DNA of 64,000 nt from Takakia lepidozioides. Lineage: Eukaryota > Plantae > Bryophyta. Below the pieces are notes generated by a model that did no database searches, had not been told where the DNA came from, and was given only the letters and a program-made list of their open reading frames with translations. The number at the start of each line of letters is the position of its first letter. Position 1 is the stretch's first letter. The stretch lies in contig CM060733.1 of NCBI GenBank assembly GCA_030704615.1, positions 23,498,001-23,562,000 on the forward strand, read 5' to 3'. Below, in pieces: positions 1 through 64,000 of this stretch. Position numbers and translations under genes: made by a program.

Positions 1-44
1 GCCCTTAGTTCCGACCAAAAACTTTGAGATCCGCACCTACTCTA

Positions 45-1182
45 GTGGGATAGCCGGTTAGGCAGAAATTCATTCGAAAAAAAAGTTCCTAATCCAAATA
101 AATTATTTTTGGCAAGAGTGCCTAATTTAAAAAATTTATCTTCAAGGAGTGCCTAATGGTATAAAACTTTGAATTTAAAATTTAAAAAAACAAATAGAAA
201 ATAGAAAAAAAAATCTAAAAATAATATCCAGTTTTGATGCTTGTACTAACTCTAGATAACCTCTATAGGTCCTTACGTTGACTCAACTATCTCATCGTAG
301 GTTGCCTCGTATCCAAGCTTTCCTTCGGACTATGAATGATCATTGAGATTAGGAAGCTCTTCATCTATAATATGAAGATTTGCCAAACATCTACTCGTGC
401 TATCAACTACACTGAGATCAAGATAAATGTCCGGGACATCTTCCATAACAAGATCCCTTTCCAAGATATCATTGGAGGTGGTAAACAAGTCGCTTGCAAA
501 ATTAGCTCTCATAGCCTCTCCCTGAAACATGTGTTCGAATGAACGTAGAATGCCACATTGTTCCCAACATGATACAATTATCTCTGTATGACATCCAACA
601 TGATACCAAGCCTCCCATAACCAAAGAGCTGCCCACTCACGCATCTTGGATACATGTGTGATCACCTTCACCTCCGTGGCTGGAATACCCGCTTGTAATT
701 GGCTTTGAATTTCCAAAGCAGACCACTTCTTGAATTGCTCTGCAAATGAACACTTCAAAGGTTGTTGTAATATCACATCAGTAGGTTGTAGCTTGGACGT
801 GCAATTGGCAGGGATGAATAACGCACATATATTTGGGTGGTTTTCTTGCATGTATGTAGTAAACTCTGTCGACCTATGCACGCTCCAACAATCAATCAAC
901 CATATCATTTTTTGAGGAGAAGACAATCCCAAGGAGAGGCTGAGTTTTCATTTAAAACGTCATCCATGGACTCAGTTTTCAATTTCATCCATGGCAGCGG
1001 CTGTGTTTTGATATTTTTGTATTTTTATTTTGTGATCATTATTTTAGTTGCCTAATTTGAAAAAATAACACATCCAAGATGCCTAATTTTTTTTTATTTT
1101 TTTATTTTCTCAAAAGTGCCTAACTGCCAAGATTGCCCAAAAATAATTATTACGCAAGCAAGTGCCTAACCGGCTATCCCAC
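45..1182 (-). mobile_element. Tc1/mariner superfamily (pogo/Tigger-like) internally deleted DNA transposon
   Basis: Perfect inverted repeat TAGTGGGATAGCCGGTTAGGCA at 43-64 and 1163-1184, including the flanking TA (TA TSD). Internal DDE_1-type transposase remnant. Confidence 0.85.
330..932 (-). pseudogene. C-terminal fragment of pogo-like DDE_1 transposase
   Basis: WLIDCWSVH...FIPANCTSKLQPTDV..QPLK resembles the DDE_1 LLLD..S.H / P.N.TS.LQP.D motifs. The N-terminal DNA-binding part is missing. Confidence 0.8.
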
Positions 1183-1456
1183 TACGGTATTTGAGGCAGC
1201 TAGCTGTGCTGCGTTTGCAGCGAGAGGATGGAGGCTGGGCATCCCGGTGTCAATTGCACAGTGGGGGCATCATGCCTACGCACGCATTCTTCAACACAAC
1301 GTCTTAAAGGACGTCAACACGGTCAAAAGAGTGGTATATTTTTTGAGATTTTCTTACGCGCGCACAATGTATGTAGTGACTAGTGACCAGTCCCTCATAC
1401 CATTTTTGGTATCCACTTGTGCATCATCGCGGAAAATAGGAATCTGGACTCTAGAG

Positions 1457-1748
1457 TGTTAGCGTGAAGATCTACATGTGTCCAGTCAACCTCAAGATCA
1501 AGTGCAGTGGTAAAATATGATGCTAGTAGTGACAACTTGTACATAAATGTTATAAAGGATTCGACACATCTGAACTTGAGGGATTCACTGACCGAGCAAC
1601 TCTATATATATGATATGTTTTTAAACTTTGAAACTATGGCATGATAGGCCAATTTTCGTGCTGAACTTCGTCTGTGTCTCTACTCTTTCATCGAGTCTTC
1701 CTATGTTATATCTCTGATCCTGACAATGACTGGCCTAGATAGCTTACA
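1457..1748 (+). repeat. Copia 5' LTR
   Basis: TGTTAG...CTTACA. Positions 1523-1748 align with 21581-21805. Confidence 0.85.
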
Positions 1749-1761
1749 GGTTATGGGCCCA
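1749..1761 (+). promoter_or_regulatory. Copia primer-binding site GGTTATGGGCCCA (tRNAi-Met internal/half-tRNA type)
   Basis: Directly follows the LTR-terminal CA. Matches the known Drosophila copia-type PBS. Confidence 0.75.
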
Positions 1762-1932
1762 CAGGTGTTTGGAGTTGAGAAGTTTGACGGACAAGATTTT
1801 GGTTTGTGGAAGTTCAAAACTGAAGACATTGAAGGCACGAGATCTATGGGGTGTTGTGAGTGGGGAGGAAGTCCTAAATGCACAAGGACCTAGTGCAGAA
1901 CGAACTGCATGGACGAAGAAAGACAACAAAGC
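1753..1932 (+). pseudogene. Copia gag N-terminus, interrupted by the Gypsy insertion
   Basis: VEKFDGQDFGLWKFK / LKARDLWGVVSG / AWTKKDNKA. Continues in frame at 17840 as FGVICERISNQKL..AAWDTLKRLHE. Confidence 0.8.
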
Positions 1933-2259
1933 TGTCAAGTTATTTCACCACTAATGTGAAACTAGCTAGGAAATAGCTAGCTTTTACATATTGACATTTG
2001 GGATTGGCCCAAGTGTCAATCCAGGGGTCAAGGCAGATTTAGGCCCTGAAGTGGTTATCTTCACGGCAAGCGCGAGAGGCTCATCTTTCTTGAGTTGAGC
2101 CTCACCGCACCTAGCTATGGCGCCGTAGTGTGGATTCCCCATGGCGTGGGGTGCATTTGGCTTGACTTGTATTTGAGTGATGAGTTTATATATGCATGAG
2201 TTTATGCTTCAGCTTTGTGAGCTCGCATGAGCTTATGCTTGTATTCTTCTCCTTTATCA
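1933..2259 (+). repeat. Terminal repeat A1 (LTR-like, TGTCAAG...TTATCA)
   Basis: Near-identical to 17334-17661 and to the reverse complement of 32830-33146. Confidence 0.9.
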
Positions 2260-2299
2260 CTCGAGAAAGATGAGCTCGTATCTGTGAGTGCCAGATACG

Positions 2300-4545
2300 A
2301 GTTAGTTGTTGGAGAAGTTGCGGAGCTGCAAGAGTTCCAACAGAAGCCTATTGAGAGCTTGATGGAGGCTTTCACTCGCATGAGGCGCTTGATAAATGTA
2401 ACCCAAGGGGTTACGGAAGCTCAGGCAGTCCAATTCTGGTATGGGATATTGGACAAGGAGCTGAGGAAAAGGGTGCGGGATGCAACTCTCCTACAAGCGG
2501 CCCAACCTACCTTAGCAAATGTGTTTTTGCTGGTAGAGCGGATAGAGCTCAACATGGTGGAGGAACGAGTGGTCATGGTGGGATTTGCTAAGGAGACATC
2601 ACGGGGTAGTGGTGCTCCTAGCCAACCACTACCTCAACGTGCTCAAGGCAACAAGGGGGCCCAGGTGAAGCCCAGGGAAGGACAGAGAAGACCTCAGATG
2701 GAGGGGTCTCTCCATTCATTTGCAGGCCAACAACGGGCAGAGGTGGTGTGTTGGACATGTGGATGACCCTATGTCAAGAAGGATTGCCCAGAGGGAGGCA
2801 AAGGGCCGGCATATGCACAGCCTGCACAGCTGCAGTGTGGGCATTGTGGCAAGCACGAGCATGGAGAGGCCCAGTGTTATGGTTTGCATCCTTAGTTGCG
2901 CCCAAGCCAGTTCCAAGGGAACAATGGTGGCCGGGGGCGAGGTGGGGCAACCCAGAGAGAACGAGGTGGCCAAGCATGAGGTGTAGGCCAAGGGGAAGCT
3001 CGACATGGCCAAGGACGCAGAGGTCAGGGTGTTGACCAAGGCATGGCCAACCGGCTTCAGCAGCTAGAGCAGAGGCTCGCTGCCATGACTACAGCTCAGG
3101 TGGTACCGGCTCCGAGGCCGAATGGTCCACCTCCTACTCCTGAGGGAGGAGATATGGGAGGCATGAAATTCATGTGCAGAGCAACACTACCACTAGTGCA
3201 GGTGGAGTCTGCTGCAGCCGTGACTCGAGGAGCAGCACGAGTTCCTGAGCCACGAGGTGCAGAGGTGGAGTTGGATCCACAGCGTGGGGAAGCAAGCCAT
3301 TAAGCCAGGCTTTCTTAGTCATTCACATTGGCGGAGACAATGTCGACGCCATCCATGGCACCTAGTTCTCGCCTGACTGTTACCGAGGCGGAGGTTACTA
3401 TACCATTGGGGAGAGCTACACGGGCAGCACCACTACCTAGTGTTGCAAAGGCTACGGCAGCTAGTGTGCTGCTGGGAGCGGCCACATCTGTGTGTCAGGC
3501 TCTATTGTTCTCGGCTACCATGATTGCGACGTCGGGGGTAAGACCAGCTGAGGTGTTCAGGCTGGCAGCTACACTCTCTGAGAGTGGGGAGGTTATTTCA
3601 TCTTCTGCGGAGATAGTGAGAGGTGAAGTGCCGGAGGGATCCTCGGATTTGAGGGTCAAGACTGCCACAGCGGCGCCATGGCAAGCTGCAGCTGCCAGGT
3701 TGATGGAGCTGCCAACTAGGCCAGCCATTGAACACGCCATGGTGAGACCTGGAGTTGTTATGTTAGAGAACCAGGATGACATTTTCTGTTTGAGTGGACT
3801 GGCAGACAAGAGGTACTGGCCACTGCGGGTCTTGTTGGACTCGGCAGCTTAGCCGTTGATGCTGGGCAGAGCTGCTATTGCAGGCTTGGGCCTCACGAAG
3901 GCAGATATGGAGCCTTGTCCTTTCCATATACAGACATCTCTGGGAGGATCGGAGCAGGCTCGGGGGATGACACGGCGTGAGTTGGCTATCAGACTGCGGC
4001 CGGATCATCCTATAGATGGCTCAGTGATACGAGCCAAGGCCATTGTGACAGACGCAGTCTCGTACGATGTCCTGGTTGGTGGGGCAATGTTATACCCCAT
4101 GGGCTTCACCCTGGATTTCTGGGAGGAATCAACTTCCTATAGGCCTGGATGGCAGTTAGGGGAGGGCCGACGTGTGCAACTCCATGTGACATTCATAGGA
4201 GGAGTTGCGGTTGCCCAGCGAGGTAAGATGCCGACACTAGCAGCATTCACAACTGCAGTGAGTTGGCTTGGAGAGTTGCTTGAGGGCAATGCTCATTCAG
4301 AGGATGTGTCACCTCCGGGAGAGCAAGATGACATGTATGGTATGGCGGAGTTGCCTACCATGGTTGCTCAGACTCCATTGTGGGGCACGAGCAATGATTT
4401 GCAGAGGGTTGCTGATCGACAGGTGCAACAAGCCTGGGTGGAGGCTTTTATACCATCAGGAGAGGAGGAGAGTGCGGGGATTGCACCAAGACCACCTCAA
4501 TTGTCTCCATTGGACACCACACCTATTGTGTGGCAGTATCCGGAT
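2300..4545 (+). pseudogene. Gypsy gag (capsid-like, CCHC knuckles) and aspartic protease, with stops
   Basis: LQEFQQKPIESLMEAFTRMRRL..AVQFWYG; CWTCG; protease RVLLDSAA(*)PLMLG...YDVLVG. Colinear with 46510-47900. Confidence 0.8.
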
Positions 4546-5177
4546 CAACGACGCAATGGCGTGAGCGTTGCGCATGAGCGCGCGAGCGTACGCTCACGCA
4601 GGAGTGACGTGGCGTGAGCCTGCATACACGCTGACGTGGCGTGAGCGTCATGTCAGCATGCTGATGTGGTGGTAAATGATGACGTGGCACTGTCCGTCAT
4701 CTGCCACGTTAGCATTAACATGCGCCGCCTATAACCGTGGATGGTCCTATGACCGTGGAATTAATGCAGGGAATCTTGCCTAAATAGAATCAAGACGAGC
4801 GTTGAGGCCTACAATTGCAGCATCCAACATTGTGCAATTACAAATGTTTTTTTCACTTTTACAATTACGAGGACGAAAAAATATCCTCACAAAGTGTGCG
4901 CCATAAAGGCTGCCACGGGAAGACCTTCCTCCCTCCTCAAATAACAATGAGAGTTAGGATCATCTTCAAAAGATGATTGTAGTGCATAGCGACAGCAAGA
5001 CATGTAGACTTCGAACGGTGCAATGACGAATGTGCACTACCTAAAAGTTGTCACTCAGAGCTCACTCCGTATAGTTGGAGGCCATATCATTGCACCGCCG
5101 ACGAATTGATGTGAATTACACATTTCAAATCATGGTCGTCCACATACCACATTGCATAGTTGATGCTACCCATGTAT

Positions 5178-8100
5178 TCAATCCCGCTGCAAAAGAGTAT
5201 CGACCTCGTTGAAACTCATAGTGGCCTGGTGAATGAAGTTGTCACGTTTGGGATCGCAAACCATCATCTTCAAAAATATGAAATACAAATGTTTGCAGGG
5301 TATGAATTTACCTCTCTTGCCCAAACTGGTTGATAGCATATTCACAAAATCAGGACATGTGCAATTGGGGAAATTGGAAACCGTGATGTCGTAGGTCCTG
5401 TCATGAACAGCAGATGTGGAAGTGATGATTGTGAATACCCGACCATATCCTGGATCGGGTACTTCCGTGGTGCTTCCAACACGAGCTTGGAACATTCTTG
5501 CGGACTCCACTTTGCCAAAGTGTTCAGCGGTTGGAGGGAAACGCCGAACGAGCTTTCCATCTCGTTTGGTTGGCCACAAGTCAGGATTTTCTGGGGGGAC
5601 CCGGGAGGACGCAGAAGTAGTAGCACATGCATGGAGTTGGGGTTGTCTCGCAAGGGAAAAACCTGCCTCCTCCAGCATTTCAATCTCCTGAAAGCTGAGA
5701 TGTGTTCCCACCTTCACGGGCCAAACGGTTGGAGGAGATGGCTTCATCACTACGGAAGGACGCACAGTTCCATGCACACATCTGGCACAATCATCTGCGC
5801 AGAACCAGAACTTGTGGTTCTTGGCTTCTGGTTGACCGTATGGACGCATCAAGCCCGTGAAAGTCGGAGCAGGAGTTCGGGTACCACCTCTGGATATAGA
5901 TGAAGTGCACTTCTCGAAATTAGTTGCCCTGATCGCTGTACATTTCACACGATACCCTACACTTGTGCGTTCTATGTGCCAAACGTGGTCGGGGCATGCG
6001 GACTCAAGCACATCAAGGGGTTGTTTCTCTCCTGCACCATTTCAGTGGCACTGTTTGATGCTGGAGCTTGCCGTCGTGTTGGAGGTTCCGGATATGGAGC
6101 TGTCATGTAGGGGAACACGAGGCTTCGAGAAGTTATCACGGTCTGCCCTGTGGGAATCTGAATCCGAACCAGGTGGAGTGTTCAATTTCCTCTTACAGGA
6201 TCCGAATCTCTCCTCCCCTTCAAGATGTGGAACTCTAGAAACAAGTGGCGTTCCCTGGGCATACATGCTCACCGCCCGTGCTATCTTGATTGGATCCCCA
6301 GATCTGTTTGCAGCACGCAACATCAACTCCCATTTGTCCGGACCCTTGCCACCAACCCCACCTCGTAAGAAATCACGGTATCGAGTTTGTTGTTGCAAGG
6401 CACGTATCAAATCATCTGTTGTTGCCACATACAAATCCCGACCTCGTTTCCCAGACTGCTGCAACCATGCGTTGTGCACAGTTTCTGCCAAATTGCAAGA
6501 TGGCATGTCCGCCATTTCCTCAATGGACATGTTCTGCAAAGTGCAGAACCACACTTCAAAACAGTGAACAGAAAACAACATAAAGAAAGCGAGGACACAA
6601 TAAAATGGAAAGCAAATGTATGAAAAAACAATAAATATAAGCCTCGTACCAATGGCATGGCTGCTCCCCACTGTCTATACCGGAAGTGCCAAAACGCCAG
6701 CCAATCTTCCAATGCTCTCATACTCTCAAGTGATGCAGCTCCAGAAGAGAACCACCAGGCACGAATTGTCTGGAACAAAGTGTCCGCCTCCTTCATTGTT
6801 CTAGCATCTTTGTACTCTTTGCACAATTTACGGTGCTGAGTCTGCATCTCTGGTTTGATGTCCGACTTTGTATGTTTTTCCAGAGATTGTGTCCAATGGA
6901 ATAGACATTTACGCTCTCTTCCTCGCATTGGAACTTTTGGGTCGCCCGATCCGAAGACAATACGAACAATATTGAAATTTGCTTGAGCACTATCCGCCAT
7001 GAAACCTGCGAAATTTGGAGATGGCAGCCCATGACACGTATCAGGGAATTCCACATGAGCTTCTGGGATTCCGTATCCTCGGATTGCATGTCACAAACTG
7101 CAATTGTCATAACTCGTTGTTACACTGGATCGTAGACATGACAAGCCATTGTCGTCCAATCCTTCACTCGTTTCACATGATCAAACATAAGAAAACAGTT
7201 TGCAAGTCCCCAGTCTTCTGCATCCGCTTCACGAGGCTAACCCCACTGCCCTCCCCAACAGTCGACATTTTGAAAAGAAAAACTTTGATGGCACCTTGAC
7301 CTGGGAATACATTGTCCTGGATGTAATCGTACTTGCTCACTCGTTTCAATTCCAAAATATTGTCTATGTAGCCTTTGATCCCAGAGCCCATTCTCAATGC
7401 ATTGATCTGATGCCGAATGTTAGGTGAACTTAAAGTGGAGAAATGATCCATGACCAGGTCCAATGCTGCACCGTCAAGTTTAGTCCCCACAGAATCCCTT
7501 CACTCAAAATATGGCTTTCCAAGAAGGACTTGCTTGCGCCAAGAGCAATTGCAGATGTTGTTGCGGATGGGTTTCTCCCGAACTCCTGTTTAATCAACCT
7601 CGATACTGTCTCAACACTCTCCCTGTAATCCAGACAGGATGGTTATGGAATCCGAAATGCACACAAGCTCTTGTCATTGTTTTCAAACGGTGGACAACAT
7701 AGTACATTCTTGCTCCGCAGAGCGCCAAGCAGGATGACACAAGTTTGCAGAATTTGCAGACGAAAGTGTTTGCCGGTGGAGGGGCAGTCCCAGGCTGAAA
7801 TGGATTTTCCGCCAGACCCTCCCATTCGCTTTGATTATGAACCCCAGACTGAAGAAAGTGTCTGCAATTCAAATTATCACACCTAAGGTGTCCATTGCAA
7901 ACTGTCCTCCTGAAAACAAGCTTGTCATCATTCTGAATATTGGATGTTTTTGTTCTGCACCACGGGTGCCCGTCGTGTTTCTTGTCCATTCCATGCATCA
8001 TGATTGTTACACCTCCAACTCGCGGAGGAGGAGGCAGCTCGAATAGGATATCGCCATCAAAAGTCTCCGGCAAGAACTTCACAGGCACCTGCTTCAAAGA

Positions 8101-8642
8101 TTCCCAATCAATTCCCCGCAACTCACTTTTGAATCCAGCCATTCCTCCCATCGCCCGCAATTTTGGAATGACACTACAAATCTCTTCTTCATCAGCTTCT
8201 CCAACCACAGTAGGAAGGACTGGATTTGGAATTTCACTTATGTCATCATCGGAAGAATCCGAAAGCTCAACGATTGGAGTGGAGGACGTCTGTTTTTTTC
8301 ACCACCACCTCCCTCTTGTCTTCAACGACCGAAGCAGCAGTCCCGGGCGTCACATATGACCCAAGGGACTTTCGCCGAGGCTCTCCAAGTACTCTGTATC
8401 GACCAGGACGCACTCTCCACTGGCTGATATGAGCCGTCTCATCACGGTTTTGGAAAGAGTATTTCACAACTTCCCTTTAAGATCGTACACCTCTTTCTCC
8501 AAAAAGATGGAGCCATTCTGCGCTGAAAACGGGTAGCCAAGACATGTTCCAGAACAATTGCAAATCCATTGTCAAGGACTTCCTGGGAGAACGGCACTGG
8601 TTTGTCGTCAGAGAAGAACTCCGCTTCAGAGGAAGCCATCTT
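5178..8642 (-). pseudogene. MULE-type transposase with N-terminal GCM/WRKY-like Zn domain and C-terminal SWIM finger (frameshifted, at least one intron)
   Basis: DGHPW..CNGHLRC..C..CKFC..C..HFGFHNHP (7594-8208). MFDH (~7180), FMADSAQANF...CLFHW (D and CxxH), CNLAETVHN (E). SWIM CTCPDF..CKH (5178-6011). Confidence 0.8.
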
Positions 8643-9860
8643 CCTTCCTCGCGTACGTTTGTACCTTGCTATCGCAGATCTAGTGTAAATCGGTTTACTG
8701 ATGTCTCCAGAACACAGTTGAAGAATGAGCAGAGAATATGGCGGAGGAAGCTCAGACAACGACTGTGCATATTATGTTATTCTTTCCAGATATGCAGCCG
8801 TCCATTTTAATTACTTTTCTTGTGGGCCCAGTGGTCAGAGTATCCCTAGGAGCAGTGTCGGCAGCTGTTAAACCGTTAACCAGAACCTCATCAATAAACC
8901 CAATAACAAAGCCGACTTCCTGGAAGCATGCCACAGGATCTGAGGATGGGATTGCAGATTAAGTAAATGTATCTTTATACTACTACCAATGATCATGCGC
9001 ACCTGGAAAGTTCCAAATGTGAAACGAATGTGGGGTTTGGCTAACAAGGATGACCGTGTATGATATTCCAAGATTTGTCATCAAACTCTCGTTCATTTAC
9101 ATTTATTTGTGTAAGACTGTGCGCCAAGATTTCTGGGATTCGCTGTTATTTTTAAATATTGAAACCGTTCTAATAAAGAACACGCCGTTTATTTTGGGCG
9201 ACACACGTCAGACATCCATAACTGAATACGAACAGCTGTACACCAATTGCTGGCATGTGCACTAATAAGGGAACGACTATGTGTAACGGTCACGCGAGAG
9301 GGAATCGATGCTTCTAGAGACACGCAAGAACGCAGGCAATCCCGCAAGAAATCGGGAGTCACTGCGTTTTTCTACTTTTCGCGCTTAGAGAGAGAGTGGT
9401 AGTCAAGCTGGAGAGGGTTCCTTCTACAATACGAAAGAGAAGAAAGTCTCTTTATTTTACTTCCCTTAGAGAGAGACGCAGAGCAAGAGAGCAAATGACG
9501 AGGCGTCGTTTGTTGGAGAACACAGGGCCAAGGCAGCAGGTGAACGCGGAGACTGATTCAGAAGAGCAGACGGAGACTGAGGCAGCGGCTGTGACACAGT
9601 CGGCGATAAGAGTGCGCCAGCCTGTGGAGGCAGAGATGATTGCAGGGACACTAAAGAAGGTGGAAGCACGCGGAACGCCGAACCGGGAGAAGGTCCAGAA
9701 ACCCTAGAGCAGACAGAAATTCCAGCAGATGTGAGAGGGAAGAGGAAAGCTGCAGAAGGGGATCCAATTTCAAAACCTAAGAAGGCACCAGTAAGTTTTA
9801 TCTAACTTACATTTCATTGTTGAAGATATGCGTAGAGATTGAGTGGAATGTCCCAGACAG

Positions 9861-10482
9861 GGATTGTCGCTACCGACCATCACAAAAGTGATTTGCTTTC
9901 TACTCCTCTGCTAAGGGTTTACCGCACAATGAGTGGGTGACTATCGGTACAGTCATTCACTGTTGTTCAGATCATACAGTCTGTCTGATTGCCTTTCAAG
10001 GAGTCCTTCCTCTTCCTTCTTTAGCAGGAACTACTGAATTGCGAGCGTCGTTAACGCCATTCGATTCTCCTCATGAGATTTATGTACCTATGTGTTTGAA
10101 GAGAGAGTGAGGGTCGGCATACCGTCAATCATCGTTGTTCAGACCATACAGTCTGTCTGATTGCCTTTCAAGCAGTCCTTCCTCTTCCCATGCTGGCGAC
10201 GGTAATCACAGTGGAGTCAATCTGAATAATCTGCACTTACTGTCCGCCCTAAACTATACTGAATGTCGTTGTCGCCAATCACTTGCACATAGATGTCATT
10301 ACACAACACCGATCCGGCAGGTCGTTATCTTTTGTGATTGTCGTTAACGCCGTTCGCTATCGCTCTCGCTTTTGTTTTGAATACGGCAGTATCAGCTTTG
10401 CTTGTGTAGATTGTGCTGAATTGTTTCACACCATTCATAGTGAGTTTCTTTGAGACAGAGTGATGGTCGTTACCGCCATTCA
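9861..10482. repeat. Degenerate array of a 22-bp palindrome in intron 1 of the cargo gene
   Basis: Variants of TGAATGTCGTTGACGACATTCA at 9861, 9938, 10042, 10260, 10335 and 10461. Also a ~55-bp direct repeat at 9962-10016 / 10134-10188. Confidence 0.6.
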
Positions 10483-12337
10483 CTATTTGCAAATTACTCA
10501 GTCAGAACTGAATGGCATCGTGCAGAAAACTGTGAGGTCCAAGCCTACAGGATCAGAGGGGAAAGGATCTGGAGATGGGGACGAGTCCGCAAAAAGCTCA
10601 GAGAATACAGATGAAGCAGATGAATCTGAAGTGCACTACCTTGACAAGGTGAAAGAACTCATGTCATTCCAGAAGGTAAACTCTCAGGAGGTTATAAGGG
10701 ACATGCTCGTATCTGGAGGGCGTCTGGACATCCCTCTGTGCCGGATGATATCAATGCCTGTTGTGCGTCCACCTCTTTCCCATGACATAACAAAATTGGA
10801 GAGTGATTTTGTGCATGGATATAGACTTGGTGCACAAGTTTTTTATGTGTCACTGACGGATATAAATGGGAAAAGCACATTAGTGTCTCCAGAGATCAGT
10901 GATGGGATGAGTGCTGGAAAGATGCCAATGAGGAGTTCGAGCTGGGCCTCATGATGGGAAAGAACACCCAGCAATTCTGCAACCACATGTTCTACGTCTG
11001 GGACGGCAACCACCGATTGCTGGCATGGATGGGATACATTCAGAAACACCATGCGAAAGACAAAGACAAGCATGTTGCTGTGGAGGCAATGGTTTTGGAT
11101 CCTGGAAACGACATCGCTAGGCTTCTTACAGCTATGCACGACGTGAACAAGTAAGTCATCCAGGAGATTTCATTCCCTTGTAGTGTCTTATTAATCCTCA
11201 AAAAACAGTGTTAAGGAATGCAATGTTTCCAATGTTTTTGCAGATCGACAGAGAAATCGCATGTGACAACAAGCTTGGTTCACACACTATTCCGAATTCA
11301 GAGGATTGGTCTGATGAAGCTGGATGATTTTCGGACAGTACTACCACCCAATATCATCAAGAAGTGTGAAACAGGAAGAGCTGCAGGCACTTGGTATTCT
11401 TTGACACGAGAGGCGTTTCTGGAGTACATGTATGCGGTAAGCCCGAGTCTGTACTCTGTTTACTTTTCGAATACATGTTTGTAGTCCCTTCGGAGCTAAT
11501 CACTACTTGAATCAATGCAGCAAGAACTGGCAGAGGCAGCTGAGAAGGGAAAATCCGAATATTACCGCACTACACCAGAGGAACTAAGGACATCAAAGGG
11601 TGTGGAAGCTGCAATAAAGAAGGAGTTTGAAATGCGAAGAACCAAATTGATGTCCGCCTTCGGAAAGCAGCTTAGAATAGTAGATCCTGGACTTGGTCCT
11701 GAGTTCCTTCAGCAGATCAAAACACACTATGACAAGCATGTGCATCCGGAGATGCAGCAGGAGAAATTGCACCGGCTGGCCATATCGATGGTCGACCCAC
11801 AAACAAAAATAAGGTGGCTGGAGATATGGAACTCAGATCAAACAGTAAGGACTTGAATCAGTTCCCAAAGAGCACCATACAGCCTGGCACAAAAGGTGGA
11901 AGGAATCAGTGATTTGGTGTTTGATAACTGGCTCCACAAGGCTACATTTTGGAGTCAGGTGTGTATTCAAACATGCCGTTTTCTTCTCTTCAAGTATGTG
12001 ATGAGTATCTTATTTGCAATTCTGACAAATATACAATTTGCAGCTCGAAAAGCGCGCCGTCATTGTGCTGGATCAGACTTTGAAGGACCTGAACATTTCG
12101 ATTGTTTCCCTGGAGGCATACATAAGGAAGTGGAGAGGTCTCACCTGGAGATACTGTTTTTTCCGGGAGTTCTCCAAAGATGGTAACATTTTACGGTCCA
12201 ACGACTTTGACAGTCAGGTTGGAGGAGAGTGGGCCATGATGCGAGTTGTGTACAGGTGCAATGTCATACTTGAAACTCTACTGTTTTTTTTGGGAAAAAA
12301 ATGTGGCTTCATAAGGATTGCAATCTTAGATCCAGAT

Positions 12338-13058
12338 TGAATGTCGTTGACGACATTCACTTCTTTGTCTGAGTCATTCTTAAGCGAGTATATGAATTCA
12401 CCTGGTTAGGATCTAAGGGTGTAATTATAGTGTCCTTGATTAGAATTGATAATGTCCTTGAATGGCGTTGACGACATTCACATCCGGAGTTGTTGAGAGG
12501 TCCTCAGAGTTATGTAAATTTTTGTAATTCCATAGAGGTTACAGTGAGGGTTCCTCACTTCATATTGCTGAATGTCAATGCAGACATTCAGTTGTTCTGC
12601 ATTGTTTTTGCCTCTTGCGAGGAATCTGGAGGCTTGATAAGCTCTGTTATGAGAAATCCAAAGTGAATGTCGTTGACGACATTCACTTCTGTGTCTGTAT
12701 TATTCAACAACGACAATTTGAATTTACATGGATTGGGAGCTAAGTAATTGGTTCCTTGTTGGTATTTTTGTGAATGGCGTTGACGCCATTCACATACAGT
12801 GTTGTTGTGAGGTCCTCAGTGATATGTTCGTTATGAATGTGCATTGAGTTTTCCTGGAGGGTTCCTTACTCGAGTTTATGATTTCCATCCTGTGATTTTG
12901 CTTCATTTGAGGAATAATTAGGCTTGATTAGTGAATGTCGTTGACGACATTCACTTCTATGTCTGTGTCATTCCAAAACGATAGTTTGCATTCACCTGGA
13001 TAGGGTGTATTTACAGTATCATTGAATGGAATGTTTTGAATGGCGTTGACGACATTCA
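12338..13058. repeat. Array of seven 22-bp palindromes TGAATG(T/G)CGTTGACG(A/C)CATTCA in a long intron
   Basis: Copies start at 12338, 12459, 12569 (variant core), 12664, 12771, 12932 and 13037. Start-to-start spacing 95-161 bp. Confidence 0.9.
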
Positions 13059-16000
13059 CATCTGGAGCATTCGTGTGGTCTGAAAGGTCCTTGGAGCAGT
13101 TCTCAGAGCCATTTCAATCTATGTTTTTTTCATTCTGTTCTACTTGCATCTTACTCACTGAGCGCTTTTGTGGGTTGGGATTTATCTCTTTTTTCAGGTA
13201 CACGAAATATGTGCTTATGGAAGGAAATCACCTGAGCGGAATTCCAGACTATCTTGACATGTGGTCGGACCCTGCAAACGATCCAACCATGTATACTGCA
13301 GGGATATTGAAGGACTGGAGTCCTTCTCACTTCAGAGACTGTGGGTGGTACCTTGACTGCCCACCGGAGCACACGACCTTTCAAGAACAGCATATGAAAT
13401 ACTTGAACAATAACGCTGAGATGCTGGCGCCTTTGACTGACGAAGAGTACCAACGAAACATAGCAACATTGGCTGCCAAGGAGCCTGATGCTCAGGGAAC
13501 GCCGCAGAAGGGAAAGAAGGCGGGCCGCAAACCAAAAGACAAGGTTGTTGATGTCATAGCCATCTCACCAGCAAAGCCAAAGGACAAAGACAAGTCCAAA
13601 GAGAAGGAAAAGGACAAAGGGAAGGAGAAAGAAAAGGAGATGGAGAGTGGGCAAGACTTTACTGCTGGAAGATATACCCGCACTGTTCAGTGCGTGTTCG
13701 ATGCCAAGCCACACCCTTCCCGTTCTGATTCGGCAGGAGAGATGAAAATTGTTAATGAGGGTTGGCTGTCGATGATGCAGAGTCGAAAGAGAGGATACAC
13801 TGGGGTGCCATCGCCTACCTGGGACAATATAATCTCATTCCTCAATCTGGTGAGAATTCCAGTTTCTTTCCTTTTTCTCTGAAAGTTTCGTTGGCAGTAT
13901 TTCAGTCTCGTTCTTTGAAAACATTCTTGCTTTCGTTCTTATAAAAAACATGTCTATGCGGCCGACATTGTCATTCTCGATATTCCGGATGGCCAGGCTA
14001 TGCCAGAAGTTCTTCCAAAGGGCAAGACGCCAGGCTGGAACAAATTCGAGGACAACTACTGGAGTTGGGTGTTCGGGTTTTGTAATAACTTCCTCTCTGA
14101 TGCAGGGACACTTCTGCTTTTTCAGTCATGTGACAATGATAGTCGTCGGGCATTGGCATCATACCTCAAGTCTTCAAGGTTTGAAGTTTTGCGCACATGG
14201 AATTGTGTGAACAGCCTCTACCTTGTGAAAGGGGTTTCCCTGGTCAGCTGGTATGTCGTCTCCCTTCTGCTTGTGCTTTCATGATGAGTTTCAATGTTCT
14301 CTGCAGCTCCACTCTAGTAGAATCTGTTATGATCGACAATGATCATCACCGATTCGTGATAAAAATGATTTTTTTGTGTCTGAGTTCTGAATAGCCGATG
14401 TACACACTTCCACTATAGATTGTGTTTACCACACTAACCTGCTATCTTTGGCAGACGAGGATGTTCGAGGCGATCTGCCTGCGGAGGATTCGCACCTCAA
14501 AGACACCATCCTCCATCCGCAGCTTTGAGATTTTTGACCAGGGTTGTTTCGTCAACCCCCCCTATGAGCCCCATGTCGATGACATTTTGTACAACTTCAT
14601 GCAGTCCAGTCAGACTCTGAAGAGACCAGATGGCACTCCCTGGAGAGGTGCAAAGGAAAAGTCCCCAGCGTTCATGCAAATACTGCTGGAGTCATGCAGC
14701 CACCGCTCTGCACGGGTGGTTGATCTTTCTGTGTCCACAAGTTCGTTCTTTCCCTTCCGAATTGGTTTTCTTTCAACAGTTTCATCTGCTTAAATCCCCC
14801 CCACCAAACTGTTCATGTCCTCCTGTGTGGTGCAGGAGCAACTTACCATGCATGCAAGGCAGGCGGAAGAAGCCTTTTTGGCATAGAGGGTGATTCTGAC
14901 CTCTACAATACAGTGCTCCTCCCCCTTTTGTCTGGCTCCACTTCAGGCACACAGACTGATCGGATTCAAATTCGAAATGATGACGATCCCGAAAATAAGC
15001 AGGTCGACAACGACTTTTCATGTGAGTAAGTGCTAAACCCTCTTTGGGAGCCATACTCAATTTCTCAATAACATCAAAGTTACAGTAATAACTTTTTCAG
15101 GCTGTCTTTCAGGAAAGGCAGCGGTGGATCTTCAGGAGATACAGTCATTTCTAGCGAGTCTGTTTTCGACAGCCCCCTTTCCAATTTTCTGCTTCCTGTT
15201 TATGCCGAAGCAATGGCACTTCACGCGGCTGAGTCCCTATCCCTTGATTTTTTAGTGGCCAGCCGTAGGTGTATCCAGCGTGGATCCGGTGTTCTAAAAT
15301 ACATAGACTTAGATGCAGAGGAAGCGGGGATACATTGTACTGACTCTGAGTCAGACTGAACTGTATTCTTTTAATATTTATTTTCATACTATCTGGAAAA
15401 CGTTGAATCCCCTTCCTCCACCGTAGTTGTTCCTTTAGAACAAATAATAATCACATAATCAACTTTCATTTAAATTGCAATATGTATGAATCCATCTCAC
15501 AAACCTCCCTGACTCTTCTCATATCCATTGTGCATTCATCTACAGTGTATTCATGTGTGCTCCATTCATGATTTTTTTCCTTTGTTCAACATCCATTGTA
15601 CATTCATCCTCTGTACTCTTTAATCCACCCCACAAACCTTCCACACTCATTTCATATACGTTGTGCATTCGTCAAAGTTTTGGTCATGCATCTTCCTATC
15701 ATGAATTTTTGTCATTGCTTAACATCCATTATACATTCATCTATTTTACTCTTATCCATCCCTCATTCATCCATCTATATTCATTTTTCACACTCATACA
15801 TCTGTTTATCATCCAACTGTACATTCATCCATCATTTATTCAATGCCTTTTATTATGTCGTCCAGCTTGTTTCCGCGGTAAATGGTGCCAATCCGCGGGA
15901 ATACACTCCACTTCTTTCTGGGCGCGTGGTGACGCGGCCTTCACGTGTGATGACGTGGAGTGAGCCCCGTGACGTGGCATTTGCGCAAGGTGACGTGGCG

Positions 16001-16065
16001 TGAGCGCAGTTGCGCTCACGCGCTCACGTGACCAGGCTCACGCCGAGGCATCCCTGTATCCGGAT

Positions 16066-16858
16066 GAAGGCATTTGTCTTCTGGACTTGTTTGGCGGGAT
16101 CGGCACCGGATTGGCTGCTGTGTTACAAGCAGGTGTACGAGTTTGGCGTTACCTGTATGTGGAGAGGGATGAGACTGCATGACGCGTTTCACTTCGTTAT
16201 GTTGCTCAGTTGGTGCAGCAATACCATGAGTTGTTGTCGGTGTCTGCAGTTTGTGGATATCATCAGGCCTTGCCAGCAGACATTTCGTTGCTAGGGCGCA
16301 TGATTTGGAGTAGGTTGGCTCCATTGATCTGGTAGTGGCAGGTTGGCCTTACCAAGGACATTCATCAGCCGGGCATGACAATGGATTATGAGACTCGAGG
16401 TCGGGTCTGTCTTGGGAGATGATGCGGGTTTTGCGCTACTTGCAGCTTCATCAAGCTGTATCTTCAGCATACATCTTGGAGAATGTGCCACTGATAGGCG
16501 ATTCTCGGGCCAGGGTGATGGCCAGTGTGCTTCAAGTCTGATCATGGCTTGGGTCCACAGTGTTGCTAGATGCAGCTACAGTGGGGTCACGGGCTCATCG
16601 TCCACGGTTATGGTGGACTAACTTGATGCCACCCGCACTGCTCAAGCGTGCATTTGATGGGGTGCAGCGGCCAGCACACCTCACAGTGGATAGCATTTTG
16701 GACACAGGGAGGCAGTCTCAGTGTGTGAGACATGATGACCGTTCGCCTTTGGTAGTGGTCAACAAAATGGGTCAACCACGAGCAACATTACTTACACTGC
16801 TCAGCTTCCCAAGATCGCATGCTTTCCGGGATAGTGGACCTGGCCTCCTGTGGGATGC
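16066..16858 (+). pseudogene. DNMT3-like C5-cytosine methyltransferase domain of Gypsy copy 1 (motifs I-VIII)
   Basis: ICLLDLFGGIGTG; YLYVERD; DLVVAGWPYQG; YILENV; SRAHRPRLWWTN. Confidence 0.85.
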
Positions 16859-17178
16859 TTGACACCACCTCTTGAGAAGGTTCCTGATGGAGATTGGTTA
16901 TGTCCACACTGCTTGGGATAGTGGCAGTGGACATGACTAAGGCAGCTAACAATACATGGGAGGCCAAGCTCATAGGAGTCAATACACGAGATCCCAGGCT
17001 CAAGTTCACAGGTTGCAAGAGGGCGACTAACGATGGGGCAACTCTTGCACCCGGCCTCTTGATCTGTCGAGTTTGAGTGAAGTAGGGACAGTGGTGGAGG
17101 ACTTAGTGAGGCTATGGTCCTATCGCATCTTGTGGCTACCTGGACTTAGAGGGACCTAAGCACCAGCTAGGGGGCCAA

Positions 17179-17839
17179 TTGTGTGGACTAGTGACTGCCA
17201 TAGTAGGCAGCATAGTAGCAGCCTAGTGACTGACTAGTTGTAGCCTAGTGGTTGGACTAGTGGTATACTAGTGTGTGTTGTGTGGTTTGGGACAGCGATG
17301 TAGTTGTGTAGCGATATGTATGCGCACGACAGCTGTCAAGTTATTTCACCACTAGTGTGAAACTAGCTAGGAAATAACTAGCTTTTACATATTGACATTT
17401 GGGATTGGCCCAAGTGTCAATCCAGGGGGTCAAGGCTGATTTAGGCCCTGGAGTGATTATCTTCACGGCAAGCGCGGGAGGCTCATCTTTCTCAAGTTGA
17501 GCCTCACCGCGCCTAGCTATGGCGCCGTAGTGTGGATTCCCCATGGTGTGGGGTGCACTTGGCTTGACTTGTATTTGAGTGATGAGTTTATATATGCATG
17601 AGTTTATGCTTCAGCTTTGTGAGCTCGCATGAGCTTGTGTTTGTATTCTTCTCCTTTATCATTGTGTGGATTAGTGACTGCCATAGTGGGCAGCATAGTG
17701 GCAGCCTAGTGACTGACTAGTTGTAGCCTAGTGGCTAGACTAGTGGCTAGACTAGTGGTATACTAGTGTGTGTTGTGCACATGTGTTGTGTGGTTTGGGA
17801 CAACGATGTAGTTGTGTAGCGATATGTATGCGCACTTCA
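17179..17839 (+). repeat. 3' terminal B1-A2-B2 repeat block of copy 1
   Basis: B (ACTAGT-rich) occurs twice, flanking A. Purine tract AGGGGG precedes B1. B1/A2 junction is GACA-GC-TGTC. Confidence 0.9.
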
Positions 17840-20800
17840 AAGCATTTGGTGTGATTTGTGAAAGAATCTCAAATCAAAAATTGAGGAGCATCAAAGCTTG
17901 CACTACTTCAAAGGCTGCATGGGACACTTTGAAACGGCTACATGAAGACAAAGGGTTGACAAATCGACTTCTACTTTGAAAGCGATTCATCAAATTAAAG
18001 AAAAATGCATTAGACACCATGCAAGTTCACATCAACAGAGTGACAGACTTGGCCGACGAGCTAGACTCTATAGGCGCAACAGTGGAAGATGAAGATCTGA
18101 TCATCACAATGTTGATGAATTTGCCGGAGAGCTATAGGACGCTTATCACAACATTGGAGTCCCTGAAGCCTGACGATCTAACGTGGGAACTGTTGACTAC
18201 CAGGCTACTTACGGAGGAATTGTCAAGAACAGTGGAAAGAGAAGAAAACACAGTTACAAAAGGAGAGGACGCTTTGATGGGGAGGAATAAATTCCAAAAA
18301 CAAGTACTTGTCCAGGATGACAACCAATCTGTCGAGAGATATGGAGGAAATTTAGAGGGTAAGGCAAGGTCCACTTGCAACTATTGTGGAAAACCATTTC
18401 ATTTTGCAAAAGAGTGTAGACTCTTGAAGGCAGATTGGAAGGCAAAGAAATGTAAGACAGTGGGGTGGAAGAAATACTGTGAAGAACGCTTCGGGCAATC
18501 AGCCAACTGGGCCAGTATGGAAGAAAATTTTGATGAAACATTTGCTTTAGTTTCAAATCTGGTTGAAGAGTTTTCAGCCACCACTGATGGGTATGCTTGG
18601 TACATAGATTCAGGAGCATCGGTACATCTGTCACATCGGAGAGAGTGGTTCACAGATTACCACCAAATTCCAGAGCGAAATATCTACATAGGAGATGATT
18701 CAATCCAAAGGGCAATTGGGAAATGGACTATTCACATGAATTTGATCCTATATGGAAAGAAAGTGAAGGCATGTTTGAAGGAGGTTTTGTACGTGTCGAA
18801 ACTCGCCAAGAATTTGTTCTCTGTAAGAAAAGTGACAGAGCAAGGCGCACATGTTGAGTTTATGAGAAGTGGTCGCTTAATCAAAAGCAAGGATGGAAGA
18901 ACCATTGGGCAAGGAATCCAAGACAAGAAGTTGTACAAACTGCAATGTACTGTCACTGTGGGACAGCAAGAGAAAGCGATGTTTCTTTCTCATGTTGTTG
19001 ATGAGAAAGAAACAAAGCTAAAACTATTGCATCTACGACTCGGGCATCTAGGAGTTGACGGTGTAAAACAGTTGATAAAAGACAAGATGGTGCATGGCTT
19101 GGACATTGGTACTACACAAATTCCAGTGTGCAAGGGGTGCATGATGGGAAAACAGAAAAGGAGATCATTTCCAAAAGACGGAGGCACACGCGCACGTGAT
19201 GTACTTGGGCTCATACATAGTGATGTATGGGGTCCAGCAAAGGTTCCGTCAATCGGTGGAAAGAGGTATATTATTCTAGAAAAAGTCGGTATGCTACTTC
19301 ATGACAAACAAAGCAGAAGTATTTTCGAAATTCAAAGAGTTTAAGTGTTTTACTGAAAAGCAGACAGGAAAAAAGATCAAAGCTCTGCGTAGCGACAACG
19401 GAGGGGAATATCTCTCAAGAGAGTTTGAAAGAAGAAGGAATAGCTTATCAAACTACAGCTCCGCAACAAAACGGTGTTGTTGAGAGATGAAATAGGACAT
19501 TGTAGAAGCAGCAAGATGTATGTTGTATCATAGTGGATTAGCTCTGAGATTTTGGGCAGAGGCTATTGCTACAGTTGTGTATTTGAGAATGAGGAGTCCT
19601 ACTAAAGCTGTTGTAGGAAAAACTCCCATTGAGATGTGGACAGGCAAAAAGCCATATGTTAATCATTTGATAACTTTTGGCAGTAAGGCTTATGTTCACA
19701 GACCAGATGCAACCAGAGCCAAGTTGGAGTCGAAAAGCAAAGTGTGCTTGATGGTGGGTTAAGTCCTCAGAAACTACAAAGGGATGGAAGCTGTATGATC
19801 CAATCACAAAGAAGATGATAATTTCCAGGGATGTTGTATTTGAAGAGAAGTTGGAAGAATCCCCTTCAACTACCAGGGAAGACTCCAGTGATCGCAGTGC
19901 ACCTGTTATTTTGGAGGATTCTGAGATTGAAGAGTTGCCCACTGAGACATTGATCGAGGAAACTCAAACACAGTTGAAAGAACCAGCGGAAGTCAGTGAA
20001 GAGCCAGAACAATCGTTAGGTGAAAAAAGATATACATGGATAAAAAAGGCACCAGCAAGATTGCTCTCTGATGAATATTTTGCATATTCAGCTAGTGTTC
20101 TTGAGGAGCCAACGAGCATGGAGGAAGCAATGGCTGGACCACATGCAAAATAGTGGGAGAAAGCTGCGCACGAAGAACTAGAGTCTATTCAGAAGAATCA
20201 GACTTGGAAATTGGTGGAGTTGCCAACAGGGACGAAAGCCATTGGATCAAAATGGGTATTTCGAATCAAGAGAAAATCTAATGGAGAGGTTGATAGATTC
20301 AAAGCCAGATTGGTGGCCAAGGATTATGCTCAAACAGTGGGGACAATTACCGGGAGACTTACGCTCCAGTAATTAAATCGGAATCTGTGAGGACTTTGTT
20401 GGCAGTGGGAGCTATTCTTGACTATGAGATCCACCATATGGATGTGAAATCAGCATTCTTGAACGGCGAGTTAGAAGAAGAAGTGTACATGGAATAGCCA
20501 TCAGGATTCAAAGCACCAGAGGGTAAGCATCTCGTGTGCAAGCTTCTTAATTCGTTTTTGGGTTGAAACCAGTGTTGTGCGGGTCCGGGTTTTGAAGGCG
20601 GGTACCCGACGGGTTAGGATCCGGGTTACCCGCACCCGCACCCGGACCCGCGTGCTGGGTCCAAAACCCGTTAAACTCGCTACCCGTGGGCCAATGTAGC
20701 AGGTAAGGGTCCGGGTCTTAAATTTAGATGGGGCATAGGGGGTCCACCTTAGATCTGGTAGGTTTTGTCATATGTGTGGAGGGGACGAGCAGCAATAGGC

Positions 20801-21560
20801 CGCAGCAGCCAGCCCCACCACGTTGTAGCCGAGTGGTAATGCCCACACACCACCTCAAAAGCGGTTGTGGGTTCAATCCCCGGAGTGGTGTCACAAAGTT
20901 GTGCCCTTTGGGACCATAATTTACACCTCCCAAAGGAGACGTCATATATTATTATTATGCCAGATCCCACACATCCATGCTATAGTGATCTACCCTTGAG
21001 GCATATTACTATTCTTAACATGTTTAAAGAATTGATATTGAGAAATAGAAAATGGAACTCAAACTTAATTTAATTCTTATTCATGGTATACATATTCATA
21101 TTCATGGTATATTTTGAAGGAATGTCTCTTAAAATAAAATTCATTATTAGGATTTAAATTTTTTCCAGCCAAAAATAAATTTATCCCTAATTAATCTTAA
21201 TTTTCTAATTTATTTAATCAATAAATTAGGACCCGGATCTGAACCCGTGAACCCGCTAATATTTCCCAACAACTACCTGGACCCTAACCCGAGTCCGTGT
21301 TGACAAACCCGGACCCGAACCCGGACCCGGATTTTCCAAATTTCAAAAACCCGGATCCGGACCCTGACTTGGCTCCGAAAAAAAACCCGCACCCGGACCC
21401 GGCGGGTTCCTTAAAAAGGCAGAACCCGCACAACACTGGTTGAAACAAGCTCCTAGGGTGTGGCATCGAAAAATCAATGATTTTCTCAAAAGACTAGGGT
21501 TTGAGCAGTCACAACCGGACAACAGTGTGTATGTTCTCGGAGAAAAAGGAGAAGATACTC
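17840..21560 (+). pseudogene. Copia gag-pol remainder (gag, CCHC, protease, GAG-pre-integrase, integrase, RT), frameshifted
   Basis: CNYCGKPFHFAKEC; WYIDSGASVH; HLRLGH; IHSDVWGP; LRSDNGGEY; FWAEA; FKARLVAK; MDVKSAFLNG; GLKQAPRVW. Confidence 0.9.
20570..21438. mobile_element. hAT-family non-autonomous element (MITE) in the Copia RT
   Basis: 15-bp TIR CAGTGTTGTGCGGGT. 8-bp TSD GTTGAAAC at 20562-20569 and 21439-21446. Many ACCCG/CGGGT subterminal motifs. Confidence 0.9.
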
Positions 21561-22665
21561 TTCGTGGGTTCGCAGACTTAGCTAGTAGTGACAACTTGTA
21601 CATAACTGTTAGAAAGGATTCGACACATCTGAACTTGAGGGATTCACTGACCTCAACTCTGTATATAGGATATGTTTTCAAACTTTGAAACTATGGTATG
21701 ATAGGCCAATTTCCGTGCTGAACTTCGTCTATGTCTCTACTCTCTCATCGAGTCTTCCTATGCTATATCTCTGAGCCTGACCATGACTGACCTAGATAGC
21801 TTACATGGAGGGAGTGTTTTGGGAAGTTTATGAGTCAAGGAGCGAACCATATGTATGCTACGACGCATTGCATGCATATAATAAAAGTGGAACTGTGTCG
21901 AAATTTCTCCAAAAGTTGGCCCCTAGAACCATTGCCTAACTGCTACGATGAATGGCTTGTAAGATTGGCCAGGATTCGATCTCCTAGCCATCCGAGATGT
22001 TATAAAACCAGGACAAAATTCTCAACAAGTCCTCGTTTAGAGCTCTCCAGTCAGCATACCCTCTGAAAGATAACCTGGCCCACGCATATGTGGATCGCTG
22101 AACTTTGTAATATGTATTCCAATCTGTGTCAGCTACCAGAAATGTGGTTGTTGGTGTTGAGAAAAACTTAAACGCGAATAATTGAAAAGCCAGCACGATG
22201 TCCAATGTTGAGCTACATTGATATAGTTTCTACTACCGGATTGTCTCACGACTTTTGGGCATTTGACGATTGTTTGTTTTCAACGTAGCACTTCAAGATG
22301 TAAAGATGAACAGATTCTCAGTTCATGATCTGTGGGCCGACTGGTTTTTCTCTAAAAGTACTTTGAAGTAGAGTTGGAACAGTCGTACAGCCTTCATATA
22401 TACAATTTGGTCTTCCCGACGGGCCCATGTCCTGTATTGCGAGGACTTCAGCTGATCTAGGTGACACTAGACAAAATATGAACTGAACGATTGCAGTCAC
22501 AAATTGTAGGTATTTTAAGTCCTTGATAGTCACAATTGGCGATAATTCTTGAAATTCTGCCCAGGGTTTGGCCGGGATTCAAGACTTGAGATGACAGTAT
22601 ATATATTTGATTGTAGACATAAGACGTTTAATTGGTGTTACAATGTCCACTTGTGTGTGCTGCAG

Positions 22666-22748
22666 GCGATTTGCAAAGAGACTTTCCGCTTGCACCCGAC
22701 CATTGCTCTTGGTGTTCCTCGCGTAAATGAAGAGGACACTACTGTTGG
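22666..22748 (+). pseudogene. Cytochrome P450 exon fragment (K-helix ExxR)
   Basis: Acceptor TGCAG, then AICKETFRLHPTIALGVPRVNEEDTTVG. Homology ends abruptly. Confidence 0.7.
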
Positions 22749-23983
22749 AATTAACACACCCATGTTGTGGTGCCGCTAGATCAGGCCTACGTTAATGCAC
22801 CGCTCCTTAAATCTAGATAGTAGCTGGCCACGTCAGTAATTATAGCTTCATTACAGTTAGCGATAAGGCCCATGTGGTCCTGCTCTCCTTATCCCTGTGA
22901 CAAACGTTGTATATGTATATGTGTTCCAGTCAACAAATCTGACAGTAATCCAATTGGTGGCACCATGTTCTGATATCAGGTCCAGCTACATATACAACGT
23001 TGTTTGCCATAGCACCTGTCCCAACATCTGGTGGGAAATACTATTCTATGCAAATACTTGCCTTCTACTTGCCTTCATATGAGCTTGCACAAAGGCCTTG
23101 CTCCCACAAACTCTCCATTGCTCCAACTGCTCCACCATGTTCCCTCCTTATCAGTCCAAAGGAGTAGGCATTTCCAGGTAGTGAGGTTCCCTCCCATCGG
23201 TATATACGAACTCAACAACCAGCTGAAGCAGCAAACTAAGGGGGCCGACGTCATGCAATGGAAGAGAAACAGTAGAAGCACAGTACTTCATATTTGACAA
23301 AGGGGTCACTTTCTTACTGCCCTACCAAAATGCCAGCCACACCAAAAATGAATAAGACTGGTCAGTAAGGAATAAGATACATGCTGGAGCTTCAGCAGGA
23401 GGTGTGGAACCATGGGAAAGACCAAGATTAAGGTGAAAAGGAAAAAGAAGCTGCTGTGAGGCTCTTACTTTAGAATGGCTTCGCTGGGTTGGGTGTTGGT
23501 TGGGCTGATCTGTGATGCATCCCCAAGGCGCCGAATGGTCACATCATACAGGACTTCCTCTACTTTCTTGAGATCATACTTCATACCTGCTGGAAAGGGG
23601 ACCCCACGATTGTCAATAATTCTGTATTGGTTCATTGCTACAAGCAAGATGGACAGCAGGGAAGAATGAGAAAACAAGTGAAGGATGAGGAGGTGTCCAG
23701 CACATCACGACCCATCTCGACCTCTTACTCAACAACTGGGATGATTCTTGCTGTGAAAAAGAAAACTAGAGCCGTGTAACATACTCTCAATTCTGCAAAA
23801 AATAAGCTGGCCCAAAGTAGTGAGAGGGAGAATCAGTCACAGAGCCTTGTGAGCCATCCACTTCCCATCTGAAAAACATCCATGATATGTCCGAGGTTAA
23901 ATCACAGGGACAATGTTGACAAAATACGTATTTCCGTTGACACGGGTACGAGGACAGATGACACGGGTCTGAACTGACGCGGC

Positions 23984-24054
23984 ACTATACTCAGCACAGC
24001 ACACTTCACTAGCACTATACTCAGCTACTATACTCAGCTACTATACTCAACTAC
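23984..24054 (+). repeat. Short tandem repeat, ACTATACTCAGCT-like units
   Basis: Four ACTATACTCA units visible. Confidence 0.6.
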
Positions 24055-26012
24055 TTGCTATTTTTAAAATACTTGCCCTGGTGGGCAAGTATCTCCATCA
24101 CCACCTGTGACTCAGGAATGGACATCATCAGCATGAAGTTATACCATCCAGGAAATGCCATCAGGTGTGCCAACTTTGGATGCCGAGAAATTTGCTGGTT
24201 CCAGTTGCAGCTTGATGTCACTAATCCTCATGCCTGGTTGAAATGATTCGACAGTATGAAATTGGGAGAGTAGTACGCCAATGGAACCCAACCATCAGCT
24301 CATGAGAAGAGACGACAAGGTTAGCATATCTTCATGAATGAATTTATGTGGTAAAAGAAATGCTGCTGTGCAATTCTCAAAATGTATTCAGAAGACAAGC
24401 CTAGAATGCCGCCACAAGAACTGTGCTTGCTGTGACGATGGACGTTAAGAAAACCTCCGCACAGTCATGTAGAAGTGCCACTGCTACAAAGCATTACAGA
24501 CGAGCAGACCAGGTGAGTGAGTACGCAAAAACAAACCTCACTGCATATGGTGTCCACCAACACACGTCTAAATCCAAATTGTCTAAACAGAAACGGCCGC
24601 ATAGGCTGCATTAAAGATGGAAAGGCTTAGCCCTGCAACCACATCAGAGACACTCCCCCACATCCTTCCTGGAATTTTCATCAATAAAGAAGATTTCAGG
24701 GAAGCCCACTAAGACTATGAATCCCGGGGACAATAACTATCTCCTAGCCGTAGGCATTCGCACCACACACCCCAAAACGAATGCACGGACCCACTTTACA
24801 TAACGAATCCATGACCCAAGAAGCCAATTGAATTCTCTCAAAGACAGAAAAAAGGACAGCATGTAACCAAAGAAATTGGACGAAGACATCGCATACAATG
24901 CATGCTTGGAAGAAAGCTGAACCACAACTGGCGCCCAACTGTTCATGGTTTAGCCTCGAGCTTGCAGGATGGAGGCTCATTTCTCTTGCGCTAACAACTA
25001 CCCATGCCATTTCTCACTTTTCGCATACTCCAAATACTCCAACTGGTGCCATTTTAGCAGGGTCAGTTCCTCCTGCTTGCAGCCGGGAACACAGTCACTC
25101 ATGTAGCATCTGTTTACTGCCCTTGCTGAACCCAACCTGTCAGAGACTTCCAGACAAAAGAAAGAAAGAAAGGAACTTAACGAAGTCTATGGGAAGCTCA
25201 AAGAGCTCATGAAGTAAGCAAGACACAAAAAGGAAAAAGTGGGGCCTCAGCAAACAGCCCAACTGAAGATAGTACTCATAAGACGTTGGCCGTAGCCTTG
25301 TGGCCATAGACCCCATGCCCAGTTTGGCCAGAATAAAAGGGAACAAACACTACCTTTGTGAGGGGCTCACTCCAGTAGTGGGGCTTACTGAAGCGAGAAA
25401 TGGATAGTCAGGGATCAGACTCCACTGGTGTGGAATTTAAAATATCTAATGTAATCAAGCAAGGAAGAAATAGCATATGTACATAGAAAGTCTCAATGGA
25501 AGCACAGTGATCCAGTCAAAACAAACCCAACAATTTCTTAGCAAAGCAAATCTTAGGAGAGTATCATGTTGCACGGAAACAAACAAACGAGTGAAAACAT
25601 GAGATGTCTTGTTCCATTAGAGGGGTTGGTTGCTGAAATCAGAAGACATTTAAATTCAGTTTGCATGTGTAAAATGCGTCCGGTAAGCGATACACACAAG
25701 ACAAAACTTGGGAACCATGGCTTGTGGTCACTTGCAGATGCAGTGTTGAAGTTGCTATGCCAGTGATATCCTGTCCTGTTTTGATAGGTAACAGCCATCC
25801 TGCTATGGACAGAGGCCCTGCACTGATCCCCTCACATCTATAGCTTGAGGGTTCATGACACTCAGATCCCAGCCCTTCTCCCAGAAGTACCAGTAGCACA
25901 CACTCAACTAAGCAAATGGTACTGGCATGGAACTAAGTATTCCAATGTTTGCAAACCTAAGCCTCACTTTGAAAAGTATGATGACAAGACCCACTTACAC
26001 CCTGGGATGATT

Positions 26013-28346
26013 CTAACAAAGGCCATCAAGTGAGGTTTGCAGATCAGAAATCTTCATGAGGCTGATCTGGGCAGCTTCGTTGGATGTATACTCCGTTTCG
26101 ACAAGGGCTAATACTTGCCCATGTGCTTCCAGTATGTTTGACTTGATGGGCTTAAATAAAATGGAACGAGTGGATGGATTTTGCAAGTACAATTCCATCT
26201 TGGACACCACCTCTGGCAACCGTTGCTTAAGAGCTTCAGCTACCTTGGCCACCATCTCAGCAACCATGTCAGGCGTCGCAAAGGCTTGTTCTTTCAGGGT
26301 TTTTGGTGCCTCCATGTCTGCTGGTCGGTTCCGCTTCGCCATTTTTACAGCTGTTACCTTGGTGATGAAAGAAAGCATAGGTTCAACTGCAAGCTTGGTT
26401 ATGGACATGATGAATTGTTCACATGTCATCTTTAAGCTCTTTTCAAGCTCCTTCTTTGCATCTATTTGATAGTCCAAAACACGGGGTGAAAAGGTGCGAG
26501 CCAGGGACTGACTGCTCCATAATGATGACTGACCTCTCAATATGCGGCGCAAATGCTCCAGCAAGTGTGTGAAATCGAGCTCCTTGTGTGTTACAGAAAA
26601 ATCTATGTCAAAGGGTGCAATCTGTTCCCGGAGAATCAGCAGATGCTTGATGAGAAAAAGTTGTCCATCCATTTGAGAAGATCGCCTCTCTATCAATTTG
26701 CTCGCACGTTGAATGGATGCAGAACACATACCAATAGCTTCCTGTGCAAGACCAGTAAAAATTGCAGGCTCCAGACAGCGGTACAGCTTGGAGAGAGCCG
26801 ATAAAGTTTTCTCCAATGGTGGGTACCAGGTTGCATACAAATCTCTTCCCTCCTCCTCATTCCCAGAGGCTGATGCAGCACTTTGCTCCAGTTTAGCTGG
26901 AAAGTCAAGATCCTCTGCTGATGGCAGGTAGTTGGCAATCTCATCCCGCATGTGTGTCTGGGCACGAAAGGTGAGCCTTTCTTGTACATCCGCAAGGGTT
27001 CGTAAGATAGTCGGATGCACCCCTGCCACCGATTCTCGCCGCCTCCCCAAATGCTCATCAAGCACCTCTGCTTTCAGAATATCTACAACCTCACAAAGTC
27101 GATCTAAGTCTGCCTCATGGATAAACCGTGCCCGCAGAGTGTCATAGAGCACCGTACACAGGGGGTCAACAAGTGGGGCCAGGTTAGAGGGATCAGAAGA
27201 TGAGACTGGGAAGAAGTGATCAAACAGTTGATGCTCTAGCTGGCATACCTGCATTAGGTAAGCACAGCCAGATCTGGTCAACGCAGGCAATGGCTCCTTC
27301 TTTGCATAGTCACCAATCCGCTGCGACACCACCCCTTGTACCAAACCAAGACGCTGCTCACAATACAATGAATAACAATCTGTGAGCACTTGACTGTACT
27401 CCTTCCGCGACGCTCTGCTCTCGATCTCTTCCATCAGTGCTTTCAGCTCACTTGCAGCAGCTTTGAAGCGCACATAGAGTACAGACGTCTCTGACCCTTC
27501 CGCGATGGAGATTCTGCCGTTTCCACCTAAACTTTCTTTGACAGCCGCCTGGACCTGAGCTGATGCATGCTTCAGAACTGTGAGTACATGTGTCCGCACC
27601 ATGGCCAGTGCGCGCGATTGAAGTTGCTTGAACTTGACAAGATAGACACTGGAATCTGCATACTGTGGATTGTTGGCTACATACGATATGCATTCATCAA
27701 GTCTCTTCAACAATGGGAGGAAATGGCCACTCCCAACACCCATAGTTGCCGCATAAAACTGCGTCGCTATATTTTCAAGTTCATCAAAGTAGTTGAGCTT
27801 GCTCCGGAGGGCATCAGCAAACTCGATCAGCCTCTCCTTCTCCATCACCAATCGCTCGCAAGCATCATGCAGCATTCTTGTTTTGGTGGCAACAGCCTGA
27901 TGCTGGGCTTGCAGATCATCGAATCTACCCAGTGTGCCATCCAGATGACCCAGAATCTCATCACAGGTCTCGAGATGTCCTGTCAATGTGTTGACATACT
28001 GCCGGTACTTCTCTTCTGTCTCTGACTTCATGGCAGTCTCTAAATCCGTGTGCCACTTATAGAATTGATGCTGGCTGTTGAGCTCAACAAGGTCAGTTGC
28101 CAAGGTAGCCTGCTGTGAGGGATCCGGAGAAGATGTGCTCGTATCTTGATCTTGCCTTCTCGTTGCCTCTCCCCCAAGATGCGAAGGCATAGGTCTCTCT
28201 GCTGCTGCATGAGCCAAGGCCATAATTGCCGCTTGCTGTTGCTCTGTCAGCGCTGCATTGTGTTCCCAAGTGGATGCGAATCTGTAGCCTAGAGACACAG
28301 CTCCAGAGCATGGCTGCGTCTGTGTAGGCCCATTCCTGCTCGCCAT
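26013..28346 (-). CDS. COG3: Conserved oligomeric Golgi complex subunit 3 (Sec34), single exon, 777 aa
   Basis: Intact ORF with plant COG3 hallmarks: [97 protein letters not shown]. Confidence 0.93.
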
Positions 28347-28782
28347 CGCTCTCCAAGCTTCTCCACAACGATCTCAGCAATGCCTCCCCTGTTCTTTGTT
28401 CTTCAGAGCCAAGGGTTTTGTCTACTGGACGGACGAGCGCTGAACGTTCATTTCTTCCGCTATCGTTCGTCGAGATCCTCTACTTTCGTTAGATGGAATC
28501 TTGTTCCTACGCCGGGGCTCAAACCGGGCTCCCCTCGTGATCCTGCTTAGTACGTCCTCGGGGTTTTCCCTAAGTAATTCCAAATAAGTCAATACAAATC
28601 AATATTTATAGCATCTCGAACAGGCGTCTCTAATCCAAGACCAATCCTTACCACATCTGAAATCCTGACCCTCGAACTTTCCAAGATTCTGAACCCCACC
28701 CTAGGAGAATTCTGGAAGCAACTACTTTACAACAATATGTAGAGCAGTTTCATTGGGCGCTGATTCTAGAGTGGTCCATGAG

Positions 28783-31700
28783 TTTTTTTTTTTTTAATTA
28801 AGGGAACAGGGGGATATATCCCTGATATATTTATTATCAATTATTTGATGGGGAAAAAAATTAAAACCCCTTTACACCATGAGGTATACCCACTGTGATC
28901 AGTGTAGTTCGAGCCAGCCTCTCTGAACAGAGATAAAGTCCAAGATACGAAAATAACTCCTATCTACCTCTACATTAAATGCAAAAAGAGCATAGATTGT
29001 TCCTACGAACTAAACAGCCACCGAGCGGGCTAATCCAGGGGACCAAAAAACCGGGCACACTGCCCTAGACCTGAAGCGAAGCTTAGGAGAGAGGAGTGTC
29101 CTGATGGACTTTCTAAGACTGTCTAGAATGGCAAGGGAGGAGTGGCACTGAGAGTAGATAGTTCATTGATCTTCTACACGATGGAGATTGCGATCTATCT
29201 GTAGTGCAACTTGGAAGCCGTCGAGGAGGGTTTCAGATGCTTCCAGTTGATGTCCCTTTCAAATTCGGGGGAAAGAGTGTAGCGGCACACGGAGATCTCG
29301 CCAGGTTGCTGGGGGGAGAGCGTTCCAGTAGCATCGGTCCTGCACAGGGCTGCTGCATATGATCCCCTGTCTTATCCAGGTGTGCTGAAAGTTCCTGTGG
29401 ATGGCCTCCGCGTTCCTGGCATCCCGCTGTATGACTGCACATATTTTGGCCCATGCCTTCCTAGCTTTAGTTTGTAAGTCAAGAAATACAGTAGCCAGGA
29501 GGGCAGATATGGAAGTGGTCTCTCCTAGAAAGGTATTCTTGCATCTTAGTTTCCATAGATGCCACAAAACTGATGCTCTTAAGGTCTCAAAAACAGGGCA
29601 GTTAATGGCTCTGTTTTTTGTGGTTGGATCATAGTTTAGGAGAATGATTGTGTCTGAAGGAGAGGAGGGGTTCCAGGTTTGATAGAAGGTTTTGATATGG
29701 GGCCAAATCCTTGCTGGGGCTTGGCAGGAGAGGAGGCAATGTTCTATCGATTCTGTCACTGCAGTAGAACAGCAAGCACATAAAATCGAACCCTGAAACT
29801 GTAGCCATTCCCCAACTTTGAGAACCCTATTTACTAATTGCCATAGAAAGGATGCAATTTTTGAAGGGCGGGATTTAATCCAAACTGAACCCCAAATAGT
29901 CTTCCAGTTTTCATCACAGAAATTGTACAATCCCCATCTAGCTTCCCATTTCTTGTTCATAGGTTGAGACACAGATAATGCTTTGTATCCCTTCTTAGTT
30001 GTGTATGCAAAGAAGGGCTCTGGAGCATTGTTGAATTTCCAGGACCATTCTTGGGGGTCAATGTCCATTTCTGCGAGAGGTCTCCCTAGAATCCAGACAA
30101 AGGTGTTAGAAAGAAGCCAGGATCTGGTTGTGGTTGTAAGGGGTGGTATAGGATCCATGGCTTTATCTGGGGCTGTCCAGCAGCATATCCTCACCGGCGT
30201 TAGAGTCATGAGATTGAAGTGAACTGGGTTTGGGTTTGTAAGTGTAAGCCTAAGAAAGAAGGTGTCAATAGAGAAGGTGTATACTGACATATCATTGTGA
30301 CTGAGTTCATCTAGAAACAAAATGGTAAGCTTGTTTTGCAGAATGATTAAAGCCCATGAGTTGGGAGCTGGATGCGGAGGGCCAAGTGCCAGAGTGGCCA
30401 ACCACTGTGGTGGGATAGTTTGAATGATATCATGGTAACCTTTTGATGCCCGGGACCTCCCCACAAAAAGGGCCAGCGCATCTTGAGAGATGAGACTATC
30501 TCCCGACCATATGTTATGAACCTGTCTGACCCCGAGGCAGTCCCATTTGGACCATCTCATAGCCTGGTTTTTCTGAGGAGCAGTTAGAGGTATGTCATTG
30601 AGAAACAGATGTTATCTTTTGATTTCATAGAAGTTGCTTGGCTGGGCTTTTGTAAGCAGTTTTCTGAGCCTTCCCCAGGCCGACCAGATGTTGGACCATA
30701 GAGTGGAACTGACTGATTTAAGGTTGAAGCCCTAAGTGATCCAGCGCAATGATGGGGTCCAAGGGGTGTTTTTGAGTGGCGAGGAATTGGCAATGTGGTC
30801 ATAGATCAGAAATTTCCAGCAACCTCCTTCTGGTCCAAGAAAGCGCGGAATCCATTTTCCAAGGAGGGCCACTATCTGTAGTTCAGGGTCCAACACCCCT
30901 AGCCCTCCTTTTTTTTTTTGGTAAACAGATCTGTAACCAAGCTACATGTGGTCTCTTGTTGTGAATGGAGCTTTGTGCTCCCCAAATGAAGTTCCGGAGG
31001 AGACATCTGATTACTTGCATCTGTTTAGAGTTAGGGCGCCATGAGGAGGCATAGTACCATAAACCAGCTGAATGAATCTGATTCACCACTAAGGCTCTAC
31101 CAACGAGAGAGAGATGCTTTGACCCCCAGTAGGTCAATTTTTTCTCTAGTTTGGATAATGTAGAGGCAAAGATTTGCTAGTCTGTGAGGTTAATACCAAA
31201 GGTATATCCTAACAAGGTGGTTGTTTCGCCAGGCTGGAGCCAACAGAGACCCTGATCCACCCCCCAAGAGGGTGGTGAGCCCATAGTGGAAGCCGTTAGG
31301 TCACCAACGAGCAAGCCTGAAGTTTGTTCCAATTAATTTTGAATCCCGAGGCTTTGCAAAAGGTATGCAAAGTCTGTCCTGCTTGGTCCAAGTTTCTGAC
31401 TTTGCTTGCAGCATTAAAAACGTGTCATCCACGAATATAGAGTCAGTCAGGTAGGTGTATTGGCCCGTTATATAGTTTGAGACCCTAAGGCCTGTCATTA
31501 ATTGGTTTTGCTGCAACATATACCCCAGGGTATCTGCCACTACCAGAAACAGAAAGGGTGAGAGGGGACATCCTTGTCTAACTGATCGCCGAAGAGGGAA
31601 GGAAGAAGACAAGTGGCCATTTACAGTAACCCTACTGGATGAAGAAGTAAGGAGAATCTTGACCCATTTACAAAAAGAATGAGAAAACCCAAATTTTAGC

Positions 31701-32640
31701 AAGGCTGCAAGCAAGTAGGACCATTCCACCCGGTCGAAAGCCTTTTCAAAATCCAAGAGAAGAAGGGCAATGGCTTGATTGGTCCTTAGGGCATAGTCTG
31801 GAATTTCCTGTGCAAGGAGGAGGTTGTCCAGAATATACCGGCCTTTAATAAATCATGTCTGGTTGGGCCGAATAATGAATGGAAGAAGAGGTTGCAGTCT
31901 AAGGGCGAGAGCCTTGGCAATGATTTTGTAGGCGACATTCAAAAGGGTTATAGGGCGATAATTCGAAATATTCGTTCTGTCCCCCTTTTTGTACAACAAG
32001 GTAATTACCCCTTGAGCCATTGAAGGTGGCATTTGACCTTGCTGAAACAGATGGTTGGACATGGCTGTAAAGTCCCCTAAAATCTTTGGCCACAATGCTT
32101 TAAAAAATTCAACAGAAGTGCCATCTATACCAGGCGATTTGTTGTTCTGCATCTTAGATAGAGCCTCCTCTAATTCCAAGTCAGAGAAGTTTCCCTCAAG
32201 TTGCGCGGCATATTCCGGAGAAAGCATGGTAGGAGTGTGAATCAGACAGGCTGTCTGTTCATCAGAAGGTTCTAGGGAGATGCTGTCACTGTGAAAAAGT
32301 TGCTAGAAATGGTCCCCAGCATGGGTTGCCATCAATTTAGGTACTGTGTTTGAGATTCCGGATGGCTGGGCCACAAGTTCAAAGATGGTTTGTGAAGCTC
32401 TTCTCAATCTGGTCTTGTCAAAGAAGTATTTTGTCATCTTTTCCCCTTTTGTTGACCAGTTAACCCCCGCCTGTAACTTCCACTTTCTTTCTTGGAATTT
32501 ATGGTGAATGTCTAGATTGTTCCTGGCTTGGATATAAGTTTTGTAAGTATCTTCATCGCAATGCCTGGATTCCAATGCAGATTGGCATACTTTGAGGCAT
32601 TTAGATAATGCCTTAACCCTTCTGTTTCGGATGAGTGCCA
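28783..32640 (-). mobile_element. L1/Tx1-like LINE, 5'-truncated by Gypsy copy 2, degenerate ORF2
   Basis: KSPGIDG, NYRPITLLN..YKI.AK, DFEKAFDRV, VRQGCPLSP, FVDD. zf-RVT-like C..C...ESIEHCLLSC. Poly(T) at 28783-28796 is the poly(A) tail on the minus strand. Confidence 0.88.
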
Positions 32641-35600
32641 TGTCGTGCGCATACGTATCGCTACACAACTACATCGTTGTACAAAACCACACAACACATG
32701 TGCACGCCACACACTAGTATATCACTAGTCCACCACTAGTCCAATCACTAGTCCAACCACTAGGCTACAACTAGTCAGTCACTAGGCTACCACTATGCTG
32801 CCCACTATGGCAGTCACTAGTCCACACAATGATAAAGAAGAAGAATACAAGCACGAGCTCACAAATCTGAAGCATAAACTCATGCATATATAACCTCATC
32901 ACTCAAATACAAGTCAAGCCAAGTGCACCCCACGCCATGAGGAATCCACACTACGGCGCCATAGCTAGGCGCGGTGAGGCTCAACTCGAGAAAGATGAGC
33001 CTCCCGCGCTTGCCGTGAAGATAACCACTCCAGGACCTAAATCTGCCTTGACCCTTGGATTGACACTTGGGCCAATCCCAAATGTCAATATGTAAAAGCT
33101 AGCTATTTCCTAGCTAGTTTCACACTAGTGGTAAAATAACTTGACAGCTGTCGTGCGCATACGTATCGCTACACAACTACATCGCTGTACAAAACCACAC
33201 AACACATGTGCACGCCACACACTAGTATGTCACTAGTCCACCACTAGTCCAACCACTAGGCTACAACTAGTCAGTCACTAGGCTGCCACTATGCTGCCCA
33301 CAATGGCAGTCACTAGTCCACACAATCGCCCCCCTAGCTGGTGCTTAGGTCCCTCTAAGTCCAGGTAGCCACAAGATGTGATAGTGACCATAGCCTCACT
33401 AAGTCCTCCACCACTGTCCCTACTACACTCAAACTCGATAGATCAAGAGGCCGGGTGCAAGAGTTGCCCCATCGTTAGTCGCCGTCTTGCAACCTGTGAA
33501 CTTGAGCTTGGGATCTCATGTATTGACTTCTATGAGCTTGGCCTCCCATGTCTTGTTAGCTGCCTCCAGTCATGTCCACTGCCACTATCCCAAGCAGTGT
33601 GGACACAACCAATCTCCGTCAGGAACCTTCTCAAGAGGTGGTGTCAAGCATCCCATATGCCAACCCCTTGAACATCGATCACACACCAGCATGGTGGCTG
33701 CCCCTTTGGCAGACCCACAGAGTATGCACCTCAAACCTGCAGGTACCACTGCCAAGTTTGGGTCAACTCTGCCATCGACATTGGGAAGGTGACATGGCGC
33801 ACAATTACGCACATGGTCTTTCCAAGTCATGTCATCTCGACCCTCCAAGATCAGGACTCCTGAGGGCAACACCTCTTGAACCCTCAGAATAACACGCCCT
33901 GCAGTAACATCCAGAGTCGTAGGAGCAGTCTGCTGCAAATAAACATAGTCACCAGGGCTAAACCTCCGAACCCCATGACGATATCCTCCACCACGTATAG
34001 TGGCATACCTCAACGTATCACGGTGTTGTGCAATGGCAAGGTTCTCAAAAGCCATGGGCATGACTTTCTTGAACAACTCTGCACGCTGATCACATGCACG
34101 TACCCACACGTCCGGATCGTCAAGGTTAAGGACTTGAGCAGTGTCCCTACGAATGGCTGCAGGCAAATCCGGCTCTCGGCCAAAGAGAAGGAAATATGGT
34201 GAGAAAGAGGCAAATGATGCTTGTTTGCTGAACCTGTAGCCCATGGTTAACCAAGGAACCTAAAGATCCCAATCTCCTAGGTGTCCCTTCTGCAAGCCAT
34301 ACTTGCGCAAACCCCTCTTCACCGTCTGAACAACTCTCTCTGCCAAGCCATCGGCCTCAGGATGATCCCGAGAAGTGGTGCGGTGGTCTATCAAGGCTTT
34401 ATCACACAAAGCCTGAAACTCCCCCAAGAACTCTCTCCCTTGGTCCGTGAGTACCTCAGCTGGAGCACCAAATCGGCTAAGCACACGATCCAAGAATGCA
34501 TACGCAGCCCCCTCACTAGCCTTGTCAGGCAATGGAACCAACTCAATCCACTTGGAGAAGTGCTCCACCATCACCAACACATATCTGTGGTGGCGCATAG
34601 TCAGTGGCAATGGTCCTGCGAAGTCAAGACTTCACCTATAGCCCAATCCCATGATTGGTAAAGGATGCAACTGTGGTGTAGGGGCGTTGAATGAAGCACG
34701 CACCCTGTCACACACCATGCACCTAGCCACGAACTGTTGCACATCTGTATGCATACCACGCCACCAATACTGCCCCTGCAGTAAACTATGAGTGCGTCGC
34801 ACTCCAAAATGCCCCAACTCCTCATGGGCATGCCGCACTAACCGTGCACGCTGTGTGGGGTGAGGCACAATCCTCACCCGACCATCCTCCCATACTCGAA
34901 GTAGGTGTATCCCCTCCCACTTGAACCTCTTGGCTCGTTGCAGGATCTGATCCCTCTCCTTGGCAGTCATAGTGGCTGCCGTGTCTCCCGTGTGGAGGTA
35001 GTCCAACACATCCGAATCCTCATGTATATCTCTGGCACCACCTGGCTCATCACTAGCCTCAGGGTCCTCAGCCACTCCGTCTACAGTCATCCCTGTTGTA
35101 GGTCCAACCTGACCTCCCGATGCCAAGATACACAAAAATACAGATGCGTGCCATCCTGGCACCATCTCCTCGTCCGTCTCACCATGCCACCGAGCTACAG
35201 TGTCATCCTGCTGGCTCATGCATGGATTGCGACTCAATCCATCCGCATCCCGATTGACCAAACCCGGTCGATGCAAAACCTGAAAGTCATACTCTTGGAG
35301 TATGAGTGCCCACCGTGCAAGCTTCCCCGTAAGCTTGTCTGACTCCATCAACCACTTGAGTGGCTGGTGATCTGTGACAAAGGTGAAAAGATTGCCGTAT
35401 AGATAGCACCTGAAGTGTGCCACGGCCCACACTGCAGCTAAGCACTCTCCCTCATATGAGCTGTACTTAGCCTCTGCAACGTTGTTCGAGCGGCTAGCAT
35501 AAGCCACTACGAACTCTCTTCCCTCATCATCCACCTGTGTGAGCACCGCTCCAAGCCCCAGCATGCTCCAATCCGTATGCAGCTGAAAGGGACGCCCCCT

Positions 35601-37107
35601 AATAGGTCGTCTCAGGATAGGCGCCGAGGTCAACCTCGCCTTGAGCTCTTGAAAAGCTCGTTCCTGCTCATCTTCCCACTGCCATTCCTGGTCCACCTTG
35701 GTCAGCTTGGTTAGAGCCTTTGCAATGGTACTAAATCCCTTGACAAACCGTCTATGATAGTTTGTCAACCCCATGAAAGCTCGAACTCGGCTCACATCCG
35801 TGGGGCGTAGAATTTGTGCAATGGCCTCTACCTTAGTCTGCTGTACCCCCAATCCTCCAGGATATATCATGTGACCTAGATACTCAATCTGGTTGTGGAA
35901 AAACTTGCACTTCCCCGGATGCAACTTCAATCCGTGCGCTCTCAAGCGCTCCAATACCACCTGAAGGTGTCTCTCATGCTCCTCCATTGTAACACTAAAG
36001 ATGATGATGTCATCTATGTAGCACCGAGCAAAGTCCACCCCTGCTAGAATCCTATCCATGACTCTCTGAAACTCTGCAGGAGCATTCTTAAGCCCAAATG
36101 GTAAGAACCGCCACTGATATAGGCAATCCTTGTCGTGCTCATTGATCCCCCAGAATGTCGTCTTCTGCTTGTCCGCCTCGTTGATTGGCAACTGGTGATA
36201 TCCGGATCGTAAATCCAAAGTGCTAAAGGCCTTAGCATGCCCGATGGCATCAAAGATCTCCTCTGAGGTTGGCATGGCATACTTATCGGACTCGGTCTGA
36301 CGATTTACAGGCCGGTAATCACCGCACATACGTCTCTCCGTCCAATTGCCATAGACATCCTTCTTGGCTGGCATCACTGTGGCTAAAGCATACTCTCCAC
36401 CAGAGAGCTCCACCAAACCTGCCTCCCAGAGATCTTGAGTCCTCATCTGAATCAAAGACCTCTCCATGTCACTGTATCTATAGGGTCTCCGAAAGATTGG
36501 CGTGTCAGTGGCCAACTCAATACGGATCTCTTGACCCTTCAGTGCTCCCAAGTCCTTCAAACTGAAAACAAAGCAATTCCTATAAGCCCTCAAGAACCGC
36601 CGTATACGTTGTCTCTCTCCTCCGGTGACAATGGGTCCAATGTCAGGCTCCCAATTGTCCTCCGTAACTGCAACCTTAAGTCCAGTGGGCTTAGAGGTAG
36701 AGGACGCGTCCAGTGGTTGCTATGTTGCAATCTCTTGAGCAGTACTCCCTGCCTGCTCAGTCAATGACAAGGCCTCATCCTGCCCCATCATCTCATCCTT
36801 GAGGACCTCCTCAACCCGAGAAGAATCCCCAACCTCATCCATCACAGCCGCCTTGGCTGCCAACTCCCTCTGAACCTCGAGCACCTCCCACATGTGCCAT
36901 GGATGCATGCACCCCGTGGTCCTCACATGCTCGCCCCCACTCACTACCTGTACCGTCTTGGTAGGCAGAGAGACCATCGAGGGAAGTGTACTCTGCACTC
37001 TGCGTTGCTCAGCCAGAGCCAAGCTGATAATCCAGGTCAAGCAATTGAGATCCATTGCTTGCCCCAACACTTGACGACGTGATGCCTCAGAAAGAGATGA
37101 CATCGCC
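32641..37107 (-). mobile_element. DNMT/PHD Gypsy-type element, copy 2 (3' half: DNMT motif X, RT, RNase H, integrase, PHD, B-A-B end)
   Basis: B2 32641-32829, A2 32830-33146, B1 33149-33325. RMCGDYR, LDLRSGYHQ, YIDD, TDHQPL, rve VLTDQGREF..DGLAER. Confidence 0.92.
33585..36593 (-). pseudogene. Gypsy pol RT-RNaseH-integrase with C-terminal PHD finger (few stops)
   Basis: ORFs 34632-36593, 34260-34610 and 33585-34244. PHD CILCGS..MLVCDRCSRGWHMGCLTPPLEKVPDGDWLCPHC. Confidence 0.9.
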
Positions 37108-37380
37108 TTTTACAAGAGATTTACGAATTAGGCCATTAACATTAGGCCATTAGCAAGATAACATGATTTATCTTGCTCCTGGCATTAAAGAAATTAAATT
37201 TATGGAAATATTATGGCATGGCCCTCATGTAATTTACTCTTTGGTGACCATGAGACAACTCCACCATCTTTCTAGGAATGGGAGAGAAGTGACCGAAGTT
37301 TTTCAAAGACAAACATGATCTATGATCTCAGAGTGAGGTATTATTCAATTCATTCCCAATGGTTTTCTAATATTCGTCTA

Positions 37381-37632
<252 letters not shown>

Positions 37633-38703
37633 TCAATGTTTAGTTCTGAAACCGTCAGGCCTTCTTAGGGACTTGTACAATGTGATAACTGCATATGGAT
37701 CGCAGGAGATGTCCGCATGCATTCAAGTCAGAAAAGAGGCAGTTGGTTGCAAATTGCAACATCTTTTCACTGTTTTGTTTTTGCATATTCGGCCAGTTTC
37801 TCCTCGATTCTGTTACTGAATGACATCTAACAGGAGGGCTAAGCTATACACCGTCAGTGGAGATGTTGTTCTCGGAATGGCTTTAGTGATGATGGCGGTG
37901 TCTCTCTCATTGCGGGCCCCACATAAGCTGATCCATACCTTCTACGGGACTGGGGTGCGCCTCAGTTTTCCGTTTGTTGTTGTTGCACAGGAGCGATGTA
38001 TTTTGGAGGAAGTTGATTTGGGGGGCAGCAGAAGAATGTGTTCACCATAACCTATGGCTGTAAGGGGAGTGTCGAACGGCTTTTACTCACCCATCCCTTC
38101 GCTATCCGAGGTGGGAACTCCAAGATAGAAGAGTTGGAAATCTCTAAGTACTCAGCCCGCTCAGAACAATCAGTCATGACCTACAGCTAGTGTATCATGG
38201 GGGTGTTTCCTATTTGTACTCCTTCCCGCATTCATGTTAGCGAGTTACCTTACTTTCTGCAATTAAGTATCAGTTTGCTTTAGAAATCTATCAAGTTCCA
38301 TCCATTCATTCCACAGCTTCACTCAGGTCTCTCTACAAAGTGTGAGTATGAAGTATGTATCAGATTAATATCTATCAAGTATCAGGCTGAAGCCATGGTG
38401 TCTCTAATCTACTCTACATTACAATTCTACAGCCTGCATTCATCAAGTAACAACAGATCGTCACTTCTCCTACTCCGTGCTCTTCATCTTTCCACTCAGA
38501 GATGTGCTCTCCCCTCTATTTCCAAGCCCTGATGCCAGAAGTCCCCCACCAAGAAGTGATCTCCAGACGTCCCGCTCTTCGCTTTTTCTACCTACAAGCT
38601 GTTCTAACCGCTTTCCTAACTAACCGTCATCCCTGTAGTACACGTTCATTTTTCAGATGTCGTTCCCCCACCGTCGTTCCCTGCCAATGATAACTGTCCC
38701 CCA

Positions 38704-38907
38704 GCTGTGTCGAGCTGTGACTGGCTGTATTAGGCTGTGGCGGGCTGTGACTGGCTGTGTCGGGCTGTGCAGGGCTGTGCGAAGCTGTGACGGCTGTGTT
38801 GGACTGTGACGGGTTGTGTTGGATGTGCAAAGCTGTGACTGGCTGTGTTGGACTGTGACGGGCTGTGACGGCTGTGTCGGGCTGTGATGGGCTGTGTCGG
38901 GCTGTGT
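38704..38907. repeat. ~10-bp GGCTGTG-type minisatellite within the LTR (second copy ~43577-43748)
   Basis: Tandem (G/A)GCTGTGNNN units. The array length differs between the two LTRs. Confidence 0.85.
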
Positions 38908-39667
38908 ACCTCTCCCCCTAAAGCCTGTTGCTGTCACCCTTAAGGCTCCTGTTGGTCTCAGTCTGTGTAAAAATTAAGGGTACCCCACAAATCCCGTAAA
39001 AGCGTCCAAGTCCCAAGCAACCCATATAACATTTACCCCTCCTCCTCTCAAAAAGCCGTGTCCTCACGGCTTACTGTTTGGGATTAGCAAACCTTTGTGA
39101 GCGAGCACCCCTGTGACGTTGAGAGTCTCGTGAAGGACTCCGTGTGCGAGCCCGTGTCCTGTCACTGGTTGAGGGAGATGATTGAGCACTACTTGGAAAT
39201 GTCAGTCCTTCCTTTGGCTGTTATCGAGGTAATCTTTCAGGCATAGGAGACCCCCGTCGCTTCTTCTCTGCCATCTGAATTGCATAGTCCTCTGCCATGT
39301 CAAAAGAGTTCGCTGAAGAACCAGTAGTATCAGAATCGTCTCCCCCCCTGAGGTGTTTTAACGGTCAAACTCTAACTGGAATCCTCTGGGGCATACAATG
39401 TGGTCCCACCATGTCTGGAAGTTTAATCTGTAAAACTTGTTGTAAGCGCTGAATTGCAAAATTGGTGAAGACCCTGAACTCCTTGTCTGTCCAGGTGAGT
39501 GGTGTACCAATGACTTGTGAATTGTGCAAGTTTTTCCATGCCTCATGGCCCTTAAAGAAAATATCATCAGGCCCGAATTTCTGTGTTGACAAATTGTTCC
39601 AGGCCGCATGAAACCATGAACGAAGATTCTACTCTTAAGGTTATGCAGGTCACCATTCTAATCTTAA

Positions 39668-40626
39668 CCCCTAATGGACAAGGCTGTTTTTGGTGGGCCC
39701 ACTCCAAAACAGCACATACCCTCACGGATGAGGGTATATCTCCCAGCCAACAAACATCCACAGGGATGAACTGTATGAAAGAAATGATACCTACCTCATG
39801 CACCTGCTGTAAAAATTCCAGCCCACTTTACCGTGTTAATAGGAAGATTATAACAAAATGGTAAGCCCTAAATCTGTAGTGTACTCCAATTTTAGAGGGA
39901 AGAATTTGTTTGACCAGGCTGTTGGTCCGGAAAAATATTTTTTCCTTGCAAGACCCCAACCACATTCCAATTCACAGGCACCTAAAGCATCTTGCCCCAA
40001 ATTTGCAAAGCACAATTCCAAAATCTGCATAGGGTTGCTTTGTATGGGAAAACAGTGGGGTCGAAAAGCACCATTTACCTCCTCAATTGACCTGTAATTC
40101 AGCCATAGGGGTCCAAATTGGCATTGGACCACAATTCAACGGTGGAATCGTTCCTTGAATGATTTCCTACTACCTCCAAAAAGAATTTCTGATTTCTAAT
40201 CAAAATGCAGGCAGAGATTTCAATTCCTACTTGAATCCCAGCTCAGGCGAAGTATTGCCTGAGCTGGTAGATAATTCCGGCCAATAAAAGGGGCTACGTC
40301 ATGAAAACCCATGAACTCATTGGGCTATTTTGTGGAGCCCCGCTGATACCCGTCGCCGGCAAATGCCCCATCTGCCTGCCACGTGGTAAAGTCAACCCTG
40401 TTGGAGGGTCCAAACCCCCGATTTTTGGGTACCCCCACCCTTTCCAAAAAATCCTGTCGGCTGTCTCCTAGGGTTTTTAGGGTGCCATCAACATAGCGGG
40501 GGGGGGTAGAATTAAATTTCCTACATTTTTCATTCAGGGCTCGATTTCATCCGAGATCATCTCGATGATTTTCATTCATTTGAAAATTTCCGGCGACCCG
40601 ATTCAGGTCGCCTCGTCCATTAGGGG
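39668..40626. mobile_element. piggyBac-like non-autonomous element
   Basis: TTAA on both sides (39664-39667, 40627-40630). 17-bp TIR CCCCTAATGGAC(A/G)AGGC. Confidence 0.7.
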
Positions 40627-43600
40627 TTAAGGTCACCATTCTAATGGTGACCTTAGTATGCAGGTCACCTGCTAATCTTAAGGTTATACCACCTGCTTGT
40701 CCCCTCACCAACACCCGGTCTGGTACAATTTAGATGAACATGCCATGGATGATAAAATTGACGTGATTATGAAACACGTCCTATAGATGTTTAAATGTTG
40801 AGTGTGCGGGTTGAAGTATACTAGTAATTTCTTCAACCAAATGCAATCACCTTTCAAACTACTGTACGAACCTATGTAACATTTATAATTGAATGTATTT
40901 CAAAATGTATTACATTGGCACCAAAGTGCTGTTAGTTCTGTGCTTCCAATTCTCAATTGGATTACTGGCATAGAATCATCAAAGTCCATGACTGTTTCTC
41001 GCCCTTCCGGCTTCACATTATAACTGGTCACCTTGCTGTTCAGGTCTGTGTTTCCTATCTCCTGGGCAATTCGATTGATTGCTTGATACAGCCTGTGTCT
41101 ACAATAAGGTGCCACAGCCAATAGCTGTCCAATGGTAATCTCTGCTTTGGTCTGGCATATTACTTCAGCCAAAGTCCCTTCATTACTTTGCATGTCTGCA
41201 GCTTCTTTCTTCCTTTCGTCCTCACTCACTTCTTTTTCTCCATCAGAATCAGAGGAATCTGCCACATGAATATCAGTACTCTTCTGCATTTCCCTTATGG
41301 TATCTGCCACTTCCTTGTGCAGTTCCTTCTCATCTCTCCAAGTCTCATCATCTTCAGGCATATCACTGCCATCTTCATTATCATCATCTTCCTCACTACT
41401 GGAGGTATTAGTTGGGCTTTGCTTCTTGTTACTATCATTGTACTTACTTCTGGTACAACACATGGCCTAACCATGTGAGCTGCCACCACTGGGCCTCATT
41501 CACAGGAGCTCTCATCTCATTCTGGTGTCTAATCCAGAATGAACAAGCTGCCTTGCGATGTCCTGGCTGATTACAATAGTAACACGTTTTCTCACCATTG
41601 GCTCCTCGCCCTTGGTCTGCTCTTGGATTATTTCTGAATCCAGATTCTCTGGCTGGTAATTCCCCCTTGGATTACCCTGATAGTTGCCTCTGGAATTCCC
41701 TTGGTAATTCTCTCTTAAATTACCTCTCCCTTCCATGCCATTGTTATAACCACCAGGCCTACCATAGTAGTCCTGATCACTGTTTCTTCTTGGCTGGGGC
41801 TGCACATGATGCACCCTTACTTGCCTAGGTTCTCTAGCTGTTGTCCTTCTGTTGTAGTAACAATTCTCAGTAGAATGGTTATCCATTTTACAGATAGTAC
41901 ATGTTTCTCTTCATGTGGCATTCAGTGGTGGTATGGCCTTCATTCTGGCACTTTGCACAACAAACACCCTTCCTCCAATGTGTTGCAGCCTCTGTGGCAT
42001 ACTTCTTCAAGATTTCTTCTAATCTTTTCTCATAGTTATCCCTCTTCAACTTCTCTTTCTCTTACTCTTCATTTTCAGTTCCTGCTCTTCTTCTTCATCT
42101 CGTCATCCTCAGAGTCCTCATCATCCCTTTTCTCTCTCCTCAGCATTCCCAATTGCTCCATTTTTGTTTGCAGTTTCAAATGCCCATCCACTGTATTATG
42201 GGGTAACATATCCACTTTTTCTTTGCAACTTTGTCTTAGTCCACTCACAAAGTTTCTGTAAACCTGGTGCTGGTACAGCAAGCCAGCTTTTTCATCATCA
42301 TTCCATCGTTTCCATTACTCATCCCTCAACAGTTTCATGCTTCTTTTCATTTATTAATGTGGCAATAACCAAAACTCTTTGGTAATATCTTCGTATGTAT
42401 CTGCTGGGTTTCTTTCAGCTTTCAGCACCCTTTGGCTATACAGAAGTTCCATTACCATATATAACCATATGACAAACAAGTCTGGAAAGCTGTGTTCTTG
42501 GTGTGCGTTGATCCACAAAATATCCTTTGGAATCCAATTCTTTACCAGTACAAGCTCTTCATGCATATGAGTATAAACATTCACCTTTCTTTCCTCCCAG
42601 CCTTCAAACTTTACTCGCTTAATGGATAGCAATGCTATCACATAAACCAGTGTTGGTAACCAACGTGCTCTTCCTCTACAGGCCACCTGATAAATCTTTA
42701 ACACTCCTTTCTCCAGACCCCATTCAGGGTCAGCATCATGCACTCTTTTAAGAATGTTTTCTTTACAACCGTCTGGCAATTCCAAGAACCTCTGAAAGAA
42801 TCGTTTGGACAATCTTTCCTTCTCAGTTTCACAGGGAATTTGATTCACATCAAATTCTTTAATTCTCCATCCACCATGATCCCACCAAATGCCTGTCACA
42901 TCTGGTTGTTCATGACCCAGTTCCCCAGTATGGTCGCCAAATGTCGAGCGGCTTTTACTCACCCATCCCTTCGCTATCCGAGGTGGGAACTCCAAGATAG
43001 AAGAGTTGGAAATCTCTAAGCACTCAGCCCGCTCAGAACAATCAGTCATGACCTACAGCTAGTGTATCATGGGGGTGTTTCCTATTTGTACTCCTTCCCG
43101 CATTCATGTTAGCGAGTTACCTTACTTTCTGCAATTAAGTATCAGTTTGCTTCAGAAATCTATCAAGTTCCATCCATTCATTCCACAGCTTCATTCAGGT
43201 CTCTCTACACAGTGTGAGTATGAAGTATGTATCAGATTAATATCTATCAAGTATCAGGCTGAAGCCATGGTGTCTCTAATCTACTCTACATTACAATTCT
43301 ACAGCCTGCATTCATCAAGTAACAACAGATCGTCACTTCTCCTACTCCGTGCTCTTCATCTTTCCACTCAGAGATGTGCTCTCCCCTCTATTTCCAAGCC
43401 CTGATGCCAGAAGTCCCCCACCAAGAAGTGATCTCCAGACGTCCCCGCTCTTCGCTTTTTCTACCTACAAGCTGTTCTAACCGCTTTCCTAACTAACCGT
43501 CATCCCTGTAGTACACGTTCATTTTTCAGATGTCGTTCCCCCACCGTCGTTCCCTGCCAATGATAACTGTCCCCCAGCTGTGCCGAGCTGTGACTGGCTG

Positions 43601-44144
43601 TATCAGGCTGTGGCGGGCTGTGTTGGACTGTGACGGGCTGTGTTGGCTATGCGAAGCTGTGACGGCTGTGTTGGCTGTGGCGGGCTGTGTTGGCTGTGAC
43701 TGGCTGTGTTGGACTGTGACGGGCTGTGATGGCTGTGTTGGGCTGTGTATCTCCCCCCCTAAAGCCTGTTGCTGTCACCCCTAAGGCTCCTGTTGGTCTC
43801 AGTCTGTGTAAAAATTAAGGGTACCCCACAAATCCCGTAAAAGCGTCTAAGTCCCAAGCAGCCCTCTAACAGGGAGGACGGCTGACTGTTGCACTCTTCT
43901 TTGTGCAGCTTTAAGATCCATTGACTGAACCTACATGAAACTTCACCATGACCACTGTATCTGGAAGAGGACCAGAAGGGGGAGCTAACCAGTCTTCTGG
44001 CACCTGTGGGGATGTGAGGACACTCTAACAGGCAAGTCGACTGAAAGAGGCACGACACGCTTTAAACCAAGGAGGCTTTAAACCAATGAGGTCCATGCCG
44101 ACTTCATTACATATGGAATTATGCCGAATACCATATATGAATCT

Positions 44145-44397
44145 GGAAAATACCCTTGTTGACGTGTATGGCAAATGCGGGGGCATCAAGGAAGCCCCTG
44201 AAGTGTTCTGATGGAGCAGAATCATTCCAGGGTATGCTCACCATGGGTGTGGTGGGGAGGCTTTGGAGATGTATGAGCAATTGATACAGAAAGGGGTGAC
44301 TCCAGACACGGTGACATTCACTTGCATCCTGAACGCATGTGCCAGCCTAGATGCTGTTGAAAAAGGGCAAGGAGGTCCATGCTGAGATCATCAAAGC
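44145..44397 (+). pseudogene. PLS-class PPR gene fragment
   Basis: NTLVDVYGKCGGIKEA.EVF; GYA.HG.G.EAL..YEQ...GVTPDTVTFTCILNACASL; GKEVHAEII. Confidence 0.75.
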
Positions 44398-47300
44398 TGC
44401 CTTCCAAAGGGGTGTGCTCCAGTAGGCAAGGGTGGTGGCAGGCATGGCGTAAGGGCACACAGTCTGCTGTGAAGGTGGGCAGTGTCCTGGCGCTGGTGCA
44501 ATACCCATGTGAACTTGCTTCCCAACTTAGACCCAATATCACTACTTCCTGGTGGGATTCCAAGGGGGCAGAGTGGCGGAGACAACTGTGAGTTGTGCAA
44601 ACCAGTGCTGAATTGTATCACAGTGTGACTGACTTACTGACCAAGGCAGTGGATTGGAAGTGTGCACGTCAACTGTTTCCGAAGTCTGATGGAGGTGGTG
44701 ATGATAAAGAGAATCACAGAATTCAGGGGGAACAGGAGAGCAAGCCTGTGGTGGTGCGTCTGTAACCACAAATGAATCATGGGAATTATAGGCCGCCGCC
44801 AGGGAGTATGTGAGAACTACATGAACATGTTCGAAACCCGAAGATAACCTGGGAACAGCTTTTAATGGCGAGAACGTTTTGGTGTTAAATAAATAAATAT
44901 TTTTAAAAAAAAAAAACCATTTTGATCTAATTTAAATGATTTAGAGCCTAATTGGTCATATCTTTGTCAAATGGACTCCGTTTGACTCAGTTTTTGGGGG
45001 GATAGCTGCAGAAAGGGGAAATCTATGTATCTAGAGGTGGTTTTAGTTTTTTTTTGGACTCTGCTAAAAATCTATGGAATTTTTTTGAATGTGAGTGTGC
45101 TATGAAAGATCCACAATTTTGTTTCTAGAACCTATTGTGGTCTACATGAGAGACAAATCTGGGGATGTCCTCCTTATATGGCTGGGGGAAATGAGGACGT
45201 AATTGAAGGGCAGGTCTCTTCTCTTAGCCTGTGCACACAATGGGACAATATTTATGTTTCTTAAGGAACTCAGACTGATTTGAATGGAGAGCAGTTGGAC
45301 GAGTTGATTGCATACTAGGAGTCAGGCATTAGCAATAGACAACAAACTGCTTTAGTTGGCGTTGAGGGCCTTAATATTGCTTTGGACAGTCAGAACTCTG
45401 TTGGAGCAAGCAGTTCTGCAACTGTAGGTGAAATACCAAAGTGGGTGGAAGCTAGGCTTGGAACACAGCCAAAGACAGCCCCGGGGACCAAGGTGTTCAG
45501 CCACAAGGCCGTGGTGTACTGGAGCAGAGGAGCAGGAGTTGCACAAGTTTTTGCAATCAGACCTGGTTGCAGCCGGACACGCTCTGCACAAGGCAACCAC
45601 GAACGGGGGTTCATTAGCAACAAACAGTTTATTCTGCTTGAAGGAGATGCAGTCATTCGCAACGAAGACACCCGCAACCGTCTCAAAGCTTTCGAGTTGA
45701 GAGACTGTCAGACCCTACTTTTATTTTCTTTAGTATTCAGTGAGCGGGAGATAGGGGAGTATTGTTTTGTCTCTACCTGGCAGAGAGAGGAGGACGGTTG
45801 GTTAGAGCGAGCTACTGTAGCTTGGGATAAGGTTAGTGGCAGGTTTCTGGATATAGATATACCTCCCACACCTTACCATCATGCAGAGCGAGGCACTTTG
45901 AGAGAAGTCTGGCAGTTGATAGCATAGATCAGAATTAGATCTTGCTTGGTCGGACCTCTATTCTTCCCCTCCCTCTCTTTACTATTTTCATTACTTTGTA
46001 CTTGTAGTTGCCAAAGCCTCTCTTGGTGGAGGCCAGTCAGTCCGGGGTTTTTGGGCTGGGGTATTTTGCAGGAGCAGCACTGTGGAGGGATTTTGGTGTG
46101 GGGGTGTTGATGTTTTGGTTTCTTGTGTTTGGATCCCCCCCCCACACCTGCATGTTTGACTGTTCGCCATGTTAGTTTTGTGTGGGCGCTTGCTTTCATA
46201 GGGATTAGGCCAGATTTGATCACCGGTCAATCCTAGAGTATGCTGTCAGTGGTGAGGCTGGAGTGATGACCAGCAAGACCACCAATGTTTCTTCTATGGT
46301 GAGGCTGGGTTGATGACCAGCCAACCATAGGAGTTCTTGCGGTGGATGCAGGTGCAGGTGCCCTTAGCCACTGGGATATGACCCTTAATCCACAACAGGT
46401 GCTCACCCGTGTCACTATTAGAATTAGTACTAGAGCCTTATAGTGTCATCCAAGACCTGAGGGTCCACCTCCTGTTCCTCCTCAGCAGTGTCATCCTGAC
46501 GGAGGAGGCATGGGAGGCATGGGATTTATGTGTGGGGCAGCACTACCACTAGTGCAGGTGGAGTCTGCTGCAACCGTCACTCGAAGAGCAGCACAAGTTC
46601 CTGAGCCACGAGGTGCAGAGGTGGAGTTAGATCCACAGCGTGGGGAGACAAGCCGTCAGGCTAGGTTGCCTCAATCATTCATCTTGGCGGAGACAGTGTC
46701 GACGACATCCATGGCACCTAATTCTCGCCCCACGGATACCGAGGCGGAGGTTATTGTGTCATTGGGAAGAGCTACACGTGCAGCACTGACACCTGCCGCC
46801 AAGGCTTGTGCAGCCAGTGTGTTGTTGGGGGCGGCCACCTTTGTATGTCAGGCCCCATTGTTCTCGGCAACCATGATTGCGACGCCGGGGGTAAGACCAG
46901 CTGCAGTGTTCAGACTAGCAGCAACACTATGTGAGAATGGGGAGATCACTTCATCTTCTGCGGAGTTAGTGGAAGGTGTAGTGGCAGAGGGATCCTCGGA
47001 TTTGAGGGTCAAGACTGCCACGGCTGCGCCATGGCAAGCTGCAGCTGCCAGGTTGACGGAGCTGCCAGCTAGGCCAGCCTTTGAGCGCGCCATGGTGACA
47101 CATGGAGTTGTCTTGTTAGACAACCAGGATGGCATTTTCTCTTTGAGTGGACCGGCAGGCAAGAGGTACCGGCCACTGCTGGTCTTGTTGGACTCGGGAG
47201 CTCAGCCACTGATGTTGGGCAGAGCTGCTATTGCAGGTTTGGGCCTCATGGAGGCGGATATGGAGCCTTGTCATTTCCAGATACAAACATCTCTGGGAGG

Positions 47301-47898
47301 ATCAGAGCAGGCTCGGGGCATGACATGGCGTGAGTTGGCCATTAGACTACAGCCGGATCATCCTATAGATGGCTCAGTGATGCGAGTCAAGGCCATTGTG
47401 ACAAATGCGGTCTCTTACGATGTCCTCGTTGGTGGGGCAGTGTTATATCCCATGGGCTTCACCCTGGATTTTTGGGAGGAGTCAGCACCCTACAGGCCTG
47501 GATGGCAGTCAGGGGATGGTCGTCGTGTACACATCCCTGTGATATTCATTGGGGGTGTTGCTGCTACCCAATAGGGCAAGATGCCAACACTAGCAGCCTT
47601 CACAGTTGCAGTTAGTTGGCCTGAAGAGTTGCTGGAGGGCAATGCCCAAGCAGAGGATGTGCCACCTCCAGCAGAGCAAGATGACATGCATGGTATGGCG
47701 GAGTTGTCTGCCATGGTTGCTCACATTCCATTGTGGGGTACAAACAAGGATTTGCAGCAGACTGCTGATAGACGGGTGCAACAAGCCTGGGTAGAGGCCT
47801 TCGCACCGTTAGGAGAGGAGGAGAGTGCGGTGATTGCACCAGGACTACCTCAGTTGTCGCCATTGGACATCACACCTCTTGTGTGGCAGTGCCCGGAT

Positions 47899-48840
47899 GA
47901 AGGCATATGCCTTCTGGACTTGTTTGGCGGGATCAGCACTGGATTGGCTGCAGTGCTGTAGGCAGGTGTACGAGTTTGATGTTACCTGTATGTGGAGAGG
48001 GATGAGACTGCACGACGCGTCTCACTACGCCATGTTGCTCAATTGGTGCAGCAGTACCCTAATTTGTTGCCAGTGTTTGCAGTTCGTGGATACCAACAAG
48101 CATTTCCAGCAGACATCTCTTTGCTGGGGGCGCATGGTTTGGAGCGGGTTGACCCTATTCACTTGGTAGTGGCAGGTTGGCCCTGCCAAGGGCATTCATC
48201 AGCCGGGCATGGCAATGGGTTACAAGACTCAAGATCACGCCTATTTTGGGAAATGTTGAGGGTCCTATGCTATTTACAACTTTAGCAGACAGACTCTCCA
48301 GCATATATCTTGGAGAATGTGCCATTGATGGGTGATTCTCGGGCCAAGGTGATGGCCAGTGTGCATCAAGTGCGGTCTTGGCTTGGGTTAGCAGTGTTGC
48401 TGGATGCTGCTGCAGTGGGATCACGGGCTCATCGCCCACGACTATGGTGGACCAACTTGATGCCACCTGCACTACTCAAGCGTGCATTTGATGGGGTGTA
48501 GCGGCCACCACACCTGACAGTGGATAGCATTTTGGACATAGGGAGACAGTCTCAGCGTGTGAGACACGATGACCGATCACCTTTGGCAGTGGTCAATAAG
48601 GTGGGTCTACACTGCTCAGTTTTCCAGGATCCCATTCTTTTCGGGATGGTGGACCTGGCCTCTTGTGGGATAGCCAGTTGCACCAATTAGTGGAGCCCAA
48701 TGCTGACGAGCGCGAGCGGGCGATGGGTTTTACCACTGGTACCACGGCGGTGCCATCTCTTTCTGAGGCATCACGTCGTCAGGTGTTGGGGCAAGCAATG
48801 GACCTCAATTGCTTGACTTGGATTATCAGCTTAGCTATGG
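47899..48840 (+). pseudogene. DNMT3-like C5-cytosine methyltransferase domain (motifs I-X) within Gypsy pol
   Basis: I LLDLFGGISTG; II YVERD; IV LVVAGWPCQG; VI YILENV; VIII RAHRPRLWWTN; IX ERERAMGF; X RRQVLGQAM. Confidence 0.9.
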
Positions 48841-49324
48841 CTGAGCAACGCAGAGTACGGAGTACACTTCCCTTGAGGGTCTCCCTGCCTACCGAGACGG
48901 TACAGGCAGCGAGTGGGGGCGAACAGGTGAGGACCACGAGGTGCAGGCCGCATCCATGGCACACGTGGGAGTGCTCGAGGTTCAGAAGGAGTTGGCAGCC
49001 AAGGCGGCGGTGATGGATGAGGTTGGGGATTTTTCTCGGGTTGAGGAGGTCCTCAAGGATGGGTTGATGGGGCAGGATGAGACATTGTCACTGACAGAGG
49101 AGGTAGTGGTCACTGCTTAAGAGATTGACGGGACGCGTCTTCTACCTCTAAGCCTGCTGGACTCAAGGTTGCAGTCACGGAGGACAACTGCGAACCTGAT
49201 GTTGGACCTATAGTCACCGGAGGAGAGAGACGACGTATACGGCGGTTCTTGAGGGTTTACATGAACTGCTTTGCCTTCAGTTTGAAGGACTTAAGCACTG
49301 AAGGGTCAACAGATTCGCATTGAA

Positions 49325-52177
49325 TTGGCTACTGACACGCCAATCTTTCGGAGACCCTATAGATACAGTGACATGGAGAGGTCCTTGATTCAGATGAGAA
49401 CTCATGACCTTTGGGAGGCTGGTTTGGTGGAGCTATCTGGGGGAGAGTATGCTTCAGCCACAGTGATGCCAGCCAAGAAGGATGTCTATGGCAATTGGAC
49501 GGAGAGACGTATGTGCAGTGATTACCGGCCTGTAAATCGTCAAACCAAGTCCGATAGGTATACCATGCCGACACCAGAGGAGATCTTTGATGTCATTGGG
49601 CATGCCAAGGTCTTTAGCACTTTGGATTTACGATCCGGATATCACCAGTTGCCGATCAAGGAGGCGGATAAGCAAAAGACGGCATTCTGGGGGATCAATG
49701 AGCATGGGAAGGATTGCCTATACCAGTGGCGGTTCTTACCAATTGGGCTTAAGAACGCTTCGGTAGAAATTCAGAGAGAGTCGTGGACTACGGTGGAGGA
49801 GCATGAGAGACACCTTCAGTTGATAGTTGAGTGCTTGAGGGCGTACGGATTGAAGTTACATCCGAGGAAGTGCAAGTTTTTCCGAGTATCTGGGTCACAT
49901 GATATATCCTAGAGGATTGGGGGTACAGCAGACTAAGGTAGAGTCCATTGCACAGATTCCACGTCCCACGGATGTGAACCGAGTTCGAGCTTTCATGGGG
50001 TTAGCAAACTATTATAGACGGTTTGTTAAGGGATTTAGTGCCATTGCAAAGGCTCTAACGAAACTGACCAATGTGGACCAGGAGTGGCAGTGGGAAGATG
50101 AGCAAGAACAAACTTTTCAAGAGCTCAAGGCGAGGTTGACCTCGGCGCCCATCTTGAGACGACCTATCAGGGGGCGTCATTTTCAGCTGCATACAGATTG
50201 AAGCATGCTGGGGCTTGGAGCGGTGATCACATAAGTGGATGATGAGGGAAGAGAATTTGTAGTGGCTTATGCTAGCCGCTCGAACAACGCTGCAGAGTCT
50301 AAGTATAGCTCATATGAGGGAGAATGCTTAGCTTTCAGTGTGGGCCGTGGCACACTTCAGGTATTATCTATACGACAATCTCTTCACCCTTGTCACGGAT
50401 CACCAACCACTCAAGTGGTTGATGGAGTCAGACAAGCTTACGGGGAAGCTTGCACGGTGGGCACTCATCCTTCAAGAGTATGACTTTCAGGTTGTGCATC
50501 GACCGGGTTTGGTCAATCGGGATGCAGATGGGTTGAGTTGCAATCCATGCACGAGCCAGCAGGATGACACTGGAGCTCGGTGGCATGGTGAGACGGATGA
50601 GGAGATGGTGCCCGGATGGCATGCATCTGCATTTCTGTGTATCTTGGCAGCGGAAGGCCAGGTTGGACCTGCAATAGGGATGACTGTAGATCAAGTGTCT
50701 GAGGACCCTGAGGCCAACAATGAGCAAGGTGGCGCCAAAGATATACATGAAGATTCAGCTGTGTTGGACTATCTCCGCATTGGAGACACGGCAGCCACTG
50801 TGACTACCAAGGAGAGGGATCGGATCCTACAACGAGCCAAGAGGTTCAAGTAGGAAGGGACACACCTGCTCCGAGTGTGGGAAGATGGTCGAATGAGGAT
50901 TGTGCCTCACCCAACAGCGGGCACGGTTAGTGCGGCATGCCCATGAGGAGTTGGGGCATTTTGGGGTGCGACGCACTCATAGTCTACTGCAGGGGCAGTA
51001 TTGGTGGCGTGGTATGCAAACAGAGGTACAACAATTTGTGGCTAGGTGCATGGTGTGTGACAGGGTGCATGCTTCATTCAACGCCCCTACACCACAATTG
51101 CACCCTCTTTCGATCATGGGATTGGGCTATAGGTGGAGTCTTGACTTCGCAGGGCCGTTATCATTGACCATGCGCCACAACAAGTACGTGTTGGTGATGG
51201 TGGAGCACTTTTCCAAGTGGATCGAGTTGGTTCCATTGCCTGATAAGGCTAGTGAGGGAGTTGCGTATGTATTCTTGGATTGTGTACTTAGCCGATTCGG
51301 TGCTCCAGCTGAGGTACTCACGGACCAAGGGAGAGAGTTCTTGGGGGAGTTTCAGGCGTTGTGTGACAAGGCCTTGGTAGACCACCGCACCACTTCTCGG
51401 GATCATCCTGAGGCAGATGGCTTGGCAAAGAGGGTTGTTCAGAGAGTGAAGAGGGGTTTGCGCAAGTATGGCTTGCAGAAGGGACACCTAGGAGATTGGG
51501 ACCTTCAGTTACCTTGGTTAACCATGGGCTAAAGGTTCAACAAGCAAGCATCACTTGCCTCTTTCTCACCATACTTTCTTCGCTTTGGCCGAGAGCCGGA
51601 TTTGATCCATTCGTAGAGAAGCTGCTACAGTTCTCAACCTTGACGATCCGGACATGTGGGCACGTGCATGTGATCAGCGTGCAGAGTTGTTCAAGAAAGT
51701 CATGCCCATGGCTTTCGAGAACCTTGCCATTGCACAACATCGTGATATGTTGAGGTATGCTATCATACGTGGTGGGGCTATCGTCCTGGGGTTCGGAGAT
51801 TTAACCCTGGTGACTATGTTTATCTGCAGCAGACTGCTCATATGACCTTGGATGTGACTGCAGGACGTACTAATTTGAGGGTTTGAGAGGTGTTGCCCTC
51901 AGGAGTCCTGATCTTGGAGGGTCAGGATGGCATGATTTGGAAGGACCATGTGCGTAATTGCGCGTCATGTCACCTTCCAAATGTTGAAGGAAGGGTTGAC
52001 CCAAACCTGGCAGTGGTACCTGCAAGTTTGAGGTGCATGTTGTGTGGGTCTGCTAGAGGGGCAGCCACCATGCTGGTGTGTGATCGATGCTCTAGAGGTT
52101 GGCATATGGGATGCTTGACTCCACCTCTTGAGATGGTTCCTGATGGGGATTGGTTATGTCCGCATTGCATTGGATAG
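49325..52177 (+). pseudogene. RT-RNaseH-integrase-PHD of copy 3, frameshifted
   Basis: Colinear with copy 2. PHD CMLCGS..VCDRC..WHMGC..WLCPHC at ~52030-52170. Confidence 0.88.
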
Positions 52178-53226
52178 TGGGAATAGATACAACCATGGAA
52201 AGGCTAACAAGAAATGCAAGGCCAAGCTACTAGGAGACCTTGAACACACGAGATCCTGGCTCAAGTTCACAGATTGCAAGACGGCGACTAACGATGGGGC
52301 TACTCTTGTACCCGGCCTCTTGGTCTAGAGAGTTTGAGTACAATAGGGACAGTGATAGAGGACTTAGTACGGCTGTGGCTATTACATCTTGTAGCTATCT
52401 GGAGTTAGAGAGACCTATCCACCAGTTAGGGGGGCGATTGTGGCAGACTACTTTATTGTGCATATATGTGTGGTGTAGTTTGGACAACGATGTAGTTATG
52501 TAGCGATACGTATGCGCACGACAGCTATCAAGTTAAATAAACACAGTGTGAAACTAACTAGAATAAAATCTAGTTATTTGTATTTAACACTTGGATTTAG
52601 TTCAAGTGTTAAGTCAGGTGTCAAGTTTAGTTTGACACCTGAACCGTCTTATCTTCACGAGAGCGTCAGTCGTGCGGCTCATCTCTCTCGAGTTGAGCCT
52701 GCATGACCGAGCTCCTTCACTGCTTAGAATCTGAGTGTGCTTATGAAGGGAGAATAAGATGTTGTGGGGTGGAGTCCCCATAGCTTGGGGTGCCCCTGGC
52801 TTGACTCTTAGTTTAACGAGTGATGGTGTCAACAGTGTGATTTTAGTTTTCAATCTATTGTGGCAGACTACTTTATTGTGCATATATGTGTGGTGTAGTT
52901 TGGACAGCGATGTAGTTGTGTAGCGATACGTATGCGCACGACATGTGCTTCAACAAGAAGATGGTGTCCTACCAACCCTGTGATTGGCCCGAACTCATTT
53001 GTCACTGTGTGCAGGTTTGTGGGCAATGCCCGGGTATTAATCTCGTCTTCACCTATGCATGTTGAGGACCAATGCTTCATGAGATAGATAGGTGGAGGTA
53101 GAGGACCAAATTGAGGAGGGCTTATCGTGTACATCTGGGAGCCCACAAATGATTGCAGAGGGTTTATTTCTTTTTGCTTGACACAAGCATGGTGAATTGC
53201 TGGATTTTGCATTCCCAGCACATGAG

Positions 53227-54278
53227 CCTGGGGAAGTCACTTCCAAATATTCCCAACCGACGTGCAAAAAAATATAGGGTGCAATTTATTTAAAAATAAA
53301 TAAATAAATATAGAAACATTTAAATGAATGGATACATTATATTGTGATTAGGGAATTTCAATGAATATAGGGTTTAAAATAATGATTCATTTTAAATTTT
53401 GCTTAAGACTACTATAGGGTTGAGATAATACCTGTGGACACGTGTTGTGCATTTAGAGTTTAGAGTCTAATGGTAAGGGAGGGGTTTAAGCGCGGGGGTT
53501 TCCCTTTATTCTAATGGTAAGGGCGGGAGTTTCCTGTTGATGTCATCCGTGAGGGCCGGATTTTAATTACAAGATTACCTTCGAATCCCTATGGATTAAT
53601 AACTACGAGAAACTTGCTTGGGTGGATGGTCAACTGGAAGCACGAGAAGCAGCAGTGGCAGACATAGTACGAGGAGGGCCAAGGGCAACAGAGACGAGAA
53701 GAAGCTTCGAGGGAATATTTTTTGGAGCCCTGTCACTGGTGGGATAATCGGGGCAGAAAGGTGAATGTGCACAAAGAGAAGCAGACGACAAGATGCATCG
53801 CAAAGTTTCTTGTCGATTGTCATCCGAGAGAGCCGGATTTGACCAACCACACCAATTATGGTGTTATTAAATTATTTCTCAAAATCTAGAGAACAATTCA
53901 AATATGATCATACCGACAACAAGTGGATAGATGTAGATTCAAGTATTACTTTAGTCACTATGACTTTTGATAGAGTGTAGAACGTTTACACCTTGAATGG
54001 TGATGATGCGAATGCTTAAAATGAATTTATTTCAATCAAATAATAAATTAAATTGTCTTGGAAAAAAATCTTTTATTGTATTATTAATATAGGGTGTTTA
54101 ATATTTGTTTAAAATAATAAAATGTTATTTAAAATATCATATAAAAAATTCACCATATTACAAAATTATGTAATTATGAGATACTAAAAAATACCCAAAA
54201 TAAAAGTAAAATACCACCCTACAAAATATTCATTTATCTCACGTGCCCTATACAAATGATAAAGAGTGACTTCCTCGG
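53227..54278. mobile_element. MULE-like non-autonomous element (a related left end starts again at ~55360)
   Basis: 9-bp TSD GCACATGAG at 53218-53226 and 54279-54287. Imperfect TIRs CCTGGGGAAGTCAC / GTGACTTCCTCGG. AT-rich arms. Confidence 0.7.
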
Positions 54279-54654
54279 GCACATGAGGGCAATTGGTGGG
54301 GAGCCTCTAACCCATCTTCAGTATAATTTGGCACTAGCCTGACAGTCGACACTTTCATGACATTGGAAATAAGTAGATCACCTCCACATCCTTCAGCCCA
54401 ATGTGTGGGCAATACATCATTCCCGTACAACAACTTGTAGGTGTAGGTGTACCCACGTGCAAGACTCATATACACGTCTCTATTTGTCCCATATGCAACT
54501 CAGCATTCTCAGCATTCATGTGCCTTGGGATGTGTTGGCAGAGAGCCCGTTGGATCCGAGCAAGGTAGTTGAATTCAACGAACAACGTAGTTCAATTCAA
54601 TATTGGTGCAAGGTTGTTTCTACTGCTCATAGCTGGGGTGTGAGATTATGGTTT

Positions 54655-55347
54655 GGCTGATTGTTGGTTTCACTTGTATGTGCATGAAATGCGGGAGCAT
54701 AGGGAATGCACTCGAAGTGTTCAAAAAAATGGTTGTACGAAATGTGGCCTCATGGAATCCAATGATAGCAGGATATGCTAAGTTGGGTGTGGTAGGGCTT
54801 TCAAAATGATGAAGAAATGATGCGAAAGGGGTGAGTTCTAACAAGGTCACATTCAGTTGTTTGCTGAATGCATGTGCCAGCCCGGCAACCATGGAAAAGG
54901 GCAAAGAGGTCCATTTGGACATCATTAAATCTGGAATTGCTCCAGATGTTATTTTGGAGAGTGCCCTAACTTAGCTTTCATATATTCCAGATGTGGGAGT
55001 TTGAGGGATGCATGTCAAGTGTTTGACAATGTGACTGAACGAGATGTTATCTCCTGGAGTGCGATGGTTACAGGTTGAGCATGGTTGCGGTAGGGAGGCT
55101 TTTCAGTTGTATGAGCAAATTATGCAGGAGGGGGTGATGCCCAACAATGTCACATTCATTTCCGTCCTCAATGCATGTGCCAGCATGGCAGGCTGCAATA
55201 GGAAAAAGAGGTCCGCAACAACATCATTGAACTGGAATCCAGATATTAATTTGGACAAACCCTTGTTAACGTGTATGCCAGTGTGGGAGCATAGATCATG
55301 CTCGTCAAGTGTTCAACAATATGGTTGAACAAGATATTGTTTCATGA
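54655..55347 (+). pseudogene. PLS-class PPR gene remnant, several degenerate repeats
   Basis: MKCGSIGNALEVFKKMVVRNVASWNPMIAGYA; VTFSCLLNACAS...GKEVH; RDVISWSAMV; GVMPNNVTFISVLNACAS. Confidence 0.8.
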
Positions 55348-57357
55348 AATGCTGGGATCCAAGGGGAGGCCACTTCCAAGTATTTCGATACTACGTACAA
55401 AAAAATATAGGGTACAATATATTCTTGGCAATAAAATTTATAAAATGATTACAAATAGATATGGGTACCAATAAATCGTGGTTTCAAAATTTAAATTAAT
55501 ATAGGGTGTGAAATAGAGAAGTTATTTATTTATTTTTTACAACTACCAATAGGGTCCTGATAAATACATGGGACACGTGTCGTCTAGTTACTGGTTTATT
55601 AGGTGGGCAGACTAGTCATATGTGTTCGAATTTCTAAGTTCTAGGATGAAAACTGCAAACAAGGGCGGATGTTCATCTAGTTTTTCCATGTGAGTAGGGT
55701 TGCATGAAGAAACGAGAGAGGGTAATAACCCGTCATCATGTCGTCCTCAAGTTTTTTGACGCCACAAGTAGTCATCCGCATCACCATGGTTGTCTCTATT
55801 GCGTACATCACGATGTTTATAAGGTCTTCAGACAACTGGCTGAATTTTGCTTTGGGATTGTCCTTAAGAAACAAAGATAAAACCTTGATCAGTCCTAACC
55901 CTTAAGGGCCCATGAGACCCGTTTCGGGTTTCTAACTTTCTAGGAAGTAGATTTTCCTATGTATTTTTTAATGCAGGTGTTAATATTTTTAATGACACTG
56001 GCTGCAATTAATATTCTGACAGCATGGTCCACCCTCTCACATTGAAAACAACAAATTTTAATGAATTTTCAGACCTGCACATTCTCTAGAAAACCCAAGA
56101 GTCATGAAATTGGAGCATGAAACAAGGACTATGTAGAGTTGGCTATCTACGTGGCGAGTCATAATTGGCCCCACAGTTGGGCCCACTCAGGAGCCCTCTT
56201 TCTAATATTCTACCATGTTGGATTTATCATTTGTTTTGACCAGACTCACTATTGTAGTGTATTCCACACCCTCACCGCGGGGATTGAGTAAACATCTAAT
56301 TACAAGGAGTTAAGTTTTGCAATTGGCTCACCATGAATTGCTAAGCTATGGAGATCATTTTGAACCCCACCCCCCATAAGCACATACAATGGACCCTTAT
56401 AATAAAAAAAGGTTCTTTGGCTTGAAAGTTTTACAATACTTAGCTATGATACCATACCACATTTCTATGTGCGAGGTAGGAGCAGGAAAAATCATTTCGT
56501 CACTCAAAGAGCTTGGTCAAAGCTCAAGTTTCATACTTTGCAAAATCCAAAACAAGAAAACCCCCAACCCTAAAACACTAAGATCTCTCTTGTCGTGTGT
56601 GAATTTCTCCACAATTTGTCGGGCAAATGTATATGGTAGGTAAGGTGAATATGGTAAGGTTCAAATTTTTGGATCTAATGTGGTAGGTGTGTAGCCTCCA
56701 TTAACTCGCCGTAGGTTACTTTTCTTGGGGCTGAAATTTGCCCAAAGCGGGCCCTTAAGGGTCAAGGGAAGAGGTAAAGTTCATCTTTGAGGATTTTCTT
56801 GGATTTGAGAATACAAATTGTGTCTCCCTCTCCTTTGGCAACAACCTCCAAATCCAAGAAAGTTCAAGGGTAAGAACTTTATCTGACAAAGTTCAAGAAA
56901 CCCCTTGTCATGCCCGGATTCTGAAATTGCCCGAGCTTAGGATTGTAACCATAACCCCTTGGGGCCACCGCTTGGGCCCAAAGCAACATAATCCAATGAC
57001 CAAAATATTCTACTTGCGACGTCACTACACTACAGTTGGAATTTTTTGGTGGTGCTTTACATTCCATAATGTAAACTTGACATGATAAAAGTATCATATG
57101 GCACAATGTGCAATAGCTATTCTCTATGTCCAAACAGAAGTTGGGTGTTTGAGAATAATGCATCAATGGCAAAAAAATGTGACTTTGCAATACTTTGGTC
57201 CACGGCTCATTTTTTTGTCCGCTCACATATTTGCAATATATATGGTTGATTGTCACATCTGCACATGTAGGCACATCTTCCTCACACTCATTGTTACAAT
57301 TGTTCTAAAGTCCCAAGTTAAGTTGTTTATTTCTCAAAGTCAAGAATTAGGTGCAAT

Positions 57358-58325
57358 ATGACTACACTTTCAGCACTCTTGAAAAGTTTGGTATTGGGAC
57401 TTGTTGTGGCATGCGCTCTAGGCAACTGCATAGCAAGAATGGACTGCTCTCTGCCTAAAAAATTCAAGACTATTGGACCATATTATTGGACAGATGTTCT
57501 TTTTTATCCCAATCAAACTGATTACATTATAGCAAGGATCAATGGAACGGCCACCCAAGATATTTTTGGAGCATTCCAAATCTTTAATGATCCACTCACA
57601 TTGGGTCCCAATGTGAACGACACACTTCTAGGCCGTGCGCAAGGTCACTTAGCACTTGTAAGTGCTCTTCCATATATCAAATATTACAACGGTCATGTCT
57701 CAAATGCATAATCTGCTCAATTCACACCCATGTATAGATGTTGCAAGAGTTCACAAATTCAGTGACATGTTGAAGCTATCATATGTTTTTTTTTTTCAAT
57801 TGCAAGCTTTTCTTTAATTTGTATGTGCATCTACGTATCTATCTACTTATATATTGAATATTTATATCATCACTACATAACCAACATGGGTGGATCACAT
57901 GTCTATGGAAATTAACAAACTAGTTCACTAGATTTGCAAAGAGCTTTTCTTTTTCTTGCAGGAGTTATGTTTCAAGTTAAATATGTAGGACTCGAACTTT
58001 TATATCTTTCATAGGTTCATACATATTGTTTCAATCTTAACGTGCAAGACTCACTGATGGGTTCTTGGCTCAAAATCTACAGACCAGCTATGATGGACTC
58101 GATGGACCAATTCAATTCACATTTGTACTAGACAATGGTACCATCAGCTTTGGAGGATACTTGTTGTATCCTTTTGACAACCGATTTGGAATCATAACAG
58201 GCACTGGTGGCTATAAGAACATTACTAAAGGCTACACTGATACGACTTTTAGCTCATGGGGCCTTAATTATAACCAACTAGTACTTAAGGGCACTGTGTA
58301 TTACACCACATCCGATGACTACTAA
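57358..58325 (+). CDS. Dirigent-like secreted protein, exons 57358-57657 and 58083-58325 (180 aa)
   Basis: Signal peptide. FGAFQIFNDPLTLGP...LLGRAQG; IITGTGGYKNI.KGY. Phase-0 GT..AG intron gives an open frame. Confidence 0.8.
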
Positions 58326-61300
58326 ACTCTTGAGTAGCTTTGGACAAGAGATTCACACATTTAATGTTGCGGTCTATACATATGCATAATGATATTTTAG
58401 AATCTCTATGAAATTGCTTGAAGCTATTGTAGTTGAACAAAGATTTCAATCATGGCTGGAAACATATGATGCATCACTAACTTATATAGTGATGCATATG
58501 TCTTAATTATATCCATAGTATCTAATTAGTGTCTTTGAGTAGATTCTCGCTTTGGACTATTGATGGTTAAATGCTCGTTTGGTCTTGAGAGTAGTGGGGC
58601 ATTGACAACTATCTTATAACCAGACACACGCCATGGAAAGGTGGGTGGATTGAATTACCTACTGGTAGGTCAATATCGGACCCATAATTCATCTCAAGTT
58701 GGCTGGAAGAGAAGGGAAATCCGGATCTCCCAAGCATCGTTCATACTCCTTTGTTGATCAATGTAGACATCAACAAATTTTGTATTAGCATCCACAACAC
58801 CATGTAGTATTATATAATAGTATCTCTTCCTATTGATTTAGTCGTACTTCATGTCAACCAGTAGGGGCGTAATCCTCACAAGGGTGGGTAGCCATAGCAA
58901 TTCATTACACATTATTAAAACAACTTTATACTTGGTCACGTAAATGTTGAGTTGTTGCTCCCTTGTAGCAACACTGAGTAAGGTATGTGGGCAGGTACTT
59001 CTCAATTTGCAAGAAAAGGGAAGTCTGTAGGTGTGTTGAATACAGTACTCATGACACAAATCTTATTCTATTTTAATTGACCTGAGGAAGAAGAAATCAT
59101 AATGATGAGCTTCACCCACTTGTGATGAGTCCTATGAGAGTCTTACTAAGATTGTGGCATTTACTTCATAGGCAATATGTCCACCTGAGTGTAGTCATTT
59201 ATTTCTGCCTAGTCAAGAAGAGGGGTCTGAAATTGAAGTTTGACTCTCCGGACGCGAAAATTTCAAGATCAAACTGATGACACCATTTAGGGGTTTGCAT
59301 ATACCCCCTATATTCTATACCCCCTATTGTTACCCACTCTTATTGGAAGCCTAGCTTTCAATCTCTTTGGGGGCTTCTGAAGGTGGCAATGCCTCGAGGT
59401 TGACAATGTGAAGGGTGGGCGGGGGAGGGAGGAACTGGGAAGGACCAGCAACATCATGAGCTTGGGGGGCAGAGGCAGGGATGATAGGGAGAATGGAGGG
59501 TCTTTTCCGAGTCCTAGCTTTATAGACAATCCTACATTGACACATGGATGGTGACAATAGTATAATATAATAAGCGATGCAAGCCACATCTCCTAAGCCA
59601 ATGATGTCTTTCGTAGTCCTGAAAAATACACCTTAAGCAAGTGTACACCCTGAATTCCTCCTCGATCATAGTGTACCTACACAACATACCAGATTTGATA
59701 TTAAACATACATAAAAGAAATTTTGAACATTTTACTTCAACCCTCTTGATTAATGCAATTTTTAGAGCCCAATCCCCAATCAAAGTTACTCACCATGACA
59801 TATTGGATCCTTGCCAATGAAGCACAGCCTGAAGATGGTGTCTGAAGCACCTGGAGAGCTGCATCAACAAATACAATCAAGATGTCAATCAATAATTCAA
59901 ATTAGAGACTCTTGCCTAATAGATTGATGGTTGCACGTCAAGTTTGCAAAACTGTAACTATAGATGCGTAAACTCGCCAAAAACAATACACGTCCGTGTT
60001 CCTTTATAAGAGGATTTCAGAATGAATTGCACTCGAAAGACATATATAAAGCCTATTCGTTCCAGATTATCCACATAACCTAGATATGAGTGTCCGTGAG
60101 AGAGTGAATGAGAGAGACAAAAAAAGAGATAAAGAAACTTAATGACTTTGAAGAAGTCTCAGAAACAAATTGAAATTAAATAAATTGGTACTTCAAAAAG
60201 TGGGGGAGTCATTGAGAGGATTGCAGAAAGAGTCACATGTGCGTGCAGGAAGATACCAAATGTGGCTGTGCTTGAACTGATTGACGCAGCTGCTTGATGT
60301 GGTCATGATGTGATTCTATCCTCAATCCAAAAATTTCATTGCAAACTAACAAATGAATGAAATTGTCTACAAATTCATGCATGTCTCTTATTCCTCAACG
60401 ACAATTTAATTTGAAATCCAGATGTACAATGACTAAGTGCAAGTTAATGTTTGAGAGTCCAATTGTGGACAAACTGGGAATGTGACAACCTAGAGTGCAA
60501 GTCCTCAAAAGTCCATAACTCCATGAAAAATCATCTAACTTGCAAAATAATCATACCAACATGTAGATATGGTAGATGACTAGCAACATTCAATCTCATT
60601 TGGGATGAAGATAGATTTATTGGCACAATGTTACAGATAATATGAAGAGCACTCACTGAAAAACTGCAATGTGACCAAACTGAGCCACTTGATCGTACAC
60701 TCCCCCATAACCTTCTTGATAACCTCTGGGGATTTGTCACCGAATCAAAGAATCTATACATAAATATATTTGTTTTGCATTTTGTTTGGGTTGGAATTTG
60801 AATCGGAATTAGGTTAGGCATCATGTAGTTCTATTGTGGACCATACATTTTAAGTAATTCTGATAATTCACAAAGGGTACATTACATTATGTATGTATGG
60901 GCTTGTCAGCGAACCAAGCCCTTATATGTTTCTGACCTTTAAACCCATTATAGATCCGAGACAACCTTCTTGGTACGTCCGAACCTACAAAGTTCGGCGA
61001 ACTTGCAAGTTTTGAGTATATTCTCATATGTAAATCTAAAGAATTTTGGCCACTCTCACACTCACCAAAGTTCAGTCCTCTTCTCCTAGAGGGAGAAGTG
61101 GATTATTCTTCACGGAGCTCGATTTTGATGGCTGGGCCCTGGGAACAACTGCTCACGTGAAATATGAGGTCCAAATGTCTCTTATGTTATATCATTATCT
61201 TTTTATTCATTACTATTGTAGGACTTCATTGCTCTAAATGTAGATACAACTCTAAATGGTTGTAGTATATGTTGGTGATAAGTAGGTCACCATGTTAATT

Positions 61301-62418
61301 ATGAAGAATATTGGTCATTCAAAAGATTGGAGGTTGTCATGAATTCCAAGTGCCAACTCATATGTCAGGTGTTTTCGCTCTTGTACTAGGTTTTGCGACT
61401 CTATCTTATTCCATGGATGCCATGATGATTTTTTTGAAAATTGTTTCGACAAATTTTTTCAGATCAGTGGCAAATATATTATACTAGACTATTGTTTTTA
61501 TGAACTAAGGCGCCCCCAACTTGCACTTATATATGAAAATATGTGTATGGTAAGGTTCCCTTGAGGTAACCTTCTTTGATTTGATCAATCATAAGATTAA
61601 TGAGGACATGGCCTGAGGTCTTTAGGGGAAAACCAAAGATAGGCCCGACGAAGGGAACCACGTATATGCCAATGCAATACCCTGTCAGCTCGTCGCCACG
61701 TCACCCTCAAGCATTGGCACCACAACTATTCTTCTCATCACCATGGTTGTCTTAACACTATTAATAAAGGTTTAAGACAATAATTGGCTGAATTTTGCTT
61801 GGGGATTGTTCCTAAATTGATTAGTCTTAAAAGAGGATGTACAAAAAGGGGTGAAGTTCTTATTCAAGGACGCCTCGCCCTTTGTCATGACCTCTAAATC
61901 TAGGAAAGTTCAAGGGCAAGAACTTTATCTAGCAAAGCTCAAAAACTTATTATTTAGCCCTATTTTGACGGATTTTGAGAAGGCCCTAGCTGAGGATTGT
62001 AGTCCATAACCGCTTGGGGCTAAAACAACCTAATGCAAAGACAAATATTGTGATTGGGATGTCACTATATTTACACTTGGAAATTTTGTGTAGTGCTTTA
62101 TATTTCACGTCAAAGTAAAGTTGACATGAGAATACTAACAGCCGGCACGGCACGAAATCATGTGCAAAAACTATTCTCTATGACCAAACAAAACTTGGGT
62201 GGCCAAAAATAATGACTCAATGACAACACTTAACTTAGCAATATTCTAGTCTACATCTCATTGTTTTGGTCCTCTCACATATTAGCAATAAATAAGATTG
62301 ATCGTCACAACTCACACACATGTCTAGGCACTCCTTACTCATTTTGACTTCCTCTCATTGTTACAATTGTTCTAAAATCCCAAGTTAAGAAAAAGTTTTA
62401 AGGCGGGAATCAGGTGCC

Positions 62419-63381
62419 ATGGCTACACTTTCGTCATTCTTGAGAAGTTTGGCACTGGGACTTGTAATGGCATGCGCTGTAGGCAACTACATAATGTCGA
62501 AAGTTGAGTGCTTCCCGCTAGAAAAATTCAATACTATTGGACCATACTATTGGACGGATGTTCTTTTCTATCCCAATCAAACTGATTTTGTAATAGCAAG
62601 GATCAATGGAACGGCAACCCAAGATAACTTTGGAGCATTCCAAATCTTTAACGATCCTCTCAGATTGGGTCCCAATGCAAATGACGCACTTCTAGGCCGT
62701 ACTGAAGGCCACTTAGCACTTGTGAGTGCTTAACTTCCATATATCAATATTACAATGGTCATGTCTATAATGCACAATATGCTTAATTTACATGTACCAC
62801 GACTGTTCATGTGTAGATTTTGCAAAACTTTACAAATTCAGTGTATTCAAGTATTGAAGCTTATAGGTTTTTCTTGTTCCTTGTTTATGTAAAATTACAA
62901 GCTTACATTTAATTTGCATGCATATATGTCTATCTACTTTTATTGAACCCGTTGGTGGATCACAAATTAACAAACTAATTCAATAGATTTGCAAGAGTGT
63001 AAAAATAAAAAATAATAATAACTATGTTTCGAGTTAAATATGTAAGATCCAAACTTTTGCAACTTTCATAGTACATATTGTTTACAAGTGAATATTGTAA
63101 GACTCACCTATGGGTTTCTGGCTCTAAATTATCTACAGAGCAGCGTCGACGCACTTGATGGACCAATACAATTCACATTTGTATTGAACAATGGTACCAT
63201 CACCTTTGGAGGATACTTGGCGTACCCTTATGACAACCGCTATGGAATCATTACGGGAAGTGGTGCCTACAAGAACATTATTTGGGGCTACACTGATACG
63301 ACTTTTAGCTCGTTCGGCCTTGGCTTTGATCAGCTAGTACTCAAGGGCACTGTTTATTACACCACGTCCCATGACTACTAA
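62419..63381 (+). CDS. Dirigent-like secreted protein paralog, exons 62419-62721 and 63139-63381 (181 aa)
   Basis: Same intron position and high similarity to the 57358 gene. Upstream, intron and 3' UTR are also homologous (tandem duplication). Confidence 0.8.
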
Positions 63382-64000
63382 ACTCTTGATCAGCTTTTGA
63401 TAAGAGATGCAGTGCACTTTCAAATTTTTTGATGAAGTTGCTTGAAGGTATTGTGATTGAAATTTCATTGTAGTCATGGCTGGAAACATATCATCTACTG
63501 ATTTATGTAGTGATTTGTATGTCTTCACATCCATAAGTTATATGGATATTTAGAAAATAAAATAAAATAAAAGAGGAATAGGGAAAATAGGGACATCCAT
63601 AGCTCTGAGCATTCAGTAGCCTTATAGAAATTAGCATAGTTAATTGCGAAGTCTAGCATGCTGTCTAATCATATTCAGTTGGATTGGAGATAAACCATCT
63701 TTTAGGACATTCTCACAACACTTTTACTTCAAATCCTTGATGCTAGGTTAAAAGTTTGGAATCATTGTGTAGTTCCGAGCACCAAGACATTATATTGTAA
63801 CTTCATGTTGTGCTCACACACCATGTCAACCCCATTTTCAACTTGATGAGTAACTAACTTAATTTTTCTACATAGAATGATATTCCTTCCATCAAACCAA
63901 AGACTAGTTTCATTGTATCGTAAGTAAGACTCTACTACATCGTACACAATGGACTACATGCAGTCAAATAAATGATTGTACGTCAATGATACATATTGTC

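Follow-up and report, generated by a model that had tools for sequence, protein, structure and literature searches.

Can a retrotransposon of a land plant carry its own DNA methyltransferase, and if so, where did the enzyme come from and what does it do for the element? The question is raised by positions 47899 to 48840 of a 64,000-nucleotide stretch of DNA (the window), whose forward strand translates there to a non-permuted C5 cytosine methyltransferase (DNMT) with motifs I to X in linear order. A preliminary description had proposed a DNMT3-like domain transposed inside the pol of a multicopy Gypsy-type family. All the motifs that it named were located in that order (Table 1), and Pfam DNA_methylase matched the domain when stops were read as X (E value = 1e-10). 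Across all six frames of the window, the spaced pattern of motifs gave a single match, compared with none in 100 shuffled windows. The copy that holds this domain (copy B) is a dead element: four stops (47959, 47977, 48283 and 48499) and a frameshift near 48610 interrupt the domain, and the YxDD of its RT is deleted. The catalytic PC, ENV and RxR are retained in the DNMT.

Table 1 Features of the three element copies in the window
Feature	Position	Strand	Basis or remark
Copy A left part: repeat A1, gag, protease, linker	1933..4545	+	Self-comparison
11.5-kb insertion splitting copy A	4546..16055		10-bp duplication GTATCCGGAT at 4536 and 16056
Copy A DNMT, N-terminal four-fifths	16066..16858	+	Frameshift; catalytic Cys -> Tyr
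Copy A 3' split repeats B1 (17178-17331), A2 (17331-17661), B2	17178..17839	+	Self-comparison; ends in CA
Copy C: last ~30 DNMT codons, linker, RT, RNase H, integrase, PHD, B1-A2-B2	32641..37107	-	Self-comparison, Pfam
Copy C in-frame stop TAG (36722-36720), then CAA CCA	36714..36722	-	Exact type I readthrough context
Copy B Gag-side linker end, aspartic-protease-like domain, linker	46430..47898 (start approximate)	+	Self-comparison
Copy B DNMT3-type C5 cytosine methyltransferase domain	47899..48840	+	Motifs, Pfam, structure-sequence match
Copy B DNMT motif FGGISTG	47923-47943	+	
Copy B DNMT motif YVERD	47989-48003	+	
Copy B DNMT motif GWPCQG	48175-48192	+	
Copy B DNMT motif ENV	48313-48321	+	
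Copy B DNMT motif RAHRPRLWWTN	48424-48456	+	
Copy B DNMT motif ERAMGF	48714-48731	+	Past frameshift
Copy B DNMT motif RQVLGQ	48777-48794	+	Past frameshift
Copy B linker, RT, RNase H, integrase (H2C2, rve), C-terminal PHD finger	48841..52170	+	Pfam, translation; decayed
Copy B 3' split repeats B1 (52437-52523), A2, B2 (52857-52943)	52437..52943	+	Self-comparison; ends in CACGACA

We compared the domain with solved structures at three levels. By sequence, copy B matched DNMT3A with 39.7 bits, DNMT3B with 36, M.HhaI with 21 and DRM with 19.7, and the matches listed at an E value of 1 or less included neither DNMT1 nor CMT. A profile of 43 family sequences gave 96.7 bits for DNMT3A and 87 for DNMT3B, with M.HhaI and DRM within 42.8 to 64.7 and DNMT2 at 27 bits versus 97 for DNMT3A. 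By fold, the best match to a predicted model of the relative P0008 (pLDDT 84.6) was again DNMT3A (E value = 2e-18, target TM 0.82). Across 150 homologous domains the catalytic motifs were conserved at 92 to 99% (Cys 97%, Glu of ENV 99%, RxR arginines 95% and 97%); the target-recognition region of the element DNMT did not align with that of DNMT3A. These comparisons support the assignment of a DNMT3-type domain, which resembles DNMT3A/B more than it does DRM, DNMT1/CMT, DNMT2 or bacterial enzymes, as had been proposed in setting it apart from MET1, CMT and permuted DRM. A permuted DRM was rejected on the linear motif order and on the scores, in which DNMT3A exceeds DRM. In 39% of the 150 domains the catalytic motif reads EC instead of PC.

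Self-comparison revealed three insertions of the element within the window, all of them broken. Copy B (about 46430 to 52943) has the order PR-DNMT-RT-RH-IN-PHD and is missing its 5' end (repeat A1 and most of gag); its protease (LLDSG, 47185 to 47199) had no Pfam match and was called from its location and its DSG motif. A purine run lies directly upstream of its B1, and its B1/A2 junction, GACAGCTATC, is at 52520. Copy A (1933 to 17839) is a single element cut in two by an 11.5-kb insertion and flanked by the 4-bp target duplication AAGC (1929 to 1932 and 17840 to 17843). Its repeat A1 begins with TGTC, extends to 2259 and is 95.8% identical to A2, its gag has a CCHC knuckle at 2836 to 2877, and its palindromic junction, GACAGCTGTC, is at 17328; a deletion fuses its DNMT straight to the PHD finger, hence it has no RT. 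Copy C is nearly open from RT through RNase H and integrase to PHD, with the RT YIDD at 36020 to 36009, the PHD finger reaching to 33594 and the junction GACAGCTGTC at 33143; it has a DNMT remnant (37107 to 37020) and no protease. The full PR-DNMT-RT order is therefore found in copy B only, so that the claim of a DNMT between protease and RT in three copies holds for one; copies A and C, each lacking one neighbor (RT in A, protease in C), are consistent fragments.

The 11.5-kb insertion is likely Mutator-like, and gave a weak SWIM zinc-finger match that fell below the cut-off (E value = 0.0047). Degenerate inverted ends, palindromic repeats around 12340 to 12960 and several ORFs without a Pfam match were also seen in it. 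Copy A itself interrupts the gag of a Copia element (1522 to 21805; LTR-like repeats 1522 to 1748 and 21581 to 21805, 93% identical), so that three layers are nested here, the Copia element, copy A and the 11.5-kb insertion.

Next, we looked at relatives of the element elsewhere. A metagenome scan with a single-protein query gave no match, and a tighter alignment query gave 79 related loci. RT lies downstream of DNMT in 37 of the 41 related loci that extend 2.2 kb or more beyond it, and in mapped proteins the DNMT stands among the domains of the element, which bears out the claim that the domain was transposed as part of the element. We mapped domains in 212 proteins. The layout PR-DNMT-RT-RH-IN occurs in Marchantia, Sphagnum, Closterium and Klebsormidium; a second layout, RT-RH-DNMT-IN-PHD, occurs in chlorophytes (Haematococcus P0063, Scenedesmus P0075 and many further proteins) and is complete in 25 of the 212. 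The two layouts indicate that the DNMT shifted its position within the polyprotein.

The description of the DNMT as lying inside pol is imprecise, since Gag-PR-DNMT and RT-RH-IN-PHD share a frame but are divided by a conserved stop. Among the 79 loci, 45 have DNMT and RT close together and 31 have them in frame (some of the 31 being the same insertion counted twice). The stop falls at the same linker position in all 31 (22 TAG, 9 TAA); it is followed by CAA CCC in 25 loci, by CAA CTA in 2 and by CAA CCA in 1, and the remaining 3 show decayed variants. Type I readthrough, as in tobacco mosaic virus (TMV), uses the signal UAG CAR YYA, and in the available text of the sources this motif is reported to function in plants with all three stop codons (PMC11166343, PMC13517186). 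Compared with TMV, copy C and 3 of the 31 loci carry UAG-CAR-YYA exactly and most loci carry CAA CCC; readthrough here is a prediction from sequence. Most full-length Gag-PR-DNMT proteins that we checked terminate 97 to 164 residues past motif IX, several of them at exactly 124, 140 or 142. The conserved stop and the matching protein ends together indicate that the DNMT is encoded in one frame with Gag and PR, and readthrough of this stop is the likely source of RT-RH-IN-PHD. P0049 of Closterium, P0061 of Klebsormidium and P0081 are each predicted as one protein, and the stop thus seems specific to part of the lineage. Where it is present, it predicts where, and how much, DNMT would be made.

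At the ends of the element, copy A has the complete repeat layout A1-ORFs-B1-A2-B2, copies B and C retain B-A-B, and A-ORFs-B-A-B was found in 6 of the 12 loci with a PHD finger and a tail of at least 500 bp, with 5 others stopping after a single B. A purine run precedes B1. Copies A and C share with loci L011, L020 and L069 a B1/A2 junction that forms the palindrome GACA-GC-TGTC, and variants of it occur elsewhere. The termini are TG..CA, if single changes by decay are disregarded, and 4-bp target duplications flank all five loci with both ends as well as copy A (6/6 complete copies). These termini and duplications, together with a DDE integrase, are features of Ty3/Gypsy elements. A canonical two-LTR Ty3/Gypsy element was rejected because of the split direct repeats, the lack of two full terminal LTRs and the lack of a tRNA primer-binding site after A1 on inspection by eye; DIRS/Ngaro identity was rejected because the element has an rve integrase and 4-bp duplications, not a tyrosine recombinase without duplication. 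Copies with the shorter layout A-ORFs-B were seen in L030 (5113 to 14440), L048 (6162 to 13709), L016, L021 and L027, two of them with clean 4-bp duplications. Such copies may come from recombination between B1 and B2 or from an integrase cutting both junctions.

The host was placed with a COG3 gene in the window (26013 to 28373, minus strand), one uninterrupted frame of 785 codons that is 79% identical to Physcomitrium COG3. In a tree of 26 rows it was sister to the Physcomitrium sequence (100/99), and this placement at 79% identity indicates a moss not close to Physcomitrium, in agreement with the land-plant genome named in the preliminary description. Contigs of sequencing run X1 match the window region without differences; over COG3 they also show variant letters, which suggest a second copy or allele. 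The summed contig depth of run X1, which is not a copy number, was about 0.6 to 1.3 million over copy C versus 100 to 430 over COG3, and indicates that the element family is very abundant in this moss. Depth over the DNMT was 0.40 to 0.73 million versus 0.44 to 0.98 million over the bins of linker, RT and RNase H, and no deep joint skipping the DNMT was present among the run X1 joints listed. Sequencing run X7 (organism B) gave one 5-kb contig from DNMT to PHD and no COG3 cover, an absence that proves nothing. No RNA run with the element was among the runs listed, and run X9, whose contigs cover the element, is RNA only by guess and so gives no evidence of expression. The window further contains a LINE remnant (zf-RVT, RVT_1), a DDE_1 transposase fragment and degraded PPR-like repeats (PPR by eye), at 29259 to 32668 and 330 to 947 on the minus strand, 44000 to 44500 and 54689 to 55352, and two pairs of direct repeats (38070 to 39031 with 42942 to 43871, 94% identical; 56844 to 58504 with 61890 to 63525, 72% identical).

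We then considered whether the element acquired its domain from a DNMT3 of its moss host, in a recent capture separate from that of the algal elements, a reading that we regard as very improbable. Mosses do have host DNMT3 genes, according to the available text of PMC6453930, and our DNMT tree, with six phage methyltransferases as its outgroup, contains no host DNMT3 rows, as no search gave the sequence of a plant host DNMT3. The nearest named relatives, however, come from retroelements of liverworts, Sphagnum and algae: 66 longer homologous proteins include Marchantia, Calypogeia, Sphagnum, Closterium, Klebsormidium and Haematococcus, and none of the 66 is named as a host DNMT3. A separate count gave 546 representatives at an E value of 1e-10 or less. 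Quick trees on chosen subsets (DNMT, 53 rows; RT, 48 rows) agree: both show a starred clade of bryophytes, place Closterium and Klebsormidium outside it and separate the chlorophyte type. The window groups in the RT tree with the PR-DNMT-RT elements of Klebsormidium (P0061) and Closterium at 100% SH-aLRT, and the DNMT tree mirrors this, with branching at its base lacking resolution. No named fern, seed plant or Physcomitrium was among the best 120 RT relatives of 7,994 scored candidates. A scan of viral contigs gave six loci whose matching ORFs are prokaryotic-type methyltransferases, and these were taken as outgroup only. In the DNMT tree the Sphagnum elements cluster with Marchantia and Calypogeia, apart from the window moss; a single clade of moss elements was rejected (AU test, P value = 0.001, for a group chosen post hoc from the tree), and the grouping would reflect either old paralogy or horizontal transfer. 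These results support an old green-plant lineage that would include the Klebsormidium elements and is not special to the window genome.

Another rival reading makes the DNMT a passenger that the element took up a single time, has transported since and now lets drift. We estimated dN/dS between window copies by the method of Nei and Gojobori, with the DNMT value from copies A and B. The DNMT gave 0.17 (CI 0.10 to 0.26), RT 0.24, RNase H 0.22, integrase 0.18, protease 0.35 and the linkers 0.32 to 0.43; the domain therefore does not evolve neutrally among the copies, a point that the preliminary description had left to be settled. The DNMT ratio is lowered because the dS of the DNMT, at 0.46, exceeds the 0.26 to 0.33 of its flanks (protease and linkers) in the same pair (A, 16066 to 16800; B, 47899 to 48600). 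The raised dS also hints that subfamilies may have exchanged modules. For a sister family in decay, 19 pairs versus L012 gave a dN/dS of 0.42 to 0.97 for DNMT and 0.33 to 0.69 for RT, and variants common to at least 4 of 30 distinct copies gave ratios of 0.58 for DNMT, 0.41 for RT and 0.77 for the upstream linker. These sister-family values suggest that the DNMT may be under somewhat less constraint than RT. Singletons in the 30 copies were neutral (pN/pS, DNMT 1.09), and together with the broken state of every window copy they are what a drifting passenger would leave; RT singletons, however, were equally neutral (1.02), as expected after insertion. The passenger is further opposed by a dN/dS of 0.11 to 0.18 for the DNMT between families or subfamilies, where dS is near saturation, by retention of the domain from chlorophytes to bryophytes in two positions, and by the steady run X1 depth over the DNMT with no deep skipping joint listed. 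A neutral passenger is largely refuted by dN/dS and by the conservation of the catalytic residues, and we give it hardly any credence. The DNMT has evidently been under purifying selection while the families were active, perhaps slightly less than RT.

What the enzyme does can be proposed as a sequence of steps, of which the window's own copies are capable of none. We consider it moderately probable that the DNMT is packaged with Gag and methylates the element's own cDNA de novo. Most ribosomes would halt after the DNMT, and readthrough would give the rarer RT-RNase H-integrase-PHD part. The protease would free the DNMT within the particle, where, ahead of integration or in the course of it, the enzyme could mark new cDNA de novo. 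The B+A unit may serve as LTR (a purine tract lies ahead of B1), and the integrase may cut the palindromic CA-GC-TG junction to give ends like processed retroviral ends, with insertion producing the 4-bp duplication. Circle junctions of the IS3 family are an analogue of this junction. The PHD finger would direct integration to chromatin with unmodified H3K4, and the likely benefit would be a new copy that resembles host heterochromatin or is damped at once. In the available text of PMC5890265, the Dnmt3 of a Symbiodinium retrotransposon methylates CG de novo in yeast. The window sequence itself bears no footprint of self-methylation, as CpG depletion of the element (observed/expected, 0.45 to 0.55) is no stronger than that of host COG3 (0.52) or the LINE (0.33). 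C-to-T decay in 30 related copies was as high at CHG (21.5%) as at CG (18.9%), a pattern explained by host silencing.

The integrase terminates in a PHD finger whose nearest counterparts are CHD4, KDM5B PHD1, PHF12, DPF3 and PHF21A; it also resembles BAZ2 fingers. In the accessible part of PMC4225485, KDM5B PHD1 binds unmethylated H3K4. The likeness to the CHD4, KDM5B PHD1, PHF21A and BAZ2 fingers would give the element a reader of chromatin in addition to a writer, and the DNMT might then act on host chromatin, either by methylating the target site or host loci or by binding DNA in competition with host DNMT3 and silencing factors, so that the element escapes or shapes silencing. The position of the DNMT directly before the integrase in chlorophyte relatives fits action at integration, and in heterochromatin moss DNMT3b methylates CG and CHH de novo (PMC6453930, available text). 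In the moss element, however, the stop lies between the two domains, with the DNMT on its Gag side and the PHD finger beyond it, so that they are normally separate proteins, and we regard action on host chromatin as rather unlikely.

Because the element lacks a tRNA primer site, a role at priming can also be proposed, with a DNMT fold that is catalytically competent but retained for nucleic-acid binding, or for methylation of RNA or RNA:DNA hybrids, in the particle, for example in packaging or priming. Nucleic-acid chaperones are usually found at Gag level, which is where the DNMT sits; inspection by eye showed no primer-binding site following A1, and the Klebsormidium domain gave no DNA activity in yeast in the portion of PMC5890265 consulted. 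Against this, the closest structures are the DNA enzymes DNMT3A/B, with DNMT2 at 27 versus 97 bits, and the catalytic residues are conserved; we consider such a role quite unlikely. Returning to methylation of the element's own cDNA, a broader account is possible but tentative: a lineage as old as the green plants would pack a DNMT3-type enzyme at Gag levels via a leaky stop and methylate its own cDNA, its DDE integrase would open the palindromic junction in a circular intermediate, and it would have spread among mosses and liverworts partly horizontally, reaching thousands of copies here, enough to affect the host methylome.

The available text of the 2018 report (PMC5890265) leaves the role of retrotransposon DNMTs open. 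Relatives of the element occur in Marchantia, a model with methylation mutants, which makes the question testable. Counts of DNA methyltransferase genes in bryophytes include transposon proteins, and the combination of split repeats, an integrase and 4-bp duplications implies a replication route between LTR and DIRS that we did not find worked out in the literature searched. That search returned no land-plant report of a DNMT3-Gypsy element; subscription papers, Repbase, figures and bioRxiv supplements may hold one. The searchable supplements of PMC5890265 do not contain Marchantia or Sphagnum, and its main text does not contain Marchantia; PMC12344493, in the text available, repeats the streptophyte case without bryophyte elements, and the accessible text of bioRxiv 2021.11.30.470311, PMC8557442, PMC6453930, bioRxiv 363937, PMC6317226 and PMC11982613 has no land-plant elements. 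Within this literature, the conserved stop, the palindromic junction of the split repeats, the 4-bp target duplications and the PHD finger at the end of the integrase are previously unreported features of the lineage.

Among known systems, the Ty3/gypsy clades Chlamyvir, Tcn1 and Phygy of REXdb (Neumann et al. 2019, PMC6317226) share with the moss element a Ty3/gypsy domain order, occurrence in algae or mosses and duplications of 4 to 5 bp. As described in the available text they are ordinary two-LTR elements, which sets the moss element apart, and the main text mentions neither PHD nor methyltransferase. SymbioDIRS-Dnmt3 is similar in having a DNMT3-type domain in a retrotransposon and A-coding-B-A-B repeats, the layout that PMC5890265, in its accessible text, defines as DIRS-like and gives for SymbioDIRS. 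It integrates by a tyrosine recombinase, whereas the moss element encodes a DDE integrase and is flanked by 4-bp target duplications.

The closest likeness is to KnitGypsy-Dnmt3 of Klebsormidium nitens, described in the available text of de Mendoza et al. 2018 (PMC5890265) as a Gypsy element with a DNMT3-type domain and DIRS-like repeats, under purifying selection (Ka/Ks < 0.2). Both elements have an intronless, non-permuted DNMT3-type domain, a Gypsy polyprotein, DIRS-like repeats and purifying selection; in the moss these take the form of a PR-RT-RH-IN set, an intronless DNMT3 in the RT frame with one stop between, the A-coding-B-A-B layout and a DNMT dN/dS of 0.17. Moreover, Klebsormidium P0061 (PR-DNMT-RT-RH-IN), which we infer from its species and architecture to be a KnitGypsy-Dnmt3 copy, falls in the RT clade of the window. 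According to the same text, the Klebsormidium element gave no methylation in yeast, a result that its authors call inconclusive. The differences are the moss host with relatives in liverworts and Sphagnum, the stop that parts DNMT from RT where P0061 is one predicted protein, and the C-terminal PHD finger, a term absent from the main text of PMC5890265, figures aside. That report, in the text available, treats the capture as specific to the K. nitens lineage; our data point to a capture that would be much older. Most likely, the moss element belongs to the KnitGypsy-Dnmt3 lineage and would not be a fresh capture in mosses. The feature is real, and is a land-plant variant of the known algal DNMT3-Gypsy elements with coding and end structures that had not been reported for them.
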